Shown here one piece after another: positions 1-64,000 of a DNA stretch of 64,000 nucleotides. The stretch is from Epithemia pelagica (taxonomy: Eukaryota; Protista; Bacillariophyta). Below the pieces are notes generated by a model. The model searched no databases. It saw nothing but the letters and a program-made list of their open reading frames with translations, and had not been told where the DNA came from. Position 1 is the stretch's first letter. The number at the start of each line of letters is the position of its first letter. Made by a program: the position numbers and the translations under genes. The DNA is taken from assembly GCA_946965045.2 (NCBI GenBank), contig OX337240.1, forward strand, positions 2,666,001-2,730,000. The letters are read 5' to 3'.

Positions 1-1
1 C

Positions 2-292
2 TCGGTCAGGGTTGGCAAGTTCTTGATTGTCAGCCATCGTACAATTGCCACAGAAGAAGAAACCACCACGAAACCTAGCAACTCGATCTTGTCCGAACAC
101 CGAACAAGGCTTAAACTCTTCCTTCCGAAAATTTCTGCAAATGCGGGCGATTTGTTCGCGTTCATTGAAGCTTTGTTCCACCGACACACCTTTCTTGAAA
201 CGAGTGGATCGAGTTTGTTGTTTCGGTGAAGGGGGGAGAAGCTGAATTTGCCGGTCTGAACGGCGGATAGGAGGAGGTTTCTTCTCGTCCAT
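2..292 (-). CDS. Hypothetical protein, 5' part only (runs off window start)
   Basis: Manual translation from ATG at 292: MDEKKPPPIRRSDRQIQLLPPSPKQQ...CGNCTMADNQELANPDR, 97 codons with no stop to the window edge. No recognisable domain. Confidence 0.35.
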   Translation of the reverse strand, partial: MDEKKPPPIRRSDRQIQLLPPSPKQQTRSTRFKKGVSVEQSFNEREQIARICRNFRKEEFKPCSVFGQDRVARFRGGFFFCGNCTMADNQELANPDR

Positions 293-1034
293 TGGATGAA
301 ACAAAAATCAGGCTTGCCAAAGGATCCTTCTGTATATGAAGTCAACTTCAGCAACGGGGGTTGCTGATCTGTGCAGAGACGGAGGAGTAATCCATGATAC
401 ATTGCTCGATTGGGCAGGTTGGAGTCATCGGATGCTCCTTTCGGAAGAGAGGCCCAAACTTTGAAATGGATGATTGAACGACGAATAACCTGCGACTCAA
501 TTGTTATGCTCTATACAATTACGTATAAAAAAATGTCCCGTAGGGTGGACGATCGAGTGAGCCGAGTGTCAGTAGTGCATCTCCCTCATATTTTGGTGTC
601 TCAGCCAAGGGCGCTTTTGGGAGCGTAATTGAGCATCGATGAAGGTGCGCTGATGCTGATCTAACTATACAGGGCACTAGAGTTGTTATTTCTCAAGTGA
701 ACTGGATACTTACATCAGAGTCGGAGGTTGGGCATTGCTGTCGTTAAGGCGTCCTAAGTTGGCTCGGATGGTTTTGGTCAAAAATCGGATGCTCGGGGTC
801 TTACATTTAATGAAAAACTCTTCCACAAATTAGGGGTATAGTGAATTTTGGGTTTCTGAGATGGTGGAGATTGGTCGCTGGCGAGGCTCGCGCGTGCGTT
901 GGGAGTGTAGCTGCTCGTAATGCAAGCAAAGTGTGCAGTGGTCGCACATAGCAGAGAAACTGGTCTAGCCTGAGCGTGTTTTTTCATGTTTCACGTTTCA
1001 CATTGCACGAACTACTTCCTTCCAACCACTCAAA

Positions 1035-1040
1035 CAACAA

Positions 1041-1070
<30 letters not shown>
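1035..1070 (+). repeat. (CAA)3(CAG)9 microsatellite
   Basis: Read directly from sequence. Confidence 0.9.
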
Positions 1071-1071
<1 letters not shown>

Positions 1072-1213
1072 TCAGAAGCAGCTCCATTAACCTTAAGCAC
1101 CAGCTCCCGCCGCAACAACTCAAGACACTGTAATTGCAGAACAGGAAACACCCGTCGACGCCGTGGACGGGACAGTGCCTAAAAAAAGACGATCACTGAA
1201 GACCATTGCAAAC

Positions 1214-1864
1214 ATGGACGACGATATTCCAAAGCAAGCCACCGATTCCACTCCAGCAACATCTCCGACTGAGAGCGAGGATTCGCTACTCGACCCTCCC
1301 GATTACATTCCTCCAGACCAGCAGGATATGATGCTGATGGATATCACCAGCGACATTCTGCATTCTAGCAACGGTACCGTCTCAATTGGACGGGGTGAGC
1401 CGTATTTGAGCGAGGCGGATGTATTCCCGCAGACCTGGCCGGCATATGGAACAATTTATGGCTATAACAAGCGCCTCATGATTAGCCTACCTTGCAGACG
1501 CGTACGACCCAATCGAAACCACAAAGTTTTGAACGTTTACTTTTTGGTTGATACGGGTTCCCCATGTTCCTATCTGTGTCGAGAGACATTTGACGCTCTC
1601 ATCGATAAACCAGGATGTGCCTTGCCGAAGCAGCTCCAGGTCGTTGTAAAGGACGAGTCATGCCCCATGATATTTCACATGTCCCCTCTGGGAACCCCAG
1701 AAGAACCTGGAAAGTTCCGTGATGTCAATGTTCTTGGCATGGACTTTTTGCTTCAAAGTAAGGTGACGATGGTGGTGGACTCTTTTGTAAACCGCTTTCG
1801 TCTCGTAGCTCACGAGCCGAACCTTGCCCGTATCCTTGCGGAATATCCGGATGGTGATAATTGA
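1214..1864 (+). CDS. Stand-alone retropepsin-like (clan AA) aspartic protease
   Basis: FLVDTGSPCSYL catalytic motif and downstream NVLGMDFL motif; acidic low-complexity N-terminus. First ATG at 1214; frame is open from GTG 1163. Confidence 0.75.
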   Translation: MDDDIPKQATDSTPATSPTESEDSLLDPPDYIPPDQQDMMLMDITSDILHSSNGTVSIGRGEPYLSEADVFPQTWPAYGTIYGYNKRLMISLPCRRVRPNRNHKVLNVYFLVDTGSPCSYLCRETFDALIDKPGCALPKQLQVVVKDESCPMIFHMSPLGTPEEPGKFRDVNVLGMDFLLQSKVTMVVDSFVNRFRLVAHEPNLARILAEYPDGDN

Positions 1865-2105
1865 GAAGGTTTATGGCGGCGAACGCAAAATATTGTACGA
1901 CTCTATCGGATCTTTGACTTCTTATCGCTTTAGTTCCATTGAATCCTCCATACAACCCAATTTCGTCAACTTTTTGAAGCAGCCCGAAGCTTACACCAAG
2001 AACGGATGCCGCATTCTGCGTGGTGTCATCTTGGACGGTAGGATTATTCATAGAATTTAGATCGTCGCCACTGGTGGTGTTGCACCTTTGCAAGTGTAAT
2101 TAGTT

Positions 2106-2263
2106 GTCAAAGGACAGGACCAATCCATGCAAGATTCCAGCAACGTATCGATGGTTTGGTTTGGACAAGGAACTCTTTCGGGGCACACAGCAACCACATT
2201 TTTCCGGAAATACCCAAGCCTACCTGGCTCCCTCTCGTTTTGTGGAATCCATTGTCGAGTGCA
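2106..2263 (+). pseudogene. Isolated duplicated fragment of the DUF1647-like gene (14153-14318)
   Basis: About 10 substitutions and an 8-nt net deletion relative to 14153-14318; encodes ...YRWFGLDKELFRGTQQPHFSGNTQAYLAPSRFVESIVEC. Confidence 0.85.
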
Positions 2264-2938
2264 CGGTGATGGGACGCCTTGTTGCTCATTTGAGTGGATG
2301 ATGGAACATGTTACCGGCTTTCAAGTAGATCCCTCGTCCAAGAGAGTATCGTCCAAAAAAGGAAAGAAAAACTCCAATACAAAAGCGGCGTTCGCCCACA
2401 CCAACGTCGTTGCGTGTCGATTCGCTCGGCCGTAACGTGGATTCGCAGGCGGTAATAGAAAGAGATCCACCTTCCTTCCAGAAGGACAGATCCCCTGATG
2501 CCACGGATATTTTATGCGAAAAACTTTCTCGAAACCAAGAAAGATTTTCAAATATCAAAGGGAAGAATGGGATCTGTCTTGAGTGAACGATCCCATTCGT
2601 GACTCCCACGACGACGAGCGAGGGACAGAGAGATATGTGCACGGGATTCTGGAGAAAGCTCGTGAATCGACGGAGGGAGGGGTGAAAAGAAAGCACATGG
2701 TTTGTTGGTGAACAGCGCACGTCTGCAATGGTTTTTGCAGTATCGTCGTTCTCGACACGGAGGAGAATCTCCGCAGCCACTAACTCTCGGACGGCACGAT
2801 AATAATGGATGGAGTTATGGCGTTTGGAAGACAATGCAGAGTACAGTCAATCAGTCAGTCAGTTGGAACAACAGTCTCATATTCTCAAGACACCATGGAT
2901 TCCAAAGAATGGCTCACGCCACGAAAGGCAACCATCAG

Positions 2939-2960
2939 CTCCTCCTCCTCCTCCTCCTCC
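2939..2960 (+). repeat. (CTC)7 microsatellite
   Basis: Read directly from sequence. Confidence 0.85.
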
Positions 2961-3287
2961 CACAAGAAAGACTTCACGAAAACAATAGCTGGGTGAGTGA
3001 CTCCATCCAATCCATTCCTCTATATAGGGACATAAGTTGGAATTGTTAAGTCACAAACAATCTGCTTACCACGTTCACCACCGGTCCGGTCCGTCCATTT
3101 CCATTCATGGTTGGTGGCAGGAAAACATGATTCCGGTGAGCTCTAGAGATACCTCCGCGTGATGGGAAACGATACACTGCGCTCTACTGCAAGTCACGAG
3201 AAACAAAACCAACTGATTTTGCTGGGAAACGGAATTTGCGTTGTCTCTACAAATATGAATGCTTATCCAGATGAAACTACGAACAGG

Positions 3288-4646
3288 TCATACAAAGTAC
3301 ATGGAATCTGCAGAGAAAGGGATTTTGTGCACCAACCATGGTTCGTTTGGAAACGAGACAGGTGAGACACCTTTGTGCGACTTTCTCTCATCACCATCAT
3401 CATCATCGAACAGAGTGTCCATCTCTTGAGGCGACATGTCCACGTCAGGATCCATTGCGAGACAGTCTTTGAGTGTCTGTACATTGCAAAACATGTCTTG
3501 GGGTACTTGGTTGTCGTGCTTGGTTTGAGGATGACCCTTATAGTCGTCGTGTCGTCTCCATGTACTCCATGCTCGCTCCTCCTTGACATCCATTTCACTG
3601 TCAAAGTTCTCAAAGATACCTTGAAGCACAGAGTTACTGATGGAAGGGCAAAGAAAGGTCAAGGGATCTTCCAGCGTGGTTGTCGTCGCCAAGACACCAA
3701 AGGAGGTTTGACTGCGAGGAGTACCAAGGACACCAGCAGACTGCTGCTTTGAATGTTGGTATTGAGGAAAGAGTTGGGCGTTTGTTGTAAGAAGCTCCCC
3801 AGCTGGCGATACCATTACTCGTTTTGGTTTGCTCGACTTCTTTCTTGATACGCCATCATCCACCGGACTGGGACTGATCAAGAGGTGTGAAAAATCGGCT
3901 TCCTGTGCTCCCTGGGAGGAATCTGTTGTGCGGACTTGACGAGCCTTCCACGCGTTGAAAGACTTGAGGTGCTCTGCTTTTTCGACCGAGTTATATTCCT
4001 CTAGGAGACGTCGTGATTCAGGATCGAGCAGCTTCCATCGCTTTCCGATGGTACGCGCCAGTTCCACAAAGCCAATCTTCCCGTGAGACTTTCGATGGAC
4101 GCGTTTCTTCCCCGTGTTCCGTTTGTGTGTACAGGCAACCTCATGGATTTCCGCCCACGTAACGGGGATCCCGTTCCAATCGGTTTGGTCGTCCAAGATG
4201 CGCTTGCGCTCGAGCTGGAAATACAAGTTATAGGCACTGAGTGGAGCTTTGGGTTTGGGTGGGGTGAAACACCACCGAGTGAGGTACCCAATCGACGGGG
4301 AGGATGAAGCGGATCTCGTTTTCATTGTCACGCTCCCGTACTTGCGATATACTATTTTATGAATAATGTGGATCGTCAACCCACGCGACCTACGTTTTTG
4401 TGCGGAACCAACGTCAAAACCGGAATCTACTTCTGCAATGGTCGGGCTTTGCTTGTTCACTCTGTTTTGTCTCTGTATTCTCTGCATTTGATTTCGAGAC
4501 GTCGTTCTGTTCGGATGAAAGAATGCTGATCCGGAAGAATAAAGAACAATCATCTGTGTTGTCGTCTTTTCTGGAACGTCTATAGAGTCTCTCAAGAAAT
4601 GAGTTTTCCATTCGGATTCCAGATTCCATAACTTACTCGCAATCAC
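3288..4646 (-). CDS. HMG-box DNA-binding protein
   Basis: PKPKAPLSAYNLYFQLERKRIL...HRKSHGKIGFVELARTIGKRWKLLDPESR, an HMG box with the insert typical of diatom HMG proteins. True start uncertain (ATG at 4325 is an alternative). Confidence 0.85.
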   Translation of the reverse strand: MIASKLWNLESEWKTHFLRDSIDVPEKTTTQMIVLYSSGSAFFHPNRTTSRNQMQRIQRQNRVNKQSPTIAEVDSGFDVGSAQKRRSRGLTIHIIHKIVYRKYGSVTMKTRSASSSPSIGYLTRWCFTPPKPKAPLSAYNLYFQLERKRILDDQTDWNGIPVTWAEIHEVACTHKRNTGKKRVHRKSHGKIGFVELARTIGKRWKLLDPESRRLLEEYNSVEKAEHLKSFNAWKARQVRTTDSSQGAQEADFSHLLISPSPVDDGVSRKKSSKPKRVMVSPAGELLTTNAQLFPQYQHSKQQSAGVLGTPRSQTSFGVLATTTTLEDPLTFLCPSISNSVLQGIFENFDSEMDVKEERAWSTWRRHDDYKGHPQTKHDNQVPQDMFCNVQTLKDCLAMDPDVDMSPQEMDTLFDDDDGDERKSHKGVSPVSFPNEPWLVHKIPFSADSMYFV

Positions 4647-4976
4647 CAGTCACTGTTGAATGAAACAATGCTTAACGAGGAACGGAAATAATAATGACAA
4701 GAATGATCTGCACTTTCTACAACATAAGTCGGTAGTCCATGAACCAAGAATCCGAGTGGTGGTCTGTGTTCTGCGACGATCTAGCAATCCCGGCTTCCAG
4801 TCTCCACTCTCTCTCGAGTCTCGAGACGACAAAACGACAGAGATGGAGCTCCAGTGACCTATGAACTAGTGACCAGCCTCTATTGTAGCCTTTAGCCTCT
4901 CTGTTTGCTTACCACCTTCTACGTAGTCGCTTTTCGTAATTCGTTCGCATTCTCAATTCTCATGGGGCATGGGGAG

Positions 4977-5089
4977 CAAATTACGATCGTGCGTCTAAGT
5001 GAAAAACTGAAATAGTGAGCTCTAAGCTACGCGTCCCGCATGGGTTAGCTACTCGCCCAAAATTCGCTTAATATCAGTCGCCTTTCTTG
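4977..5089 (-). repeat. 3' LTR of copia 1
   Basis: Identical to 11127-11239 except 5054 C vs 11204 T. Confidence 0.92.
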
Positions 5090-5097
5090 GTCCCCTC
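5090..5097 (-). promoter_or_regulatory. Polypurine tract of copia 1
   Basis: Minus strand GAGGGGAC immediately precedes the 3' LTR. Confidence 0.75.
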
Positions 5098-5275
5098 AAA
5101 ATTGCTATGACGGACCCTCCTGGTATAGTCACATTTTGCCATCTCCATACTCATCAACATTCATCTTCTTCATTTCCTCCACACCTGCTTTAGAGCGCCC
5201 CACTTTTATGGCGTGCAGGACGTACCCAGTCCCCTCAGTCGGGCGGGAAACGTACTCATTGTCCAGCAGCTTTCT

Positions 5276-8200
5276 TTAGAATAAAATCATCTGTGCCAAT
5301 CTTGTTCGCTCCGGACCAGTTTGAATCTTCGTAAGCAGGTCCGCTAAATTTGTCTTAGACGGTTCAAAGGCAATCTTGCATGTACCGTTTGCCACGTTTT
5401 CACGTACAAAATGATACGCAACTGAATTCGATTTCTTGCGTAGCGTCGATTCCGGTAAGGAACTGTTGTAGACCACAGACATGTTGTCTACTCGCACATG
5501 TGCATGTCCGTCCAAGGGAATACCCATCATCCTCATCTTGTATCGTAAGCCTTTCAGCATCTCTACTCCCACTTTAAGGGCCATAAATTCAGACCCGAAC
5601 GTAGAAGTCTCAACGCTCGTTTGTTTCTTGCTATACCACGAGATGGGGGCTCGATTCAAATAAATGAGCACACCTGTTCTTGAGCGTCGAGTCAGGAGAT
5701 CTCCAGCATGATCTGAATCGACGAAGACTGTCATTTGGACCGCCTTGCCTAATGGTTCGGGTGCATCTGGAGGAATCTCTTCAATGGCTCCAGGATAGAA
5801 GCCTGTCCAGTCACTCGTTGGTTCATCACCAAGCTCAATATATGATGGATCCATGATGAGCCGTGAGCGATCGTGTAGGTTTAGATAGGCAAACAGATGA
5901 AGCATTGCCTCCACATGCCCTTCTCTAGGCCCTGCCAAAAATCCAGCCAACATTGACACTTCTGCAGCGATGTCAATTCTTCCCAATTCGACGAGCCAGC
6001 GAAGCACACCCATTTGCTGTTGATAAAAGGTCATTAGCTGTGGGTCACAATATGGTGTTGTGTCCAATTCAGGACGATACCCACTGGGCAACACACTTGG
6101 TGCTCTGGTTTTGAGTTTGCGGTCTTGATTTTCAAGCCATGAGACGACGTTCCGTATGGCTGCCTTTGCATATTTCTCTGAACTCAACGCCCAGCATCGT
6201 TGCGACACGTCATTATTGATATCGAACGTTTGTACTTGTGATCCCAGATAAGACTTAGGAATACCAATCGAATCTGGTTTAAGTAGGTAGTGGTGGTCAA
6301 GCATCGTCAAAGATTCCATCGGCTTGTGCGAGATGACCAATATGTCGTCTGTATAGACGAACAGCATTTCGTAGTAGCGCTCTCCATTTCCCTTTGTAGC
6401 TTGACGTAAATAACAGTCTGGATCTGCTCGACATGGGAAATAGCCCAAGTCCTCTTGCAGGGTAGTGGACAGGAGATCGCGCCAGGCATAGGCACTGGTC
6501 TTTAGCCCATAGAGGGCTTTTGTGATGATTGCAATCCGGCCTTGGTATTCAGTGCCGAATTCTAAACCGCATCTTGTGCAGACCTTTTCAAGGCATGGAG
6601 CGTTCAGATATGCTCCGGCAATATCAGCTGCTTGAATCTCTAATCCATTGAGAGCGGCCAGCATGAATCCAATTCGGACGCTCTCACGGCTAACGACACT
6701 TGCGTATGTTGGTGCTTCAGGCTCTTCCGTTCTATGGCCTCCAGCCACATATCTGGCCTTTCGGGTGAAATCCATCTTGACATCAAAGACGATGTGACAA
6801 GGGATTACCTGATAGCCAACTGGTTCTTTGACACCGTCATCCAATATTTTGACGGCTGGGAAAATCTTGGACATCTCCAGTTTCAGGGCTTTACGCCAAT
6901 AATCCGTACCAGTTTCACGATCAATCTGGAGAGCTCGTTCCACCGTTTTGGGCACTTCAATGCCGTATTTTTGGAATTGCCGCATGTATCTTGTAGTCTT
7001 TGCTGCTTTGATCAGCCTCGTTCTCCTTCGTAGAGTGAACGGTACCCACCATGCAAACGCGGGTTCCTTTTCTAGTTTGTTCGCAGCAGCATACTCAGCA
7101 ACTTCGATAGGATACGATTCTTTGAGATCCTTCAGGGCCTCCCAACTTGAAGAGCCGTCCTTCCATTTAATGCATAAGAACCAGCCTCTCGTTGTCTTCT
7201 TCTTGTGTTTTCGTCCGTTCAATTCGAATTCGCCATCCGATATGGGCACAGCTGTCTTGTCTGCTTTGTGATCGGTGATTTCCTCCACCATACGATACAA
7301 ATTGCCCTCATCATCGAGTTGCTCGTATATATTTTCGGCAATAAGATTTGCCGCATAGGACTGTACATGGCCATCGTCGAATTCAACTTCATAGAGGGTC
7401 GTATCCAGATAGGGATTTGTGGAGGCATGTCCGACGACCCGACCCTCTGCATCTCGTTTCCTTCTTCTAACCGTCCCCTTTCGTTGATCATCCCCAAGAG
7501 GCAGCATAACTTTAGCTGAAATGAGTTTGTCGTATGCATCGGGTGCATAGGCATCAGCTTCTGGCATCCGAACATCTGGTTGTTCGTCATCTTCATAGGC
7601 CTCAAAGGTAGGCGTGTCAGCCTCATTATCGTCTTCATCAGCGATGGGGATACCGGCCATTCGATTCCCAAGGGCAGCTTTCAGGTTTTCCATATATAAA
7701 GCCTGCTGAGCTTTATGTGCGTCATCCATTTGTGATTCTCGATGGATTGGCCATACGGAGGTGCGATGAACTATCTTTCCTTTGTCGGTTAAGACTTTGG
7801 CACACATTGCCTGCCCAACGGTATGACTTGGTCCCAGCCAGCGGCCCAATTTGCGACCCTCAAAGCCAGGGTTACTGTACCAAACAAAATCAAACCATCG
7901 ATGTTCAACGAGGTGGGAAATATCTGGCGTATCGCCAGTGAGTTGCTGAATGGGCGGACCATTCACATTGCTTCCAAAACTCGTGTGGGAGCGTCGTTCC
8001 GCCATTAGCATGAGGCAATGGTCCCACAACACAGCTGGAGCGTTACTACGCCTCATCTCGCGACGGTAGAGGCGCTTCAATTCTCTGATATTGGCCTCAG
8101 CCAGGTTTTGGTTTGGAGTCCAGGCTTCCACTGGTTTAATGCGGCATCCGTATTTGTGGGCTACCTTCCGAAATTCTTGCGAAGTTAATTCTGGCGCGTT

Positions 8201-9256
8201 GTCAGGAATTATGTGGTTGAAAATGCCGTAATTGTCGAAGATAGATGGCAACGTTGTCGGAGCTTCGCTTTTCTTTCGCATAGGGACAAAATGGACCCAG
8301 CCAAAGTCTGTGGCAAAGATCTGCCCGCATGTATGTTGATCAAGCGATTTCGTCTCAGAAAACAGTGTATCGGTGTACACATCTGCTCTCAGTCGGCGAT
8401 GCCGCAGTTGGTATGCCGTGTGTTTCAAACGGCGACTCCCTCCTTGATCTTTAAACTCTCGGACACCCAACTGTGTCGTCTGCTGGAATGTCCGCTCGGC
8501 GCTAGGAAGTCCGATACTCCATCGCTGTGCCAATTCATCTGGACGTACTGTCCCCTTTCGCCTATGTCCAATATCTGATACATGGACATGGATGGCGCGA
8601 TTATTCACTCGTAGTGTCTTTGTCATTGCAAGGTTGATCGTCCGCTCACGCTTTTCTTCTGAGGCGTTCACTTGTACTGAATCCCGGAGTGCCCTTTCAT
8701 CAACGTCAGGTGTTGAGTCATTCGGTTGCCACTCGGGTCTTTCATTCGTCATGTCGATTCGGTAAGAAGGATCTATTGTTTCAATCTCTTCTTTCGTGGG
8801 CTTGCGCGTGCGGAATTGGCTTAGAACGCCAACAAGGTCGAGTGGAATGCGCAATTCTCCCAGTTCGTTGTCCCTTGCAATGATACTGTGGGATCGTTGG
8901 GTTCGGTCCCCTGCTTTCAAATACTTCAACGGAATATCGTTGACTTCAATACCGGCCTCCCTCATTTGATTCGGGTTAAGGAGGCATTTGTCTTTTAATT
9001 GTGGTAGATGTAGAGCTTGATGAAAATAAAGAAGGAACGTTTGGCCTGTTTCCTGGTCGTCATATGCCAATACACCAGTAATTACATCGGCCTCTTTAAT
9101 CTTGCCAAGGCTCTCAACAAAACCACTGACATCAGCTGTGTCTGTCTGATACAGGACATAGCATTCAGATCCCAGACAGCATGTATCCGCATGACTGTCG
9201 AGTTCACACCTGATTAGGGGAACTGAGATCTCACGAGAAGTTGTCGCAGACATCAC
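5276..9256 (-). CDS. pol: Copia 1 Pol (protease, integrase, chromodomain-like segment, RT, RNase H)
   Basis: PR ELDSHADTCCLG; INT YTDTLF / IPDNAPEL / WTPNQNLAEANIRE; RT KARYVAGGH, DIAGAYL, KALYGLK, YTDD; RH FVDSDHAGD, STFGSEF, VDNMS, NLADLLTK. Confidence 0.95.
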   Translation of the reverse strand: MMSATTSREISVPLIRCELDSHADTCCLGSECYVLYQTDTADVSGFVESLGKIKEADVITGVLAYDDQETGQTFLLYFHQALHLPQLKDKCLLNPNQMREAGIEVNDIPLKYLKAGDRTQRSHSIIARDNELGELRIPLDLVGVLSQFRTRKPTKEEIETIDPSYRIDMTNERPEWQPNDSTPDVDERALRDSVQVNASEEKRERTINLAMTKTLRVNNRAIHVHVSDIGHRRKGTVRPDELAQRWSIGLPSAERTFQQTTQLGVREFKDQGGSRRLKHTAYQLRHRRLRADVYTDTLFSETKSLDQHTCGQIFATDFGWVHFVPMRKKSEAPTTLPSIFDNYGIFNHIIPDNAPELTSQEFRKVAHKYGCRIKPVEAWTPNQNLAEANIRELKRLYRREMRRSNAPAVLWDHCLMLMAERRSHTSFGSNVNGPPIQQLTGDTPDISHLVEHRWFDFVWYSNPGFEGRKLGRWLGPSHTVGQAMCAKVLTDKGKIVHRTSVWPIHRESQMDDAHKAQQALYMENLKAALGNRMAGIPIADEDDNEADTPTFEAYEDDEQPDVRMPEADAYAPDAYDKLISAKVMLPLGDDQRKGTVRRRKRDAEGRVVGHASTNPYLDTTLYEVEFDDGHVQSYAANLIAENIYEQLDDEGNLYRMVEEITDHKADKTAVPISDGEFELNGRKHKKKTTRGWFLCIKWKDGSSSWEALKDLKESYPIEVAEYAAANKLEKEPAFAWWVPFTLRRRTRLIKAAKTTRYMRQFQKYGIEVPKTVERALQIDRETGTDYWRKALKLEMSKIFPAVKILDDGVKEPVGYQVIPCHIVFDVKMDFTRKARYVAGGHRTEEPEAPTYASVVSRESVRIGFMLAALNGLEIQAADIAGAYLNAPCLEKVCTRCGLEFGTEYQGRIAIITKALYGLKTSAYAWRDLLSTTLQEDLGYFPCRADPDCYLRQATKGNGERYYEMLFVYTDDILVISHKPMESLTMLDHHYLLKPDSIGIPKSYLGSQVQTFDINNDVSQRCWALSSEKYAKAAIRNVVSWLENQDRKLKTRAPSVLPSGYRPELDTTPYCDPQLMTFYQQQMGVLRWLVELGRIDIAAEVSMLAGFLAGPREGHVEAMLHLFAYLNLHDRSRLIMDPSYIELGDEPTSDWTGFYPGAIEEIPPDAPEPLGKAVQMTVFVDSDHAGDLLTRRSRTGVLIYLNRAPISWYSKKQTSVETSTFGSEFMALKVGVEMLKGLRYKMRMMGIPLDGHAHVRVDNMSVVYNSSLPESTLRKKSNSVAYHFVRENVANGTCKIAFEPSKTNLADLLTKIQTGPERTRLAQMILF

Positions 9257-9262
9257 ACTATG

Positions 9263-10690
9263 TCAAACGTTTCTCCTTTTACGTTGGCTCATGATAGCGC
9301 CGACACCCTTTGTGTCGTTATCGTGGCTCTCAGACGATTCCTCCGAAATGTCGGGTGTCTCATCTCCATCATTTTGACGAGGCTTCTTGTTGGGCTTGCT
9401 GGAAATAGCCCCAACTCCTCTTCGTTTATCTCGCTTTTCTCTGGCGTCACGTACTCTTTGACGTTCCTCGCCACTGAGCTTAGCCCATTCGTTGGGTTTA
9501 TAATAGCGGTCTGTTATTTCTTTCTCTTTCTTGTTTTCATTTTTCTTATTATTCTTTCCACCACCTTTGTTGGACGTGGAAGTAGATACACCAGAGATTC
9601 TTGCTTGTTTCCGACTTGCAGCGCTATAGGAAACCTTGCTATCAAGGACTTCCGCAAGGAAATTTGACGCATTCTCAAAGGTAGAGCGCAGAAATGGTGT
9701 AGCCAGGATTTGATTCTTGGCACTCTCAAGGCGAGAGTCAGAAGTTCCTGTCAACAGGATTCTCACCTTTCGCTCTTCGCTTACGGTCTCTCCTGTTGAT
9801 TCGAGATCCGTGAATCCTCGTTGGAGCGTTTCGATGTAACGCTCGTACGTGTAGTTACGCTTGGACCCGTCATAATAAGTGCTCTCAAGAATTTGATCAG
9901 CCTTAGCCCGAAGACGTGACTGAAAGGCATCGCCGAGATAGTGGGATTTGAGAGCTAGATAAGCGGCTCGTCCATTGCGAGTGCGTGCAAAAGACATCAC
10001 CCAACCCCAGCCAGGGCCATCATGTGTAACATGGCGGATTGTCTCCCATACAGCAACCATGTCCGTTGTAGCTGTTGGGCCTTCATGTGATGCTCGACGA
10101 ATCATCTCAGATAGAATGGTTGGTGTTCCAAAGCCATTCGGATCAGTTGCTTCTGGTTCCACAGCAGGATTCGCTCGTACATATGCGGCAAGTGGAATGC
10201 CACTCACTCCACGTTTGCGTTCGAAGTAATTGTCCAAATCCTCTAGGACAACGCGAATATTATCTACACTGGTAAGTTTCCCAGGTAGTTCGACATCATT
10301 ATCGTATTCGTCTTCAGCTTCCTTGAATCGATAGAGTAGATTCAGGTCATTCATTGTTGGTGGAACCGCAGCGAAGGTGCGGTTTATTTTCCCGATATGC
10401 ACAATATAATAACGAAGCATCTTCAGTTTCTTCTCGACCAGGTGTCCAATGAGCACTCCTGGATTAGCAATCATTGCTGGCACACCAGCTGGATCTGGGT
10501 TCGGGATGAGGCCACCAGGTTTACGAGCGTTGGTACAAATTTCGGCGACATCTGCCTCGCTGAGGACTTCAAAGTCGTAGACGGAGGTTAGGCCTTGACC
10601 ATTGAGAGCAGTACGAACTGCTGGATCGTTAATCTGCAAGACGACATCCAAGTACACGTTCAGTAGTTGCATAGGATTCGGTGCTGCCAT
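9263..10690 (-). CDS. gag: Copia 1 Gag
   Basis: 475-aa ORF between 5' LTR and pol; RNGRAAYLALKSHYLG and RYYKPNEWAKLS motifs typical of diatom copia Gag; no CCHC knuckle seen. Confidence 0.9.
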   Translation of the reverse strand: MAAPNPMQLLNVYLDVVLQINDPAVRTALNGQGLTSVYDFEVLSEADVAEICTNARKPGGLIPNPDPAGVPAMIANPGVLIGHLVEKKLKMLRYYIVHIGKINRTFAAVPPTMNDLNLLYRFKEAEDEYDNDVELPGKLTSVDNIRVVLEDLDNYFERKRGVSGIPLAAYVRANPAVEPEATDPNGFGTPTILSEMIRRASHEGPTATTDMVAVWETIRHVTHDGPGWGWVMSFARTRNGRAAYLALKSHYLGDAFQSRLRAKADQILESTYYDGSKRNYTYERYIETLQRGFTDLESTGETVSEERKVRILLTGTSDSRLESAKNQILATPFLRSTFENASNFLAEVLDSKVSYSAASRKQARISGVSTSTSNKGGGKNNKKNENKKEKEITDRYYKPNEWAKLSGEERQRVRDAREKRDKRRGVGAISSKPNKKPRQNDGDETPDISEESSESHDNDTKGVGAIMSQRKRRNV

Positions 10691-11112
10691 GGTTGCGATT
10701 GTTCTTCTTTTTCGGACTTGTTCGGACTTTCCAGCGAAGTGAGCTTCGTTAGTTTTGGGGGAATTTTCACGTCATGGTCTCAGTTCTACTTGCGAGCGAG
10801 CGGTAGAATCGGAGTTTGAGAGCTTGCATGGTGTGCTAGGACGGCGCACGTCATTTAAGTAATGAACATGTCCGTATAGCTGCATCCTCAACGGCAGGAT
10901 GTTCGGCGCGTCCGCCATTGCCCGGTGTGTGCGCATATGCGGACCACACACCACATTCATCCATCTCGAGCCCCGTTGCAGGCGAGATATTGTTGAGAAG
11001 AATGGGAGTACAGGTATCCAACCTTGGGCAGTCATTCTTCCAAGCGAATGATCTAGATATTTCGCGACCTTCCCAGGCCATGGTGGGTATAGCATCTCAT
11101 TAGTTATTGCAT

Positions 11113-11126
11113 TGGGTCTGATAAAC
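11113..11126 (-). promoter_or_regulatory. Candidate primer-binding site complementary to a tRNA anticodon arm
   Basis: GTTTATCAGACCCA directly follows the 5' LTR; its complement TGGGT-CTGATAA-AC has anticodon-arm geometry. Not checked against host tRNAs. Confidence 0.5.
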
Positions 11127-11239
11127 CAAATTACGATCGTGCGTCTAAGTGAAAAACTGAAATAGTGAGCTCTAAGCTACGCGTCCCGCATGGGTTAGCT
11201 ACTTGCCCAAAATTCGCTTAATATCAGTCGCCTTTCTTG
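11127..11239 (-). repeat. 5' LTR of copia 1
   Basis: Direct repeat of 4977-5089. Confidence 0.92.
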
Positions 11240-12616
11240 GGAGCATAACTCATAACGATAACAATCAACAATACGATTACTGCGAGAAGTATGAGCTCTC
11301 TAGTAGACTGTCTACTGTCATAATCTTATGCCTGTACCGAGTACCTGCAATAGGTAGTATACCAACTTCCGGTAATTTTCGTTTGTTCTCGGCCCATGTT
11401 ATATTTCTTTTCGTCCTAAGTCCAAACTCTATAAACTTCGTCGCGTCACCGACCCTCGGCCGGGCTTCTGACGTGACGCATTTGACGAACGAAGAGCCAC
11501 TGACGAACTGGACGAAATAGCGTCACCCTCGACGAACGGGGATAAACAAGGCAAAGACATAGAAGAAGGATGGAACTTACACATAATTACTAAGTTAATG
11601 GATACATATCATTTACGATGGACATGGGTTGCAGGTAGGTTAGTCTTTTCGCTTGTGGATCACAGGCGTACTGAGACTGACGCTGTCGAGCGGAGGCCAC
11701 GGATCGTCATCGTGTCATCACCATCACTATGTCGGTAGGGAGCAGGGACAGGTGCTCCCATCACTATCCTTGGCATCCATGTTTCACTTTGTAAAGACTG
11801 TTTTTGAGCTTCACTCGTCGTATTTGATCGCTAAATAATAGAGCCTTGTCAAAGATGAAACGAGTTCTCACATAATATTTCCTACATTTCGTCAACGTCT
11901 CGTCAGGGGACGATGGGCAGACGTGACAAGACGCGTTTTTCGTCGAGTCAGATGACGAAATGGATTCGTGACGCCCAAACTGCAAACCTCCTGATTTTGT
12001 CAACGTGTTCTGTGCTTACCCATGACACTCAGCTGATCGCGGCTCGAGAACTCCCAACCCCAACAGCCTCTTCGGACTTTGGAATTCGTAGGCGACGCTT
12101 CACGTACAATTGCTTTCTGTTGACGTCCCTGAGTTCTTTTCTTGAAGGAACTACCGGTAGGAAGGAGCAACCTCGTGACGGGAAGACCTTTACACTCCTA
12201 TCTCGTCTACTCCTAGTCATAATTCATCATGCAAAATCACCCTAAAGAGAAAGCGACTCTATCCTTTGAGTGAAGAGCATATGAAAGAACATGACATTGT
12301 TCTTGTAAGAAGTGAGAAGCTTTTCCCTGTCAACTCTACGGACGAGCATAGAGGAGTACCTACTCCTAGTATCTAGGTACTCCCACGAGTAGACATTGAT
12401 AGCCGAGTACGAAGTCATTCGTGACTGAGCGCGCCTCAATAAGCGACTGATCAGAAATTACGACGCGCGCATCTCCATCGACGTGCTTTCCACGCGCCGG
12501 GGGAGACTCTTGGATGGATTCGCCAAACGTCTCTCCCACACCCACAAGAAGGGAGCGCCATCCAAACATCGATGCACATCTGGATGAACCATTAATGCTC
12601 GTGCTGCAGAGAAATC

Positions 12617-15010
12617 ATGAAAACGAAGGAAAGAACCTCCTACTCTCGTATGGCTTCCAGAGCCAGTCAACGAAAAAGCAAACGACCATTTCACCGTTTC
12701 TTCCCAAGGAATACATCCTCCTGTTTTCACATTGTATTGTGGTTGTCCGTCCTGCAAGCATGGACAACGTGGCACTTGTACAGTCATGTAGATCTTTTCA
12801 TGAACATGTACCAAATTATCGAAAGAGACGGTTCGTTCTGGTACAACAACAACAACTACCACATTGAGGCGGAGGAACCAGAACAAGGCAATGGTCAGGC
12901 GTGTCGGTACGATGGTCATTGTCCCATTGGAATGACATGCGGTGTGGTGGCCAAACACGACGACCATACGGAAATGCCAGGACAATGTCTTTTCCTGCCC
13001 ATTGTAGACAAGAACAATAAGGAAACGATCGATCGATCATCCCACCACCACCACGACCAAGACCGACTGGACTCTTGTGTTCAGGCCTGTCGCACCGAAT
13101 TGGAATGGGACGAGCACTTTTTTCATGGCACACAACCTCGCATCGTGTCGCATCAGGCCACGTCGTCGCACTCCAGACCGACTGGGTGTATTCTCGACTT
13201 TGTGCGACACTGGCCCGAGGAGGAATCTGCCGACGAGAACCACAACAACACGAATGAGGACGATTGGAAGACGGTGCATGCACACGATACCATGGTACCT
13301 CCCAACGAACCCGAACCCTCCATTGTCGCCTGGGAACAACACCGGTTTCGACATGTCGTACGAGTCGATCCGCTAAGGGTAACAACAACAACAGGAGTAG
13401 TACAATCCACCAATGAGACGGGCAAGAACAGTACCGATTCGACCCACTCAAAGGACAATGACGAACCATTCAAACTGTGGCGTGCCTATTGTTCGGCACC
13501 GTGTCACTCCCACCGTGATTGTAAAACCCAATCCACAATGCACCCGCATTCCTTGTGGTGGAATCCTGACAACGACGATGATGACGACTTATGGAAACAA
13601 CCCTGGCTCTGTGTGCAAGGAGCTTGTCAACGCAATTCGAAATTTTGGGAACCCACGACAAATCTTGTGTTGGACCCAAACGTGACAATCAAGACCAAGG
13701 ATGGCGGTTCTGCTACTTCCCATACCACCAATGAAACAATTCGAGCCATTTTACAGCAACGTCGGAACCAACACCAGTGGAACGAAATGGTGATTGTCAC
13801 GGCTGCCACCAATCCCTATTTTGATGGATTGCGCAATTTGGTTGCCTCGGCACGGTTTTGGGCACCCAATCATGCCGTCGTGATTTACAATTTGCGGGGA
13901 CTGAATCAACCCAATGAAACAGCCGAAGTACTTTCCTGGTCCAATGTCATTGCCATGGAATGGTGGGATAAGGGTATTCCCTCGCACTATCCCCGACATG
14001 TGCACAATGGCAAACAATATGCCTGGAAACCCCTGATTATACAAGAAACCCTGAAGCGGTATGGCATGATTTTTTGGTTGGATGCCGGTTCGACCTTGAC
14101 CGGTCCCATTTCTCCCGTCATTGATATCGTGAAACGGAATGGTCTGTTTTTAGTCAAAGGACAGGACACATCCATGCAAGCCAAATCCCATCCAGAAACA
14201 TATAGATGGTTTGGTTTGGACAAGGAAACCTTTCGGGGCACACAGCAACCTCATTTTTCCGGAAATACCCAAGCCTACCTGGCTCCTTCTCGTTTTGTGG
14301 AATCCATTGTCCAGTGCAATGCAGCGTGTGCGTGGAATGCATCGTGTATTGCTCCTCCAGGATCCACTTTGCGCAATCACCGATACGATCAAACCAGTTT
14401 GTCGCTGTGTGCCTATCATGCCCAAGCACCGCATCATACCGAATATTTGGCGGCCGATCAACGATCGTTGGCATCTAATATTTTGGAGGAAGCTTCCTAT
14501 CGCTTTGTATGGACGGCCCGCAAAAAATGTCGGACCTGTTATACCACGCAGACACAAAATTACTTGGACCGGGGCATTGTTCCCAAAAATTGGACGGCCA
14601 TGGATCCGAGTACGCGCATCTACCGCGTCGGGGCTCGACAAGCACATCATGTCAAAGTGGCCATTCATGGAGGAAACGCTCCTCCTTTGCCACGATTACG
14701 ACCGCAAGGTGTCAAGATCAAAACGTCCAACGGTCAAGGGGAACCAAAACCATTGGAACCTCACACGTTGATTTCCACGTCTGCTCCGACGAAAGCCGTC
14801 CCTGCGACAAACGTAACAAACGAGACGCAAGACATGATGGTGGATCGGAACACATCAAGTGTTCCAAAGACCATGGATGCAAGGAACAGTAGTACCACGG
14901 AGGAGACGATGGATGAAACGGTCACAACACATCCAACAGAGGCTACTATGCAAAGCATTGAAATGCCTAACTTTATATCGCATTCGAACCACCAGAAGAA
15001 TCAGCTGTGA
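12617..15010 (+). CDS. Type II membrane DUF1647-like (GT-A fold) putative glycosyltransferase
   Basis: N-terminal hydrophobic anchor (CFHIVLWLSVLQAWTTWHLY); IVTAATNPYF, VVIYNLRGL, YAWKPLII, WLDAG and HRYDQT motifs; Thr-rich C-terminal tail. Confidence 0.8.
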   Translation: MKTKERTSYSRMASRASQRKSKRPFHRFFPRNTSSCFHIVLWLSVLQAWTTWHLYSHVDLFMNMYQIIERDGSFWYNNNNYHIEAEEPEQGNGQACRYDGHCPIGMTCGVVAKHDDHTEMPGQCLFLPIVDKNNKETIDRSSHHHHDQDRLDSCVQACRTELEWDEHFFHGTQPRIVSHQATSSHSRPTGCILDFVRHWPEEESADENHNNTNEDDWKTVHAHDTMVPPNEPEPSIVAWEQHRFRHVVRVDPLRVTTTTGVVQSTNETGKNSTDSTHSKDNDEPFKLWRAYCSAPCHSHRDCKTQSTMHPHSLWWNPDNDDDDDLWKQPWLCVQGACQRNSKFWEPTTNLVLDPNVTIKTKDGGSATSHTTNETIRAILQQRRNQHQWNEMVIVTAATNPYFDGLRNLVASARFWAPNHAVVIYNLRGLNQPNETAEVLSWSNVIAMEWWDKGIPSHYPRHVHNGKQYAWKPLIIQETLKRYGMIFWLDAGSTLTGPISPVIDIVKRNGLFLVKGQDTSMQAKSHPETYRWFGLDKETFRGTQQPHFSGNTQAYLAPSRFVESIVQCNAACAWNASCIAPPGSTLRNHRYDQTSLSLCAYHAQAPHHTEYLAADQRSLASNILEEASYRFVWTARKKCRTCYTTQTQNYLDRGIVPKNWTAMDPSTRIYRVGARQAHHVKVAIHGGNAPPLPRLRPQGVKIKTSNGQGEPKPLEPHTLISTSAPTKAVPATNVTNETQDMMVDRNTSSVPKTMDARNSSTTEETMDETVTTHPTEATMQSIEMPNFISHSNHQKNQL

Positions 15011-15434
15011 TACAATCCTCGCCTACAACTGAAACGACTATGGAACAACACAGTAGTCCCCAGCGCCAACCAGCAAAGCGATGGAATCACCAAAGTTCGT
15101 CGCAAAGGCAAATCAATACCACCGACGACAAAACAATCGAGAAAAGGATACAACCCAATCATTAGAAAATGACAGTTTTTATTTACAAAGAATGCATACT
15201 CTATAGGAAGCGTCAAGGTTATTGGAAATTTCACCTTCGTGTGAATCCTAAGCCTGAGTAGACCGCGGCGTGTCTGTGCAATCCTTTTCCCGCCAGCAGA
15301 TGTCACAACCAAGCATGGTTATAGCATCTAAGATTAGCTACGGGTTCTAACCTTACCAAAGTCATGTAACGGCGACCGACGGTCAGGCATCGGCCACATG
15401 GTTCGTTGCGAAGTTCCAAAAAAAAGCTACAACC

Positions 15435-16100
15435 ATGGTCCGGTATCAAGCGTACGTGGTGTTTGAAGCGATCCCCGGCTGCGCTCTGGGTGTCTATGAA
15501 AACTGGGACGAGGCACGGCGTGCCACCGAAGGATGGTCGGAAGACCCGCAAGGATTTCGCACCGTCGAAGAGGCTCATCACGTGTGGACAGGAGGTTCAC
15601 CGCAAAACCCCACGAGATTCTACATTGTCCCCACGATATCCGGCGTCGTTCATACTGTGTATTACCGTGCCAAACTTGCGGCTGGTGGTAGGGGAAAGGA
15701 AAAGTATATTCTCAAGTTTCGCACCCGACAGGAAGCAGAAGAGAATCTCGAGAGTCTCGGCATTCAACCCATCCGCGAAGGAGAAGAAGTGGTCGAACAA
15801 GAAGCTCCCATAGAGCACAGTTTTCAGCAGCCCCCGTCCCTCCAAGGAGCTGTTGAAAGAGTTTCGGGAGAGGAGTTTGAAAATGATCATGATGCCCCTG
15901 TTGATCGTGCAGCTGTCAGTTATTTGGCCAATGCAATGACGGAGCGATTCAGTCTCCTCGTGATCACTATTCAGGACCATGAAACCATTTCCAGAATGAG
16001 TGAGTTTCCAGATGACACTCCTGAAGTTGTCTTGCCAGCGGTTGATCGTTACAATGACCCTCAGAACGTTATCGAGAATATGCCACAACAACTTCCGTAG
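15435..16100 (+). CDS. Protein with two RNase H1 N-terminal (hybrid-binding/viroplasmin-like) domains, no catalytic RNase H
   Basis: YVVFEAIPGCALGVYENWDEARRATEG...FRTVEEA and FYIV...KFRTRQEAEENL resemble the YAV..G...GIY..W.E.......F....EA pattern; acidic tail. Confidence 0.6.
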   Translation: MVRYQAYVVFEAIPGCALGVYENWDEARRATEGWSEDPQGFRTVEEAHHVWTGGSPQNPTRFYIVPTISGVVHTVYYRAKLAAGGRGKEKYILKFRTRQEAEENLESLGIQPIREGEEVVEQEAPIEHSFQQPPSLQGAVERVSGEEFENDHDAPVDRAAVSYLANAMTERFSLLVITIQDHETISRMSEFPDDTPEVVLPAVDRYNDPQNVIENMPQQLP

Positions 16101-16475
16101 ATTCAAGACATTTGTGGTATATGGTGCTCAATCAGTGTTGTCTCACAAAGACTATCAAATTTAGAATAGGGCTCACATCGAGTCTAGAAATGGAATGGTA
16201 TCGAAAATCGGATAACTGGTCGATCCTTCAAGTGCTTGTCATTGTATTTGGGCATCATGGATGTCTCGGCTCAATCCCAGTTCAGGGGGCCGGCGATTTC
16301 TGAGGTCGTCGTAGATGCGTGTCCAAACTTCAAGAATAAAGACTCAGTGATAAGTGTGGTGATCATGGTCCTGTACCATGGTCTTCAAACATTGAAATCC
16401 TTGATACTTGACATGTATTGCTAGGAACGGTCCAATCCGAGAGCCACCTCGAAACACTTGGAAACACGTCACAAG

Positions 16476-17101
16476 TAGGCAATGTAGAGGCCCAATCATT
16501 AGTTTCTGGAGAGGAGAGCGAATGTCTCTCCATGTTCTCCTATCGGACTTGTCGTCTCCTCATGGTGGAAATGATCCATCCAATACCCTGCCTTGTCATG
16601 AGTCATGAGATCAGACGAAGAGACGAATGCATGTAAATGCAAATGGTCGAACTAGAGAAGCAACGGCGTGGGTCACAGCGGCATTGTGCCCATGGCGTTT
16701 GGACAAGTTCCTCCAAGTTCCAACCGAAGCAAGGACTTGCTTCCGAATTCCGATTCAACTACCTAGGTATCGTCATCATGGGGCTCATTTGAAGAGATAC
16801 CACTTAGAATGTGTATTAGTTCTCCTTTGTGTACTATGATAGAGAATCGGGATTGGTCACCCAGTCAATTTATCGAATACATATTGGTCTTGCATAATTT
16901 TTCCTCCTGCATCTGCTCCGGATCATCCGTGGCCGCCTTTTGAGGTTGGGAATTGGGAATATGTGGCATGCCGAGAAACGATCGGCCACCGAGACCGAAA
17001 AATTAGGCACGGGCGTTTTCAAAGTGTCGACCGGCGTTTTTGCTTCTAGCTAAAGTTGGCACTCATTCCTGGATCGGACGTTGGAGCCATTCCGTCCATA
17101 T
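16476..17101 (+). repeat. Direct repeat A, copy 1 (626 bp)
   Basis: Matches 25014-25639; two substitutions seen (16774/25312, 16961/25499). Confidence 0.95.
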
Positions 17102-17316
17102 TTACCAGTCCTAAACGAGCGCGTCGTGTCGATGGCGCCAGCACAACATGGATCGGGCGCGCACCTTCCCCCAAAGAATGCGGCGCGGTCGACTCCTACC
17201 CAAGATAGATGAGAGAGAGACAGAGGAGCTCACAATCTTTGGTTTGTGCAGAGTCTCAAGCCATCACACGTTGTGACCAGAAGACTGGATCGTAGCGTAG
17301 ACACCTAAACAAAAAT
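17102..17316 (+). repeat. Direct repeat B, copy 1 (215 bp)
   Basis: Matches 23248-23462 and 24775-24989. Confidence 0.95.
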
Positions 17317-17355
17317 TGTTCGATTGTTGCCTTTGCCTTTGCTTACTTTTTCACT

Positions 17356-20311
17356 ATGACATTCAACGAGAACCCTTTTGACCTCCCTTCCGGTCCCGAC
17401 AAGACGATTCGTCGCTCTGATGCTGATGGTTTAGACCTTCTCGCGGATGTGGTGGAAAAGTCCTCGCTCCCAACCGGGACTACCTCGAAGTCTGCCAAGG
17501 CTGCGCCGCCTTCCATCCCGCCGACGGATAAGGGCGATCCCTTACCCTCTGATGAAGATTCTGCCTCCGTCCATTCGAAGCACCCTCCGAAGAAGAAGTC
17601 GAAGGTTGCGCGCGGGAATGGGATTCCCAAGTCTCCTTCCAATACTGCCAAGGTTACCCAAGATGACTTTGTTGATACCGATACCGATTTTCCGAAGACC
17701 CCAGAGAAAGTTCTAAAGAAGAAGAAGTCGAACCTCAAGAAAGACCCAACCGTTGAGATCCCTCCTTTTGAGACTCCTCCTCAGTTTTATGCTCGGATGA
17801 AGAAAGCCCTCCCTTCCAAGACGTGTTGCAAGTCAGAGTTGTTCTCCTACCCGTTTCCCCTCGACGAGACCGTCAAGTCGAAGTTCGATGCCATTGATAG
17901 CGACTTCTGGTCCGACTCCTTTTGCCGACCTTTCCATTTGACCGTGGAAAGTGATCCCGCTCACTGGGATTCACTTCTCTCCAAGTTTGACGATGTGAAG
18001 ACGCCGGCAGATTTCCAAGCCTTCTTGGAAATCCACTCGAAACGGAATCCTTTAGCCTTCCTTGGCTTTGATCGAAAGAAGAACCCTGTTGTGATTCATA
18101 ACATTTTCGTTTCTCCCGATTCCGGCTCGGTGCTTGCTCCGGACCCAGTTTTCCTTTGCTTTTGCAAAGATTCCCTAGACGTTCCCCCTGGTACATTTGA
18201 CCCAGAAGAACTTGCCTCGATCCTTAACAGCCTCGAATATCTTCGGATCCCATCCTTTGATGAGATTGTTTCTGCGTGCTTGATTAAAGATTCGGACTCC
18301 CTTTCTGGCCTTGCCTTTGATGCTTCCAAGTTTTCCGAGTTCGATCCCTACATTGCTTTTCCGGACAATCTCTCAGACAAGAAGGAAGACATCGAGTTTC
18401 GTTGCAAGCATCGGTTTGATTGTAAGAGTATTGTGTTGCTTCCGCCCTCAATCTCTGGTGAATTAATCAAGTTCTTGGATCCCTCTTGTCACTCGGTGCA
18501 CAAGAAGACCTCATACCCCAAGTTGAACATTCCGAACCTTGTTGCGTTCATCTTCGAAAAAAATTTTGTTGCGTTGGCGACGATCTTTTGAATACCCAAA
18601 CTGCCGTCCCGATTCCATCAAGTTCTCCGTTGAAGACCCACATTGTATTCGTTTTCGAGATACGATCCGTTTCCTTTGGGGAGTCAACCGTGGCAAAGTT
18701 ATCGTTGACGATATCTTCCTTGACCACCCCTCTGATTTCGGTAATGCGATGACAGCCGTCGAATTTTATTTCAAGACCTCTTTACCGGATCGTTTATCTG
18801 CGATGTATTCAACTCGTCGCGGCCCCCGTCCCCCAGCCTCCGAACGTTCTGGAAACTTTTCACCTTCGAAATCTCGACGCCCTATTCATGATGATCCTGT
18901 TGACTCTTCCGGAAATCACGAGTCCGCTGGTTCCCCGAAGATCTCGAAAGATATCTTGTACTTTACTTCACAAATGACCAAATCCATGACTGAGCACATC
19001 TCGAATGCTATGAATGATCGTCAAGACAAATTGACACAGGTGATTACTCAACAGAGCTCGATCATGAAATCTCAAGAAGACCGTCTGGACCACTTCAAAA
19101 CCTTTACAATCGATACGCGCAACGCAATCATCTATGGACAAGTTGGTCCTCATAGCACTTGTCTACCTTCCACTCCAACTGAAAAGGCTAAGGAGATCTT
19201 CAAGCAGAAGAATACGCACAACCTTTATACGACCATCCACTCCCAAGTATTTCGGCGGTCCGATAACACGTGCTTCTTGATCTTCGGCCAAGTGGGAGTT
19301 ATCCAAAAGTATGGACTTCGATGGCGTTCCGAAGAGCATCCTGGTGGATTCTCCCCTTTTTCTTTCGATCCGAATAACCATTCGGGTGCCTCGAATCAAC
19401 TAGCCCTGGATCATGATATCCATCAAGATATCTTCGAGTCTTCCCTTCGTCACTCCAACGGCCTTTCCACGAAAGAAATGAAAGATATCTTTTCGGACGA
19501 CAAGTTATTCTTTCCCTTAACCTCCGACCATTACGGAACTCAACTTCGGAGCTATCTGTGCTTTGCTGACGCCATTTGGGGCTCCGATTCATACATTGTC
19601 TCGAACATTCGAAAGATGTATGACCACCTACTTCGTCATCGTCGCGTGTATGTTGCCAATCAAGCCGATGACAGTTCATTTTTCTCCAGACTCTTGTTTT
19701 CCCTGGATAATTGCGTCCAAAACTTTATTGCTGATAACCTCGAAGATGCGACTTGTATCGAAGATATTTCAGGCGATGCGATTGACTTTCATACGAACAA
19801 ACTCTGTAACAAGATCATGAGCAAAGAGGATATCTGTCGAATGCCGAGATTTTTGAATTCAGCTGTCCAAGCCAAGTACAGGAATCAGAACAATTCCAAC
19901 AGCAATCATAATAACTCGGGTAATGGTAGAGGACGTGGTGGTTCCGATTCTAAACTCCCTGGAAACCCACCCGGACCCCTGCGAGCAAAACGTGGTCGCG
20001 AACATCAATCTAACTCCGTTCCAGATGCTCCAACCCCTGTGAAACCAAACTTCAACTATCCATCAGCTTGGAAACTCCCCTCGGAACTGAAGTACGGGCG
20101 TACCTTCCCTCGCTCTGTTTTGAACGACGTCCCTTCCATCACGGTTGAGGGATCGACTCGCCAATTCTGCGTAAAATTTTTCTGCCTTCAAATTTGTCGT
20201 AGTGGAGAGAAATGTTACTTCTCCCATGCCGATCCTTCACAACATGGGAAGCAAGACGAATTGGATGCATTTTTCAAGCAAGCTTTCGAGAGAGCCCGTA
20301 AGAACTCGTGA
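17356..20311 (+). CDS. YR-element Gag-like ORF1, split by a +1 frameshift at an A7 run (18557-18563)
   Basis: ORFs 17356-18591 and 18539-20311; deleting one A gives ...AFIFEKILLRWRRSFEY... (984 aa). C-terminal C-x8-C-x5-C-x3-H finger CVKFFCLQICRSGEKCYFSH. Confidence 0.8.
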
Positions 20312-23152
20312 CTGATTGTTGGATCGTCGAACACCCTCCTACCGACCTTTGTTCCGCCGCCCAAGATCACCCCCAATACAATCAATGATCCCCTGGCCCC
20401 ACTCCTCCCTTTCGGCGATCCTACCCTCTCTTCATCTTCTGACCCTCCAAACCCTTCCCACGATTTCCTCAAGACCATCCCAAAAGTTCCAGTGCCCTCT
20501 CCTTTAACTTCCATCGATCCATCCCTTCCGATTGACCCAGGATTGTTACTACCCCCAAAGATCCTCGACCCTCCCCAACAGACACCAGCGTCCATTGACC
20601 CCTTCTCCTCATCACAACCTCTCCCTATGCCTTTGTCCAAGTCGATTTCCTTTGCTCCAACTTCCGAACTTTTCCCTTTTGACCCAATCGTAGCCCCTTC
20701 CTGTCGCTTGGATGGCCAAGACGACACACCCCCCCTCAAGATTGACACTGAGACCCCACCGCCCCTTACTGATGACCATTCCCTTTCCGATCCTCTCCTT
20801 CCGGTCAATCAGAATCTTCTTTCCTCCGTCCGCCGAGCTGCCGACGAATCTAGCCTTCCTCCTTCAATCCTCTCCCTTCGGAAGCAACCCTCTACCATCG
20901 ATCCCTCCCTCCCAGGACATGCCACTCCAAACATTACGACCAACACGTCAGGAAAACCGTTGGAACGTAACTTGCTTCGACTTCAAAACTCGTTAGTTGA
21001 GAATCAAGCAATCATTGGTAAGTCCATTTCCTCTTCCTTTCCTCCATACCTTTCCAATTCGATCGAAGATCACTTCCCTTCACCGATTACAATCCCTCCC
21101 CTACCACCTCCATCCCATCCATTGAACATCGATACAATCCTTTCCGTCTTTCACTCGACCGTCCCAACCCCGAAAGCATCACCGTTTATTCACGAACGAT
21201 CCGTAGCAGCTGCCGCAGCCAACTCTGTGTTAATTGCAAAGTATGATCACGACCTCCAAGCCCTTTTCGACGCCCACCCCGGAACAACGATAAGTCCAGG
21301 CTCGGAATTTCGACCCCCATCGATACTCAAACCGCTTCTTTTCGGTCACCCATTTTGGCCGAAGATAGAACATGACTTAACATTTGGAGCCACGTACCAG
21401 TTCCGCGATGACCTTCCAGGTGATGATGCTCGAGTCGCCGAGAACGAAGCATTAATCGCTTACGGAAATCACAGCTCCGCCCGCAAACGACCTGCAGCGT
21501 TGATCAAAGTGTCTCAAAAAGACACGGTTCATGGTTGGGCTTTCCCCTTAACTTTTGACTGCGCTCGAAAAATTAAGGGAGGACGATTTGCCCCACTCGG
21601 GGTCGCTCAGCACAACGGAATCACCGAGCGCGGCGAGATCATCGTAAAAGACCGCCTTGCACATGATCAAACGTTTTCAACCGGATTAGCACCCTCCCTC
21701 AACCTTGCCGTTGACGACAGCGATGACATTGATCTGGTATACGGTTGGTGTCTTGAGAGATTGATTCACCAAATCGTAGCACTTCGACTTGAATTCCCTC
21801 GTACACGGATACTCGTTTGTAAGTTCGACTGGGGAGCGGCGTACCGACGTATAAACGGCGATGGACTCCTCGCTGCGAATGCCTTGACAACCGACGCGTC
21901 TGGTGAATTTGCTAATATTCTTAGCAGACTGTCATTTGGCGGCAAGACACATCCCGCAATGTTCAGCTTGTTCTCGGAAACAGCTTGCGACCTGTGCAAC
22001 GACCTCATCGAATTTAAGGAGTGGAATCCATCGATCTGCTACTCCCCCCTCCAGAAACTGATGGGCCCACCAAACCGCCTACCCGAAGATATCCCTTTCG
22101 AACAAGGGAAACCGTTGATTGTTGATATACCTGCAAGACCAGATGGCTCAGTGGACGTATATCTCGACGATATGGTCCAACTCTTCGCCGACGAAGAGGA
22201 CATTGTCTCAAGAACGAGTGCCGTGGTGCCGCTAGTACTCCACCTTTTCATCCGACCCTGTCAACCCGATAAAGAACCAATCAAACGAACGGACATACTG
22301 GCCGAGGACAAGATGATGGCCGAAGGAAGTCCCAGTGAAGTTATGAGAGTCTTGGGCTGGGAACTTGACACACGACGTCTCCTATTGATACTTCCCATTG
22401 ACAAGTACTTAAATTGGTCCAAAGCCGTGCGACATTTGGCTGACCCGAAGACGCGAAAGACAAAATTCCGTGACCTCGAGACGACGGTCGGTAAATTGAT
22501 ACATTCCAGCAAGGGTATCCCCCTGGCGCGATTCTTCCTCCAGCGTACGCGGACGTACATGGAAAACTTGATCAAGCAATTCGACGACAAACAAAGATCA
22601 GCGGCCGACGAAAGTGACGACGACGACGACCAATCCTCCATCTCAAGCTCCGGCACAGTTGGCTCCGACGGCGACCAAACAGTCCCACAACGAAGCAGCG
22701 ACGCACGCTTCCGACCCAAACCTTGGTTCCGCTACGCCGTCCCCGAATATGTCAAAGAAGACATGACAGTCTGGATAGATCTACTCGAACGAGCGCACCA
22801 AGGCGTCAACTTGAACCTCCTTACTTGCCGCAGACCCACAAATATTCTGCTGGCAGACGCATGCCCCTTGGGAATGGGCGGGTACTCGATAAAATCCGGC
22901 ATAGCCTGGCAAGTACCGCTGGACCCGAGTGTTTACGAGATGGCAGGACACGCGGACGACCTCGACATAGACCCAACACTTTCATCGACGACCGATCTCA
23001 AACTGTCCAACAATCTTTTTGAGTATATTGCGCAAGTCGTAACCATATGGCTCGAGCAACATCATGGTGACATAGAAGACTTGGGTGTTGGGAGCCATCT
23101 CGGTTCCCTCTGGGCCTTTACGGCAAACTTGCGACTACTCCTCCCAAACTAG
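20312..23152 (+). CDS. pol: YR-element Pol (Pro-rich linker, RT, truncated RNase H)
   Basis: KDRLAHD, DWGAAYRRI, RLSFGG, VYLDD, LGWELDT; RNase H start LADACPLGMGG...NNLFEY, then switches into repeat C at 23084. Frame is open from 20312. Confidence 0.85.
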   Translation: MIVGSSNTLLPTFVPPPKITPNTINDPLAPLLPFGDPTLSSSSDPPNPSHDFLKTIPKVPVPSPLTSIDPSLPIDPGLLLPPKILDPPQQTPASIDPFSSSQPLPMPLSKSISFAPTSELFPFDPIVAPSCRLDGQDDTPPLKIDTETPPPLTDDHSLSDPLLPVNQNLLSSVRRAADESSLPPSILSLRKQPSTIDPSLPGHATPNITTNTSGKPLERNLLRLQNSLVENQAIIGKSISSSFPPYLSNSIEDHFPSPITIPPLPPPSHPLNIDTILSVFHSTVPTPKASPFIHERSVAAAAANSVLIAKYDHDLQALFDAHPGTTISPGSEFRPPSILKPLLFGHPFWPKIEHDLTFGATYQFRDDLPGDDARVAENEALIAYGNHSSARKRPAALIKVSQKDTVHGWAFPLTFDCARKIKGGRFAPLGVAQHNGITERGEIIVKDRLAHDQTFSTGLAPSLNLAVDDSDDIDLVYGWCLERLIHQIVALRLEFPRTRILVCKFDWGAAYRRINGDGLLAANALTTDASGEFANILSRLSFGGKTHPAMFSLFSETACDLCNDLIEFKEWNPSICYSPLQKLMGPPNRLPEDIPFEQGKPLIVDIPARPDGSVDVYLDDMVQLFADEEDIVSRTSAVVPLVLHLFIRPCQPDKEPIKRTDILAEDKMMAEGSPSEVMRVLGWELDTRRLLLILPIDKYLNWSKAVRHLADPKTRKTKFRDLETTVGKLIHSSKGIPLARFFLQRTRTYMENLIKQFDDKQRSAADESDDDDDQSSISSSGTVGSDGDQTVPQRSSDARFRPKPWFRYAVPEYVKEDMTVWIDLLERAHQGVNLNLLTCRRPTNILLADACPLGMGGYSIKSGIAWQVPLDPSVYEMAGHADDLDIDPTLSSTTDLKLSNNLFEYIAQVVTIWLEQHHGDIEDLGVGSHLGSLWAFTANLRLLLPN

Positions 23153-23462
23153 TAGTCTAGCAAAGATGCCTAACCGTCTAAGCTACAGACTTGGTCGCCC
23201 TAAGAACAAAGCGCCGTCAGGATGGGTTCGTTGGGTACCACCCATCGTTACCAGTCCTAAACGAGCGCGTCGTGTCGATGGCGCCAGCACAACATGGATC
23301 GGGCGCGCACCTTCCCCCAAAGAATGCGGCGCGGTCGACTCCTACCCAAGATAGATGAGAGAGAGACAGAGGAGCTCACAATCTTTGGTTTGTGCAGAGT
23401 CTCAAGCCATCACACGTTGTGACCAGAAGACTGGATCGTAGCGTAGACACCTAAACAAAAAT
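23084..23462 (+). repeat. Internal C+B block, copy 1 (379 bp)
   Basis: Matches 24611-24989 (one G/C difference seen in B); C = 23084-23247, B = 23248-23462. Confidence 0.95.
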
Positions 23463-23464
23463 AG

Positions 23465-24553
23465 AAGGGATGGAAGAACCTGGACCCACCAGAGCAACGG
23501 GAAAAGGCAGTCACCCCAAGACACTTGGTCCATTTATGGAAACAAGCATGTACACCGAAACCCAACACCGCCGACTCCACCTTGACGGCGCCACAAGCGA
23601 CATCAAACACCGAGAACAAGGAACAGGTATTCACCGACAAGACAACCAAACAGCCCCAATACGAAACATCATCATTCAGAGCCTGTAACGCCGACCTCCT
23701 CTGCGGAGGATACTTCTACGCAACACGGAGTTGCGAGATCTCCACAGTCAAACAACGAGGAAAGACGAAGATGCTGACGATGGCAAACGTGGTGTTCGGC
23801 CGATGCGATGCAACCCGCTCCCGCATCGACCCTCGCGACCCCAACTTTTACGACGAAGCATATTATGTCTCCATAACGTTCATCGCGCAAAAACACGACA
23901 TCCCTCATGAGACGCGGACGCAAAGCAAGACAGAGGATCCCATCCTTTGCCCCGTCCGAATTTGGGGACGAATCCTGCGACGCATCTTCCACCACCAGCC
24001 AAACGCGCCTCCAGACACGCCGGTGAATTGTTGGTTTCCTCCCCCAACAGCCAAAAACCCAAACCCACCACCGAGATTCATCCGCGCCGAAGACAGTCTC
24101 AAGCTCCTCCGCGAGACGTGCACTGACCCATCCACACAAGAACCGTTGTTCGGATACCAACCAAGCGAAATCGGCACACATTCCATCCGATCCGGGGCGG
24201 CAATGGCCCTCTTCCTTTCGCCCGGCATCTCCGTATTGCGCATCATGATACTCGGCCGATGGCAATCAGCCGCGTTTATGCGGTACATTCGACCACAAGT
24301 AATGGAGTGGACGGCGGGCATGTCCATCGCCATGCTCAATACGCCAGACTTCAGACACGCCGACCCAACAGGCGTTCCCAATACCACCAACAAGACCAGT
24401 GAAACATCGAAAGATACGAAAAATTTAAAACTCTCCGACATCGAAGCGATCCAACAGAACCTTGAATTCGCCATCGACTCGCCCGAGGAACTAACATTCA
24501 ATGGCTCCGTGACCACTGCTTCCTTCGACCTTCAACTTAACTTGGAATTCTAA
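23465..24553 (+). pseudogene. Tyrosine recombinase, 5'-truncated (catalytic domain retained)
   Basis: Frame opens right after the CB block as KGWKNLDPPEQREKAVTP; catalytic FYATRSCE (R), QKHD (K), HSIRSG (HxxR), GRWQS...RY (W,Y). No N-terminal binding domain and no upstream ATG. Confidence 0.85.
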
Positions 24554-24610
24554 ACGATGGACCGAAGATACCTTGAGGTTCCGAGCGGAAGGCAATGTCA
24601 AAGATTCAAT

Positions 24611-24989
24611 GGTGTTGGGAGCCATCTCGGTTCCCTCTGGGCCTTTACGGCAAACTTGCGACTACTCCTCCCAAACTAGTAGTCTAGCAAAGATGCCTAA
24701 CCGTCTAAGCTACAGACTTGGTCGCCCTAAGAACAAAGCGCCGTCAGGATGGGTTCGTTGGGTACCACCCATCGTTACCAGTCCTAAACGAGCGCGTCGT
24801 GTCGATGGCGCCAGCACAACATGGATCGGGCGCGCACCTTCCCCCAAAGAATGCGGCGCGGTCCACTCCTACCCAAGATAGATGAGAGAGAGACAGAGGA
24901 GCTCACAATCTTTGGTTTGTGCAGAGTCTCAAGCCATCACACGTTGTGACCAGAAGACTGGATCGTAGCGTAGACACCTAAACAAAAAT
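24611..24989 (+). repeat. C+B block, copy 2
   Basis: Direct repeat of 23084-23462; followed by a 24-bp unique spacer (24990-25013). Confidence 0.95.
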
Positions 24990-25013
24990 AACCCCATACC
25001 CGCCCTTGGGAGC

Positions 25014-25639
25014 TAGGCAATGTAGAGGCCCAATCATTAGTTTCTGGAGAGGAGAGCGAATGTCTCTCCATGTTCTCCTATCGGACTTGTCGTCTCCTCA
25101 TGGTGGAAATGATCCATCCAATACCCTGCCTTGTCATGAGTCATGAGATCAGACGAAGAGACGAATGCATGTAAATGCAAATGGTCGAACTAGAGAAGCA
25201 ACGGCGTGGGTCACAGCGGCATTGTGCCCATGGCGTTTGGACAAGTTCCTCCAAGTTCCAACCGAAGCAAGGACTTGCTTCCGAATTCCGATTCAACTAC
25301 CTAGGTATCGTTATCATGGGGCTCATTTGAAGAGATACCACTTAGAATGTGTATTAGTTCTCCTTTGTGTACTATGATAGAGAATCGGGATTGGTCACCC
25401 AGTCAATTTATCGAATACATATTGGTCTTGCATAATTTTTCCTCCTGCATCTGCTCCGGATCATCCGTGGCCGCCTTTTGAGGTTGGGAATTGGGAATGT
25501 GTGGCATGCCGAGAAACGATCGGCCACCGAGACCGAAAAATTAGGCACGGGCGTTTTCAAAGTGTCGACCGGCGTTTTTGCTTCTAGCTAAAGTTGGCAC
25601 TCATTCCTGGATCGGACGTTGGAGCCATTCCGTCCATAT
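25014..25639 (+). repeat. Direct repeat A, copy 2
   Basis: Direct repeat of 16476-17101. Confidence 0.95.
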
Positions 25640-26222
25640 AGAGAATGCCGACTCGCGTGTGGCGGCTCACCGTTTCGGTTGGCCGACGGAAGGAAGGAGT
25701 CCAACCACCAGAAATTCAAACGCAGCAATCACATAACGTCGTGCTCTTGTAGGACTGCCCCTGTTGTGTGTGTAAACAAAAGATTGAGTTGTTTTGAAAA
25801 ACCAACACAAGAACACATTCCTTGGTCTCTATCGTGACAACTGGACTGCAACAAAGCTTTCTGGGGCTGGTGCTGGATACCCAAGTTGTCAAAGAACGAC
25901 TTGAAAATTGCAGCGTGACATTATTTCATCAGTCTCTGGAAACAAACCAGTGCACTTTCCCAGGACCACACTGGTTGTCAAGGAAGATCGATTCCGTTGC
26001 GTCTATCTTGTGTGATTTCACCAATCTTTCGTTGGCACATTGCAAGATTGATTCCGAGACCGTTGCTTCCAAGATTTGTCAAGGTTAAAAGACTTTTTTT
26101 TGGATACTCCGACGTGCAACACGCTATATAGTTCCTAGGATTGAACAAAAGTGTGACACTGCTTCCTTCCAAACCTGTCACAGACGCTGGGAAGAAAAAC
26201 TCACGACTTGAACTCTGTAAGA

Positions 26223-28877
26223 ATGGACTCACCAGCTGCCAAAACGAGCGGTGATAACAATTCCAACAACACCAGTCCTTCGCCGGCTCATTCTCCTTCG
26301 CAGACCATCAGTATGCCTTCGAACAACAACAATGGCACTGGCGCACCTCCAAGCCCCATGACCAATGCCTTGTTGGTGTCCTCGCCGTACAAGTTGGTGC
26401 CTCCACCGCGCGAATCGGACTGGAATCCATGGCGGATGGATTCTCAAAAGACGCAATTGAATCAAGCCCTCTTGCAAGCCCTTCAAGACTCGGACTTGCA
26501 CGATGTCTTTTTGGTGGCGAAGGATGGCGATCAAATTCCCGCCTCTCGCTTTGTCTTGGCCTCTCGGTCACCCGTCTTGAAGCGCATGCTCTATGGAAGT
26601 TTCCGAGAAGCCAAATCGTCCACGATTTGTATGATGGGCTATGAAAGTGCCATTTTGCGCGGTGTGGTTCATTATTGTCAAACAAGTCAAATGCCCGTCC
26701 TGGAAGGTCCGGAAGAACAGGGCGGTGTCAAGAACACGCAAGCCACTGGAGATTTGGAGTCTTTGGTCCGTCAACAAGTGCGATTGTATCAGGCGGCCGA
26801 CTTTTTGGAACTGGATGAGTTGGGAAACTTGGTGCATTTTGAGATTCGTCGTTTGACTGGATTGTATCCTGGATTGGCCTGTGTGGTCTTTGATGAAGTG
26901 GAAGATGTGGGCAGCCGCATTGGTGAATACGCTCGATTGATGATGGAAGTTCGTCCCTATGTGTCCTTGGGTGCTGGAACACGCCTCATTGCCAACCCGG
27001 TTACCACTTCCTCGGATGCAGCGACCGGCGCTTCGCCCAAAAAGATTGACTCGGACGACGACTCCAACGAATCTATGGGAGGTGTCGAATGTATGCGTGC
27101 CGAACGCTTGCAAATTTTGTTACAGAGTGAGAATCTCATGTGCGGAGAACTCTTTTTATTTCAAATGCTAAGGCAATGGTACGATCATAAAATCACCTAT
27201 CTCGGAAACAACGTAAACGAGTCGACGGAATACGAAAAAGAAGCCTCCTCCTTATTGGAAGCCACTCAAAACTGCGCCAAGTGCCTCAATATGGAGAACA
27301 TTGAACCCTCGGCCTTGCTTCAAATTGTCCAGCCCTGTCCCTTTATTCATCCCACCTTTATGTACGAAGCCTTTGCCAAACAAGCGCTCCGTGCCTCGCA
27401 ACAACGTGTCTGGTCCTTGCATAGCCGTCCCGCCAAGTACCAAACCGTCGAACGCGTCTTGGTGGAAGATTGCGGATCGCGACAAGTTCGCGGTATGTAT
27501 GTGCGCATGGTCTCGGGTCTCAAAAAGACACATGGAGCCCTTTACACGAAACGCGAAATTGTCGCTGGACAACCCATGGTGTACACCCTCTCCTGCTCGT
27601 TGGTTCATCAACCAGCGGCTCAATCCAAGTATAGCCAAAACCAAGACGGGAGCGGAGCCGAAGACGTTCCACCTGGACAAGAAGTGGTGGAATGCCGCAT
27701 CTTTTGTTCTCCTCTCTTGACCCCTCACGCCATTCCCACCTTGTTTCAGTACTATTCCAACTCGGCCTACGTCGATCCGCTCTTTCAGCCCATTTTGCAA
27801 ATTGTTGCCGTCAAACACTCCAGCAGCAACAAGCGTACCCGAACCGTGGTGGTTTCCGATGGCCATTATTGCATGCAAGCATCCTTGGCGAATAATTTGG
27901 CCATTCACAATTCCAAGGATATTCAAATCTATGGTGTCGTCCAAGTATTGGCCTTTCGGTTGAATCAGTCCAGTGGCAGCAGCAACAGTAGCACAAGCTC
28001 CAACATACCGAGTCGCAGCAGCTCGAGTCCCAAGTTGCACATTCAACGCGTGTCCATTGTCAACTCCAATGCCGGACAAGTGTTTGGACGACCCACCTTT
28101 TTCCGCGGTCCGCCCAAACAAGAATTGTCACCCCAAAAGGATATTCATTCCATTGCTGAAGAAACGGACGATGGCGACTCGCATCACCCTTTGGATACAG
28201 ACGATGTGGACGATCATCCTCCGCCGCATCACCATTATCATCACGATGGCGACGATGCCTCCACTACCTACGCCGGTCATCATCACGCCGTTGTCAAGGA
28301 TTTGAAGCATATTACTATTGTGTACTCCTGCAGTTATCCCCTCAAGAAACAAAACCCCAATGGGTCACCCGAAATGCGCATTCCCCGATTGGGATGGCAA
28401 GTGGAAGAAGCTGGCCAACATCCGCCTCCGACCTGTACGTGGTTTCCGGCCATGCCAGCATCGGCCTCCAGCAGTCCGGCTGTGGGTGCCATGCGAGGTC
28501 TAGCCATCTCCTTGAAAGCCTTTGCCGCCAGCAACCCCCATGCCGGAACCGGTGGAGGAGAAGCCCAATCGACTTCTTCGACGCCGTCCCGAAGTGTTGT
28601 GTCGAGGTCGAACAGCAGCACGACGACGGGACACTCGTTGTTGAGCTTGTCCACCACAACGACGGTTCCCAAGAATTTGGGATCCATCCTCAAGTATGAA
28701 GATGACGAAGACCACGAGTTTTTGCCCCATGACGACGATGTCTTGGACGATGTCGAACGGCGTAAACTGCCCCATCCCGTAGTCTCCAACAACAATGACG
28801 ACGATTCCGACGAAGAATTGTCCTCGACCCTCCAGAACCTTCGATTGCCCCAACAACAAGCGCGAGAAGACGAGTAA
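26223..28877 (+). CDS. BTB/POZ (BACK-like) protein with RPA70 N-terminal-like OB fold
   Basis: BTB: DVFLVAKDGDQIPASRFVLASRSPVLKRMLYGSFREA. OB fold: PILQIVAVK...VVSDGHYCMQASLA...QVFGRP. Ser/His/Asp-rich tail. First ATG at 26223. Confidence 0.85.
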   Translation: MDSPAAKTSGDNNSNNTSPSPAHSPSQTISMPSNNNNGTGAPPSPMTNALLVSSPYKLVPPPRESDWNPWRMDSQKTQLNQALLQALQDSDLHDVFLVAKDGDQIPASRFVLASRSPVLKRMLYGSFREAKSSTICMMGYESAILRGVVHYCQTSQMPVLEGPEEQGGVKNTQATGDLESLVRQQVRLYQAADFLELDELGNLVHFEIRRLTGLYPGLACVVFDEVEDVGSRIGEYARLMMEVRPYVSLGAGTRLIANPVTTSSDAATGASPKKIDSDDDSNESMGGVECMRAERLQILLQSENLMCGELFLFQMLRQWYDHKITYLGNNVNESTEYEKEASSLLEATQNCAKCLNMENIEPSALLQIVQPCPFIHPTFMYEAFAKQALRASQQRVWSLHSRPAKYQTVERVLVEDCGSRQVRGMYVRMVSGLKKTHGALYTKREIVAGQPMVYTLSCSLVHQPAAQSKYSQNQDGSGAEDVPPGQEVVECRIFCSPLLTPHAIPTLFQYYSNSAYVDPLFQPILQIVAVKHSSSNKRTRTVVVSDGHYCMQASLANNLAIHNSKDIQIYGVVQVLAFRLNQSSGSSNSSTSSNIPSRSSSSPKLHIQRVSIVNSNAGQVFGRPTFFRGPPKQELSPQKDIHSIAEETDDGDSHHPLDTDDVDDHPPPHHHYHHDGDDASTTYAGHHHAVVKDLKHITIVYSCSYPLKKQNPNGSPEMRIPRLGWQVEEAGQHPPPTCTWFPAMPASASSSPAVGAMRGLAISLKAFAASNPHAGTGGGEAQSTSSTPSRSVVSRSNSSTTTGHSLLSLSTTTTVPKNLGSILKYEDDEDHEFLPHDDDVLDDVERRKLPHPVVSNNNDDDSDEELSSTLQNLRLPQQQAREDE

Positions 28878-29565
28878 AACGACGTCCTAAGTCTTGAGTT
28901 ATGCACAAGGGACTCCCCAGAGATGGTAGCCAGAGTTGCTCCATCCAGCGCTGCTGATTTGTGAGGGCTAATATATTTCACTTGCGCATTTTCATTGTCC
29001 AATTTGTAACCGTCCTAGTATAACTGAATTCCTTTTCGACATGATTGAGTGTTGTGGTTGTATAGGACAATCTTCTTATGATCTAGAGGATGGGAATTTT
29101 CTCTTGTTTCTTGAACGCTTCACATCAAAATTTCAAATTTTCGGAATGTCGTGTCCTCGACTCCCGATCGATTGGATTGGTTGAGTCCATTATCCGAATC
29201 AATGTGAAATACAGTCCTCGCGTTAGGTTTTTGGGCTTAAGATCAAAAGGATACCTTCTGCGCATGTCACGAAAACTTACATATGCCCAACTGAGTCGGA
29301 TCAAGACCAAAACATTTTCTGTGGAGTTCTCCTTGGGCGGGAGCGGGAAAATTCAGACCAGCGAGTTTCATTCGCTCACATTTTTCAAAGGGTCTATTGT
29401 CTCACTGAAAAAACAAGGAGGACACAGACGGCGTTTACCAACCATGAAGTCAATTGTCAACCTTGTAATAATAGCTGCTTTCGCTCTCTTGTTTCCGGTC
29501 AAAGGCTAACACTTTTCCTCTCTCCCACCTCTTACGTGCTCACTTTTTGCTGATACCTCGGTGTC

Positions 29566-30276
29566 TTGTATTTCATTCGACGCTTCCTGGAATGTGATTT
29601 CTTTGATGTGTTCAATGAAGACCGCACCCGTGTGACGACAGCCCGCGGTGAATGTGCTGCAGAAATTGTTCTGCTGGATTTCATCTGGAACATAATTATC
29701 TCTGACAACTTTGGAAGAGCTGGGTTCCTCGATGGGCCTCCTCGTCGTTGTTGCGATTCCGACGTGAGCATCAAAGTTTGTCCTAGATTGAACAAGCTGA
29801 AAACCCGGCGCGCTCCATTGAGTCATTTGCGGTGGACCCTGTCAAAAGATGAGGTTCCTGTGGAGTTACAACAGCAGGGTGTCACACCACAGGACTGGTC
29901 TGAGACATGGAGTGCCATGAATCAACTATTTGAGAAAGCGTGCGAGGAAGCACAATCACAACGGTTAGCGATTGACCGGACATCCACTATTCTGGCAAAG
30001 GTTCTATTGAAGCAGAAAACGACCTGGGAAGACCTTGTCAAGGCCCAAAGTGAAAAATACTATCGATCCAAGATTTCTGTTCTGGTTCTAGTTGGTTATC
30101 AAACCCTAATAGAAATTCCCAAAGACACAAGCAAATGCAGAGCGCTTTGCCGTCGTTGTTTTGGTGGTCCTGTGAAAGACAGGGCAGTGTCAGTACCTTG
30201 CGGTTTGGAATTTCGCCCGGTCAAGTGGAAAGAGTATATCGCAAAATGTTTCGGTGACCCTGCTGCTACTGAGTAA
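29566..30276 (+). CDS. Hypothetical protein (likely needs an upstream exon); weak Erf4/GOLGA7-like segment
   Basis: 236-codon open frame with a TTG start; VPVELQQQGVTPQDWSETWSAMNQLF loosely resembles Erf4-family helix. A signal-peptide-like exon MKSIVNLVIIAAFALLF starts at about 29443. Confidence 0.45.
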   Translation: MYFIRRFLECDFFDVFNEDRTRVTTARGECAAEIVLLDFIWNIIISDNFGRAGFLDGPPRRCCDSDVSIKVCPRLNKLKTRRAPLSHLRWTLSKDEVPVELQQQGVTPQDWSETWSAMNQLFEKACEEAQSQRLAIDRTSTILAKVLLKQKTTWEDLVKAQSEKYYRSKISVLVLVGYQTLIEIPKDTSKCRALCRRCFGGPVKDRAVSVPCGLEFRPVKWKEYIAKCFGDPAATE

Positions 30277-32088
30277 TGAAGGGAAGATCCCAGAAATCTT
30301 CTAACGTCGCTGATAGCCTTTGGCCGACTGTGTTGACTCAGAAGTGACTAGATTAACATACTTGCCTTCTTTTCTGCTCTGCTGATTGAACTGTGTCGTG
30401 GAGCAATACCAAACATTCTAGTTATCAAGTCGAAGAACGGGCGGCCTCGTCAGTAATCGGGGTTCCGTTGCCAGTTGTTGTCCCCGTCCTTTGTATGTCA
30501 TTCACCTGGATGGATCGCAGTACTGGTTGAGAACTATGAATCCAAAGCATGAACTTGGCCATGTACTCCTTTCTCCCCTCTGTTTGTGTGAAATGTAACA
30601 AAGCTCGTTCGTTCCGATCCGAATGGTCAACCTAAATGTTCATTTGGTGTTAGATCTCGTAGTATCCGTTTGACTATGTTGTCTTGTTCCACAACCGAAT
30701 TGTCTTATCGAGAAAAAAGATAAGAAGGAATAGCAAAGGAGGTTGATCATGATGATATCGTCCGCTCTCTCTTTTGAGTGTTAGCCAACCTAAACACGCA
30801 GCTGTTTTCCATTTCGTCCACATAGCGTCACGCGGGCGTGCAACATGGAGCAAAACAAGGGATCGCTATGCGCAGAGCATTGCGTGGATGCGCAGTCTCG
30901 ATTGTCATCCTATTGAGGGGTGTCTGTGGGTGTATGGATAGATGTATGCTCACAGGAAAGTCCATTTTTGCGGTGGTGAAGCCCAACAGAGTCTGTCATG
31001 GACAATGATCCGTCACAGTTGCAGTGCTGTCGAAACAAAGCTACTGGGACGACAGCAATCGTCGATTTTGTTGCAACGGACACAACGGTACGTGTCATCG
31101 AATGATCTTTGGTAGGCATGTCCTTGAAGACAACATGGACAACTATTGAACTCGTGACGATCTCAATTCTGTTTCATGGAGATGGTAGACAACCGACTTC
31201 AGTAGACGCCGTCAATTGCAGCGGACTGTCTTGCCCAGAGCCATCCTCTGTTGCCATGAAGAATGAAGATGATCGGGCGAGATAACTTTTGCCTTTCGCA
31301 TAGTCGGCCATGCTCTTCTGCTTGAACAAGTACCGAGGCAGACTTGGCGCTGTACCCTCGTTCACCGGCTTGCTGCTGTAACTGAGCTTCGCTAGCTAAA
31401 CCCAGAAGGACACGACGATCAGTCGATGCGACGCGTTCTTTCCATGTCCATCCGTATTCTTGGAAGTATGAATGGGGGCAAAGACTGAATCCCTCAAGAA
31501 TCACCAAGAGATAGAAGTCCAGATCAAAACAGATCCATATGAGATGCTGGTTGGTAGGCCACCGATCGTTTCCAAGAAGTGTTGCTTGCCCCCCTGGAGC
31601 CATAAACGGCGACTGTCCCGTCTGGATCGGAACGATTTGCTCTGAAACCACAACAAGACTTGACTTTTCTTGGGCTCAAGGCATATCATGATCCTAGTTG
31701 TCACTTCGGTACAACGGAGAGTTCGTCTTGCTGATGCGACCAACTAGGGTGATGATATGCTCTGTTCCGTTGTGGTCATGAAAGGCATCATGATCAAGAA
31801 AGGAATCGAAATACGGCTTACTCCCTGAGACACCAAAATTGATCCTCTGTGTGCGTTGGATGAACACGGGTTTTCTTCATGTTCAGGACTCTCTTTTGGC
31901 ATGATCGTCCTCGCACCGATAGCTCTTGGCGCCTTAGCGGAGGTGGATGAGATCCCTGATCGCTCCTCTGACCTTCTGGAACTCGAATGTAAAGAGCCTG
32001 AAGATAACTGAGCCTTGCCCGCCCTTTTTTCCCACGAACCAAGAAAGCAGAGGCATGTACACTAGATCGCGTCCTTTTCTTTGGCTTC

Positions 32089-32875
32089 TTGTTTGCTTGG
32101 ATAGTATATTATTGTCCACGTCTGGTATCCCTGCAACGGTGGTTGTTTCATGGATATCATGCCTGGATGATGATATGCTATCCATCAAATGAGAAAAGAA
32201 GGGAACGGCATTTGCGGACTGGCGCTTCCTCGAAGCCCGAAGAGAATCTTCCCCTGTCACTTTTGATCTCGCCGCTGGATGCACCGGCATTGGGTTTCTT
32301 TGCGTCTAGTCTTTTACGCAAGAGTCTTTCCGCTAGACATCAGTTTGATGGGAAAGACCTTTTTCGATGCTGGAGGCAAAACGGAAGAAGATTCTCCTCT
32401 TCGTGCGATATCTGCGGAAAGAGAGGCACTGCTCTTTTGATGGGGAGACGCGGAGCTCGTCAAGAAGCCATCCATTCTTATCTGTTTGCGGCCGTTCTCG
32501 CCGAAAGAAACTGTCTCAAGCGATCTAGTTTCAAAGAGGAATGCCTTCCATGCGTCTACTCATCTTTCGAAGTTCCCAGCTTCAATTGTGGACAATTCAC
32601 GATCTTGGTAGAACGGTGTCGTGGGAAAACTATAGAAGAACAATACCAGCACTCGGATCTTCCTCTGCGGTCATACAAGTATGATAAACCTAGAGATGAT
32701 CCTCTGCATGGTGTATGGGAAAGAGGATTCATCATACATGGCAGTCATCCGAAAGGCTCACAACATCCATCCACGTTGTTATAAGAGTCCGCAGAACCCC
32801 AACGAAACGGACGCTATCCTAACGATGACAATGAGGGCTTTTCTCTCCGTGATTCGGATCTTAGACGACTCATGA
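32089..32875 (+). pseudogene. Degenerate protein-kinase-like fragment
   Basis: LPCVYSSF...TILVERCRGKT...LHGVWERGFIIHG then frameshift to IRKAHNI...DAIL; resembles kinase subdomains V-VII but HxD/DFG are not intact. Confidence 0.3.
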
Positions 32876-34993
32876 CTAATAATTCATCATGTCTATGTGT
32901 GACTGATCCTTGATGAAGAGGATGATTGATTGTACCACTTTTCTCACTTTTTGACTTTCTCAAATTTTCGTTCGCAAGTGAAAAACGGGAAGGACGTGTT
33001 GCAGGAATATTATGCGTAGCTATGGAAAGTGCGCGGTGGTTTGAGAGGTAAACTAGTCTTTCGTAGCCTCTGAACCAATCACCATTCTTGCTGCAATTTA
33101 CAATGAAATCATTCTGCATATCTTCTCTTAACCGGCCCGGTCGGCAAAGCGTCCAATCACTCAAGAGAAACACATCTTCAGTCAAGCGTGTCTTGCGATG
33201 ACAAACCAACGGGTCTCAAACATTAACGAAAACGTGACAAGGGTTCAGCGCGTCACCGATAATAATCCCAGAGTGGCCCTGGAGGAAAGACAATCAACAA
33301 TGAAGTGACTCAAATGATCCGCTTAATTGCTGACTTGGGGCGGTTACGCCACGGAGAAAGAAGAACAAGCAGATTATGTGGGTCTGAGTCTGAGGTTATG
33401 CCTAAACTCTTTTCTCTCTTGTTCCCATAGTGTTCGGACAGGTTTGTTGATCAGTGCAAAGTAGAGTTGATCAGAAGACAGACATGGTTTATTGTTTGTG
33501 GTTCATCCTCATTTCATAAGACCCCTGTCCTTTTCGTGACGACTAAGGGGGTAGCTCTAGGAAGGCTATCTGCTATCTGGTGCGATATGAATATTTAATC
33601 CTATGGCGCTTTATACAACTAATAAGGGAAAACCAGATCCAGATAAGCCCAACGGAGGATAGTTTACGGCATATAAAATTCTTCAAGTAAAGTTGATATG
33701 TTAGATGGGGCCAAGACATATGATGAAGACCAATAATTGGTAAGGAAAGTCGGTCAGTAAGTACGAGTACATCTGATATTTTCCTTCTACTCGTGTATTG
33801 GAGCCGCTACCGAGCCATTTTCTTTCGATACGTGCAATACACATCTTCTTCGCATATATTAAAAAATCCATAATCGATAATCGAGCCTCACTTCTCACTT
33901 TCCGTCATGATCATGTTGATCATGCCTCACTGACTAAGTTGACTGGTTATGGCAACATGAATCAAAATTCCGGATTTATGACATCTCGTTAGCCAGCCAA
34001 CGTTTAAGGCATGAAGGGTGAAGGGATTGTGTTCTTTATTCAAGAACTCTAACTTCTTGTTTCAATGGCGGGTGTCCGTGAAGTCGATGCGGTTGCCCAA
34101 CCTTATGGAACATTCTCACAAGAAGTACCAGAGGGGCATCAACACGACTGCTCTGCTTACCTCTATGCAAGGGTTCAAACTTGATGTAGGAAGGGATCGT
34201 AGTCTGATGTCCAGTCCCGCCTCCCATGGCACCAGAATGGGAATCCTTTCTTTTCACAAAGGAAAGGAGAGACAGCCAAAAATCATAGTGACCCTGAGAA
34301 CCATTGTTTCATACTGGCCATGGGACTGCTATTGAATCCACCGAATTTTTCGTTTCAGATGATGCACATGTTCCCCTCGGTTGTGAATGAAGGATGACAA
34401 GGCTTAGGTCTCCAATCGAACACACGACATCTCCTGGCACGAATCTGTGCCATTGCTGTGCCATATACCTGACTCGGGGCAACCATGAAAGCGATAGCTC
34501 ACATGACGGTGATCAGGGCCGTGAGAAGAGATGAGTATCGACACGATGGCCTTGAGGATCTCATGAAGTGGGACACACAGAAACGAGATACACGAGGACT
34601 CTTGGGTGCTAAGGATCGACACAAAAAAGAAGGGCATCCACAACAAGATGCACGAGACCCAGCTCTGGAAACCTTGTATTTTGAAGCAGCGTAAAGTTTC
34701 GCTGTATTGGTTTCAGCACAGTGAGATGATTTTTCATATTCAACAGCATACCGTCTTGCGCAATGTGCTGTTTTCGAATGACCAAACATCGAGCTAGCAC
34801 GTTGAAGCTGAATTCGACTTAAATGGAGTTCCGAAAAAGTTCAGAGTTGCGTTCACGAAGAGTCAGGCATTGGCTTGTGGGAGGCCAAGTGCGGACGAAG
34901 ATGGATGCGAACCTCATCTCGCTCTTCTTCGGCCATGGATAGTCGTTTTCCCAACACACGTATGTCCCTCATGGCACTTTTGTTGTTGCGGTG

Positions 34994-35033
34994 GTGGTGG
35001 TTCGACCTCGAGTGGTGGTTCGACCTCGAGTGG
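34994..35033 (+). repeat. 18-bp tandem repeat x2.2
   Basis: GTGGTGGTTCGACCTCGA twice plus GTGG. Confidence 0.85.
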
Positions 35034-36665
35034 CTCGGGCCGTCTTGGGCTGCTGCTACTGACCAGCGAAAGCGAATCGGACAAACCGTTAGAGAATGTG
35101 AACATTGGGAAAAAGACAAAATTTTCTCTTGAATATTGGTGAGTACTTTTTTGCAAACTTGCCAACAGCGCATTCTGACCTGTCGTTACGCGAGCTGTGG
35201 CGCTTCATAAGGACAAAGGGAACACAAAGTCCTTCGATTGCAATGACATGCTTTGGTCTATATCACAGGAGAAGCATATACGAAAATGATTCTATGTGAG
35301 GATCCGAGCGAAACGATCCAGTGAAAACCGTCTCACTGCCACTCATGGCTTTCAGCGTACTTGAAAGATCCTCGGGTTTACACGACGACATAGCAGGTGA
35401 TTCGCCATGTCCTTGCACCGGGTCCCGATGAAGAAAGCAGATCATCATCCAAGTATGGCATCAGCGATAAATGGGACAACGTATCACTGGCGCAGTACTT
35501 GAATAATGATCTGCTTGACGCATCAGAACAACTTCACCAGAGAAAAACAATACTCCCTCCCATGTTGAATCAGAGCACATTCTGTGTCCTTGGACTGATT
35601 GATCGGCACAAACTGCATTGGCTTACTAAATCAAAGATTGAGAACCTCGTATCTTGGCATGTTAGACGGATGAGACGAGACAACAATGCGCACCCTCAAA
35701 CAGAATAGTTCTTGTCAGGGACATGAGAAGACACCACACAGACAAAAATATTTGTGGTTGCGCTCCTGTTCAACATGTCGTTGGTGCCATATGCGATCTT
35801 TTGTCCGTGAACAACTCTAAGCCCAAACCACGAGATACAAACAAGATTGGTCGAGCAACTCCTTGTCCCAACGTCTGGAACATATGTTCAAGGGTCTGGC
35901 ACTTCAAAAGGACAAACCTGTACTTAGTCGATCCTCATGGCAGCACTATTGAACGGGTCGATAGAACCGACGACAGAGCGTTGGCAGTCACCTATTGTCG
36001 ACGACAACGACAGAGCCAGTTTTGCTGGGTGTCAACTCTGGGCGACGCCTAAGCGGCTAAGCGGGGGTGGGGTAGTCGCTCCTATATGGATTATTCAGTA
36101 TCAAAATTGTGCGCTTCCATGGTCTACATCATTGTCTCTCTAGAGAGTAAATCACATGTGCCAAAAGGGCAGGGTAGGTCTCATAGTATCACGAGATGAA
36201 CTACTCCTTTGTGCTAGCTACCTCTAAGCAAAGAAAGTGTCATTTCATCTCGGAGTACTCTACCATTCCTCAGACCTTCTAGAGCAATGATTCAAACAAT
36301 AATCGCTTTGAATATTGGTTTGTTCATTGATTATTTCCCAAATGGAAATGCACTATGGGCCGTCATCTAGTTAGCTCTGTTTAACCTTTTCAGATTTGGT
36401 CGTAGTTCTACATGTTGTGGCTCTTCCTGAGTCCACCCGAAAGCATACAAGTAACAAAGGTTGAACAGCATAGATTGATCTATGAACAAATCTCTCTCAT
36501 CTACTACATGAATCCTCTTTCTGTGGACTACTAGTAGTCTCATCGAATCGAACTTTTTCGGCGCAAATAACGCCAAGCATTAGCGTACATAGCCTTTCGA
36601 CTTCTCCTACTACTCCTAGGTAGGAGTAGGTACTCCTAGCTAAAGGTAGCGTCTTCTGACTCCTA

Positions 36666-37270
36666 AGGGCTGGGTAAGCCGATCCATGTTCGGCTAGGTA
36701 GGCTCAGTACATTAAGCTACGTAGTACTATTTTCATCAGTGTAGTAAGTGGGGCGGATGGTCTCAAATCGAAAACTTGCTGCCACGAGAAACATTGCAAA
36801 TTGGAAGCCATCGCTCGACAATGATGGAAGTCATCACCCCCATGGCAATAACTTCCTGAACAATTGAGCCTGCCTGAATCACTTTTACAATAAGAATCTT
36901 TACTACTAGAGCAACTTAGCTTTCACTTTGATTCAGGCACCCTTGAAAAATGAATGAGTTAGGGCGGTCGTTCGATTTCATCACTGCAGAAAAATGAGCG
37001 TACCTTTTCAGCCAACTTGGCAAATCTTCTGTAATTTCAGACAACAATTTCAAAGGTAAAGGCAAAGAACTTACGGTGGGTGGATGTTTATGCGATGCAT
37101 GGGTGAATGCATACGGCGTCACCGGATCTCGCCATCATTGTCGAGCGTTTTTGCATTTTTTTGAAATTCCGACCATTTCCGGCGTGACGTGTACTATCTG
37201 ATTTTATGTACTCTACGTAGCTTTTGTACTGAGCCTACCTAGCCGAACATGGATCGGCTTACCCAGCCCT
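36666..37270. mobile_element. MITE / non-autonomous DNA transposon with long TIRs
   Basis: 46-bp perfect TIR (AGGGCTGGGTAAGCCGATCC...), extending imperfectly inward to a 16-bp inverted pair at 36812-36827 / 37132-37147; flanked by TA. Confidence 0.85.
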
Positions 37271-39827
37271 TAGAGACATCTCTTATCTCTTTGCCCTCCG
37301 CTTCATGCGTGTTTGTGTACAGGAGACGTTCGCGCAACGAACGTTCCGAAGCCATTGAAGGACATCTTTGCGAGAATCTTTCCCTTATGCTGGCGATAGC
37401 TATGGTGATTGAATCATACCCCAAGGATCACACTGTGACAACTGGAAATGGACTGCAGCGATGAACGAGTTGCGTTTATGCCGAATCGTTGCTGGTGCAA
37501 ATTGGCTTGTTGCGTATTGTCAATATCGATTGTATGCAGCTGAATGTCAAATGCCAAATGCCAAATGCAAGTTAAGCAGGATTTCTATGGCATCTGCGGC
37601 GACGCTTTCGTGCATGGTTGGGATCGGGTGTTTTCAGCATCATCTCTCACATTGACGCTACCTGGTATCCAGCCCAGGCATTGTGGCCATCTCTCCCATG
37701 TGTTCAGTTTTCTTTATCCTTGTCTCCATCAGTGAAATCCTGTTCAAAATGATGATGTTTCGTGTTTCTAGCCCTACAATGTCCTTGTTGACCTAGTAAA
37801 GGAGAGGGTCCTTGGTACACATCAGGTCCTCTTCCTGGTTGATACACGTATCATTGGTATTCAGGTGAGCTCATGAATCCAAGTAAAGATCCAGCGAGGT
37901 CGCTCCTCTTGTATTGGGCGGACACCGCAAGTCATAATCCGAGCATTTGTGCTAAGATGCCCTGAATTTTTTTCATGCCGTCCAACTGTGGCATGAGAAT
38001 TTGCTTTTTTATCTCCGGCTGCAAAAGTTGCCTCGTTCCTTGAATGTTGATCGGAGACTTGGTCATGAATTGAAACTTCATTGGTCAGATGATCACAGGG
38101 TGCATTCCAAATGTCGATGGGCATCATCCGGAACTGTTTCATTCCTCTCGCAGTTTGAAGGGGGTGCAAGTCATGATTCGTGCATCTAATGAAAGAGTCA
38201 TCGAGTGCTATGACCCCTTTTTTAAATGCGCGGATGATGATTTGCTCCTTTTTCAATCAGATACATGAGCGGGGTGTCTTTTCGTCAGTCTTGAGTAGAC
38301 TCGAGTTTCTTTTTAACTTTGATTTGTCGAGGTACTATCTCCTGTCGAAGTCATGAATGACCTGGGATTTCACGTCGGCACATCTATGGGGCTTGCCACA
38401 AACAGCATCTTCGACTTAACATGTCAACATAAAACTTCAGTGCCGTTGCTTCGTTCATACGAATATTGCCATCACAAACAAGGGCCGCCGCTCAGAACGT
38501 CGACCTAATTTTGTTCCCAAGTTTGCCTTACTGCGCTTCTTCCAATGACCAGGTCTGGAGGCTCCACAAGATGCCCCCTTGCACTGATAATCGGGCTTTG
38601 TTGCCCTTGCAGTTCTGCGGACTTCAAGACCAAGCAGCTTCAGTAGGCCTAGCTCCAATCCCGAATTTTTTAATTATCTTGCCTTGGCTTCTTCACGCTA
38701 TTGTACTGACCCCATTTTTCTTGGACCAAGGCGACAAGCATGGATGAGCTCCCAGAAGAGCACTATCCGCTGGGCGGAGAAGATGACAATGGAATCATGA
38801 ACGGGAATCTGTGCAGATATATGATTTATGGTGTCGTCCCGTTTGTACCAGGTCCATGATGTGGTATGTGGTCAGTGCTAGCAAATGAATATGAGAAATA
38901 ATCAGACGCCGTCGATATGAATTCTGAATTCGCATCGTTCTTCTTCGGGTCACATCGAAATGCGATATCCGTTGGGTACGAAGAGCATAACAAATCCTAA
39001 TAATTAGGCCCCTTGAATCTCTTATCTCTTTGATTTGCGAGCAACGCGGCATTGCAATTGACTTCCATCGAACAAACACTGGGTCAATGCAAGGACGTCT
39101 TTCGTTTCTCACTGTTTACGATTCTGGTCACTGGTTGGCGACTTGGTCTTTGAATTCGCAACTTATTTCTTATAGGGGCGTGTAGTTTTTGTTCCACTCT
39201 TGAACGAGATCTGACGGCAAGTTGATGAAACCAGGCCGGCATAAATTATCACTCATAAGGACCCATGCCAAATCGACAGGTTCAAAACTCTTGATTCTGG
39301 TTCAATTGATCAAATCAATGACATCAATGGTACATGCTTGAACCGTCTCGATGGTTTATATTGCGAGTGTCTGAAGTATAAAACGAATGACACCGTAAGG
39401 TCAAGGGCCAAGTATCAAGCGATGTTGAAAAAGGTACTCCCACTGCTACTCACCTCGCCTTTATGCTACGATAACAAAAATGGCACATGATGGAAACGCT
39501 ATCACAGCTGAAGAGTATCAGGAGGACTGTGATCTTCGAGGGACGTATTTCAAGGTGTCTCGATGCACACCGAGATTGATAGCGTTATTTTGTCAAGAAG
39601 CGAACGTGTTTTCAGATCTAGAGTTTGTGTCGCCAGGTGCTTGTTACGCCTTCTTGTCCGAGACAGAACTGTAACAGCCTTCATGCTTCCACGGTGACAT
39701 CGATACGTCGCCAGGACGAGATTTAAATTGTTGGTTTTGAGACAAGGCTTGAGGATGCACTGATACACAATAACACTTTCGGAATGCACTCATCTGGATG
39801 AGAGGCAGAAATTTTTGTGCATGTACT

Positions 39828-40036
39828 TGGATGAAAGCAACCGCCAAAATCATGGACTGTCGAATCGAAGAAGGCTTGATCGTTCCGCCTACCAACTCAG
39901 GAACAGCGATGAGTGATTTCTCGTCCTGGACATGGATGAAAGCAACCAGCAAAATCATGGACTGTCGAATCGAAGAAGGCTTGATCGTTCCCCCTACCAA
40001 CTCAGGGAACAGGGATGAGTGATATCTCGTCCTGGA
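39828..40036 (+). repeat. 105-bp tandem duplication x2
   Basis: TGGATGAAAGCAACC...CTCGTCCTGGA at 39828 and 39933; few substitutions and a 1-nt insertion. Confidence 0.9.
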
Positions 40037-41228
40037 GCATAACAAAATGGTGACATTTTCCTCATGTTCCCATTGGCTCAACGATCCTTATGGATGTTGA
40101 AGTGAAAGCTTCCTTACATGAAACCATCACGAGATCTTATGCAAGAGGCATATCATCTTCCAAGTTGTCGAATCAGCAATACATTTTCATCGTAGTACCG
40201 GTGCAACACTTGGCAATGATCTGTCTTTCGCAAAAGTCCTGAGTGACTAGTAACTCCCGTTGATGCGGTCCTGTTTCGAAGCTTTCCCCACCGGAACATG
40301 CTCCTAAACATGAGATCAGATCGCCTTGGGTCATTTATGCCGTGGATATTTGCACTACAGAGCACATGTATGGAACCTGGATCCGCTCGTCGACAAGCGG
40401 AGAAAATGCGGCTTCTTGATCTTTGTTTGAGCAACGAGGGCAGACTAGTTGGACCAACGAACGACGAACACCAAAACAAAAAACCACTACTATACCCTGA
40501 TCGGTCCTTCTTGGTACAAATATGCCGTCGGATATTTGCATGGGGGAGTACGCGAAGCATGAATCAGCTCAACGACACACCGAGAATATGCAGGTTCCTG
40601 ATCTATATCCAAGCAAAATCTTGCATCAACGAACAAAAAAGGACAACGATGAATTACTTGCCTGAGAGTATCATCCCTGGAAAGGGAGTTATTCTTTAAT
40701 CCTGTCAGAAAAAGTGGGTGTGAAATGGATTTATGCAATATGCTATTGCGCATTACGCCGTCTCTTATCGTGCATCTTCCGTTGATGACGCCGCATCGAT
40801 CTTTTATGGTTGGTGGTCGTCAGGACAGTCGTCATCAACGCCGAATTATGTGCTCTGTCGACAGCGATGCTGTATTCTCATTTCATGTACTCTCTCGTTG
40901 TCACACGGTGACGCAGCAAGAAAATCTTCATGGCTGTCCTCTCTTTCTCCCTGTACGAGGGGAAAGCTACCGAAGCTATGTGATGTGACGGACGGGATGA
41001 AAGTCTCTATATTCAAAGTCTATCGTCACCGCAATCTTCACCTATCATCCATTGCAATCATTCTGGCCATCATATAACAAGCATACTGCTGAGATGGGAA
41101 CTGGGATTGTCTTCTTGAGAATATACAATGGTGTTGTTGTGTTTAACGCAGTATTCTGAAAGAGCTAAGACTCGATCAGTCCATTTTTCCTTACATGGAT
41201 GACAGGATATCCTGATGTTGTGGAATAT

Positions 41229-41513
41229 TGTTGGATCACTAGATTGGCCCAAATGGAGTCTTCCGCGCACAGAAGCAATAGAGATGTAAATGTAGACGAA
41301 TTGCTTTTCAAAATGATCGATCTAGAAAGAGTGAGTGTTACGACTAGAGTGTTGTCCAAGATGGGAATTGTTGTTGTGCCAGTTGAGATCGAAATCATCC
41401 AAGAGCTAGGTGATCTATAACCGCCTCCCATGCGGTTTCTATCCCAATGATTTGGATGTGCGACCACTTCGGGATCACGACATGAAGAGCGACTCAATTC
41501 TTTGATTCCGACA
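41229..41513 (-). repeat. 3' LTR of copia 2
   Basis: TGTTGGATCAC...GATTCCGACA, matches 47156-47440. Confidence 0.93.
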
Positions 41514-41803
41514 CCCTGCCAAATTGTGTCGCTCGAATGTCATTGATGCCATAAATTTTGACGAATGCAGAATGATGTGAGAACTGTGTTGCGTGTGCGT
41601 TGAAAGATACCCCGCCTGACTTCGATGTGCTTGTTGTTGTCGGTATGTAATGATGATGATGATAATTTGTTGTTGATGTTGTTGTTGGATTTTGTTGGAT
41701 TCTGATATTATTTTGGTTTTGTGTTGAGATTGCAGTTCAGGCCAGATGCTATCGATGAAGATGACGCGTTTCACTATGGTGGTATGAGGATGAATGGGCT
41801 TGG

Positions 41804-44800
41804 TCAATTGGAAGTCGATTGAGAGCGAAGAAAGGATTGAATCCAGTATGGAATGGGGCCTTGATGGACCATCAATGCGGTTTCGGATCCAGCTAAGGGT
41901 TCAACGTGAGCGCATGGAAGATCACTGGCAGTGTTTGTGGGATCGTCATCGGCCTTGATGTTGGGATCAAGATCGGAGCAATAGACGAGACTGTGACGCT
42001 TGAAGTCAGGACCAGACAAATTCTTGGTGAAAAGATCGGCGCTGTTGTCCGGTGAGTGAACCCATACTGTATGAATGAGTCCTTCTTCCTTCATCTCACG
42101 CAAGAAATGCCACTTCACATCAATATGCCGAGTACGACCACCCACACTCCATGAGTGTGTCAATGCAAGAGCTCCTTTGCAATCCATGTGTAGAATCATG
42201 GGTTTGGCAACGGTAAGTCCCATCTGTTCCAGTACGCGCATTCCAAACAACATCCTCTGACCTGTTTCAACGGCTGCAACAATTTCGGCTTCACTCACGG
42301 ATAGAGTCACACAGTCTTGCATACGGCTAGATTCAGAAATGGGAGCATCTTGCAAGAAAACTGAAATACCAGATATGCTGTGGCGGCGTTCGGGATCCTT
42401 GGCGAAATCGGAATCACTGATACCACGGATGACAAAGTCAAAACTGTCCTTGCGACCATCCCAACAACCAACCGGACGGAGTGTTTTACTGCGCTCAGAA
42501 GTGTCCATACAGTACCGCATGACGCGGTACATTGCCTTGAGGTGGTTCTCCGTTGCTTGTTTCATAAACTTCGACAATTCACGGACGGAGTTCAAAATAT
42601 CTGGTCGAGTCCATTTCATAAGATGCAACAACTTTCCAACTCCGCTACGATAGAGAGACTGCTGCTTGGAAGTCAAACTGGGGGATCCATCGTCATTGCG
42701 AAGAACTTCTCCAGGTGCTGCAGGAGTTGTATACGGCTGTGAAGGAATCGGTACGTCAAACTCATCGTGAAAGCTCTTCAACAACACGGGCTGACTCAAC
42801 TTGCTCTGGCGATTGGTCCGATCGATGTCAATCTTGCACCCAATATATTCGGTCATAGGACCACAATCATCACAGTCGAAATGGGCCTTCATTGCTTCCT
42901 TTGAATGGTGGACTCCGGCTTCAGAGCCACAAATCAAAAAGTCATCTACCCATGACAGCCAAATCACTAATCCAAACGCAGTCCAGGCGAAATAAAGACA
43001 AGGGTCTGCGCGATTGCGAAGAAATCCAATGAGCTGCATCACGACCTGAACCTTATTCCAAAAGGCTCGAGCGGCTTGCTTGGTTCCGTAGAGAGTCTTT
43101 CCCAGAAACACCAACCAACCGGGCGGATATTTGGATTCCATTCCTTTCGGAATGGTCATCCACATCTTGCGGTCCTTTTCAAAATCGCCGAGGAGAAAAG
43201 CGCCCTTGACGTCCATAATATGGACCACCCAATTCGCAATGATGATCAGAACAAGAATGATCATGATGGTCATCTCGGACGCGACAGGAGCAAACGTCGC
43301 ATGACTGTCATAATGTTCGCCGTCGACCTGTTCATAGCCACGGGCGTTAAGACGAGCACGAAAAGTGCCGTTCGCCTTCTTCTTCATGGCCCAAACATTA
43401 CTCAGAATCTTAGCTCCGACAGGGACATCTTCCGGAGCACACGGAATAAACACACCGTTATCAATCATGCGCTGATATTCTTTTTCAATGGACTCAAGCC
43501 ACTGGTCACGTTCAGGACCATTTATGGCTTCTTTGTAGGACAGGACGTGTAACTCTTTAGTATTCTGGATTCCACCGCCTAGACCTGCACCCACTAGGGC
43601 ACATTCCTGTGCAAGCGTTGTAGAGTTTGTGCTATATCCTGAGGCAATACTGTCAATCGGAAAGGTAGGAGCTTGATAGTCGGGATCGACATCAGTAGAC
43701 AGAAAGGCATCGCTGATATCATTGGAGATCAGAGGGGCATCATCATGAAATACAGGAGCTCGATACATGTCGGCATGTTGATAGCCTTGTCGAACGTCAG
43801 AAGCTGGAGGAGCGAAATCGAAATCGGCATCTTCATGTCCCAAAGATGACATAGCTTGATAATACCGCACCTCGGCGCTACTCAGTTGCAATCGGCTGAA
43901 ATCGATGCCAGCACATGCATATTCTTCAATCAGTCGCTTCGGAGGTCGAACATGTCGTCCTGTGCGAGTGACTTGCTCGCGACGAGGAGTTGCAGACGTC
44001 ATCACGCTTACATTATCGTCGGCATCATCGGCTTGATTGATGGTTTCGACAGTCGGTCGTTCAATCTCCATGGGTGCATTGGATTCGGGCTCGATCTCGT
44101 CTGTCTTTGGTTGGGCGTTGTTGTCTTCAAGCATTTCAATAAACGGAGCATTGTCATCGACTAATGGTAGGTCTTCATGGTCGGCATAAGTACTTGGGTC
44201 AACAACTGGACTAACCATGAGATGGGGCACACTTGGAGGAGGAACAAAATACATGCGGCGAAGCCAAACCACATCTCGAGTCATATGGACCATTTTGGTG
44301 GTTGGATTGAACATTCGATATACATCGCCCGCATGATCCTTACAATAGCCCACAAAGAGACAATGGGCTCCACGATCATTCAGCTTCTTTGAGGTGTCTG
44401 TGGCGACCTTGACAGTTCCGGCCTCTCCCCATGTGCGAAGATGATGGGCGAATTTTGGAAGTTGACCACACCAATGTTCATACCGAGTCTGAGAAACACC
44501 ATTGATCTCAATGACGACGAGTCCATCTAATAAAGTCGCAGTATCGAAGGCTGTAGTCCACAATAAATTGCGATATTCCAAAGGCAGGTTAGCTCGATGC
44601 ATCATAGCTCTTCCACGCATAGCAATGGTAGAGATGCTAACTTCCGCTAGGGAGTTCTGTTGGGGAGTATTGCGTGCGGTGAACTCGAACTCGATGCCCA
44701 ATTTCCACGCAGCAGACTGTGCTCGAGACTGTAGAAGAATGTTCTCACCGGCATTGTCAAGTCGGACATGTGTCACACCCAATCCATTGGATGCCCATCG

Positions 44801-46930
44801 TTGAAACAATTCGCAAACGGGTTCGACCATTGCGTTCTTTGAGGAATGAAAAGATGAGAATTTTAGTTGGGTCTTTCCATGCACTATCATACACCACTGG
44901 TATTTCTTGGGGTATGGCATCGAAGGCGTACGACGGACAGAACTCATGTCAAGATACACACGATTCACGGCAAGATTTTGGCTCGGATCATAATCGTCGT
45001 CAAGTTTGGTTTTCGACTTGGATCGAGGAAAGTTCTTTCGACGTGCCTTTCCGGCTGCACATGCGGCACATTGGTCCATTGGAGATGAGTCAAGAGTGAA
45101 TCCAAGATGATCCATGATGGCCTTGAGTTGATGATTGCCGATGTGGCCAAGACGGTCATGTGCTTGCTGCTGTGTCATGATGTTGCGCTTTGTTGGGAAG
45201 TTGACATTGGGTACCGCGCCAATGATTTCTTGATGTGTCTTGCTGGTGTCACGACGTAAGTACATGCAGAAAATCATGCCATCTGGAGTGGGAATGACGA
45301 TATCGAACTCAACATGCATCTGACCTTTGCTGATGACAATCTTCTCCGATGATCCAGACAGAGACCAACCTTGCTTCAGCATTTTCGACACGCTGAAAAG
45401 GTTGAAGGCAGCCGACGGAAGAAGATTCACACCAGTCAGACGAGCTGGGCCGACTTCGTGGCCATGTTTATTGCAACGAATACCAGGCAAATCACCAATC
45501 AACGAAGCAGTTTCGGTTGTAGCATTGGCCATCACCAATCCGATGGGATCAACAGGTTTGTGGAGGTTGATCATCCCTTGTGCATGGGATGTCATGTGTT
45601 GGGTTGCGCCAGTATCAGCGATCCAAATATTCGGATCACGCAAGATCTGAATGTCGGAAGGGAACTCGATTCCGCTCAAAAGCGCTTCAACATGAGTGCC
45701 TTGAGAAGGATTAGCAGTCGTGGCGCTATTGGTGTTCACAGGAGGACCGGTCAAATTTGATGCAACAACAGTGGCAATGTCTTGTGTTCCATTGGGAATT
45801 GGAGTCTGTTGTGGTGGTGGTTCTTGTGGAGCTTGTTGTTGTTGACGGCGACTTGTCCAGTTCGGCGGACGCAGATGTGCATTCTTGGGGTTCTCCCAGC
45901 ATCGATGTGTCGAATGTCCATACACTTTACAATCCTCACAATATGGTCTTGGGCGATTGGGATCGTATGGGCGTTGTTGATACTGTCCTGGAGTGTTTGG
46001 TTGATATGCTTGATGCTGAGGAGGTCCATTGTTTGGAGCTTGGTATTGTCCAGCGACCAATGCTGTACCTTGATGGGCTTGATTGAGGCGCAAAGGACAT
46101 TGGTAGTATCCATGGCCTGGCTCTTGGCAGAAGTTGCAAATCACATAAGGACTAGAGACCTCGGAGTTAGTGCTTCCAACGGCTTGACAAATGGGAGCAT
46201 TCTTGACAACTTGAGTGGCTTGAAGTGACAATCCACCACTGTCAAGACTCGATTCCGTTCCGTCTTCGCCATCGTCATCTTCGTCATGGTGGAGATTCCA
46301 TTGTGTCATCATGGCGTCGATCAGATCATCGGCCGTTACTTGACTTCCTTTGGCTCGTTGTTCGGCGGCTACGATGGTGTTGTATACTGGAGCAGCTTTC
46401 TCGATCACAATGGCGACAAGATCGTCGTCATTCAACTCGTGGTTGTGTCGATTCTCAATCTGGGAGATCTTCTTACGGAGAATCTTGGGATTCATGGTAT
46501 CAGTCATGTTGATTTTGTTGATATCTTGTCGGATTTGTGTCTTGGCCGCAATGTTTTCGCTTGTATAATTTCGATTCAACCCCTTGATGATGATATGAGC
46601 TTGTCCACCCGGCCAATCAGCTGTGATGGACTTCATGACGAGCTTGAGATCGTCATCTGCTTGGAGAGCCATGCTGAGACAGGATACCGCCATTGCATTA
46701 CGGTGTAAAGCCTTCTTCTGCTTCTTTCCGGAGTCTGTTGATTCGTCGATCACGGCATCTTCTGTTCCCGGCAAATCAGGATCAGGCTGTTCTGAGAGAG
46801 CTTGTATGAAATTGTATACTCGGGCATGAGAACGGAATCTCATCCACCAGATCGGATAGTCCGACTTCTTCCCGGAGAAAGTTGGTACCTTGACCACTGT
46901 TGCTGACTTGTCATTGCTTGTAGTATCCAT
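41804..46930 (-). CDS. Copia 2 Gag-Pol polyprotein
   Basis: Gag VPTFSGKKSDYPIW; two CCHC knuckles; PR WIADTGATQHM; HDRLGH...CAAC; INT RLDNAGEN, TPQQNSLAE; RT DVKGAFL, LYGTKQA, WVDD; RH SDSDFAKD, SEAE, NSADLFTK. Confidence 0.96.
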   Translation of the reverse strand: MDTTSNDKSATVVKVPTFSGKKSDYPIWWMRFRSHARVYNFIQALSEQPDPDLPGTEDAVIDESTDSGKKQKKALHRNAMAVSCLSMALQADDDLKLVMKSITADWPGGQAHIIIKGLNRNYTSENIAAKTQIRQDINKINMTDTMNPKILRKKISQIENRHNHELNDDDLVAIVIEKAAPVYNTIVAAEQRAKGSQVTADDLIDAMMTQWNLHHDEDDDGEDGTESSLDSGGLSLQATQVVKNAPICQAVGSTNSEVSSPYVICNFCQEPGHGYYQCPLRLNQAHQGTALVAGQYQAPNNGPPQHQAYQPNTPGQYQQRPYDPNRPRPYCEDCKVYGHSTHRCWENPKNAHLRPPNWTSRRQQQQAPQEPPPQQTPIPNGTQDIATVVASNLTGPPVNTNSATTANPSQGTHVEALLSGIEFPSDIQILRDPNIWIADTGATQHMTSHAQGMINLHKPVDPIGLVMANATTETASLIGDLPGIRCNKHGHEVGPARLTGVNLLPSAAFNLFSVSKMLKQGWSLSGSSEKIVISKGQMHVEFDIVIPTPDGMIFCMYLRRDTSKTHQEIIGAVPNVNFPTKRNIMTQQQAHDRLGHIGNHQLKAIMDHLGFTLDSSPMDQCAACAAGKARRKNFPRSKSKTKLDDDYDPSQNLAVNRVYLDMSSVRRTPSMPYPKKYQWCMIVHGKTQLKFSSFHSSKNAMVEPVCELFQRWASNGLGVTHVRLDNAGENILLQSRAQSAAWKLGIEFEFTARNTPQQNSLAEVSISTIAMRGRAMMHRANLPLEYRNLLWTTAFDTATLLDGLVVIEINGVSQTRYEHWCGQLPKFAHHLRTWGEAGTVKVATDTSKKLNDRGAHCLFVGYCKDHAGDVYRMFNPTTKMVHMTRDVVWLRRMYFVPPPSVPHLMVSPVVDPSTYADHEDLPLVDDNAPFIEMLEDNNAQPKTDEIEPESNAPMEIERPTVETINQADDADDNVSVMTSATPRREQVTRTGRHVRPPKRLIEEYACAGIDFSRLQLSSAEVRYYQAMSSLGHEDADFDFAPPASDVRQGYQHADMYRAPVFHDDAPLISNDISDAFLSTDVDPDYQAPTFPIDSIASGYSTNSTTLAQECALVGAGLGGGIQNTKELHVLSYKEAINGPERDQWLESIEKEYQRMIDNGVFIPCAPEDVPVGAKILSNVWAMKKKANGTFRARLNARGYEQVDGEHYDSHATFAPVASEMTIMIILVLIIIANWVVHIMDVKGAFLLGDFEKDRKMWMTIPKGMESKYPPGWLVFLGKTLYGTKQAARAFWNKVQVVMQLIGFLRNRADPCLYFAWTAFGLVIWLSWVDDFLICGSEAGVHHSKEAMKAHFDCDDCGPMTEYIGCKIDIDRTNRQSKLSQPVLLKSFHDEFDVPIPSQPYTTPAAPGEVLRNDDGSPSLTSKQQSLYRSGVGKLLHLMKWTRPDILNSVRELSKFMKQATENHLKAMYRVMRYCMDTSERSKTLRPVGCWDGRKDSFDFVIRGISDSDFAKDPERRHSISGISVFLQDAPISESSRMQDCVTLSVSEAEIVAAVETGQRMLFGMRVLEQMGLTVAKPMILHMDCKGALALTHSWSVGGRTRHIDVKWHFLREMKEEGLIHTVWVHSPDNSADLFTKNLSGPDFKRHSLVYCSDLDPNIKADDDPTNTASDLPCAHVEPLAGSETALMVHQGPIPYWIQSFLRSQSTSN

Positions 46931-47155
46931 GATGATATTTTTGATGATAGATGAATGGAGTTAGACGAGTTTGGCAAACAACAACACACGATCAACGATT
47001 CCAAACCTTTGCGGTAATGGTCGTTCTGTCCCGATTTCAATGTAACAATCCAACGATTTGACTCAGTTCTTCGATTCTTCTTGTTCCCGTAAGGCTTGAT
47101 TCTCTTTCTATTGCATCAGAGGGACCAACAAAGCAATCACCGATACTAGCTAGTA

Positions 47156-47440
47156 TGTTGGATCACTAGATTGGCCCAAATGGAGTCTTCCGCGCACAGA
47201 AGCAATAGAGATGTAAATGTAGACGAATTGCTTTTCAAAATGATCGATCTAGAAAGAGTGAGTGTTACGACTAGAGTGTTGTCCAAGATGGGAGTTGTTG
47301 TTGTGCCAGTTGAGATCGAAATCATCCAAGATCTAGGTGATCTATAACCGCCTCCCATGCGGTTTCTATCCCAATGATTTGGATGTGCGACCACTTCGGG
47401 ATCACGACATGAAGAGCGACTCAATTCTTTGATTCCGACA
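47156..47440 (-). repeat. 5' LTR of copia 2
   Basis: Direct repeat of 41229-41513. Confidence 0.93.
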
Positions 47441-47560
47441 ATTCTGAGGTCAAGCAAATCGAAAAGCTCTCGACACCGCAGCGTTGTCCCCCAAAAATTT
47501 GGAAATTTAGTAGAAACAGTACCAAGCTCTACGTGGATCTTTTGAAGCAAGATACCGACC

Positions 47561-49483
47561 ATGGCCGAAGAGGTGCCCAAGTCCACTCTCGCCATGGACG
47601 ACGCAAGTACCGACACAGCATCGGCACATAATCACTATACCAAGAAGTATGTCGGAGAAGAGAAAGAGTATGTGGTAAAGTTTGTTTTCCGTCCGAAGAA
47701 GAACAACACTAAAGTTTCATCTACGCATTTTGCCGTTCTCCAAGTCATTCGTCGCGTATACCCAGAAGTTAAGATATTCAACAACAACGGAGGGGTCATC
47801 ACTGACTTGAACAGGCTTTTAGTTCTTTCCGATTACACTCGCAACTACAACACTCAGTTTTTGAAAGGAAACGAAGACAAAGAGCGATTGCCGATGTACA
47901 TCGTTTATCATCGCCTGCATTCTCGCATTCCTATAAGTGAAATTCGAAACCATCATGACGTCTCAGCAAGGCTCAAGAACGTTAACGCAAGAATGCTGGT
48001 TCATCACTGGCAGGAAAATGAAACAAGAATTTCTAATCTCGGCTTCTTTGTTGAAATAGATCCGAGCAATGTTACTTCAGAAGAGGCTGTCGACCGCGTA
48101 CAAAAAGAGATGATTAAGCAGAATACTGGATTATCAATCAAGAAGATTCCCAAGTTCAAGATGGTCTTTACTTCCCCGTTTATCTATGACGACTTCAATG
48201 AGAAGTGTAACTCCAAAGCATACGGGTTACAGTGTCGCCAAGATGATGCAAAAACTCTCATCAAGATACTCAAAGAAACGTACAAAAAGAATCCAGTCTT
48301 TTTGTTCCATCGACTTCGTCACCAAGATGAAGCGAGCAAAGAGATTTATAGAAGCGCTTTGATTCATCAGAATGCTTACCTCAAAGAGCATCAAGTGGTC
48401 CCAGTTGTTGGTCTCACCGATGACATCATGTTCTATCTACGCGAGAAAATCATGGCAATAGTTGGAGTGACAGATGTATCCAAGCATAGAGACACTGCGA
48501 AGACAGGACGTTTCAATGTGCACACCACCCGTAATCATATGAATAGCGTCACCAAGGCACTCAGAGGATCAATCGGAGAAATGGTCCAAACTGCTTTGAC
48601 CAATTACAGCGACTTGCGCTTACCAAGCAAGTTTCCTAAACCTGGCATAGCCTTTAAGAAAGGAGCCTATGAAGATGAAGATGACGACAAAAACAACTCA
48701 ATGGAAACATACATTTCGTCCTGCGCCTCCATGTTTTCCAGTACGTCTAATCAAGAGTATTACAAAGAAGAGATCGATCCGGGCATGTACCACCCACCCA
48801 GTGGATCGAGTCCAGCTACACAATCATGGAAATGTCCCGTGAAGATTCCAGCGGTTGTTGCTGTTGAAACTAGAACGGACCAAACGCCGAGTGTGATGAC
48901 CTCAAGCGACGAACGAGAAAAGCGACTGATGGCTGAAAATGCAAAGCAGCAGAAAGAGATCGATGATCTGAAAGCAATGGTACGAAAACTGCAAGAAGCA
49001 CAAGGATACAAAATAGAAACTAGCGTCGTAGCTGTGAAGGAACCAGAATCAAGAACGGAAGAAAATGCTCCACAAGCAACATACTCAGACACAAGCACCG
49101 TCACTACCCCCAGAGCTCCTCCTGCACCGGATCCCACTAGCATTCTTCAACCCGAAGTTATTCAGCAGATAGCTTCTCTGGTCTTGAATGCAGTCGAAAG
49201 CAAATTGCAACTACCAAGCTCTCAACCTTTAACCACAGCGAGTTACGAACGACAGGAACCAACGATTGGGGCCAAACGACAAAAACCAACTGACTCAATT
49301 GACTCAAAACAGAACCAGCCCGCTGTCGCAGCCAGAGAAAGCCAGGCGATCAGTAATGAGGCGACTCCTAATCATGAAGTTGGAAAAATCACAGATTCCA
49401 GCATGACACTCAACCAGTCATCGGCCAGCTTGGAGATGGACGTGAGTGCAATCGAAAAGAGTGTAAATCATGACGACAATTAG
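47561..49483 (+). CDS. LINE ORF1
   Basis: 640-aa ORF overlapping ORF2 start by 14 nt; coiled-coil-like segment EKRLMAENAKQQKEIDDLKAMVRKLQEA. Confidence 0.85.
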   Translation: MAEEVPKSTLAMDDASTDTASAHNHYTKKYVGEEKEYVVKFVFRPKKNNTKVSSTHFAVLQVIRRVYPEVKIFNNNGGVITDLNRLLVLSDYTRNYNTQFLKGNEDKERLPMYIVYHRLHSRIPISEIRNHHDVSARLKNVNARMLVHHWQENETRISNLGFFVEIDPSNVTSEEAVDRVQKEMIKQNTGLSIKKIPKFKMVFTSPFIYDDFNEKCNSKAYGLQCRQDDAKTLIKILKETYKKNPVFLFHRLRHQDEASKEIYRSALIHQNAYLKEHQVVPVVGLTDDIMFYLREKIMAIVGVTDVSKHRDTAKTGRFNVHTTRNHMNSVTKALRGSIGEMVQTALTNYSDLRLPSKFPKPGIAFKKGAYEDEDDDKNNSMETYISSCASMFSSTSNQEYYKEEIDPGMYHPPSGSSPATQSWKCPVKIPAVVAVETRTDQTPSVMTSSDEREKRLMAENAKQQKEIDDLKAMVRKLQEAQGYKIETSVVAVKEPESRTEENAPQATYSDTSTVTTPRAPPAPDPTSILQPEVIQQIASLVLNAVESKLQLPSSQPLTTASYERQEPTIGAKRQKPTDSIDSKQNQPAVAARESQAISNEATPNHEVGKITDSSMTLNQSSASLEMDVSAIEKSVNHDDN

Positions 49484-52400
49484 TGCAGATTTACCCAACA
49501 ACAACTACTTAGATCAATCCGATCATCTCTATGCACCGACCATTGAAATAGACACTGTCTCAGACAGTGATTCAGAATATGATGAAAATCAAGAGCGAGA
49601 AGGAACCGAACATTCACAAGGAATTGAAGAAATTGAACAAGATAGCTATGCAAACAATGGGTATATTGGAGAAGAAATTAAAGAGAAACCGGACGGCTGT
49701 TTTCGAGTCTTTGGGAAGAATCCAGATGGGATCACCCTAGGGCACGACGGTGGCGAGTTTGCAGATTGGTGTACTGAAATGGCGATGCTCCAGGTTGATT
49801 CATGGGGCATTTATGAACTTAACCTCGACACTCAAAGGCCTGCAGTCAAGGATATACTATTTAACACAGTTCGGCGAGATCAAGAACACAATCGACTGGT
49901 ATTTGGCAGCAGTACAATACCCTCGAGAAAGAGTAACTACAAACCTGGAGGAGTACTACTAGCAACTACTGGAAGAATGACGGGACGAGTTGTACGTCAA
50001 GGAACAGATAGAATGGGACGATGGGCTTTCCAAATCTTTGCCGGAACAGGTGGCAAATTGCTTACCCTGATAACTGCTTATCAAGTATGCCAACAAGCGG
50101 TCGTGGAGGACGACGAAATAAAGAGTTTTACTTGCAGTGCTCAGCAAGTTAGTATGTTACGTCAGGAGGGTCGGTATGAATCGCCTCGCGATGCATTCAT
50201 TCAAGACATGATTTGCTTCATTCGAGAACAACAAATCAGGGGCTCGGATATTCTTTTGTTTGGCGATTTTAATGAACCGTTACAGTCAAGTAACAGTGGT
50301 ATGGGACGTGTCGCTTTGGAATGCGATTTATATGATATAATGGAACAGGCCGTTGGACAGACTGACTTCGGGACGTATGCAAGAGGGAGCAACCGAATTG
50401 ATTACGCTTTGGGAACCGCTAATGTTTCTCGAGCATTACTTCAAGCATGTTATGAGCCTTTCAATTCAAGGGGTAAAGGCGATCACCGAAACTTGGTAAT
50501 GGACTTTGATATCAAGCAATTATTCGGGAACGAAACACAGGCATTGGGACCAATTTGCAGCAGAGAGTTCACATCGAAAGATCTTGCTTCCAACAGAGAG
50601 TACATACAACAGAAGCATAAGTACCTCCAAGATCACAACTTTGCAACGAGAATTGAAAACGCTAAGAATGATTGGAATCCAACAATAATGGAACGATTGG
50701 ACGCTGACTTTCAACGTGCCGGAATAATCGCGGCAAACCGATGTGCGAGGAAACCGAGAAATATCCCGTTTGCGTCTGAGATTGCTCAATTACGGCAATA
50801 CAAAAGCTTATTGCAGAAAATCATTTCACAGCACCGACTTCAAATGCATTGTGATGAAGGGATTCAGCGATTGGCTCAACGTCATCCACATCTCCATATT
50901 CCGACAAGCTTTGAAGAATGTATGGAGATTCTCAAAGGAGTGCAACGGCAGATAAAAGAAATGACAAAAACTGCTACACATCGACGACAGAACGAACAAC
51001 AGTCTTTACTGAAAGCGGCATTGGACCGGGGCGATAAGAAAGAGGCAAAGTCCATTAGGAAAAGAATGGCTGCTGAAAGGACCAAAGCAATGTATAAGAA
51101 ATTGCGGCAATGTCGTGGAGAAACTCGTGCTGGCATTACCAGGCTGGATGTGCCAGCAGACCGCACTGATACAGATTACTCAAATTGTCGCCAATGGATC
51201 ACGATCGAAACGCCTGCAGAAATAGAGGAAAGTCTTTTAAAACGCAATCAGCTACACTTCGGGCAAGCGCATGGTACCTTTCCAACTGTGCCCCCATTTT
51301 CAGAATGGATTGATTGGGCGGCTTCTTCCCATACATCGGAACTCATCTTAGAAGGACAATGGAATCAACCGGATCTTGACGAACTCTCTCAAAACCTCAT
51401 TGATCATATGAAAGCTCGCACTTCGCTTGATGCAATCAAAGGTCCTATTTCAGTGGAAGAATGGATTGATAAGATACGAAAGTGGCCCGAGGCGACAACC
51501 ACGTCACCGTCAGGATTTCATCTCACTCATAGTAAGGCTCTGGTCACAGAGCACGATCTTGATCCCAATATCGAAGAAGGGCAACAATTAAACCGACAGC
51601 GGCAGGATTTGATTCAGTGGCAAGTGGATATTATTAACCTTGCAATCAAGAATTCTTACTCTCTTGAGCGTTGGAAGCATATCGTGAATGTCATGATTCC
51701 CAAGGAATCTGGGAACCGAAAGATTCATCGATTACGAGTCATCCACATATATGAGCAAGATTACAATTTGATCTTGGCTCTTAAGTGGCGGTCTCTCATT
51801 CAAACAGGAGTGAAACAACAATTGATCAACGACTCTCAGTTCGGAGCTGTTCCGGGAAAAGACGCTATCATTCCAACCATGATAGAAGAGTATCAATACG
51901 AGATTAGCAGAGCAAGCAAAAGACCATTGGTGCATCTTGACTATGATGCTACTGCCTGTTATGACCGGATCATAATGAATTTCGGCAGTTTGGTCTCTCG
52001 GAGTTTTGGCCAACATCGGTCGATAGTGTTTATAAACGCAAAAACACTGGAAGAGGCAAGGTACTATTTAAAAACACAACTTGGAGTCTCGGAGCGGTGG
52101 TACAAGCATTGTACAATCCACCCGATCTACGGTTCCGGCCAAGGCGCCGGGAATTCGCCAGCCATCTGGTGTATTATTAGTTCAATTCTCTTTGACACCT
52201 ACGAGTCACGAGCATATGGTGCATCCTTTCAGTCACCTGATGGGCAAGTCAAAGTGAGGATTTTTATGATTGGCTTTGTTGATGATACGAGTGGAAGCAT
52301 CAACGATTTCCTGCTCCCAGAGCCCGCCTCCCCTGAACACTATATTCAACGGGCCACATGCGATGCACAACGTTGGAGCAATGTCCTTTCTCTCTCTGGA

Positions 52401-53537
52401 GGAGGACTACAAAAGACAAAATGCTCTTATCATTTCCTGTACTACAAGTTTACCATTGATGGTCTAGCAGTGTTGCAGGACGGAGAATTTGGGCCCAAGA
52501 TTGAGATCGAGTTCGAATCAGGAGAATCACCACGGCCACTCAAACAACTCTCTGCTTATTCAAGTCACAAAACATTAGGAGTCCAAAAGGCTCCAAGTTC
52601 TACTAACAAAGGACTGTTTGAGTCTCTTCGAAAGAAAAACAAGAAACACACTGAAGTCATGGCTCGTAGCCCATTTACCCCGACCGATGCATGGGCTTAC
52701 TACCATTCGATTTACTTACCCAGCATATGCTACCCCTTTCCGTCTTCATCGCTATCCAAAGAGCATTGCTTGAGACTACAGAGGGAATTCAAAGTCGCTT
52801 TCCTTCCCAAATTTGGTGTCAACCGTTGCACTCCAAATGCAGTCGTGTATGGCGCGGCTGATTATGGAGGTTTGTCCCTTCGCGATCTATCGGTAGAACA
52901 CGGGATTTCTCAAGTTTACATGTTTCTCGCCACGATTCGCCCATGCGGCGTTGCTTCCGATTTGGCTTCGATCATGCTCTCTTGGGGGCAATATCTAGCT
53001 GGCACGAGTGCACCGATCTTGATGGATATTCACCGACGTCTTCCCCACATGGATCCAATGCAATGGTTACCTTCTATGCGACAATTTCTACATTCCGTAG
53101 ACTGTCAGATTGAAGTAGGCTTGGACTTTGTGCCTAATCTTCAACGGGATCATGATCTGTTCTTGATGGACTACGCCACCGAGGCGAACTACACTGATGG
53201 TGAATTGAAGTTGGTGAATGCTTGTCGTCTTTATCTTGGAGTGGTGTTGCTCAGTGATATTGTCACTCCTGATGGGACAGTCCTTACTCAAGAGTGTATT
53301 CAAGGAAAGCGCTCGTCTCATTCTACTCCGAAAGGCTTGCTTCCATATCAACAACGGCCAGGCCCTCGTGCTTGGCAGCTCTGGCGCAAGTTCTTACGAT
53401 TGTTCACAATTTCGAATTCGAAGAATCGTCTTTTGCACCCTCTCGGTCCTTGGATCGTGACAGGCAACAATACACTCCGACAACTGTTCAACTCTTTGTC
53501 TTTCATGATGACAGATATGATGTATATGCTCCGCTAA
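49470..53537 (+). CDS. LINE ORF2, N-terminal part (APE endonuclease + RT)
   Basis: APE: KNPDG, YELNLD, GDFNE, RIDY, GDHR. RT: DYDATACYDRI, GQGAGNSP, FVDDT, KTLGV. Confidence 0.93.
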   Translation: MTTISADLPNNNYLDQSDHLYAPTIEIDTVSDSDSEYDENQEREGTEHSQGIEEIEQDSYANNGYIGEEIKEKPDGCFRVFGKNPDGITLGHDGGEFADWCTEMAMLQVDSWGIYELNLDTQRPAVKDILFNTVRRDQEHNRLVFGSSTIPSRKSNYKPGGVLLATTGRMTGRVVRQGTDRMGRWAFQIFAGTGGKLLTLITAYQVCQQAVVEDDEIKSFTCSAQQVSMLRQEGRYESPRDAFIQDMICFIREQQIRGSDILLFGDFNEPLQSSNSGMGRVALECDLYDIMEQAVGQTDFGTYARGSNRIDYALGTANVSRALLQACYEPFNSRGKGDHRNLVMDFDIKQLFGNETQALGPICSREFTSKDLASNREYIQQKHKYLQDHNFATRIENAKNDWNPTIMERLDADFQRAGIIAANRCARKPRNIPFASEIAQLRQYKSLLQKIISQHRLQMHCDEGIQRLAQRHPHLHIPTSFEECMEILKGVQRQIKEMTKTATHRRQNEQQSLLKAALDRGDKKEAKSIRKRMAAERTKAMYKKLRQCRGETRAGITRLDVPADRTDTDYSNCRQWITIETPAEIEESLLKRNQLHFGQAHGTFPTVPPFSEWIDWAASSHTSELILEGQWNQPDLDELSQNLIDHMKARTSLDAIKGPISVEEWIDKIRKWPEATTTSPSGFHLTHSKALVTEHDLDPNIEEGQQLNRQRQDLIQWQVDIINLAIKNSYSLERWKHIVNVMIPKESGNRKIHRLRVIHIYEQDYNLILALKWRSLIQTGVKQQLINDSQFGAVPGKDAIIPTMIEEYQYEISRASKRPLVHLDYDATACYDRIIMNFGSLVSRSFGQHRSIVFINAKTLEEARYYLKTQLGVSERWYKHCTIHPIYGSGQGAGNSPAIWCIISSILFDTYESRAYGASFQSPDGQVKVRIFMIGFVDDTSGSINDFLLPEPASPEHYIQRATCDAQRWSNVLSLSGGGLQKTKCSYHFLYYKFTIDGLAVLQDGEFGPKIEIEFESGESPRPLKQLSAYSSHKTLGVQKAPSSTNKGLFESLRKKNKKHTEVMARSPFTPTDAWAYYHSIYLPSICYPFPSSSLSKEHCLRLQREFKVAFLPKFGVNRCTPNAVVYGAADYGGLSLRDLSVEHGISQVYMFLATIRPCGVASDLASIMLSWGQYLAGTSAPILMDIHRRLPHMDPMQWLPSMRQFLHSVDCQIEVGLDFVPNLQRDHDLFLMDYATEANYTDGELKLVNACRLYLGVVLLSDIVTPDGTVLTQECIQGKRSSHSTPKGLLPYQQRPGPRAWQLWRKFLRLFTISNSKNRLLHPLGPWIVTGNNTLRQLFNSLSFMMTDMMYMLR

Positions 53538-55246
53538 TGCTTGGCCGTTTTGTCAATACTGGACTCACAGTTACTAGTCTCCCCGCTACGTCTGTACCAG
53601 CTGTCACGCGTTCTGAATCCTTTGGGATTCTTGGTCTCCTTTCAGTGTCTCCGGCAAACCTACCTCCTCCACCACCTGTTCCCACTACTTTACTCCAACA
53701 TATAACAAGATTACCGCCGTGGGAACGAGATCTGCTGCGTGGCGTTCAACTCATTGCAACAATTGAAACGGTTGCTCAATTTTTCCAATCTACCAGTTCC
53801 GATGCTACACCGATTCATCTTTGCAGCGACGGGTCTGCCCCGTTGTTTCATGGTTCGTTTGGTTGTGTCTGTAGTACCGATAATGGGATGGAACTGTTTA
53901 CTCTTCTTGGACCGGCACCAGGTTTCCGCACTTCCTCCTTTCGGGCCGAAAGTTACGGTCTGCTCTCTGTGCTGCAATTCGTATTTCGCTTCTGTGAGTA
54001 TCAGGGCATATCTCTTCCGAGTCACCTCAGGTTGTATACTGATTCAAAGAGTGCAATTCAGACAATGACTACGCGCTTGGAATGGAACTCTGACTTTCCT
54101 TATACCACCATGTCACCGGAGTGGGATCTACACCAGGCCATCACTACCGCCATTCGACGTTTTCCTAATCCACCACTATGTCAACATGTCAAAGGACATC
54201 AAGATCGACGAGTCCCGTTAGACACTTTGTCTCTTCCTGCTCAACTGAATGTTAAGGCTGATCTTCTCGCGTCGCAATTCACTTATCCGTCTGAGCTGTC
54301 CTCGACTCATGCTCCTCTGATTAGCGGGGCAACGGCAATTTTGCACGGTCCGAACGGTACTATCAACTCCAATTACCGTCAAGTACTGCGACGTCTCGCG
54401 TCTGACCCTGCAATGATTCATCATCTTTGCAGTCGTAACGAATGGAGCACAGCGACCTTTCATACTATTTTGTGGAATTCACATGCAACTGCTCTCCGCA
54501 GTCAGTTTTCCAGACGGCAGTTCTTCATGAAATATCTTCATGACTGGCTTCCGCTGGGTGACAAACGGTCACTCTATGCAGATCATTATCCATCAACATG
54601 CCCTAAGTGCAATCCACAGGTGCTAGAGACACGCGAACATTTTCTCCGGTGCCCTCATCGCAAGTGGGTTGGTTCTCTCCTGGAGGATTTGACTACCTAT
54701 TGGAAGACTCATTTTATTGATCCTACTCTACAATCTATCTTGAAGGAGCTTATACTTTCCTGGATAGCGGCTACTCCTCCGCAACTTGACCACTTGTCTT
54801 CTTCTTATGCGGTTCTGCTGGCACGTCAATCAACTGTGGGAGTTGTTCATCTCTTCTTTGGTCGATTTGTTACCGACTGGGCTACGTTGCAAGATCACTA
54901 TCTGACTCGATCACCACCGTCTGAATCTGGTCAGTTTAATGGGACGCTCTTTGTCACATCGACGATTAAAATCATTTGGGAACACGTCTATCGATTATGG
55001 CTATCCCGCAACCAAGATTTACATGGACACAATACTACGACCCGCGAAGATGCTGCGTTGGCTCAGGCTCAACGTGAGATTCGATGCCTTTATCGTTTCC
55101 GGACTTCCGTTGATCCTCGGGATCAGATTTTGTTTTACCCAACACCTGACATTCACTTCACCACACACACGACCTCTGCTAGCTTGAGATCATGGCTTGA
55201 CACTTGGCAACCTGTGATCCTCAAGTCCGTTAGTTCCTCTCGCTAG
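53294..55246 (+). CDS. LINE ORF2, C-terminal part (RNase H + CCHC), -1 frame relative to the upstream part
   Basis: HLCSDGS, FRAESYG, LYTDSKS, HVKGHQD, NVKADLLA; CPKC...ETREHFLRC. Frameshift at about 53470-53515. Confidence 0.9.
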   Translation: MYSRKALVSFYSERLASISTTARPSCLAALAQVLTIVHNFEFEESSFAPSRSLDRDRQQYTPTTVQLFVFHDDRYDVYAPLMLGRFVNTGLTVTSLPATSVPAVTRSESFGILGLLSVSPANLPPPPPVPTTLLQHITRLPPWERDLLRGVQLIATIETVAQFFQSTSSDATPIHLCSDGSAPLFHGSFGCVCSTDNGMELFTLLGPAPGFRTSSFRAESYGLLSVLQFVFRFCEYQGISLPSHLRLYTDSKSAIQTMTTRLEWNSDFPYTTMSPEWDLHQAITTAIRRFPNPPLCQHVKGHQDRRVPLDTLSLPAQLNVKADLLASQFTYPSELSSTHAPLISGATAILHGPNGTINSNYRQVLRRLASDPAMIHHLCSRNEWSTATFHTILWNSHATALRSQFSRRQFFMKYLHDWLPLGDKRSLYADHYPSTCPKCNPQVLETREHFLRCPHRKWVGSLLEDLTTYWKTHFIDPTLQSILKELILSWIAATPPQLDHLSSSYAVLLARQSTVGVVHLFFGRFVTDWATLQDHYLTRSPPSESGQFNGTLFVTSTIKIIWEHVYRLWLSRNQDLHGHNTTTREDAALAQAQREIRCLYRFRTSVDPRDQILFYPTPDIHFTTHTTSASLRSWLDTWQPVILKSVSSSR

Positions 55247-55264
55247 CGACCTAGTGTCGCTAGC
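55242..55264 (+). other. Perfect 9-bp stem-loop over the LINE ORF2 stop codon
   Basis: GCTAGCGAC-CTAGT-GTCGCTAGC. Confidence 0.7.
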
Positions 55265-57326
55265 TTTCACCTTTGTTAGTCCTCGCGTATGTTTTTACAT
55301 ATGCCCGGCGCGTCGGTCGGCGTTTCCCCTGAGTGGGTACGTGCGGCAGCGTTATAATAGATTCAAATTTTTTTTTTTTGTCTATGTGGTTCGAAGCACA
55401 ACCGGATGAAAGGTCCAAGGCCATATGATTCTTATGGAGCAACGATCATCGTGAACAAGATTTTTGCTGTTATTAGCTTCCAGTTGGTGCTCATGGTAGA
55501 TAGGCGAATGATAACACTCCCCCACATAGTTTTCGGGGCGCTCAGCGTCTTTCCTCCATCCGTATATCACTCTCGTTTCTTTTGTTGGTCGAAAATGTCC
55601 ATTGAGAGCCTTGAATAAGCAGACATTCGAAGCAAAATGCATCTAAGTCCTTCCTAGAGTCGACCATGTTGTGGTGATGGATGATATGACATAGATGACG
55701 ACCGCATCCAACAAACGGATCTGTGGCTCACTCAATTGTTCGTTTCCCGTACGGATCACATTGTGCCACAGATCCCACTGATTGGGTCGCTCACAAATTT
55801 GAGTAGGTTGAAGATGCTTTTGAAGCCCGGCCGTCTGCCTTGGCTCGACTCCTTTGCCACTTATTGCTTAATGATGGCGTTTCACTCTCTCTCTACTGCC
55901 TTTTGCTTCATTCAGTTACACGGTATTGTTCCAGATCACTGCTGGTTGCAGGTAAGTCCGTCAAAGGAAACGAATAATATCCTAAGGAGGTTATTGTCTT
56001 TCGAAAACTCCAGATTGCCATAAACGCAATTCTGTGGGTCCAAGAGGCTGTAAAGTATGGCATTTCGATGCCGTTGTTGCTATAAAAATATCAGCTCTTT
56101 CACCGGGACAGAGAAGGTAAGGAGAAGACGGATTTTGTCCAACCCACTAGTGGTCATCCTAGTGGTTATCCACCTTCTTTCTCGAAGCCCAGATCATGTC
56201 GAAAACACCAGGGGCATGAGCGATTTGCTTGTTCGTCCTTGATTTCGGAATTTATCGACGGAAAGTGATATCCTTTGCATAATGGAAGGCAAATCATGGT
56301 CCAAGTGTACGATCTATGGTCCATCGAGTCTATAAATGGCCCATTTATTCCACACTTGGATGATGATTTGCCTGCTTCTCTGCAGGAACAACTCCATTCG
56401 AAAGACTCTTTTCCCGGTCATCATTGCGGAATAATTCATCATTGCACCACTCTTGCGCAGTTTGCAACGCCTTGCTGCACATATCTGTCTTGAGTTACCG
56501 TTCTTATGCTGCCATTTTGGCCTGTCGAGGCCAATTTCTCGAAGGAGCTCACACACGCTTCTCTCCAAGAAGAACATCAGATACCAGTATCGTTGACATC
56601 GGTGCTGCTTACTCATCATTATGCCCTTCGGGCTCTTTCTGGAACGGTTGGTTCAAGTTGCTCTTGCGCAGAGCGTCTTTAGGCATTAGGTTTTTGCGGC
56701 CATTTCCCCCACAATATCTCATCAATGAGCCAAGGGCCTCAGCCGGTTTACTCATGAACCCTTTCTTTCGTGGCAGTATCCCCTTTACGTTCGATTCGGT
56801 CGACATTGAGCTCAAAGATGTACCATCCCTCGTCATCTCCCACAGCTTGGCCGTCTTTTCGTCATCACTGCAGTCAGTCCTTGAATGTTTCGGATACGAA
56901 TATCGTTCAAGTAAGAACAGTTGGTGATTTGCCGTTTCGCCCATACCTCGTTCTCACTTTCTCGGCTCTATGATTCATCACGGTGGAGATCACTTTTATC
57001 ATGATTTGACCTCGTCGCTATCCGGGACAAATGCAAGACATTCAAGTGCCATAATGGTGAGACTTGGATTACCTGCCCACCTACATTTCAATTGAGAAGA
57101 TGAAATGCTTCCTTTCGTCTTGCACTCTCCAAGGAACCAAGTACTCTACCTTTGCATTCGTGGCAATAGCACCATTCCTCGATGGCACGCAAAGGTGAGG
57201 GTCTCTAGAGTTCTGAACGGGCGGTAACAATCGACCAGAGGAGATAGTCTCCTTGAGGAATCCATTCAGGTAGTTCGTGCTCTACAGACTTCCGTTCCAT
57301 CGCGATGTTGTAGTGGGTCAAGGCAC

Positions 57327-57378
57327 GTTCTTGTTGTGTCTCTTGTGAACGGGTTCTTGTTGTGTCTCTTGTGAACGG
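57327..57378 (+). repeat. 26-bp perfect tandem repeat x2
   Basis: GTTCTTGTTGTGTCTCTTGTGAACGG twice. Confidence 0.9.
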
Positions 57379-58198
57379 GAGAGAAGAAATCCGTAGAAGA
57401 TGGACAGTCACATAAAGGAACGCAACAGCAGAAAAGTGTTAACAAAAGCGGACGCACGATAGATATATCTGCCAGCGGAAGTTGCCGATTCTCTGGCTGC
57501 TGCTATCTATGTCTGCTATGTGTGTAAAGAGAGAGAGACAACAGAACCCATCCGGGAATGAACCGACTTTATTTTATGATCCCATATGACCTACTCCTAT
57601 CTGAATTCTGAATGCGATGCTTCAGTCTCACTTTTTGGTAAAGGAAATGATTGGAAAGCGGATCTGAGTTGACCAGCTCATCCAGCGCTGAGAATATTCA
57701 TGTCTAAGATTAGATTTTTGAATCCTGCACGTTGTGATGCCGGTGAAAACAAAGACCCGAGTTAACCGATAACTCCCGGAAACATTTGCGCCAGGACAAC
57801 GTGATCGATTGTACATATGTATTTGGTAAGCAAATCGTAGATGCTCGAGGGTTATGGAATCAAATTTTGATTTTGGATCCAAACAGGTTCGCGAGGAGCT
57901 CGGTTCTTTGGATTTTCATATAGACGATATAAATGTCCGCGAGAAGTGGTGGACCATTCATTAAGGACGGAGGCTCTTAGACAGGACTAAACCATCCAAT
58001 CCCCGAGCCCTGGTATCTTTTCTTTGACTTCGAAAGGCCGATATACGTTGATCAGCGAGTTACTTGCAGATTGAAGGAACGTTTATGAGGGAGTTGAAGA
58101 GCAAACATTGAAGAGGGATAACAGCGTTTTGTTGCCTCTGCAACGACCAGACAACTCTGCATTCATCATTCTTACATCCATCGTCTATCCCTAAGGTC

Positions 58199-58852
58199 AG
58201 GGTTGTGAAGTACTCACACTAGCACTGGGTACTTGAATTTAGTACTTAAAGTACGACTCCTGAACTTAGAGGTACTTGACGAAGGTACTTTAAGTACCTC
58301 ATGAGAAACAACGTACTTGACTGAGGTAATTTATTCTAAAGTTATAAAACTTAAGTTAGATTCGGTACTTTACTTTGTATAAGTACCATAAGTCAAAAAA
58401 TAGCATGTCCTTACTTCTTCAAAGTAAAGTACGTAGAGAAAATAGCAGTACTTAACTTCGATGGATGAAATTCAAGCGTAAAGTACCTTGAAAGTAAGGT
58501 ATTTTAGCTTTATTTTCATCTAATATGGGTCCAAAAGTACGTACTTTTTACTTGAACCTGGTAATTTGAAGTCAAGATTTCAATTTTGTACTGGTACTTG
58601 ACAGAAGGTACTTAAAGTAAGATCACTCAACATAGGTACTTTGCATGGGTACTTACAAGGAAGCGATAGGATGAGCGGTACTTGTGGTAGGGTACTTAAG
58701 GTGGTACAGGAAAATCTAGGTACTTTTGCGTGAGGACTTGGGAAAAGGAAAGTACATGATGAAGAGAAGAGGGACTTGGACCAAGGAAAACCACAAAGTA
58801 CGCGAAAAGTGGTACTTTTGGAAAAAACAGGTACTTGATACTTCACAACCCT
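58199..58852. mobile_element. hAT-type MITE rich in GTAC motifs
   Basis: 14-bp TIR AGGGTTGTGAAGTA; 8-bp TSD CTAAGGTC (58191-58198, 58853-58860); about 28 GTAC sites in 654 bp. Confidence 0.92.
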
Positions 58853-60980
58853 CTAAGGTCATGTGACTGCTGTCACTTTCACTTTCCGCACGAGTAGAAA
58901 CTATCGATTGACGGCAGACGATGAAGATATTTGATTTCTAGACATCCACTTGAGGTGTGTTCCCTTCTACTCCTACAACTCTTAGAAAAAGCTATGTAGA
59001 TCGATGAATCTGAGCTACTCCTAGCTAGGAACTAGGAATACTAGCTTCTTGTGCATGCCGCCCATAAGTAGATACGTACTCCTCCCTTCCTCGTTGTTCC
59101 TCCGCCTCTAGGAAAAGTCTTTTCTGGTGACCGTACGACGAAATAGTCTTTTGTCTTCTGTCGTCGGACGTCGGAATGGAAGCACAGGTTGGAATTTGGA
59201 ATATCAGATGCTCTGAAAGAACTGTTGTCGTCCAAGTTGACACACCATGTCGATTCGAAAAGATAGAAATACGTGTGATAAGCTTGTGAGAATGTGAAAT
59301 TGACACTCACAGACCTTCACCGGTAATGCAAAGTACTTCAACATAACGCATCGAATGCTGACTAACGCATGAGTCCGTTCATTTAGTGGTATGGTAAGGT
59401 ACGTGTCGATCTCCTGAACTGATATTTTCTCTGGAAGCATCTGGTTACTCAAACGATGACAGAGAAATCAAAATTTTCATTCTAGTGACGGCGATCGCGC
59501 CTTCCCGAGAACCGTTCTGGAAAGCTGGTACAGCCTTGTAGAACCTGACAAGAGCCCGACAAACACCACAGCCTGAAAATTATGCGTACTCCCTGTTTGG
59601 GCGTGATGAGTCGTCTCTCCCGAGCAGGTTCTTCGACGATAGATTGGCGGAACGTTATCCAGAAGACCAATCGCACCCTCTGGTTAAAACCATTCCTCGA
59701 AGCAGAGATAACATTGGATTAGCTCACAAGAGCCCGACAAGTACCATACCTTGGAACACACGCATATTCCTTCTAAGGTCGTGAAGAGACCTCTTTCCCG
59801 AGCATTATTTTCATCGACGTAATTGGTTGGACGTTGTTCAGAAGATAGTTCATTGAGATGCCGGTTCAAGACAGTCCGCACAAGTGCAACAAAGGTCGCC
59901 CATTTTCTGGGAAAACCTTGTCGTGTCAATATTCTCGCAATCTGGTCATCCTTGCTCTTGTCATACAAGACGAACACCAAAGCAGTGTCTGAAGCATTGA
60001 AGAGGAATTGTGTGAGCGAGACCTTTTTAAGTTTGACGGACAGAATTAGATTCATCGGGGGCTAGTGCATGTCCTTGGCCAAACATTGACTCTTCAAGCC
60101 ATCAAGTCTATTGCTCGCCTTTTCCACGCTCGGATGATGATTTGCCCTTGTTCCAGAAAAAAGAGACCTTCTTGTTCGGATAGTCCGATGGTTTCTCCCG
60201 AATGGAGGGGGCAGAGCAAGCCATAGTTCGAGCCTCCAATCGATGAGCTATCAATTGTTTTTCATGGCTCATGCTTTCAACGTTTCGAAAGTGTTTTGCT
60301 CCTTTTCCTTCAATCAAGAGAATGTGTATGTCTTGTTCGAGAGTCCGAGCCCTATTTTGTCTCCTTATTACGTCATATGTGGTTTTGCGGTCGACGAAAA
60401 GGACCAGTTCCTGGATTCCCTTCATGTGATGCCGATGTAAGTCATGATCGGCACATTGAATCTGTGAGACGGTTGCGTTTTTCCCGTTGATCTGATGTTG
60501 ATAAAGGTTCAGCAGAAACGAAACAAAAAGAGGGTGAGTACCAATATCCTTTCCTTCGCCGTGTTGTTCGAGTCCAAATCATTATCCACGCTTTGCATCT
60601 ATGAGCTACCGAGTGTACTTTGTGGCTCCTTTACGCAACGCGCGGATGATGATTTGCACTTACTCAACGGGCGGAAGCAAGAATAGGTGGAACAACCGTG
60701 ATTCGATGTCGGTAGGCAGGGGTTTTGATCTGGACCGTGGCCAGTGTCATTGGTCAACGATATGTGAGTGGTACGATCTCACTTACGTGACGACTTCCAT
60801 GGTTTCACAGTGGTGCCAAGGCGATGATTCCCTACTTCTTGGTCTCCAAGTCCTCATTGTTGTATGAAACGGCATTGTTCCCATAGCCATAGCCGTGGGT
60901 CACCCTGTGGTCAGTGGTCAATGCGCCCTTTCATTTTCAATATATATAAGACTGTTCGGCTCAAATGGAAGGATTAAAAT

Positions 60981-61603
60981 TAGAGGTGGCTCCAGCGGTG
61001 AGCGGACGCGCAGCTCCAGCGCTGGAGCTCCAGCGCTGGAGAATCTCCAGCAGAGGTTTTTTGTTGCGAGAAAAGAGCGCTACATTGGTCGCCTTTCTCT
61101 GTGACTGTTGCCTGTTGCATGTCATTCATTTGCTCCGCACTGGTCATTGCTGACCCTGTGTAATTCATTTGCTCCACACTGCCTTCCACAATGTCTGATT
61201 ACAATGATGATGATGACTCATCAAAGGCGGAAGAGCTTGATATGGATGGCACTTCGAAGGCCACGCAGAAACATTTGGCGCCTAGCAAGTAAATATCTTG
61301 CGTTGCCTGCGACTGCTGCCTCTTCTGAACGGGCATTCAGTATTGCAGGACTGATCATATCTGCGAAAGAAGCATCACTGGACCCTTCCACCGTTACAGA
61401 TTTACATTTTTTACGTGAGAATTGGGAACATGTGTTCTCACCATAAGATAGATTCACTAGGAGTAGCTTCTAGCTAAGCATTTTCATCCTGGTAGCATAG
61501 GTAGTCTTTTCTCCAGCTGGAGGCGCTCACCTAGCTCCAGCAGAGACGTCTCCAGCGCTTACCTAGCTCCAGCAGAGATGAGCTGTTGCTGGAGCCACCT
61601 CTA
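60981..61603 (+). mobile_element. Non-autonomous hAT element (internal deletion derivative)
   Basis: 16-bp TIR TAGAGGTGGCTCCAGC; 8-bp TSD ATTAAAAT (60973-60980, 61604-61611); subterminal CTCCAGC repeats. Confidence 0.95.
61230..61446 (+). pseudogene. hAT transposase C-terminal dimerisation domain remnant
   Basis: WRLASKYLALPATAASSERAFSIAGLIISAKEASLDPSTVTDLHFLRENW. Confidence 0.9.
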
Positions 61604-61966
61604 ATTAAAATGTAAGGGTCGGATCGGAGATAAGCATATAGATCGAATCGTCTTTTGATGCTCTTGATAAGCCCCTATATGTCTTCTCAAATAGAGATAT
61701 CCATTTTGAATATTTGGTTAAAGTTTGCCCAACGAAATTCTAGGTAGTATCGAAAACCCTAAAGGGGTTTGTGTGACACTGGTGTAAGAAGACTACGTGA
61801 GTCGCGCGCGTGAATGACCTTAGGGGTACGAGCCGCGCGCAACCCAAAAACTTTGGAGCGCGATATCTCGAGAGAGGGATTTTTGGAAAATCCTTTCATT
61901 TGAGCAGAAAAGTCTTTTATAAAATACGGATTGAGAAGAATATTCCTCGTTTGGAATCTAAATTAA

Positions 61967-62304
61967 GAATGAATCTATTGTGGGTCGGGATTTTATAGAG
62001 AGGTCATAATTGGAGATTTATACATAGATCAACTCGTCTTTGAATCCTCTCTTTCAATTTGCTCTGTATATGCCTCGCCAAATTAATATATTCATTTCAA
62101 AATATTGGACTAAAGTATGGCGAGCAAAATTTACGTATTCAAAACCCTAATGTGGGATGTGCTACGAGATACGTAGAAAAGGTACTGCAGTCGCGCACGT
62201 GAATGACACTAGGGGTACATCGCGCGCATACCGCGCAAAACTTTAAGGCTTGATTTTTCGAGAAGTGGATTTTTCAAATATCCCGACCCACAATAGAATC
62301 AGTC
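61967..62304. mobile_element. MITE with TTAA flanks and GA...TC ends (Kolobok-like)
   Basis: 25-bp TIR matching at 23/25; TTAA at 61963-61966 and 62305-62308. Confidence 0.75.
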
Positions 62305-62715
62305 TTAATTATTATCTATGCCGACATAAAGACTACTAAGTACATGTACTGGGAGCTGGGAGTACGAGTGGAAAAAATAAAAAATAATATGGTGTTATTG
62401 ATATCCGGTTAACACGGGGTTATCCTGGGATAAGGGACCCCTTCCCGCAGTCAATCACGTAGGATACGCGCCGAATTATCCCAGTCCAGAATTGCGAAGC
62501 CGAGAAAATTATCCGAGTATGGTCGTTTTTAACGTTTTTCCGTTTGATTTTCGCGCATGGCCAACCACAGTCCACATTACAATGCCTGATACCCTTTGGG
62601 TATACCGTTATCATTAACCAGTGATGTACTTTGTCAGCGACACTCCTTGCTAGTACATGAGTAGAACAATATGACCGTACAGTAAACTACTATCACAGTC
62701 GCACTATCACAGTTT

Positions 62716-63087
62716 CTATGTTGTTGGTGTTAATTTGTTTGTTTTACGTTGTTTGTTTGTTGTCTTTTGGTATCTTGTGCCTTTTGTTGTTTGGCATGAT
62801 GGCTGAAACTGGAGCTTGCGCCTTGCGCTTTTAAGATATGCCTTTGTAGCCTTCCTTGCCTGTCGTCTTGTTATCTCCTTCACTTCTGTAGTGCTCCCAT
62901 TCCTTTTCCCTTCCGTAGCTGTTTTAGGATTGCTTTCTTGTTGCTTTTTGTTTCCTGGCAAACTTTTTAGTACTTGATTTGACATTGCCTCAACAAAGAT
63001 CCGATCACATTCCAAGCAATTCCGATCAATACAATCTCCACACCACAGAAAATCCTTCCCCCCTGTGTTGTCCATTGTTGTTTCCAT
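62716..63087 (-). CDS. Small Cys4 motif, basic-tailed hypothetical protein
   Basis: C-x2-C-x4-C-x2-C (WCGDCIDRNCLECD) followed by a Lys/Arg/Thr-rich tail. Confidence 0.45.
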   Translation of the reverse strand: METTMDNTGGKDFLWCGDCIDRNCLECDRIFVEAMSNQVLKSLPGNKKQQESNPKTATEGKRNGSTTEVKEITRRQARKATKAYLKSARRKLQFQPSCQTTKGTRYQKTTNKQRKTNKLTPTT

Positions 63088-63306
63088 GCCTTTTCGTGCT
63101 TTCCCCTTTGGTCATTGATTTCGACAACCGTGCCTTTACTCGGAAACACACATGACCATACAGGCGTCTCCCAGACGTTAAACAGTAGTTAGGGTTGCTA
63201 GGTAGGTAACGCGACCGGACATACAAATACTGGTGGTCGCCGAGCATGGCAACTTGTTGACTACAAATACTTAGACGCGCTGTTATGTTAAGGACTCCAC
63301 GCGCTC

Positions 63307-63313
63307 TATATAA
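63307..63313 (+). promoter_or_regulatory. TATA-like box in the divergent intergenic region
   Basis: TATATAA about 55-80 nt upstream of ATGs at 63366 and 63390. Confidence 0.35.
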
Positions 63314-63365
63314 CGGTTGGAATCAATATGACAAACTCAGACCTAAATGAGGAACGAACGATTTG

Positions 63366-63827
63366 ATGGTTCATAGGATTTCGTTCATCATGGCTTCTAT
63401 CAGCGACGACAACTCTATTTCTACGTTTGACGAAATCCTACAGATGAAGATGGAGGAGGACAGTGAGCCGACTCTAGACAACTCCGTAAAAGAAACCGCG
63501 AACAAGGGGCCTAAGGACAAACATGAAGGGACCGAACCAGACCCTGATGATTTTTGGATGGACGAAGAATCCTCTGTGGAGCTTTCTTTTCTCAAGGATC
63601 AACCTGATCCTTCTCCTAAGAAAGGTGACCCTGACTTTATTGACCCAGATGATGTGGATTATGGGCACCCAAATGACAAAATCACCGCCCTCATGCTCCT
63701 TTCCAATGGTGGAGCCATTTTACACTATGGGTCGTCTCGTCGTGTGTACCGTCCGCCGCATGAGGAACGCAACGAAAACCAAATGTCCCAGACGAAGATT
63801 GATTCTTTTTTCCCCTCGAAGAAGTAA
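63366..63827 (+). CDS. Small acidic protein with C-terminal PIP box
   Basis: Asp/Glu/Pro-rich body; ends QTKIDSFFPSKK, matching Qxx[ILM]xxFF. Confidence 0.6.
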   Translation: MVHRISFIMASISDDNSISTFDEILQMKMEEDSEPTLDNSVKETANKGPKDKHEGTEPDPDDFWMDEESSVELSFLKDQPDPSPKKGDPDFIDPDDVDYGHPNDKITALMLLSNGGAILHYGSSRRVYRPPHEERNENQMSQTKIDSFFPSKK

Positions 63828-64000
63828 ATTTTCCTATAAATTCCGATATTAAGTAATAATTTTTCCATTATTTTAGTTTTTTTCTGAAATTTTTAATATT
63901 TGCGTTTGTGATTGCGTACATTTCGGTTATTTTGCGATTCTCCACGTTTGATATTATCAAAACTATCTCGTTCCACAGGACCCTCTAGACGAGATGCCCA

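Follow-up and report, generated by a model that had tools for sequence, protein, structure and literature searches.

The retrotransposon located at 17102-25013 of the window, i.e., the whole 64,000-nucleotide stretch of DNA analysed here, is very probably one defective and rearranged copy of an ordinary split-direct-repeat tyrosine-recombinase (YR) retrotransposon, lying between two copies of the same 626 bp of host intergenic DNA. The family is hosted by a pennate diatom and follows the Ngaro-type pattern, an assignment made by repeat layout, encoded enzymes and insertion without target-site duplication rather than by a phylogeny of the reverse transcriptase and RNase H (RT/RH). The full layout in the window (A1–B1–ORFs–[C-B]–YR–[C-B]–x–8 nt of C–A2; Table 1) is a one-off outcome of damage and host duplication and, since a damaged ordinary element sits between duplicated host DNA, there is no new transposon architecture at this locus. 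The window repeats were mapped by self-BLAST, in which they lay far above chance (E = 0 to 1e-110), and the element was compared with other loci of the same long-read diatom assembly, namely a sister copy (L010), a homologous locus without the element (L009) and further copies of the family.

Table 1. Features of the rearranged element and of the duplicated host DNA on either side of it (window coordinates).
Feature	Position	Strand	Remarks
A1, left host duplicate, outside the retrotransposon	16476..17101	+	624/626 identical to A2; once in L009; not in the seven other element copies
B1, left terminal repeat of the element ('A1' in Ngaro nomenclature)	17102..17315	+	starts at the canonical terminus TTACCAG
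gag-like ORF with C-terminal CCCH-type zinc knuckle	17356..20311	+	split into 17356-18591 and 18539-20311
Predicted reverse transcriptase and N-terminal part of putative RNase H-like domain	20492..23083	+	YLDD motif, predicted fold
Extra internal C-B unit (C 23088-23247, B 23248-23461)	23084..23463	+	equals L010 14269-14648, 1 substitution
Predicted tyrosine recombinase, catalytic domain intact (ORF 23525-24553)	23464..24553	+	equals L010 from 13121; R…K…HxxR…W…Y motifs
Canonical internal C1-B2 pair (C 24615-24774, B 24775-24988)	24611..24988	+	position and sequence as L010 14273-14647
x, 17-nt spacer separating B2 from the terminal C repeat	24989..25005	+	near-invariant in the family
C2 remnant, first 8 nt of the terminal C repeat	25006..25013	+	L010 has full C2 here
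A2, right host duplicate	25014..25639	+	runs into the right flank as in L009

The sister copy L010 is 99% identical to the window element and presents the layout B1–[gag-like, RT-RH, YR]–C1-B2–x–C2, in which the recombinase ORF overlaps the RT/RNase H-like ORF. This is the Ngaro/PAT pattern A1…B1A2B2, and it is common to four more distant copies, L003, L007, L008 and L006, the last of which carries an insertion. The original prediction had placed the window layout outside the Ngaro/PAT models, a claim that these copies contradict. Window positions 17099-23085 correspond to 6474-12462 of L010, 23084-23463 to 14269-14648, and 23463-25013 to 13121-14671. L010 and six other copies end in TTACCAG… and …CCCATCG beside unrelated DNA, and repeat A is absent from all seven. 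No target-site duplication was found in L003, L008 and L010, in each of which the DNA on either side can be read and has no duplicated bases in common; the window copy, with its 626-bp duplication, is the exception to this mode of insertion.

Repeat B is present three times in the window (17102-17315/6, 23248-23462 and 24775-24988/9), B1 being identical to the B at 23248-23461 and differing by 1 nt from that at 24775-24988. The 215-bp B previously noticed just inside A1 and near the right end was thus correctly located, whereas the third copy, at 23248-23462, had been overlooked. The first bases of B1 recur beside unrelated flanks in L002, L003, L006, L008, L010 and L011. Additionally, a 380-bp C+B unit occurs twice (23084-23463 and 24611-24990, with 379/380 positions identical), flanking the recombinase ORF, and the C1-B2 pair contains the joined-termini sequence …CCCATCG|TTACCAG…. 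A short stretch does part B from A2, as had been described for a 24-bp spacer, but it is not unique, since 24989-25013 consists of the 17-nt x followed by the first 8 nt of C, a string also found in L010, L003, L007 and L008. Spacer x is nearly invariant across L003, L006, L007, L008 and L010, despite proteins that share only 52-77% identity with their window counterparts. By analogy with DIRS/Ngaro models, the most likely replication scheme of the intact family is one in which an RNA copy would be reverse-transcribed, the internal C1|B2 junction would serve as the template bridging both ends into a circle, and the recombinase would open this circle at C|B and then insert it without target-site duplication.

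In the window copy, the left terminus is exact, and the terminal C repeat stops at 8 nt, with ~152 nt missing: at the right junction, the window runs from nt 8 of C2 into the start of A, whereas L010 carries on with the full C2. Homology to intact copies also breaks off at 23083-23087, and the extra C-B unit, whose junctions show 2-nt and 1-nt microhomology, stands in place of 658 bp of coding sequence present in L010. This replacement removes the C-terminus of the putative RNase H-like domain and the first ~120 residues of the 483-aa recombinase, which constitute its N-terminal domain. In addition, the gag-like ORF is split by a 1-nt insertion at 18557, an extra A in comparison with L010 and L011. 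Cut in C2, deprived of these 658 bp and frameshifted in the gag-like ORF, the window copy is therefore dead.

In L010, L003, L006, L007 and L008, one uninterrupted ORF of 981-1029 aa encodes the gag-like protein, whose Pfam matches are weak and sub-threshold, just to Torus and CCCH zinc fingers. The following ORF encodes a reverse transcriptase, as its modelled fold confirms: the AlphaFold model (pLDDT 70) has as best Foldseek matches the CaMV, HIV-1, MMLV and Ty3 reverse transcriptases, with probability 1.0. The adjoining RNase H-like domain is suggested by a D/E/D/H-N-D motif pattern and by its position, and Pfam and PDB sequence searches gave no match to RNase H. The ~290 residues past this part are low-complexity and overlap the recombinase ORF, and the RT/RH profile matches about 12,000 sequence clusters in public data. 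The recombinase motifs are conserved in 44 homologues, and the full-length L010 protein is modelled with a fold like that of Cre (E 1.7e-6, probability 1.0), which confirms a Cre-like recombinase; Pfam PF00589 did not match it. In the pol ORF of L010 and in eight relatives, Pfam matched no domain at all and thus no methyltransferase, a silence that constitutes weak evidence because Pfam misses all domains of this lineage.

As had been predicted, a 626-bp repeat A is found at both ends, its two copies differing by 2 nt (0.32%). The homologous locus L009, without the element, contains A once (8681-9316), continuous with both flanks, and on either side its sequence runs collinear with that of the window, 95-99% identical. 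Divergence between the window and L009 reaches 8%, with 8 indels, in A and 3-4.7% in the flanks and, taking L009 as reference, both differences between A1 and A2 are changes on A2. Since A is single in L009 and far more diverged there than between A1 and A2, it represents recently duplicated host DNA; the two loci had therefore split long before A was duplicated, and L009, with its single A, shows the ancestral state. This element-free comparison involves one homologous locus, which could be either the allele of this locus or a copy of homeologous or segmental origin. An empty site reading CACAAG-TAG-AGAATG, without A, had been predicted, but the one found holds A once. Of the two hypotheses initially advanced, that of a B…B-x element within a 626-bp duplication of host DNA was right as to the duplication but not as to the design, the element being a truncated, internally rearranged Ngaro-type copy. 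The other, a new replication design with LTR-like outer repeats and a TAG core, fails because standard-layout copies exist and A is host DNA in L009.

Accordingly, it is scarcely credible that A could be the LTR-like terminal repeat of a new element type integrating at TAG, with the A of L009 as a solo repeat derived from A1 × A2 recombination. A near-identical direct repeat does flank the element, and element loss by such recombination would likewise leave a single A; however, the A of L009 is no solo derivative of the young duplication, because it is 8% diverged versus 0.3% between A1 and A2. Furthermore, the element ends on the right in a truncated C repeat, and the TAG triplets, although literally there at both boundaries, have no significance: the left one is the first 3 nt of A, also begins A2 and reads TTG in L009, and the right one combines the final T of A with AG from the flank, a sequence that L009 carries as uninterrupted host DNA. 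An LTR identity of A was thus rejected on its absence from the seven other copies, its status as single host DNA at L009 and the lack of any short duplication outside A when its flanks were compared with L009. The odd arrangement could also come from the assembly, a collapse or mis-join having made A…A and C-B…C-B, which we consider very improbable. The layout was read from assembled sequence alone, and the element is repetitive in the genome, with at least three copies ≥97% identical; however, the window contig measures 1.41 Mb in an assembly with Mb-scale contigs, the repeats of 626, 380 and 215 bp are far shorter than long reads, and the paired repeat copies carry private SNPs. Overlap-based mis-joining is also implausible because the odd junctions share just 0-2 nt of homology.

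With regard to the origin of the 626-bp duplication, one aberrant insertion at staggered breaks is favoured, and we give it about an even chance. A linear unit-length molecule, or a broken circle, spanning the start of B to x+8 would have been joined to two breaks staggered by 626 bp, and A would then have been duplicated by gap filling. This proposal is based on a single copy, and we know of no precedent for staggered-break insertion among tyrosine-recombinase elements. It is conceivable, though rather unlikely, that the window copy is a fossil of the natural linear replication intermediate of the family, captured by host repair at staggered breaks. In that case, the cDNA would extend from the first B base to 8 nt beyond x, would have been neither circularised nor inserted by the recombinase, and x+8 would be the point where the internal C1|B2 junction would normally serve to bridge the ends. 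If this were true, the window copy would mark the replication-intermediate ends of split-direct-repeat elements, and the borders of the extra C-B unit would suggest a discrete, strong-stop-like C-B DNA, which would link Ngaro-type replication mechanistically to LTR-type reverse transcription. The main alternative to a single aberrant insertion is a later secondary rearrangement. A two-step origin of this kind, which we regard as doubtful, would begin with a normal recombinase insertion where A meets the right flank. An illegitimate exchange, through end-joining of two breaks or break-induced replication, would later have joined C2 position 8 to the left border of the A carried by a homologue that lacked the element but was otherwise near-identical. 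At the left junction, the terminus is exactly canonical, as normal insertion would leave it, and the host …CCATAT preceding it faintly resembles the C end …CCATCG, which could reflect the use of a pseudo-site; moreover, one non-homologous join would suffice to explain why C2 is lost and why A occurs a second time. However, an element-free partner ~100% identical in A would be needed, and the sole homologous locus seen, L009, is too diverged there, while a sister-chromatid exchange would put a second element after A2, where none is found. The internal C-B rearrangement would also be left unexplained, as a further independent event. Finally, an extrachromosomal circle composed of A and the truncated element, generated by illegitimate excision or from a read-in transcript beginning at the left border of A, could have integrated by homologous recombination through A at an element-free locus. 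Recombination of A plus B1-to-x+8 with a genomic A would yield exactly A–element–A with both outer flanks native, as seen, but this route is improbable, as it takes three steps, each without independent evidence: the element would first have inserted canonically at this very site, an unusual excision or 5' read-in would have followed, and the product would then have re-integrated into a copy of that locus lacking the element.

This diatom contains several Ngaro-type subfamilies, and Pfam recognises none of their gag-like, RT/RH and recombinase proteins. Therefore, domain-based pipelines miss such elements, which represents an annotation blind spot in diatom and marine-protist genomes. In addition, the near-invariant 17-nt spacer and repeat ends across diverged subfamilies point to cis-acting replication sites. 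To our knowledge, the replication mechanism of split-direct-repeat elements has never been studied experimentally. The window copy, whose left end is exact, whose right end lies 8 nt inside the terminal repeat and which is bordered by a 626-bp duplication of the target, is a rare natural 'accident', and further copies of this sort, if collected, could inform on replication intermediates.

Long target duplications at staggered breaks are known from paired nicks, some T-DNA insertions and endonuclease-independent LINE insertions. The window insert resembles such captures in its blunt, microhomology-free junctions between two copies of the target segment, although 626 bp is very long and the mechanism proposed here comes from one copy. 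A formal likeness to LTR retrotransposons is also found, since the intact element as a circle would read C-B – internal region – C-B – x, formally a two-LTR circle with C-B as the LTR, opened where C meets B, and the extra internal C-B unit of the window behaves as a discrete LTR-sized piece. In contrast to those elements, the family is without integrase and without a 4-6-bp target-site duplication, no TG…CA ends, tRNA primer-binding site or polypurine tract were recognised in the element, and the outer 626-bp repeat of the window is host DNA. With DIRS-1-like elements, the family shares reverse transcriptase, RNase H-like and tyrosine recombinase functions, as predicted, and an internal sequence duplicating the joined termini. 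However, DIRS-1 has inverted terminal repeats and an internal complementary region, whereas the inverted repeats of the window element and L010 have just 18-30-nt arms, 70-86% complementary, at chance level and never at the termini, and a DIRS-1-like identity was rejected for lack of inverted terminal repeats in both.

A methyltransferase domain is the defining feature of PAT-like elements (PMC4157794); none was detected in the family by Pfam, which is blind to this lineage. PAT-like and TOC elements have in common with the family the split direct repeats and an internal junction that would template end joining, but some PAT-like elements place their repeats differently relative to the ORFs. 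Ngaro elements, the split-direct-repeat YR retrotransposons that have no methyltransferase, reportedly described by Goodwin and Poulter in 2004, constitute the closest pattern. Their layout is A1-[ORFs]-B1A2B2 (PMC8547959, PMC6681497, PMC4157794). Unlike the proteins of Cafeteria Ngaro elements, the three proteins of the diatom family are missed by PF00078, PF17919 and PF00589; the family also has a conserved 17-nt spacer between A2 and B2 and a very long gag-like ORF (~1000 aa), and the window copy has lost the terminal repeat and gained a further repeat unit internally. On the other hand, L010, L003, L007 and L008 have one left-end repeat and a B1-A2-B2 triplet downstream of the recombinase gene, and the family agrees with Ngaro elements in its insertion without target-site duplication and in its ORF order of gag-like, RT/RNase H and recombinase.

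Comparison of the region with itself resolved the window element into a series of direct repeats and open reading frames (ORFs), in which B1 lies directly inside A1 and is followed by the two halves of the gag-like ORF, the ORF carrying the YLDD motif, a C-B unit, the recombinase ORF, a second C-B unit, 24 nt and A2. The 626-bp direct repeat A that the original prediction placed at both ends is indeed present, with 624 of 626 positions identical between the copies. Repeat B, expected in two copies, was also found just inside the left A at the expected length of ~215 bp, but a third copy exists. The second and third B are each directly preceded by a repeat C of 158-160 bp, together forming the C-B unit, whose two copies differ by one mismatch and flank the recombinase ORF. 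The 24 nt before A2 had been described as a unique spacer; they consist of the conserved spacer x and the first 8 nt of C2, the terminal C repeat, and are therefore not unique.

Features of the window element (window positions) and of its intact sister copy L010 (positions in L010)
Copy	Feature	Position	Remarks
Window	A1	16476-17101	626 bp
Window	B1	starts 17102	~215 bp
Window	ORF	17356-18591	first of two halves of gag-like ORF
Window	ORF	18539-20311	second of two halves of gag-like ORF
Window	ORF	20492-23152	YLDD motif inside
Window	C-B unit	23084-23463	380 bp; B starts 23248
Window	ORF	23525-24553	recombinase, motifs HSIRSG…GRWQS…Y
Window	C-B unit	24611-24990	380 bp; B starts 24775
Window	spacer x	24989-25005	17 nt
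Window	A2	25014-25639	626 bp
L010	B1	6477-6690	
L010	gag-like ORF		single, 984 aa
L010	RT/RNase H-like ORF		1189 aa
L010	recombinase ORF		483 aa, overlaps RT/RNase H-like ORF
L010	C1	14273-14432	
L010	B2	14433-14647	
L010	spacer x	14648-14663 (as listed)	17 nt, between B2 and C2
L010	C2	14664-14823	

Protein searches for relatives of the YLDD ORF led to many contigs of assembly ERZ21939226, where the window contig is the 1.41-Mb ctg1347l, and the 90%-identity cluster of this ORF holds two further members. One copy, L010 on ctg1301l, matches the window element at ~99% identity, with 61 substitutions over 5985 bp and a further 14 over 1550 bp, and is intact, with gag-like, RT/RNase H-like and recombinase ORFs. 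Its layout is that of split direct repeats, A1-[ORFs]-B1A2B2 in the general notation, the hallmark of Ngaro-type (and PAT/VIPER-type) elements (PMC8547959, PMC6681497, PMC4157794), and the same layout was observed in L003, L006, L007 and L008, more distant copies with proteins 52-77% identical. Thus, the terminal layout that had been thought to fit neither DIRS nor Ngaro/PAT models belongs to an element whose sister copy has the standard Ngaro-type one. All copies begin with TTACCAG… beside unrelated DNA, and wherever the right end is visible it reads …CCCATCG, again beside unrelated DNA and without target-site duplication, while the internal C1|B2 border equals both termini joined together. 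No target-site consensus was found among seven left and three right flanks, some left flanks faintly resembling the C end. L002, which has a left repeat and no recognisable right repeats, was left out of the layout comparison, and the sequence of L011 ends after about 5.1 kb. L006 additionally carries a ~5.6-kb insertion (12470-18143) between its RT/RH and recombinase genes and a ~1.5-kb insertion with a ~20-bp tandem array (19349-20904) inside its B2 repeat.

The 17-nt spacer x reads TAACCCC[A/C]TACCCGCCC and recurs in L003 (14490-14506), L006, L007, L008 and L010. Like the C|B junction and ~45 nt at the start of C, it is nearly invariant across subfamilies whose proteins are as divergent as stated above from those of the window copy, which suggests that x, the repeat ends and this junction act in cis in replication or recombination. 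That x and the beginning of C bind a tRNA primer, or that the C end resembles a tRNA, was considered and rejected, as inspection by eye revealed no convincing complementarity to tRNA 3' ends. In the metagenome contigs scanned, the x–C motif had no match and the C|B junction motif matched one high-GC contig (L012), which is otherwise dissimilar; this match is therefore due to chance.

None of the window element ORFs matched Pfam at E values up to 10, and neither did the intact L010 ORFs or distant relatives (P0002-P0026 and P0159-P0241 among the lineage set). Sequence searches of the PDB with the RT-RH profile, with the recombinase as single sequence and profile, and with the RNase H-like segment returned nothing meaningful. 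The predicted structure of the YLDD ORF (mean pLDDT 70) resembled known reverse transcriptases (CaMV, HIV-1, MMLV and Ty3; probability 1.0), by which the model identifies it as one. Likewise, the model of the full-length L010 recombinase (pLDDT 77) matched Cre over both domains (E 1.7e-6), marking it as a predicted Cre-like tyrosine recombinase; the residues R, K, HxxR, W and Y are shared across 44 homologues, and Epithemia proteins are among its relatives. A housekeeping protein of assembly ERZ21939226 likewise has its nearest counterparts in the diatoms Epithemia clementina (51%), Phaeodactylum (36%) and Mayamaea (34%), so that the host is a pennate diatom, neither human nor pathogenic to people, crops or animals. 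In public data the RT/RH profile matched 12,120 clusters at 50% identity, 1,638 of them at E ≤ 1e-30. The lineage is thus large yet unannotated, and domain-based annotation will miss it.

Exact-protein look-ups of the two genes flanking the window element returned only the window's own contig, and the homologous locus L009 was reached via the 90%-identity clusters of both flanking host proteins, each of which has a second member on ctg1362l. This one locus, used for the empty-site comparison, aligns collinearly with the window on either side of the element (3537-4978 at 99.2%, 11239-15288 at 97.1% and 25016-31942 at 96.7%), and its left flank, a single A (8681-9316) and its right flank are continuous, the retrotransposon being absent. 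Between the A of L009 and A1 or A2 there are 8% substitutions and eight indels, compared with 3-4.7% in the neighbouring flanks and only 0.32% between A1 and A2. These values rule out that the single A is a solo repeat left by recombination between A1 and A2; A was therefore duplicated long after the two loci had separated, and a single copy is the ancestral state. Nothing resembling A was found in the other copies compared (L010, L003, L006, L007 and L008).

Of the two hypotheses originally offered, an element with LTR-like outer repeats and integration at a TAG core is refuted, since A is single host DNA in L009 and absent from other copies, whereas an element sitting in a 626-bp duplication of host DNA is supported by L009, which carries A once and continuous with its flanks. 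The TAG at both boundaries lost its significance as well: the left one is where A begins, and L009 has TTG there; the right one consists of the last T of A and AG of the flank, where L009 reads uninterrupted host sequence. The unusual layout is an individual accident and not a design.

The window contains further features of note. A Copia-type LTR retrotransposon at 4977-11240, whose LTRs measure 114 bp and whose target duplication is the 5-bp GGGAG, has a clean empty site in L009, so that the two loci differ by at least two retrotransposon insertions. A second Copia-type element (41229-47440) has 285-bp LTRs 99.3% identical and a minus-strand ORF of 1708 aa (41804-46930) with gag_pre-integrs, Pol_BBD, SH3_retrovirus and RVT_2 domains. 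A ~160-bp direct repeat (2106-2263 and 14153-14318; 89% identity) has one copy inside a DUF1647-domain gene (12617-15010). Just upstream of A1, a 221-aa ORF (15435-16100) weakly matches the RNase H1 N-terminal (Cauli_VI) domain; the matching stretch of L009 has a 1.9-kb extra segment and a longer called gene (288-aa).

In L010 coordinates, the window element runs from 6477 to 12462, then from 14269 to 14648, and then from 13121 to 14671, where it stops. A complete C-B unit stands in place of 658 bp (L010 12463-13120), with 2-nt and 1-nt microhomologies at its joins. Its borders lie no more than 2-4 nt away from where C starts and 0-1 nt away from where B ends, and it looks as if C-B had been present as a separate DNA piece while the element replicated. 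A nested copy reduced to a solo remnant was rejected as its source, because the repeats of such a copy would recombine to B-x-C or B-…-C, never C-B. By its D…H…N..D pattern in L010, the missing segment appears to encode the C-terminal part of the RNase H-like domain, and it also encodes the first ~120 recombinase residues, modelled as helices in the N-terminal domain. Additionally, the gag-like ORF is broken into two halves by one inserted nucleotide at 18557, which neither L010 nor L011 has. The window copy cannot be autonomous.

On the basis of this anatomy and of the DIRS/Ngaro replication models summarised elsewhere (PMC7192593, PMC8547959), an intact member of the family would be transcribed and then reverse transcribed, the internal C1|B2 junction would bridge both ends to give a circle, and recombinase crossover at the C|B junction would insert this circle with no duplication of the target. 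The origin of the window copy must account for an exact left end (17102) joined to the right end of A, and for a right end only 8 nt into C2 (TTGGGAGC) that abuts the left end of A without microhomology, both joins being blunt. The two A copies would have been identical when formed. We prefer a single aberrant insertion, a reading that we hold about as probable as all else: a linear molecule or broken circle, extending from the B start to x plus 8 nt and already carrying the internal template-switch rearrangement, would have been joined at two single-strand breaks separated by 626 bp, with fill-in duplicating A.

An insertion of the normal kind and, after it, an illegitimate exchange with a homologue lacking the element could also be envisaged; this origin seems rather improbable, and is weakened by the 8% difference in A of the sole homologue seen, L009. 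Less probable still is that a circle which had acquired A integrated by homologous recombination. An assembly artefact is unlikely, considering that the copies differ by private SNPs and that the junctions lack homology. Returning to the single aberrant insertion, it is a doubtful but conceivable extension, resting on one copy, that the window element keeps the ends of a natural linear intermediate, with C-B as a discrete LTR-like unit.

A literature search for described diatom YR retrotransposons yielded only passing mentions. Judged by layout and gene content, the family is putatively Ngaro-type. The DIRS-1 layout is excluded. A PAT-type element needs a methyltransferase, none of which was detected, a weak negative given that Pfam is blind to this lineage. 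The circle proposed for the family would formally match the two-LTR circle of LTR retrotransposons, in which C-B would be the 'LTR' and x would sit where the two LTRs meet.
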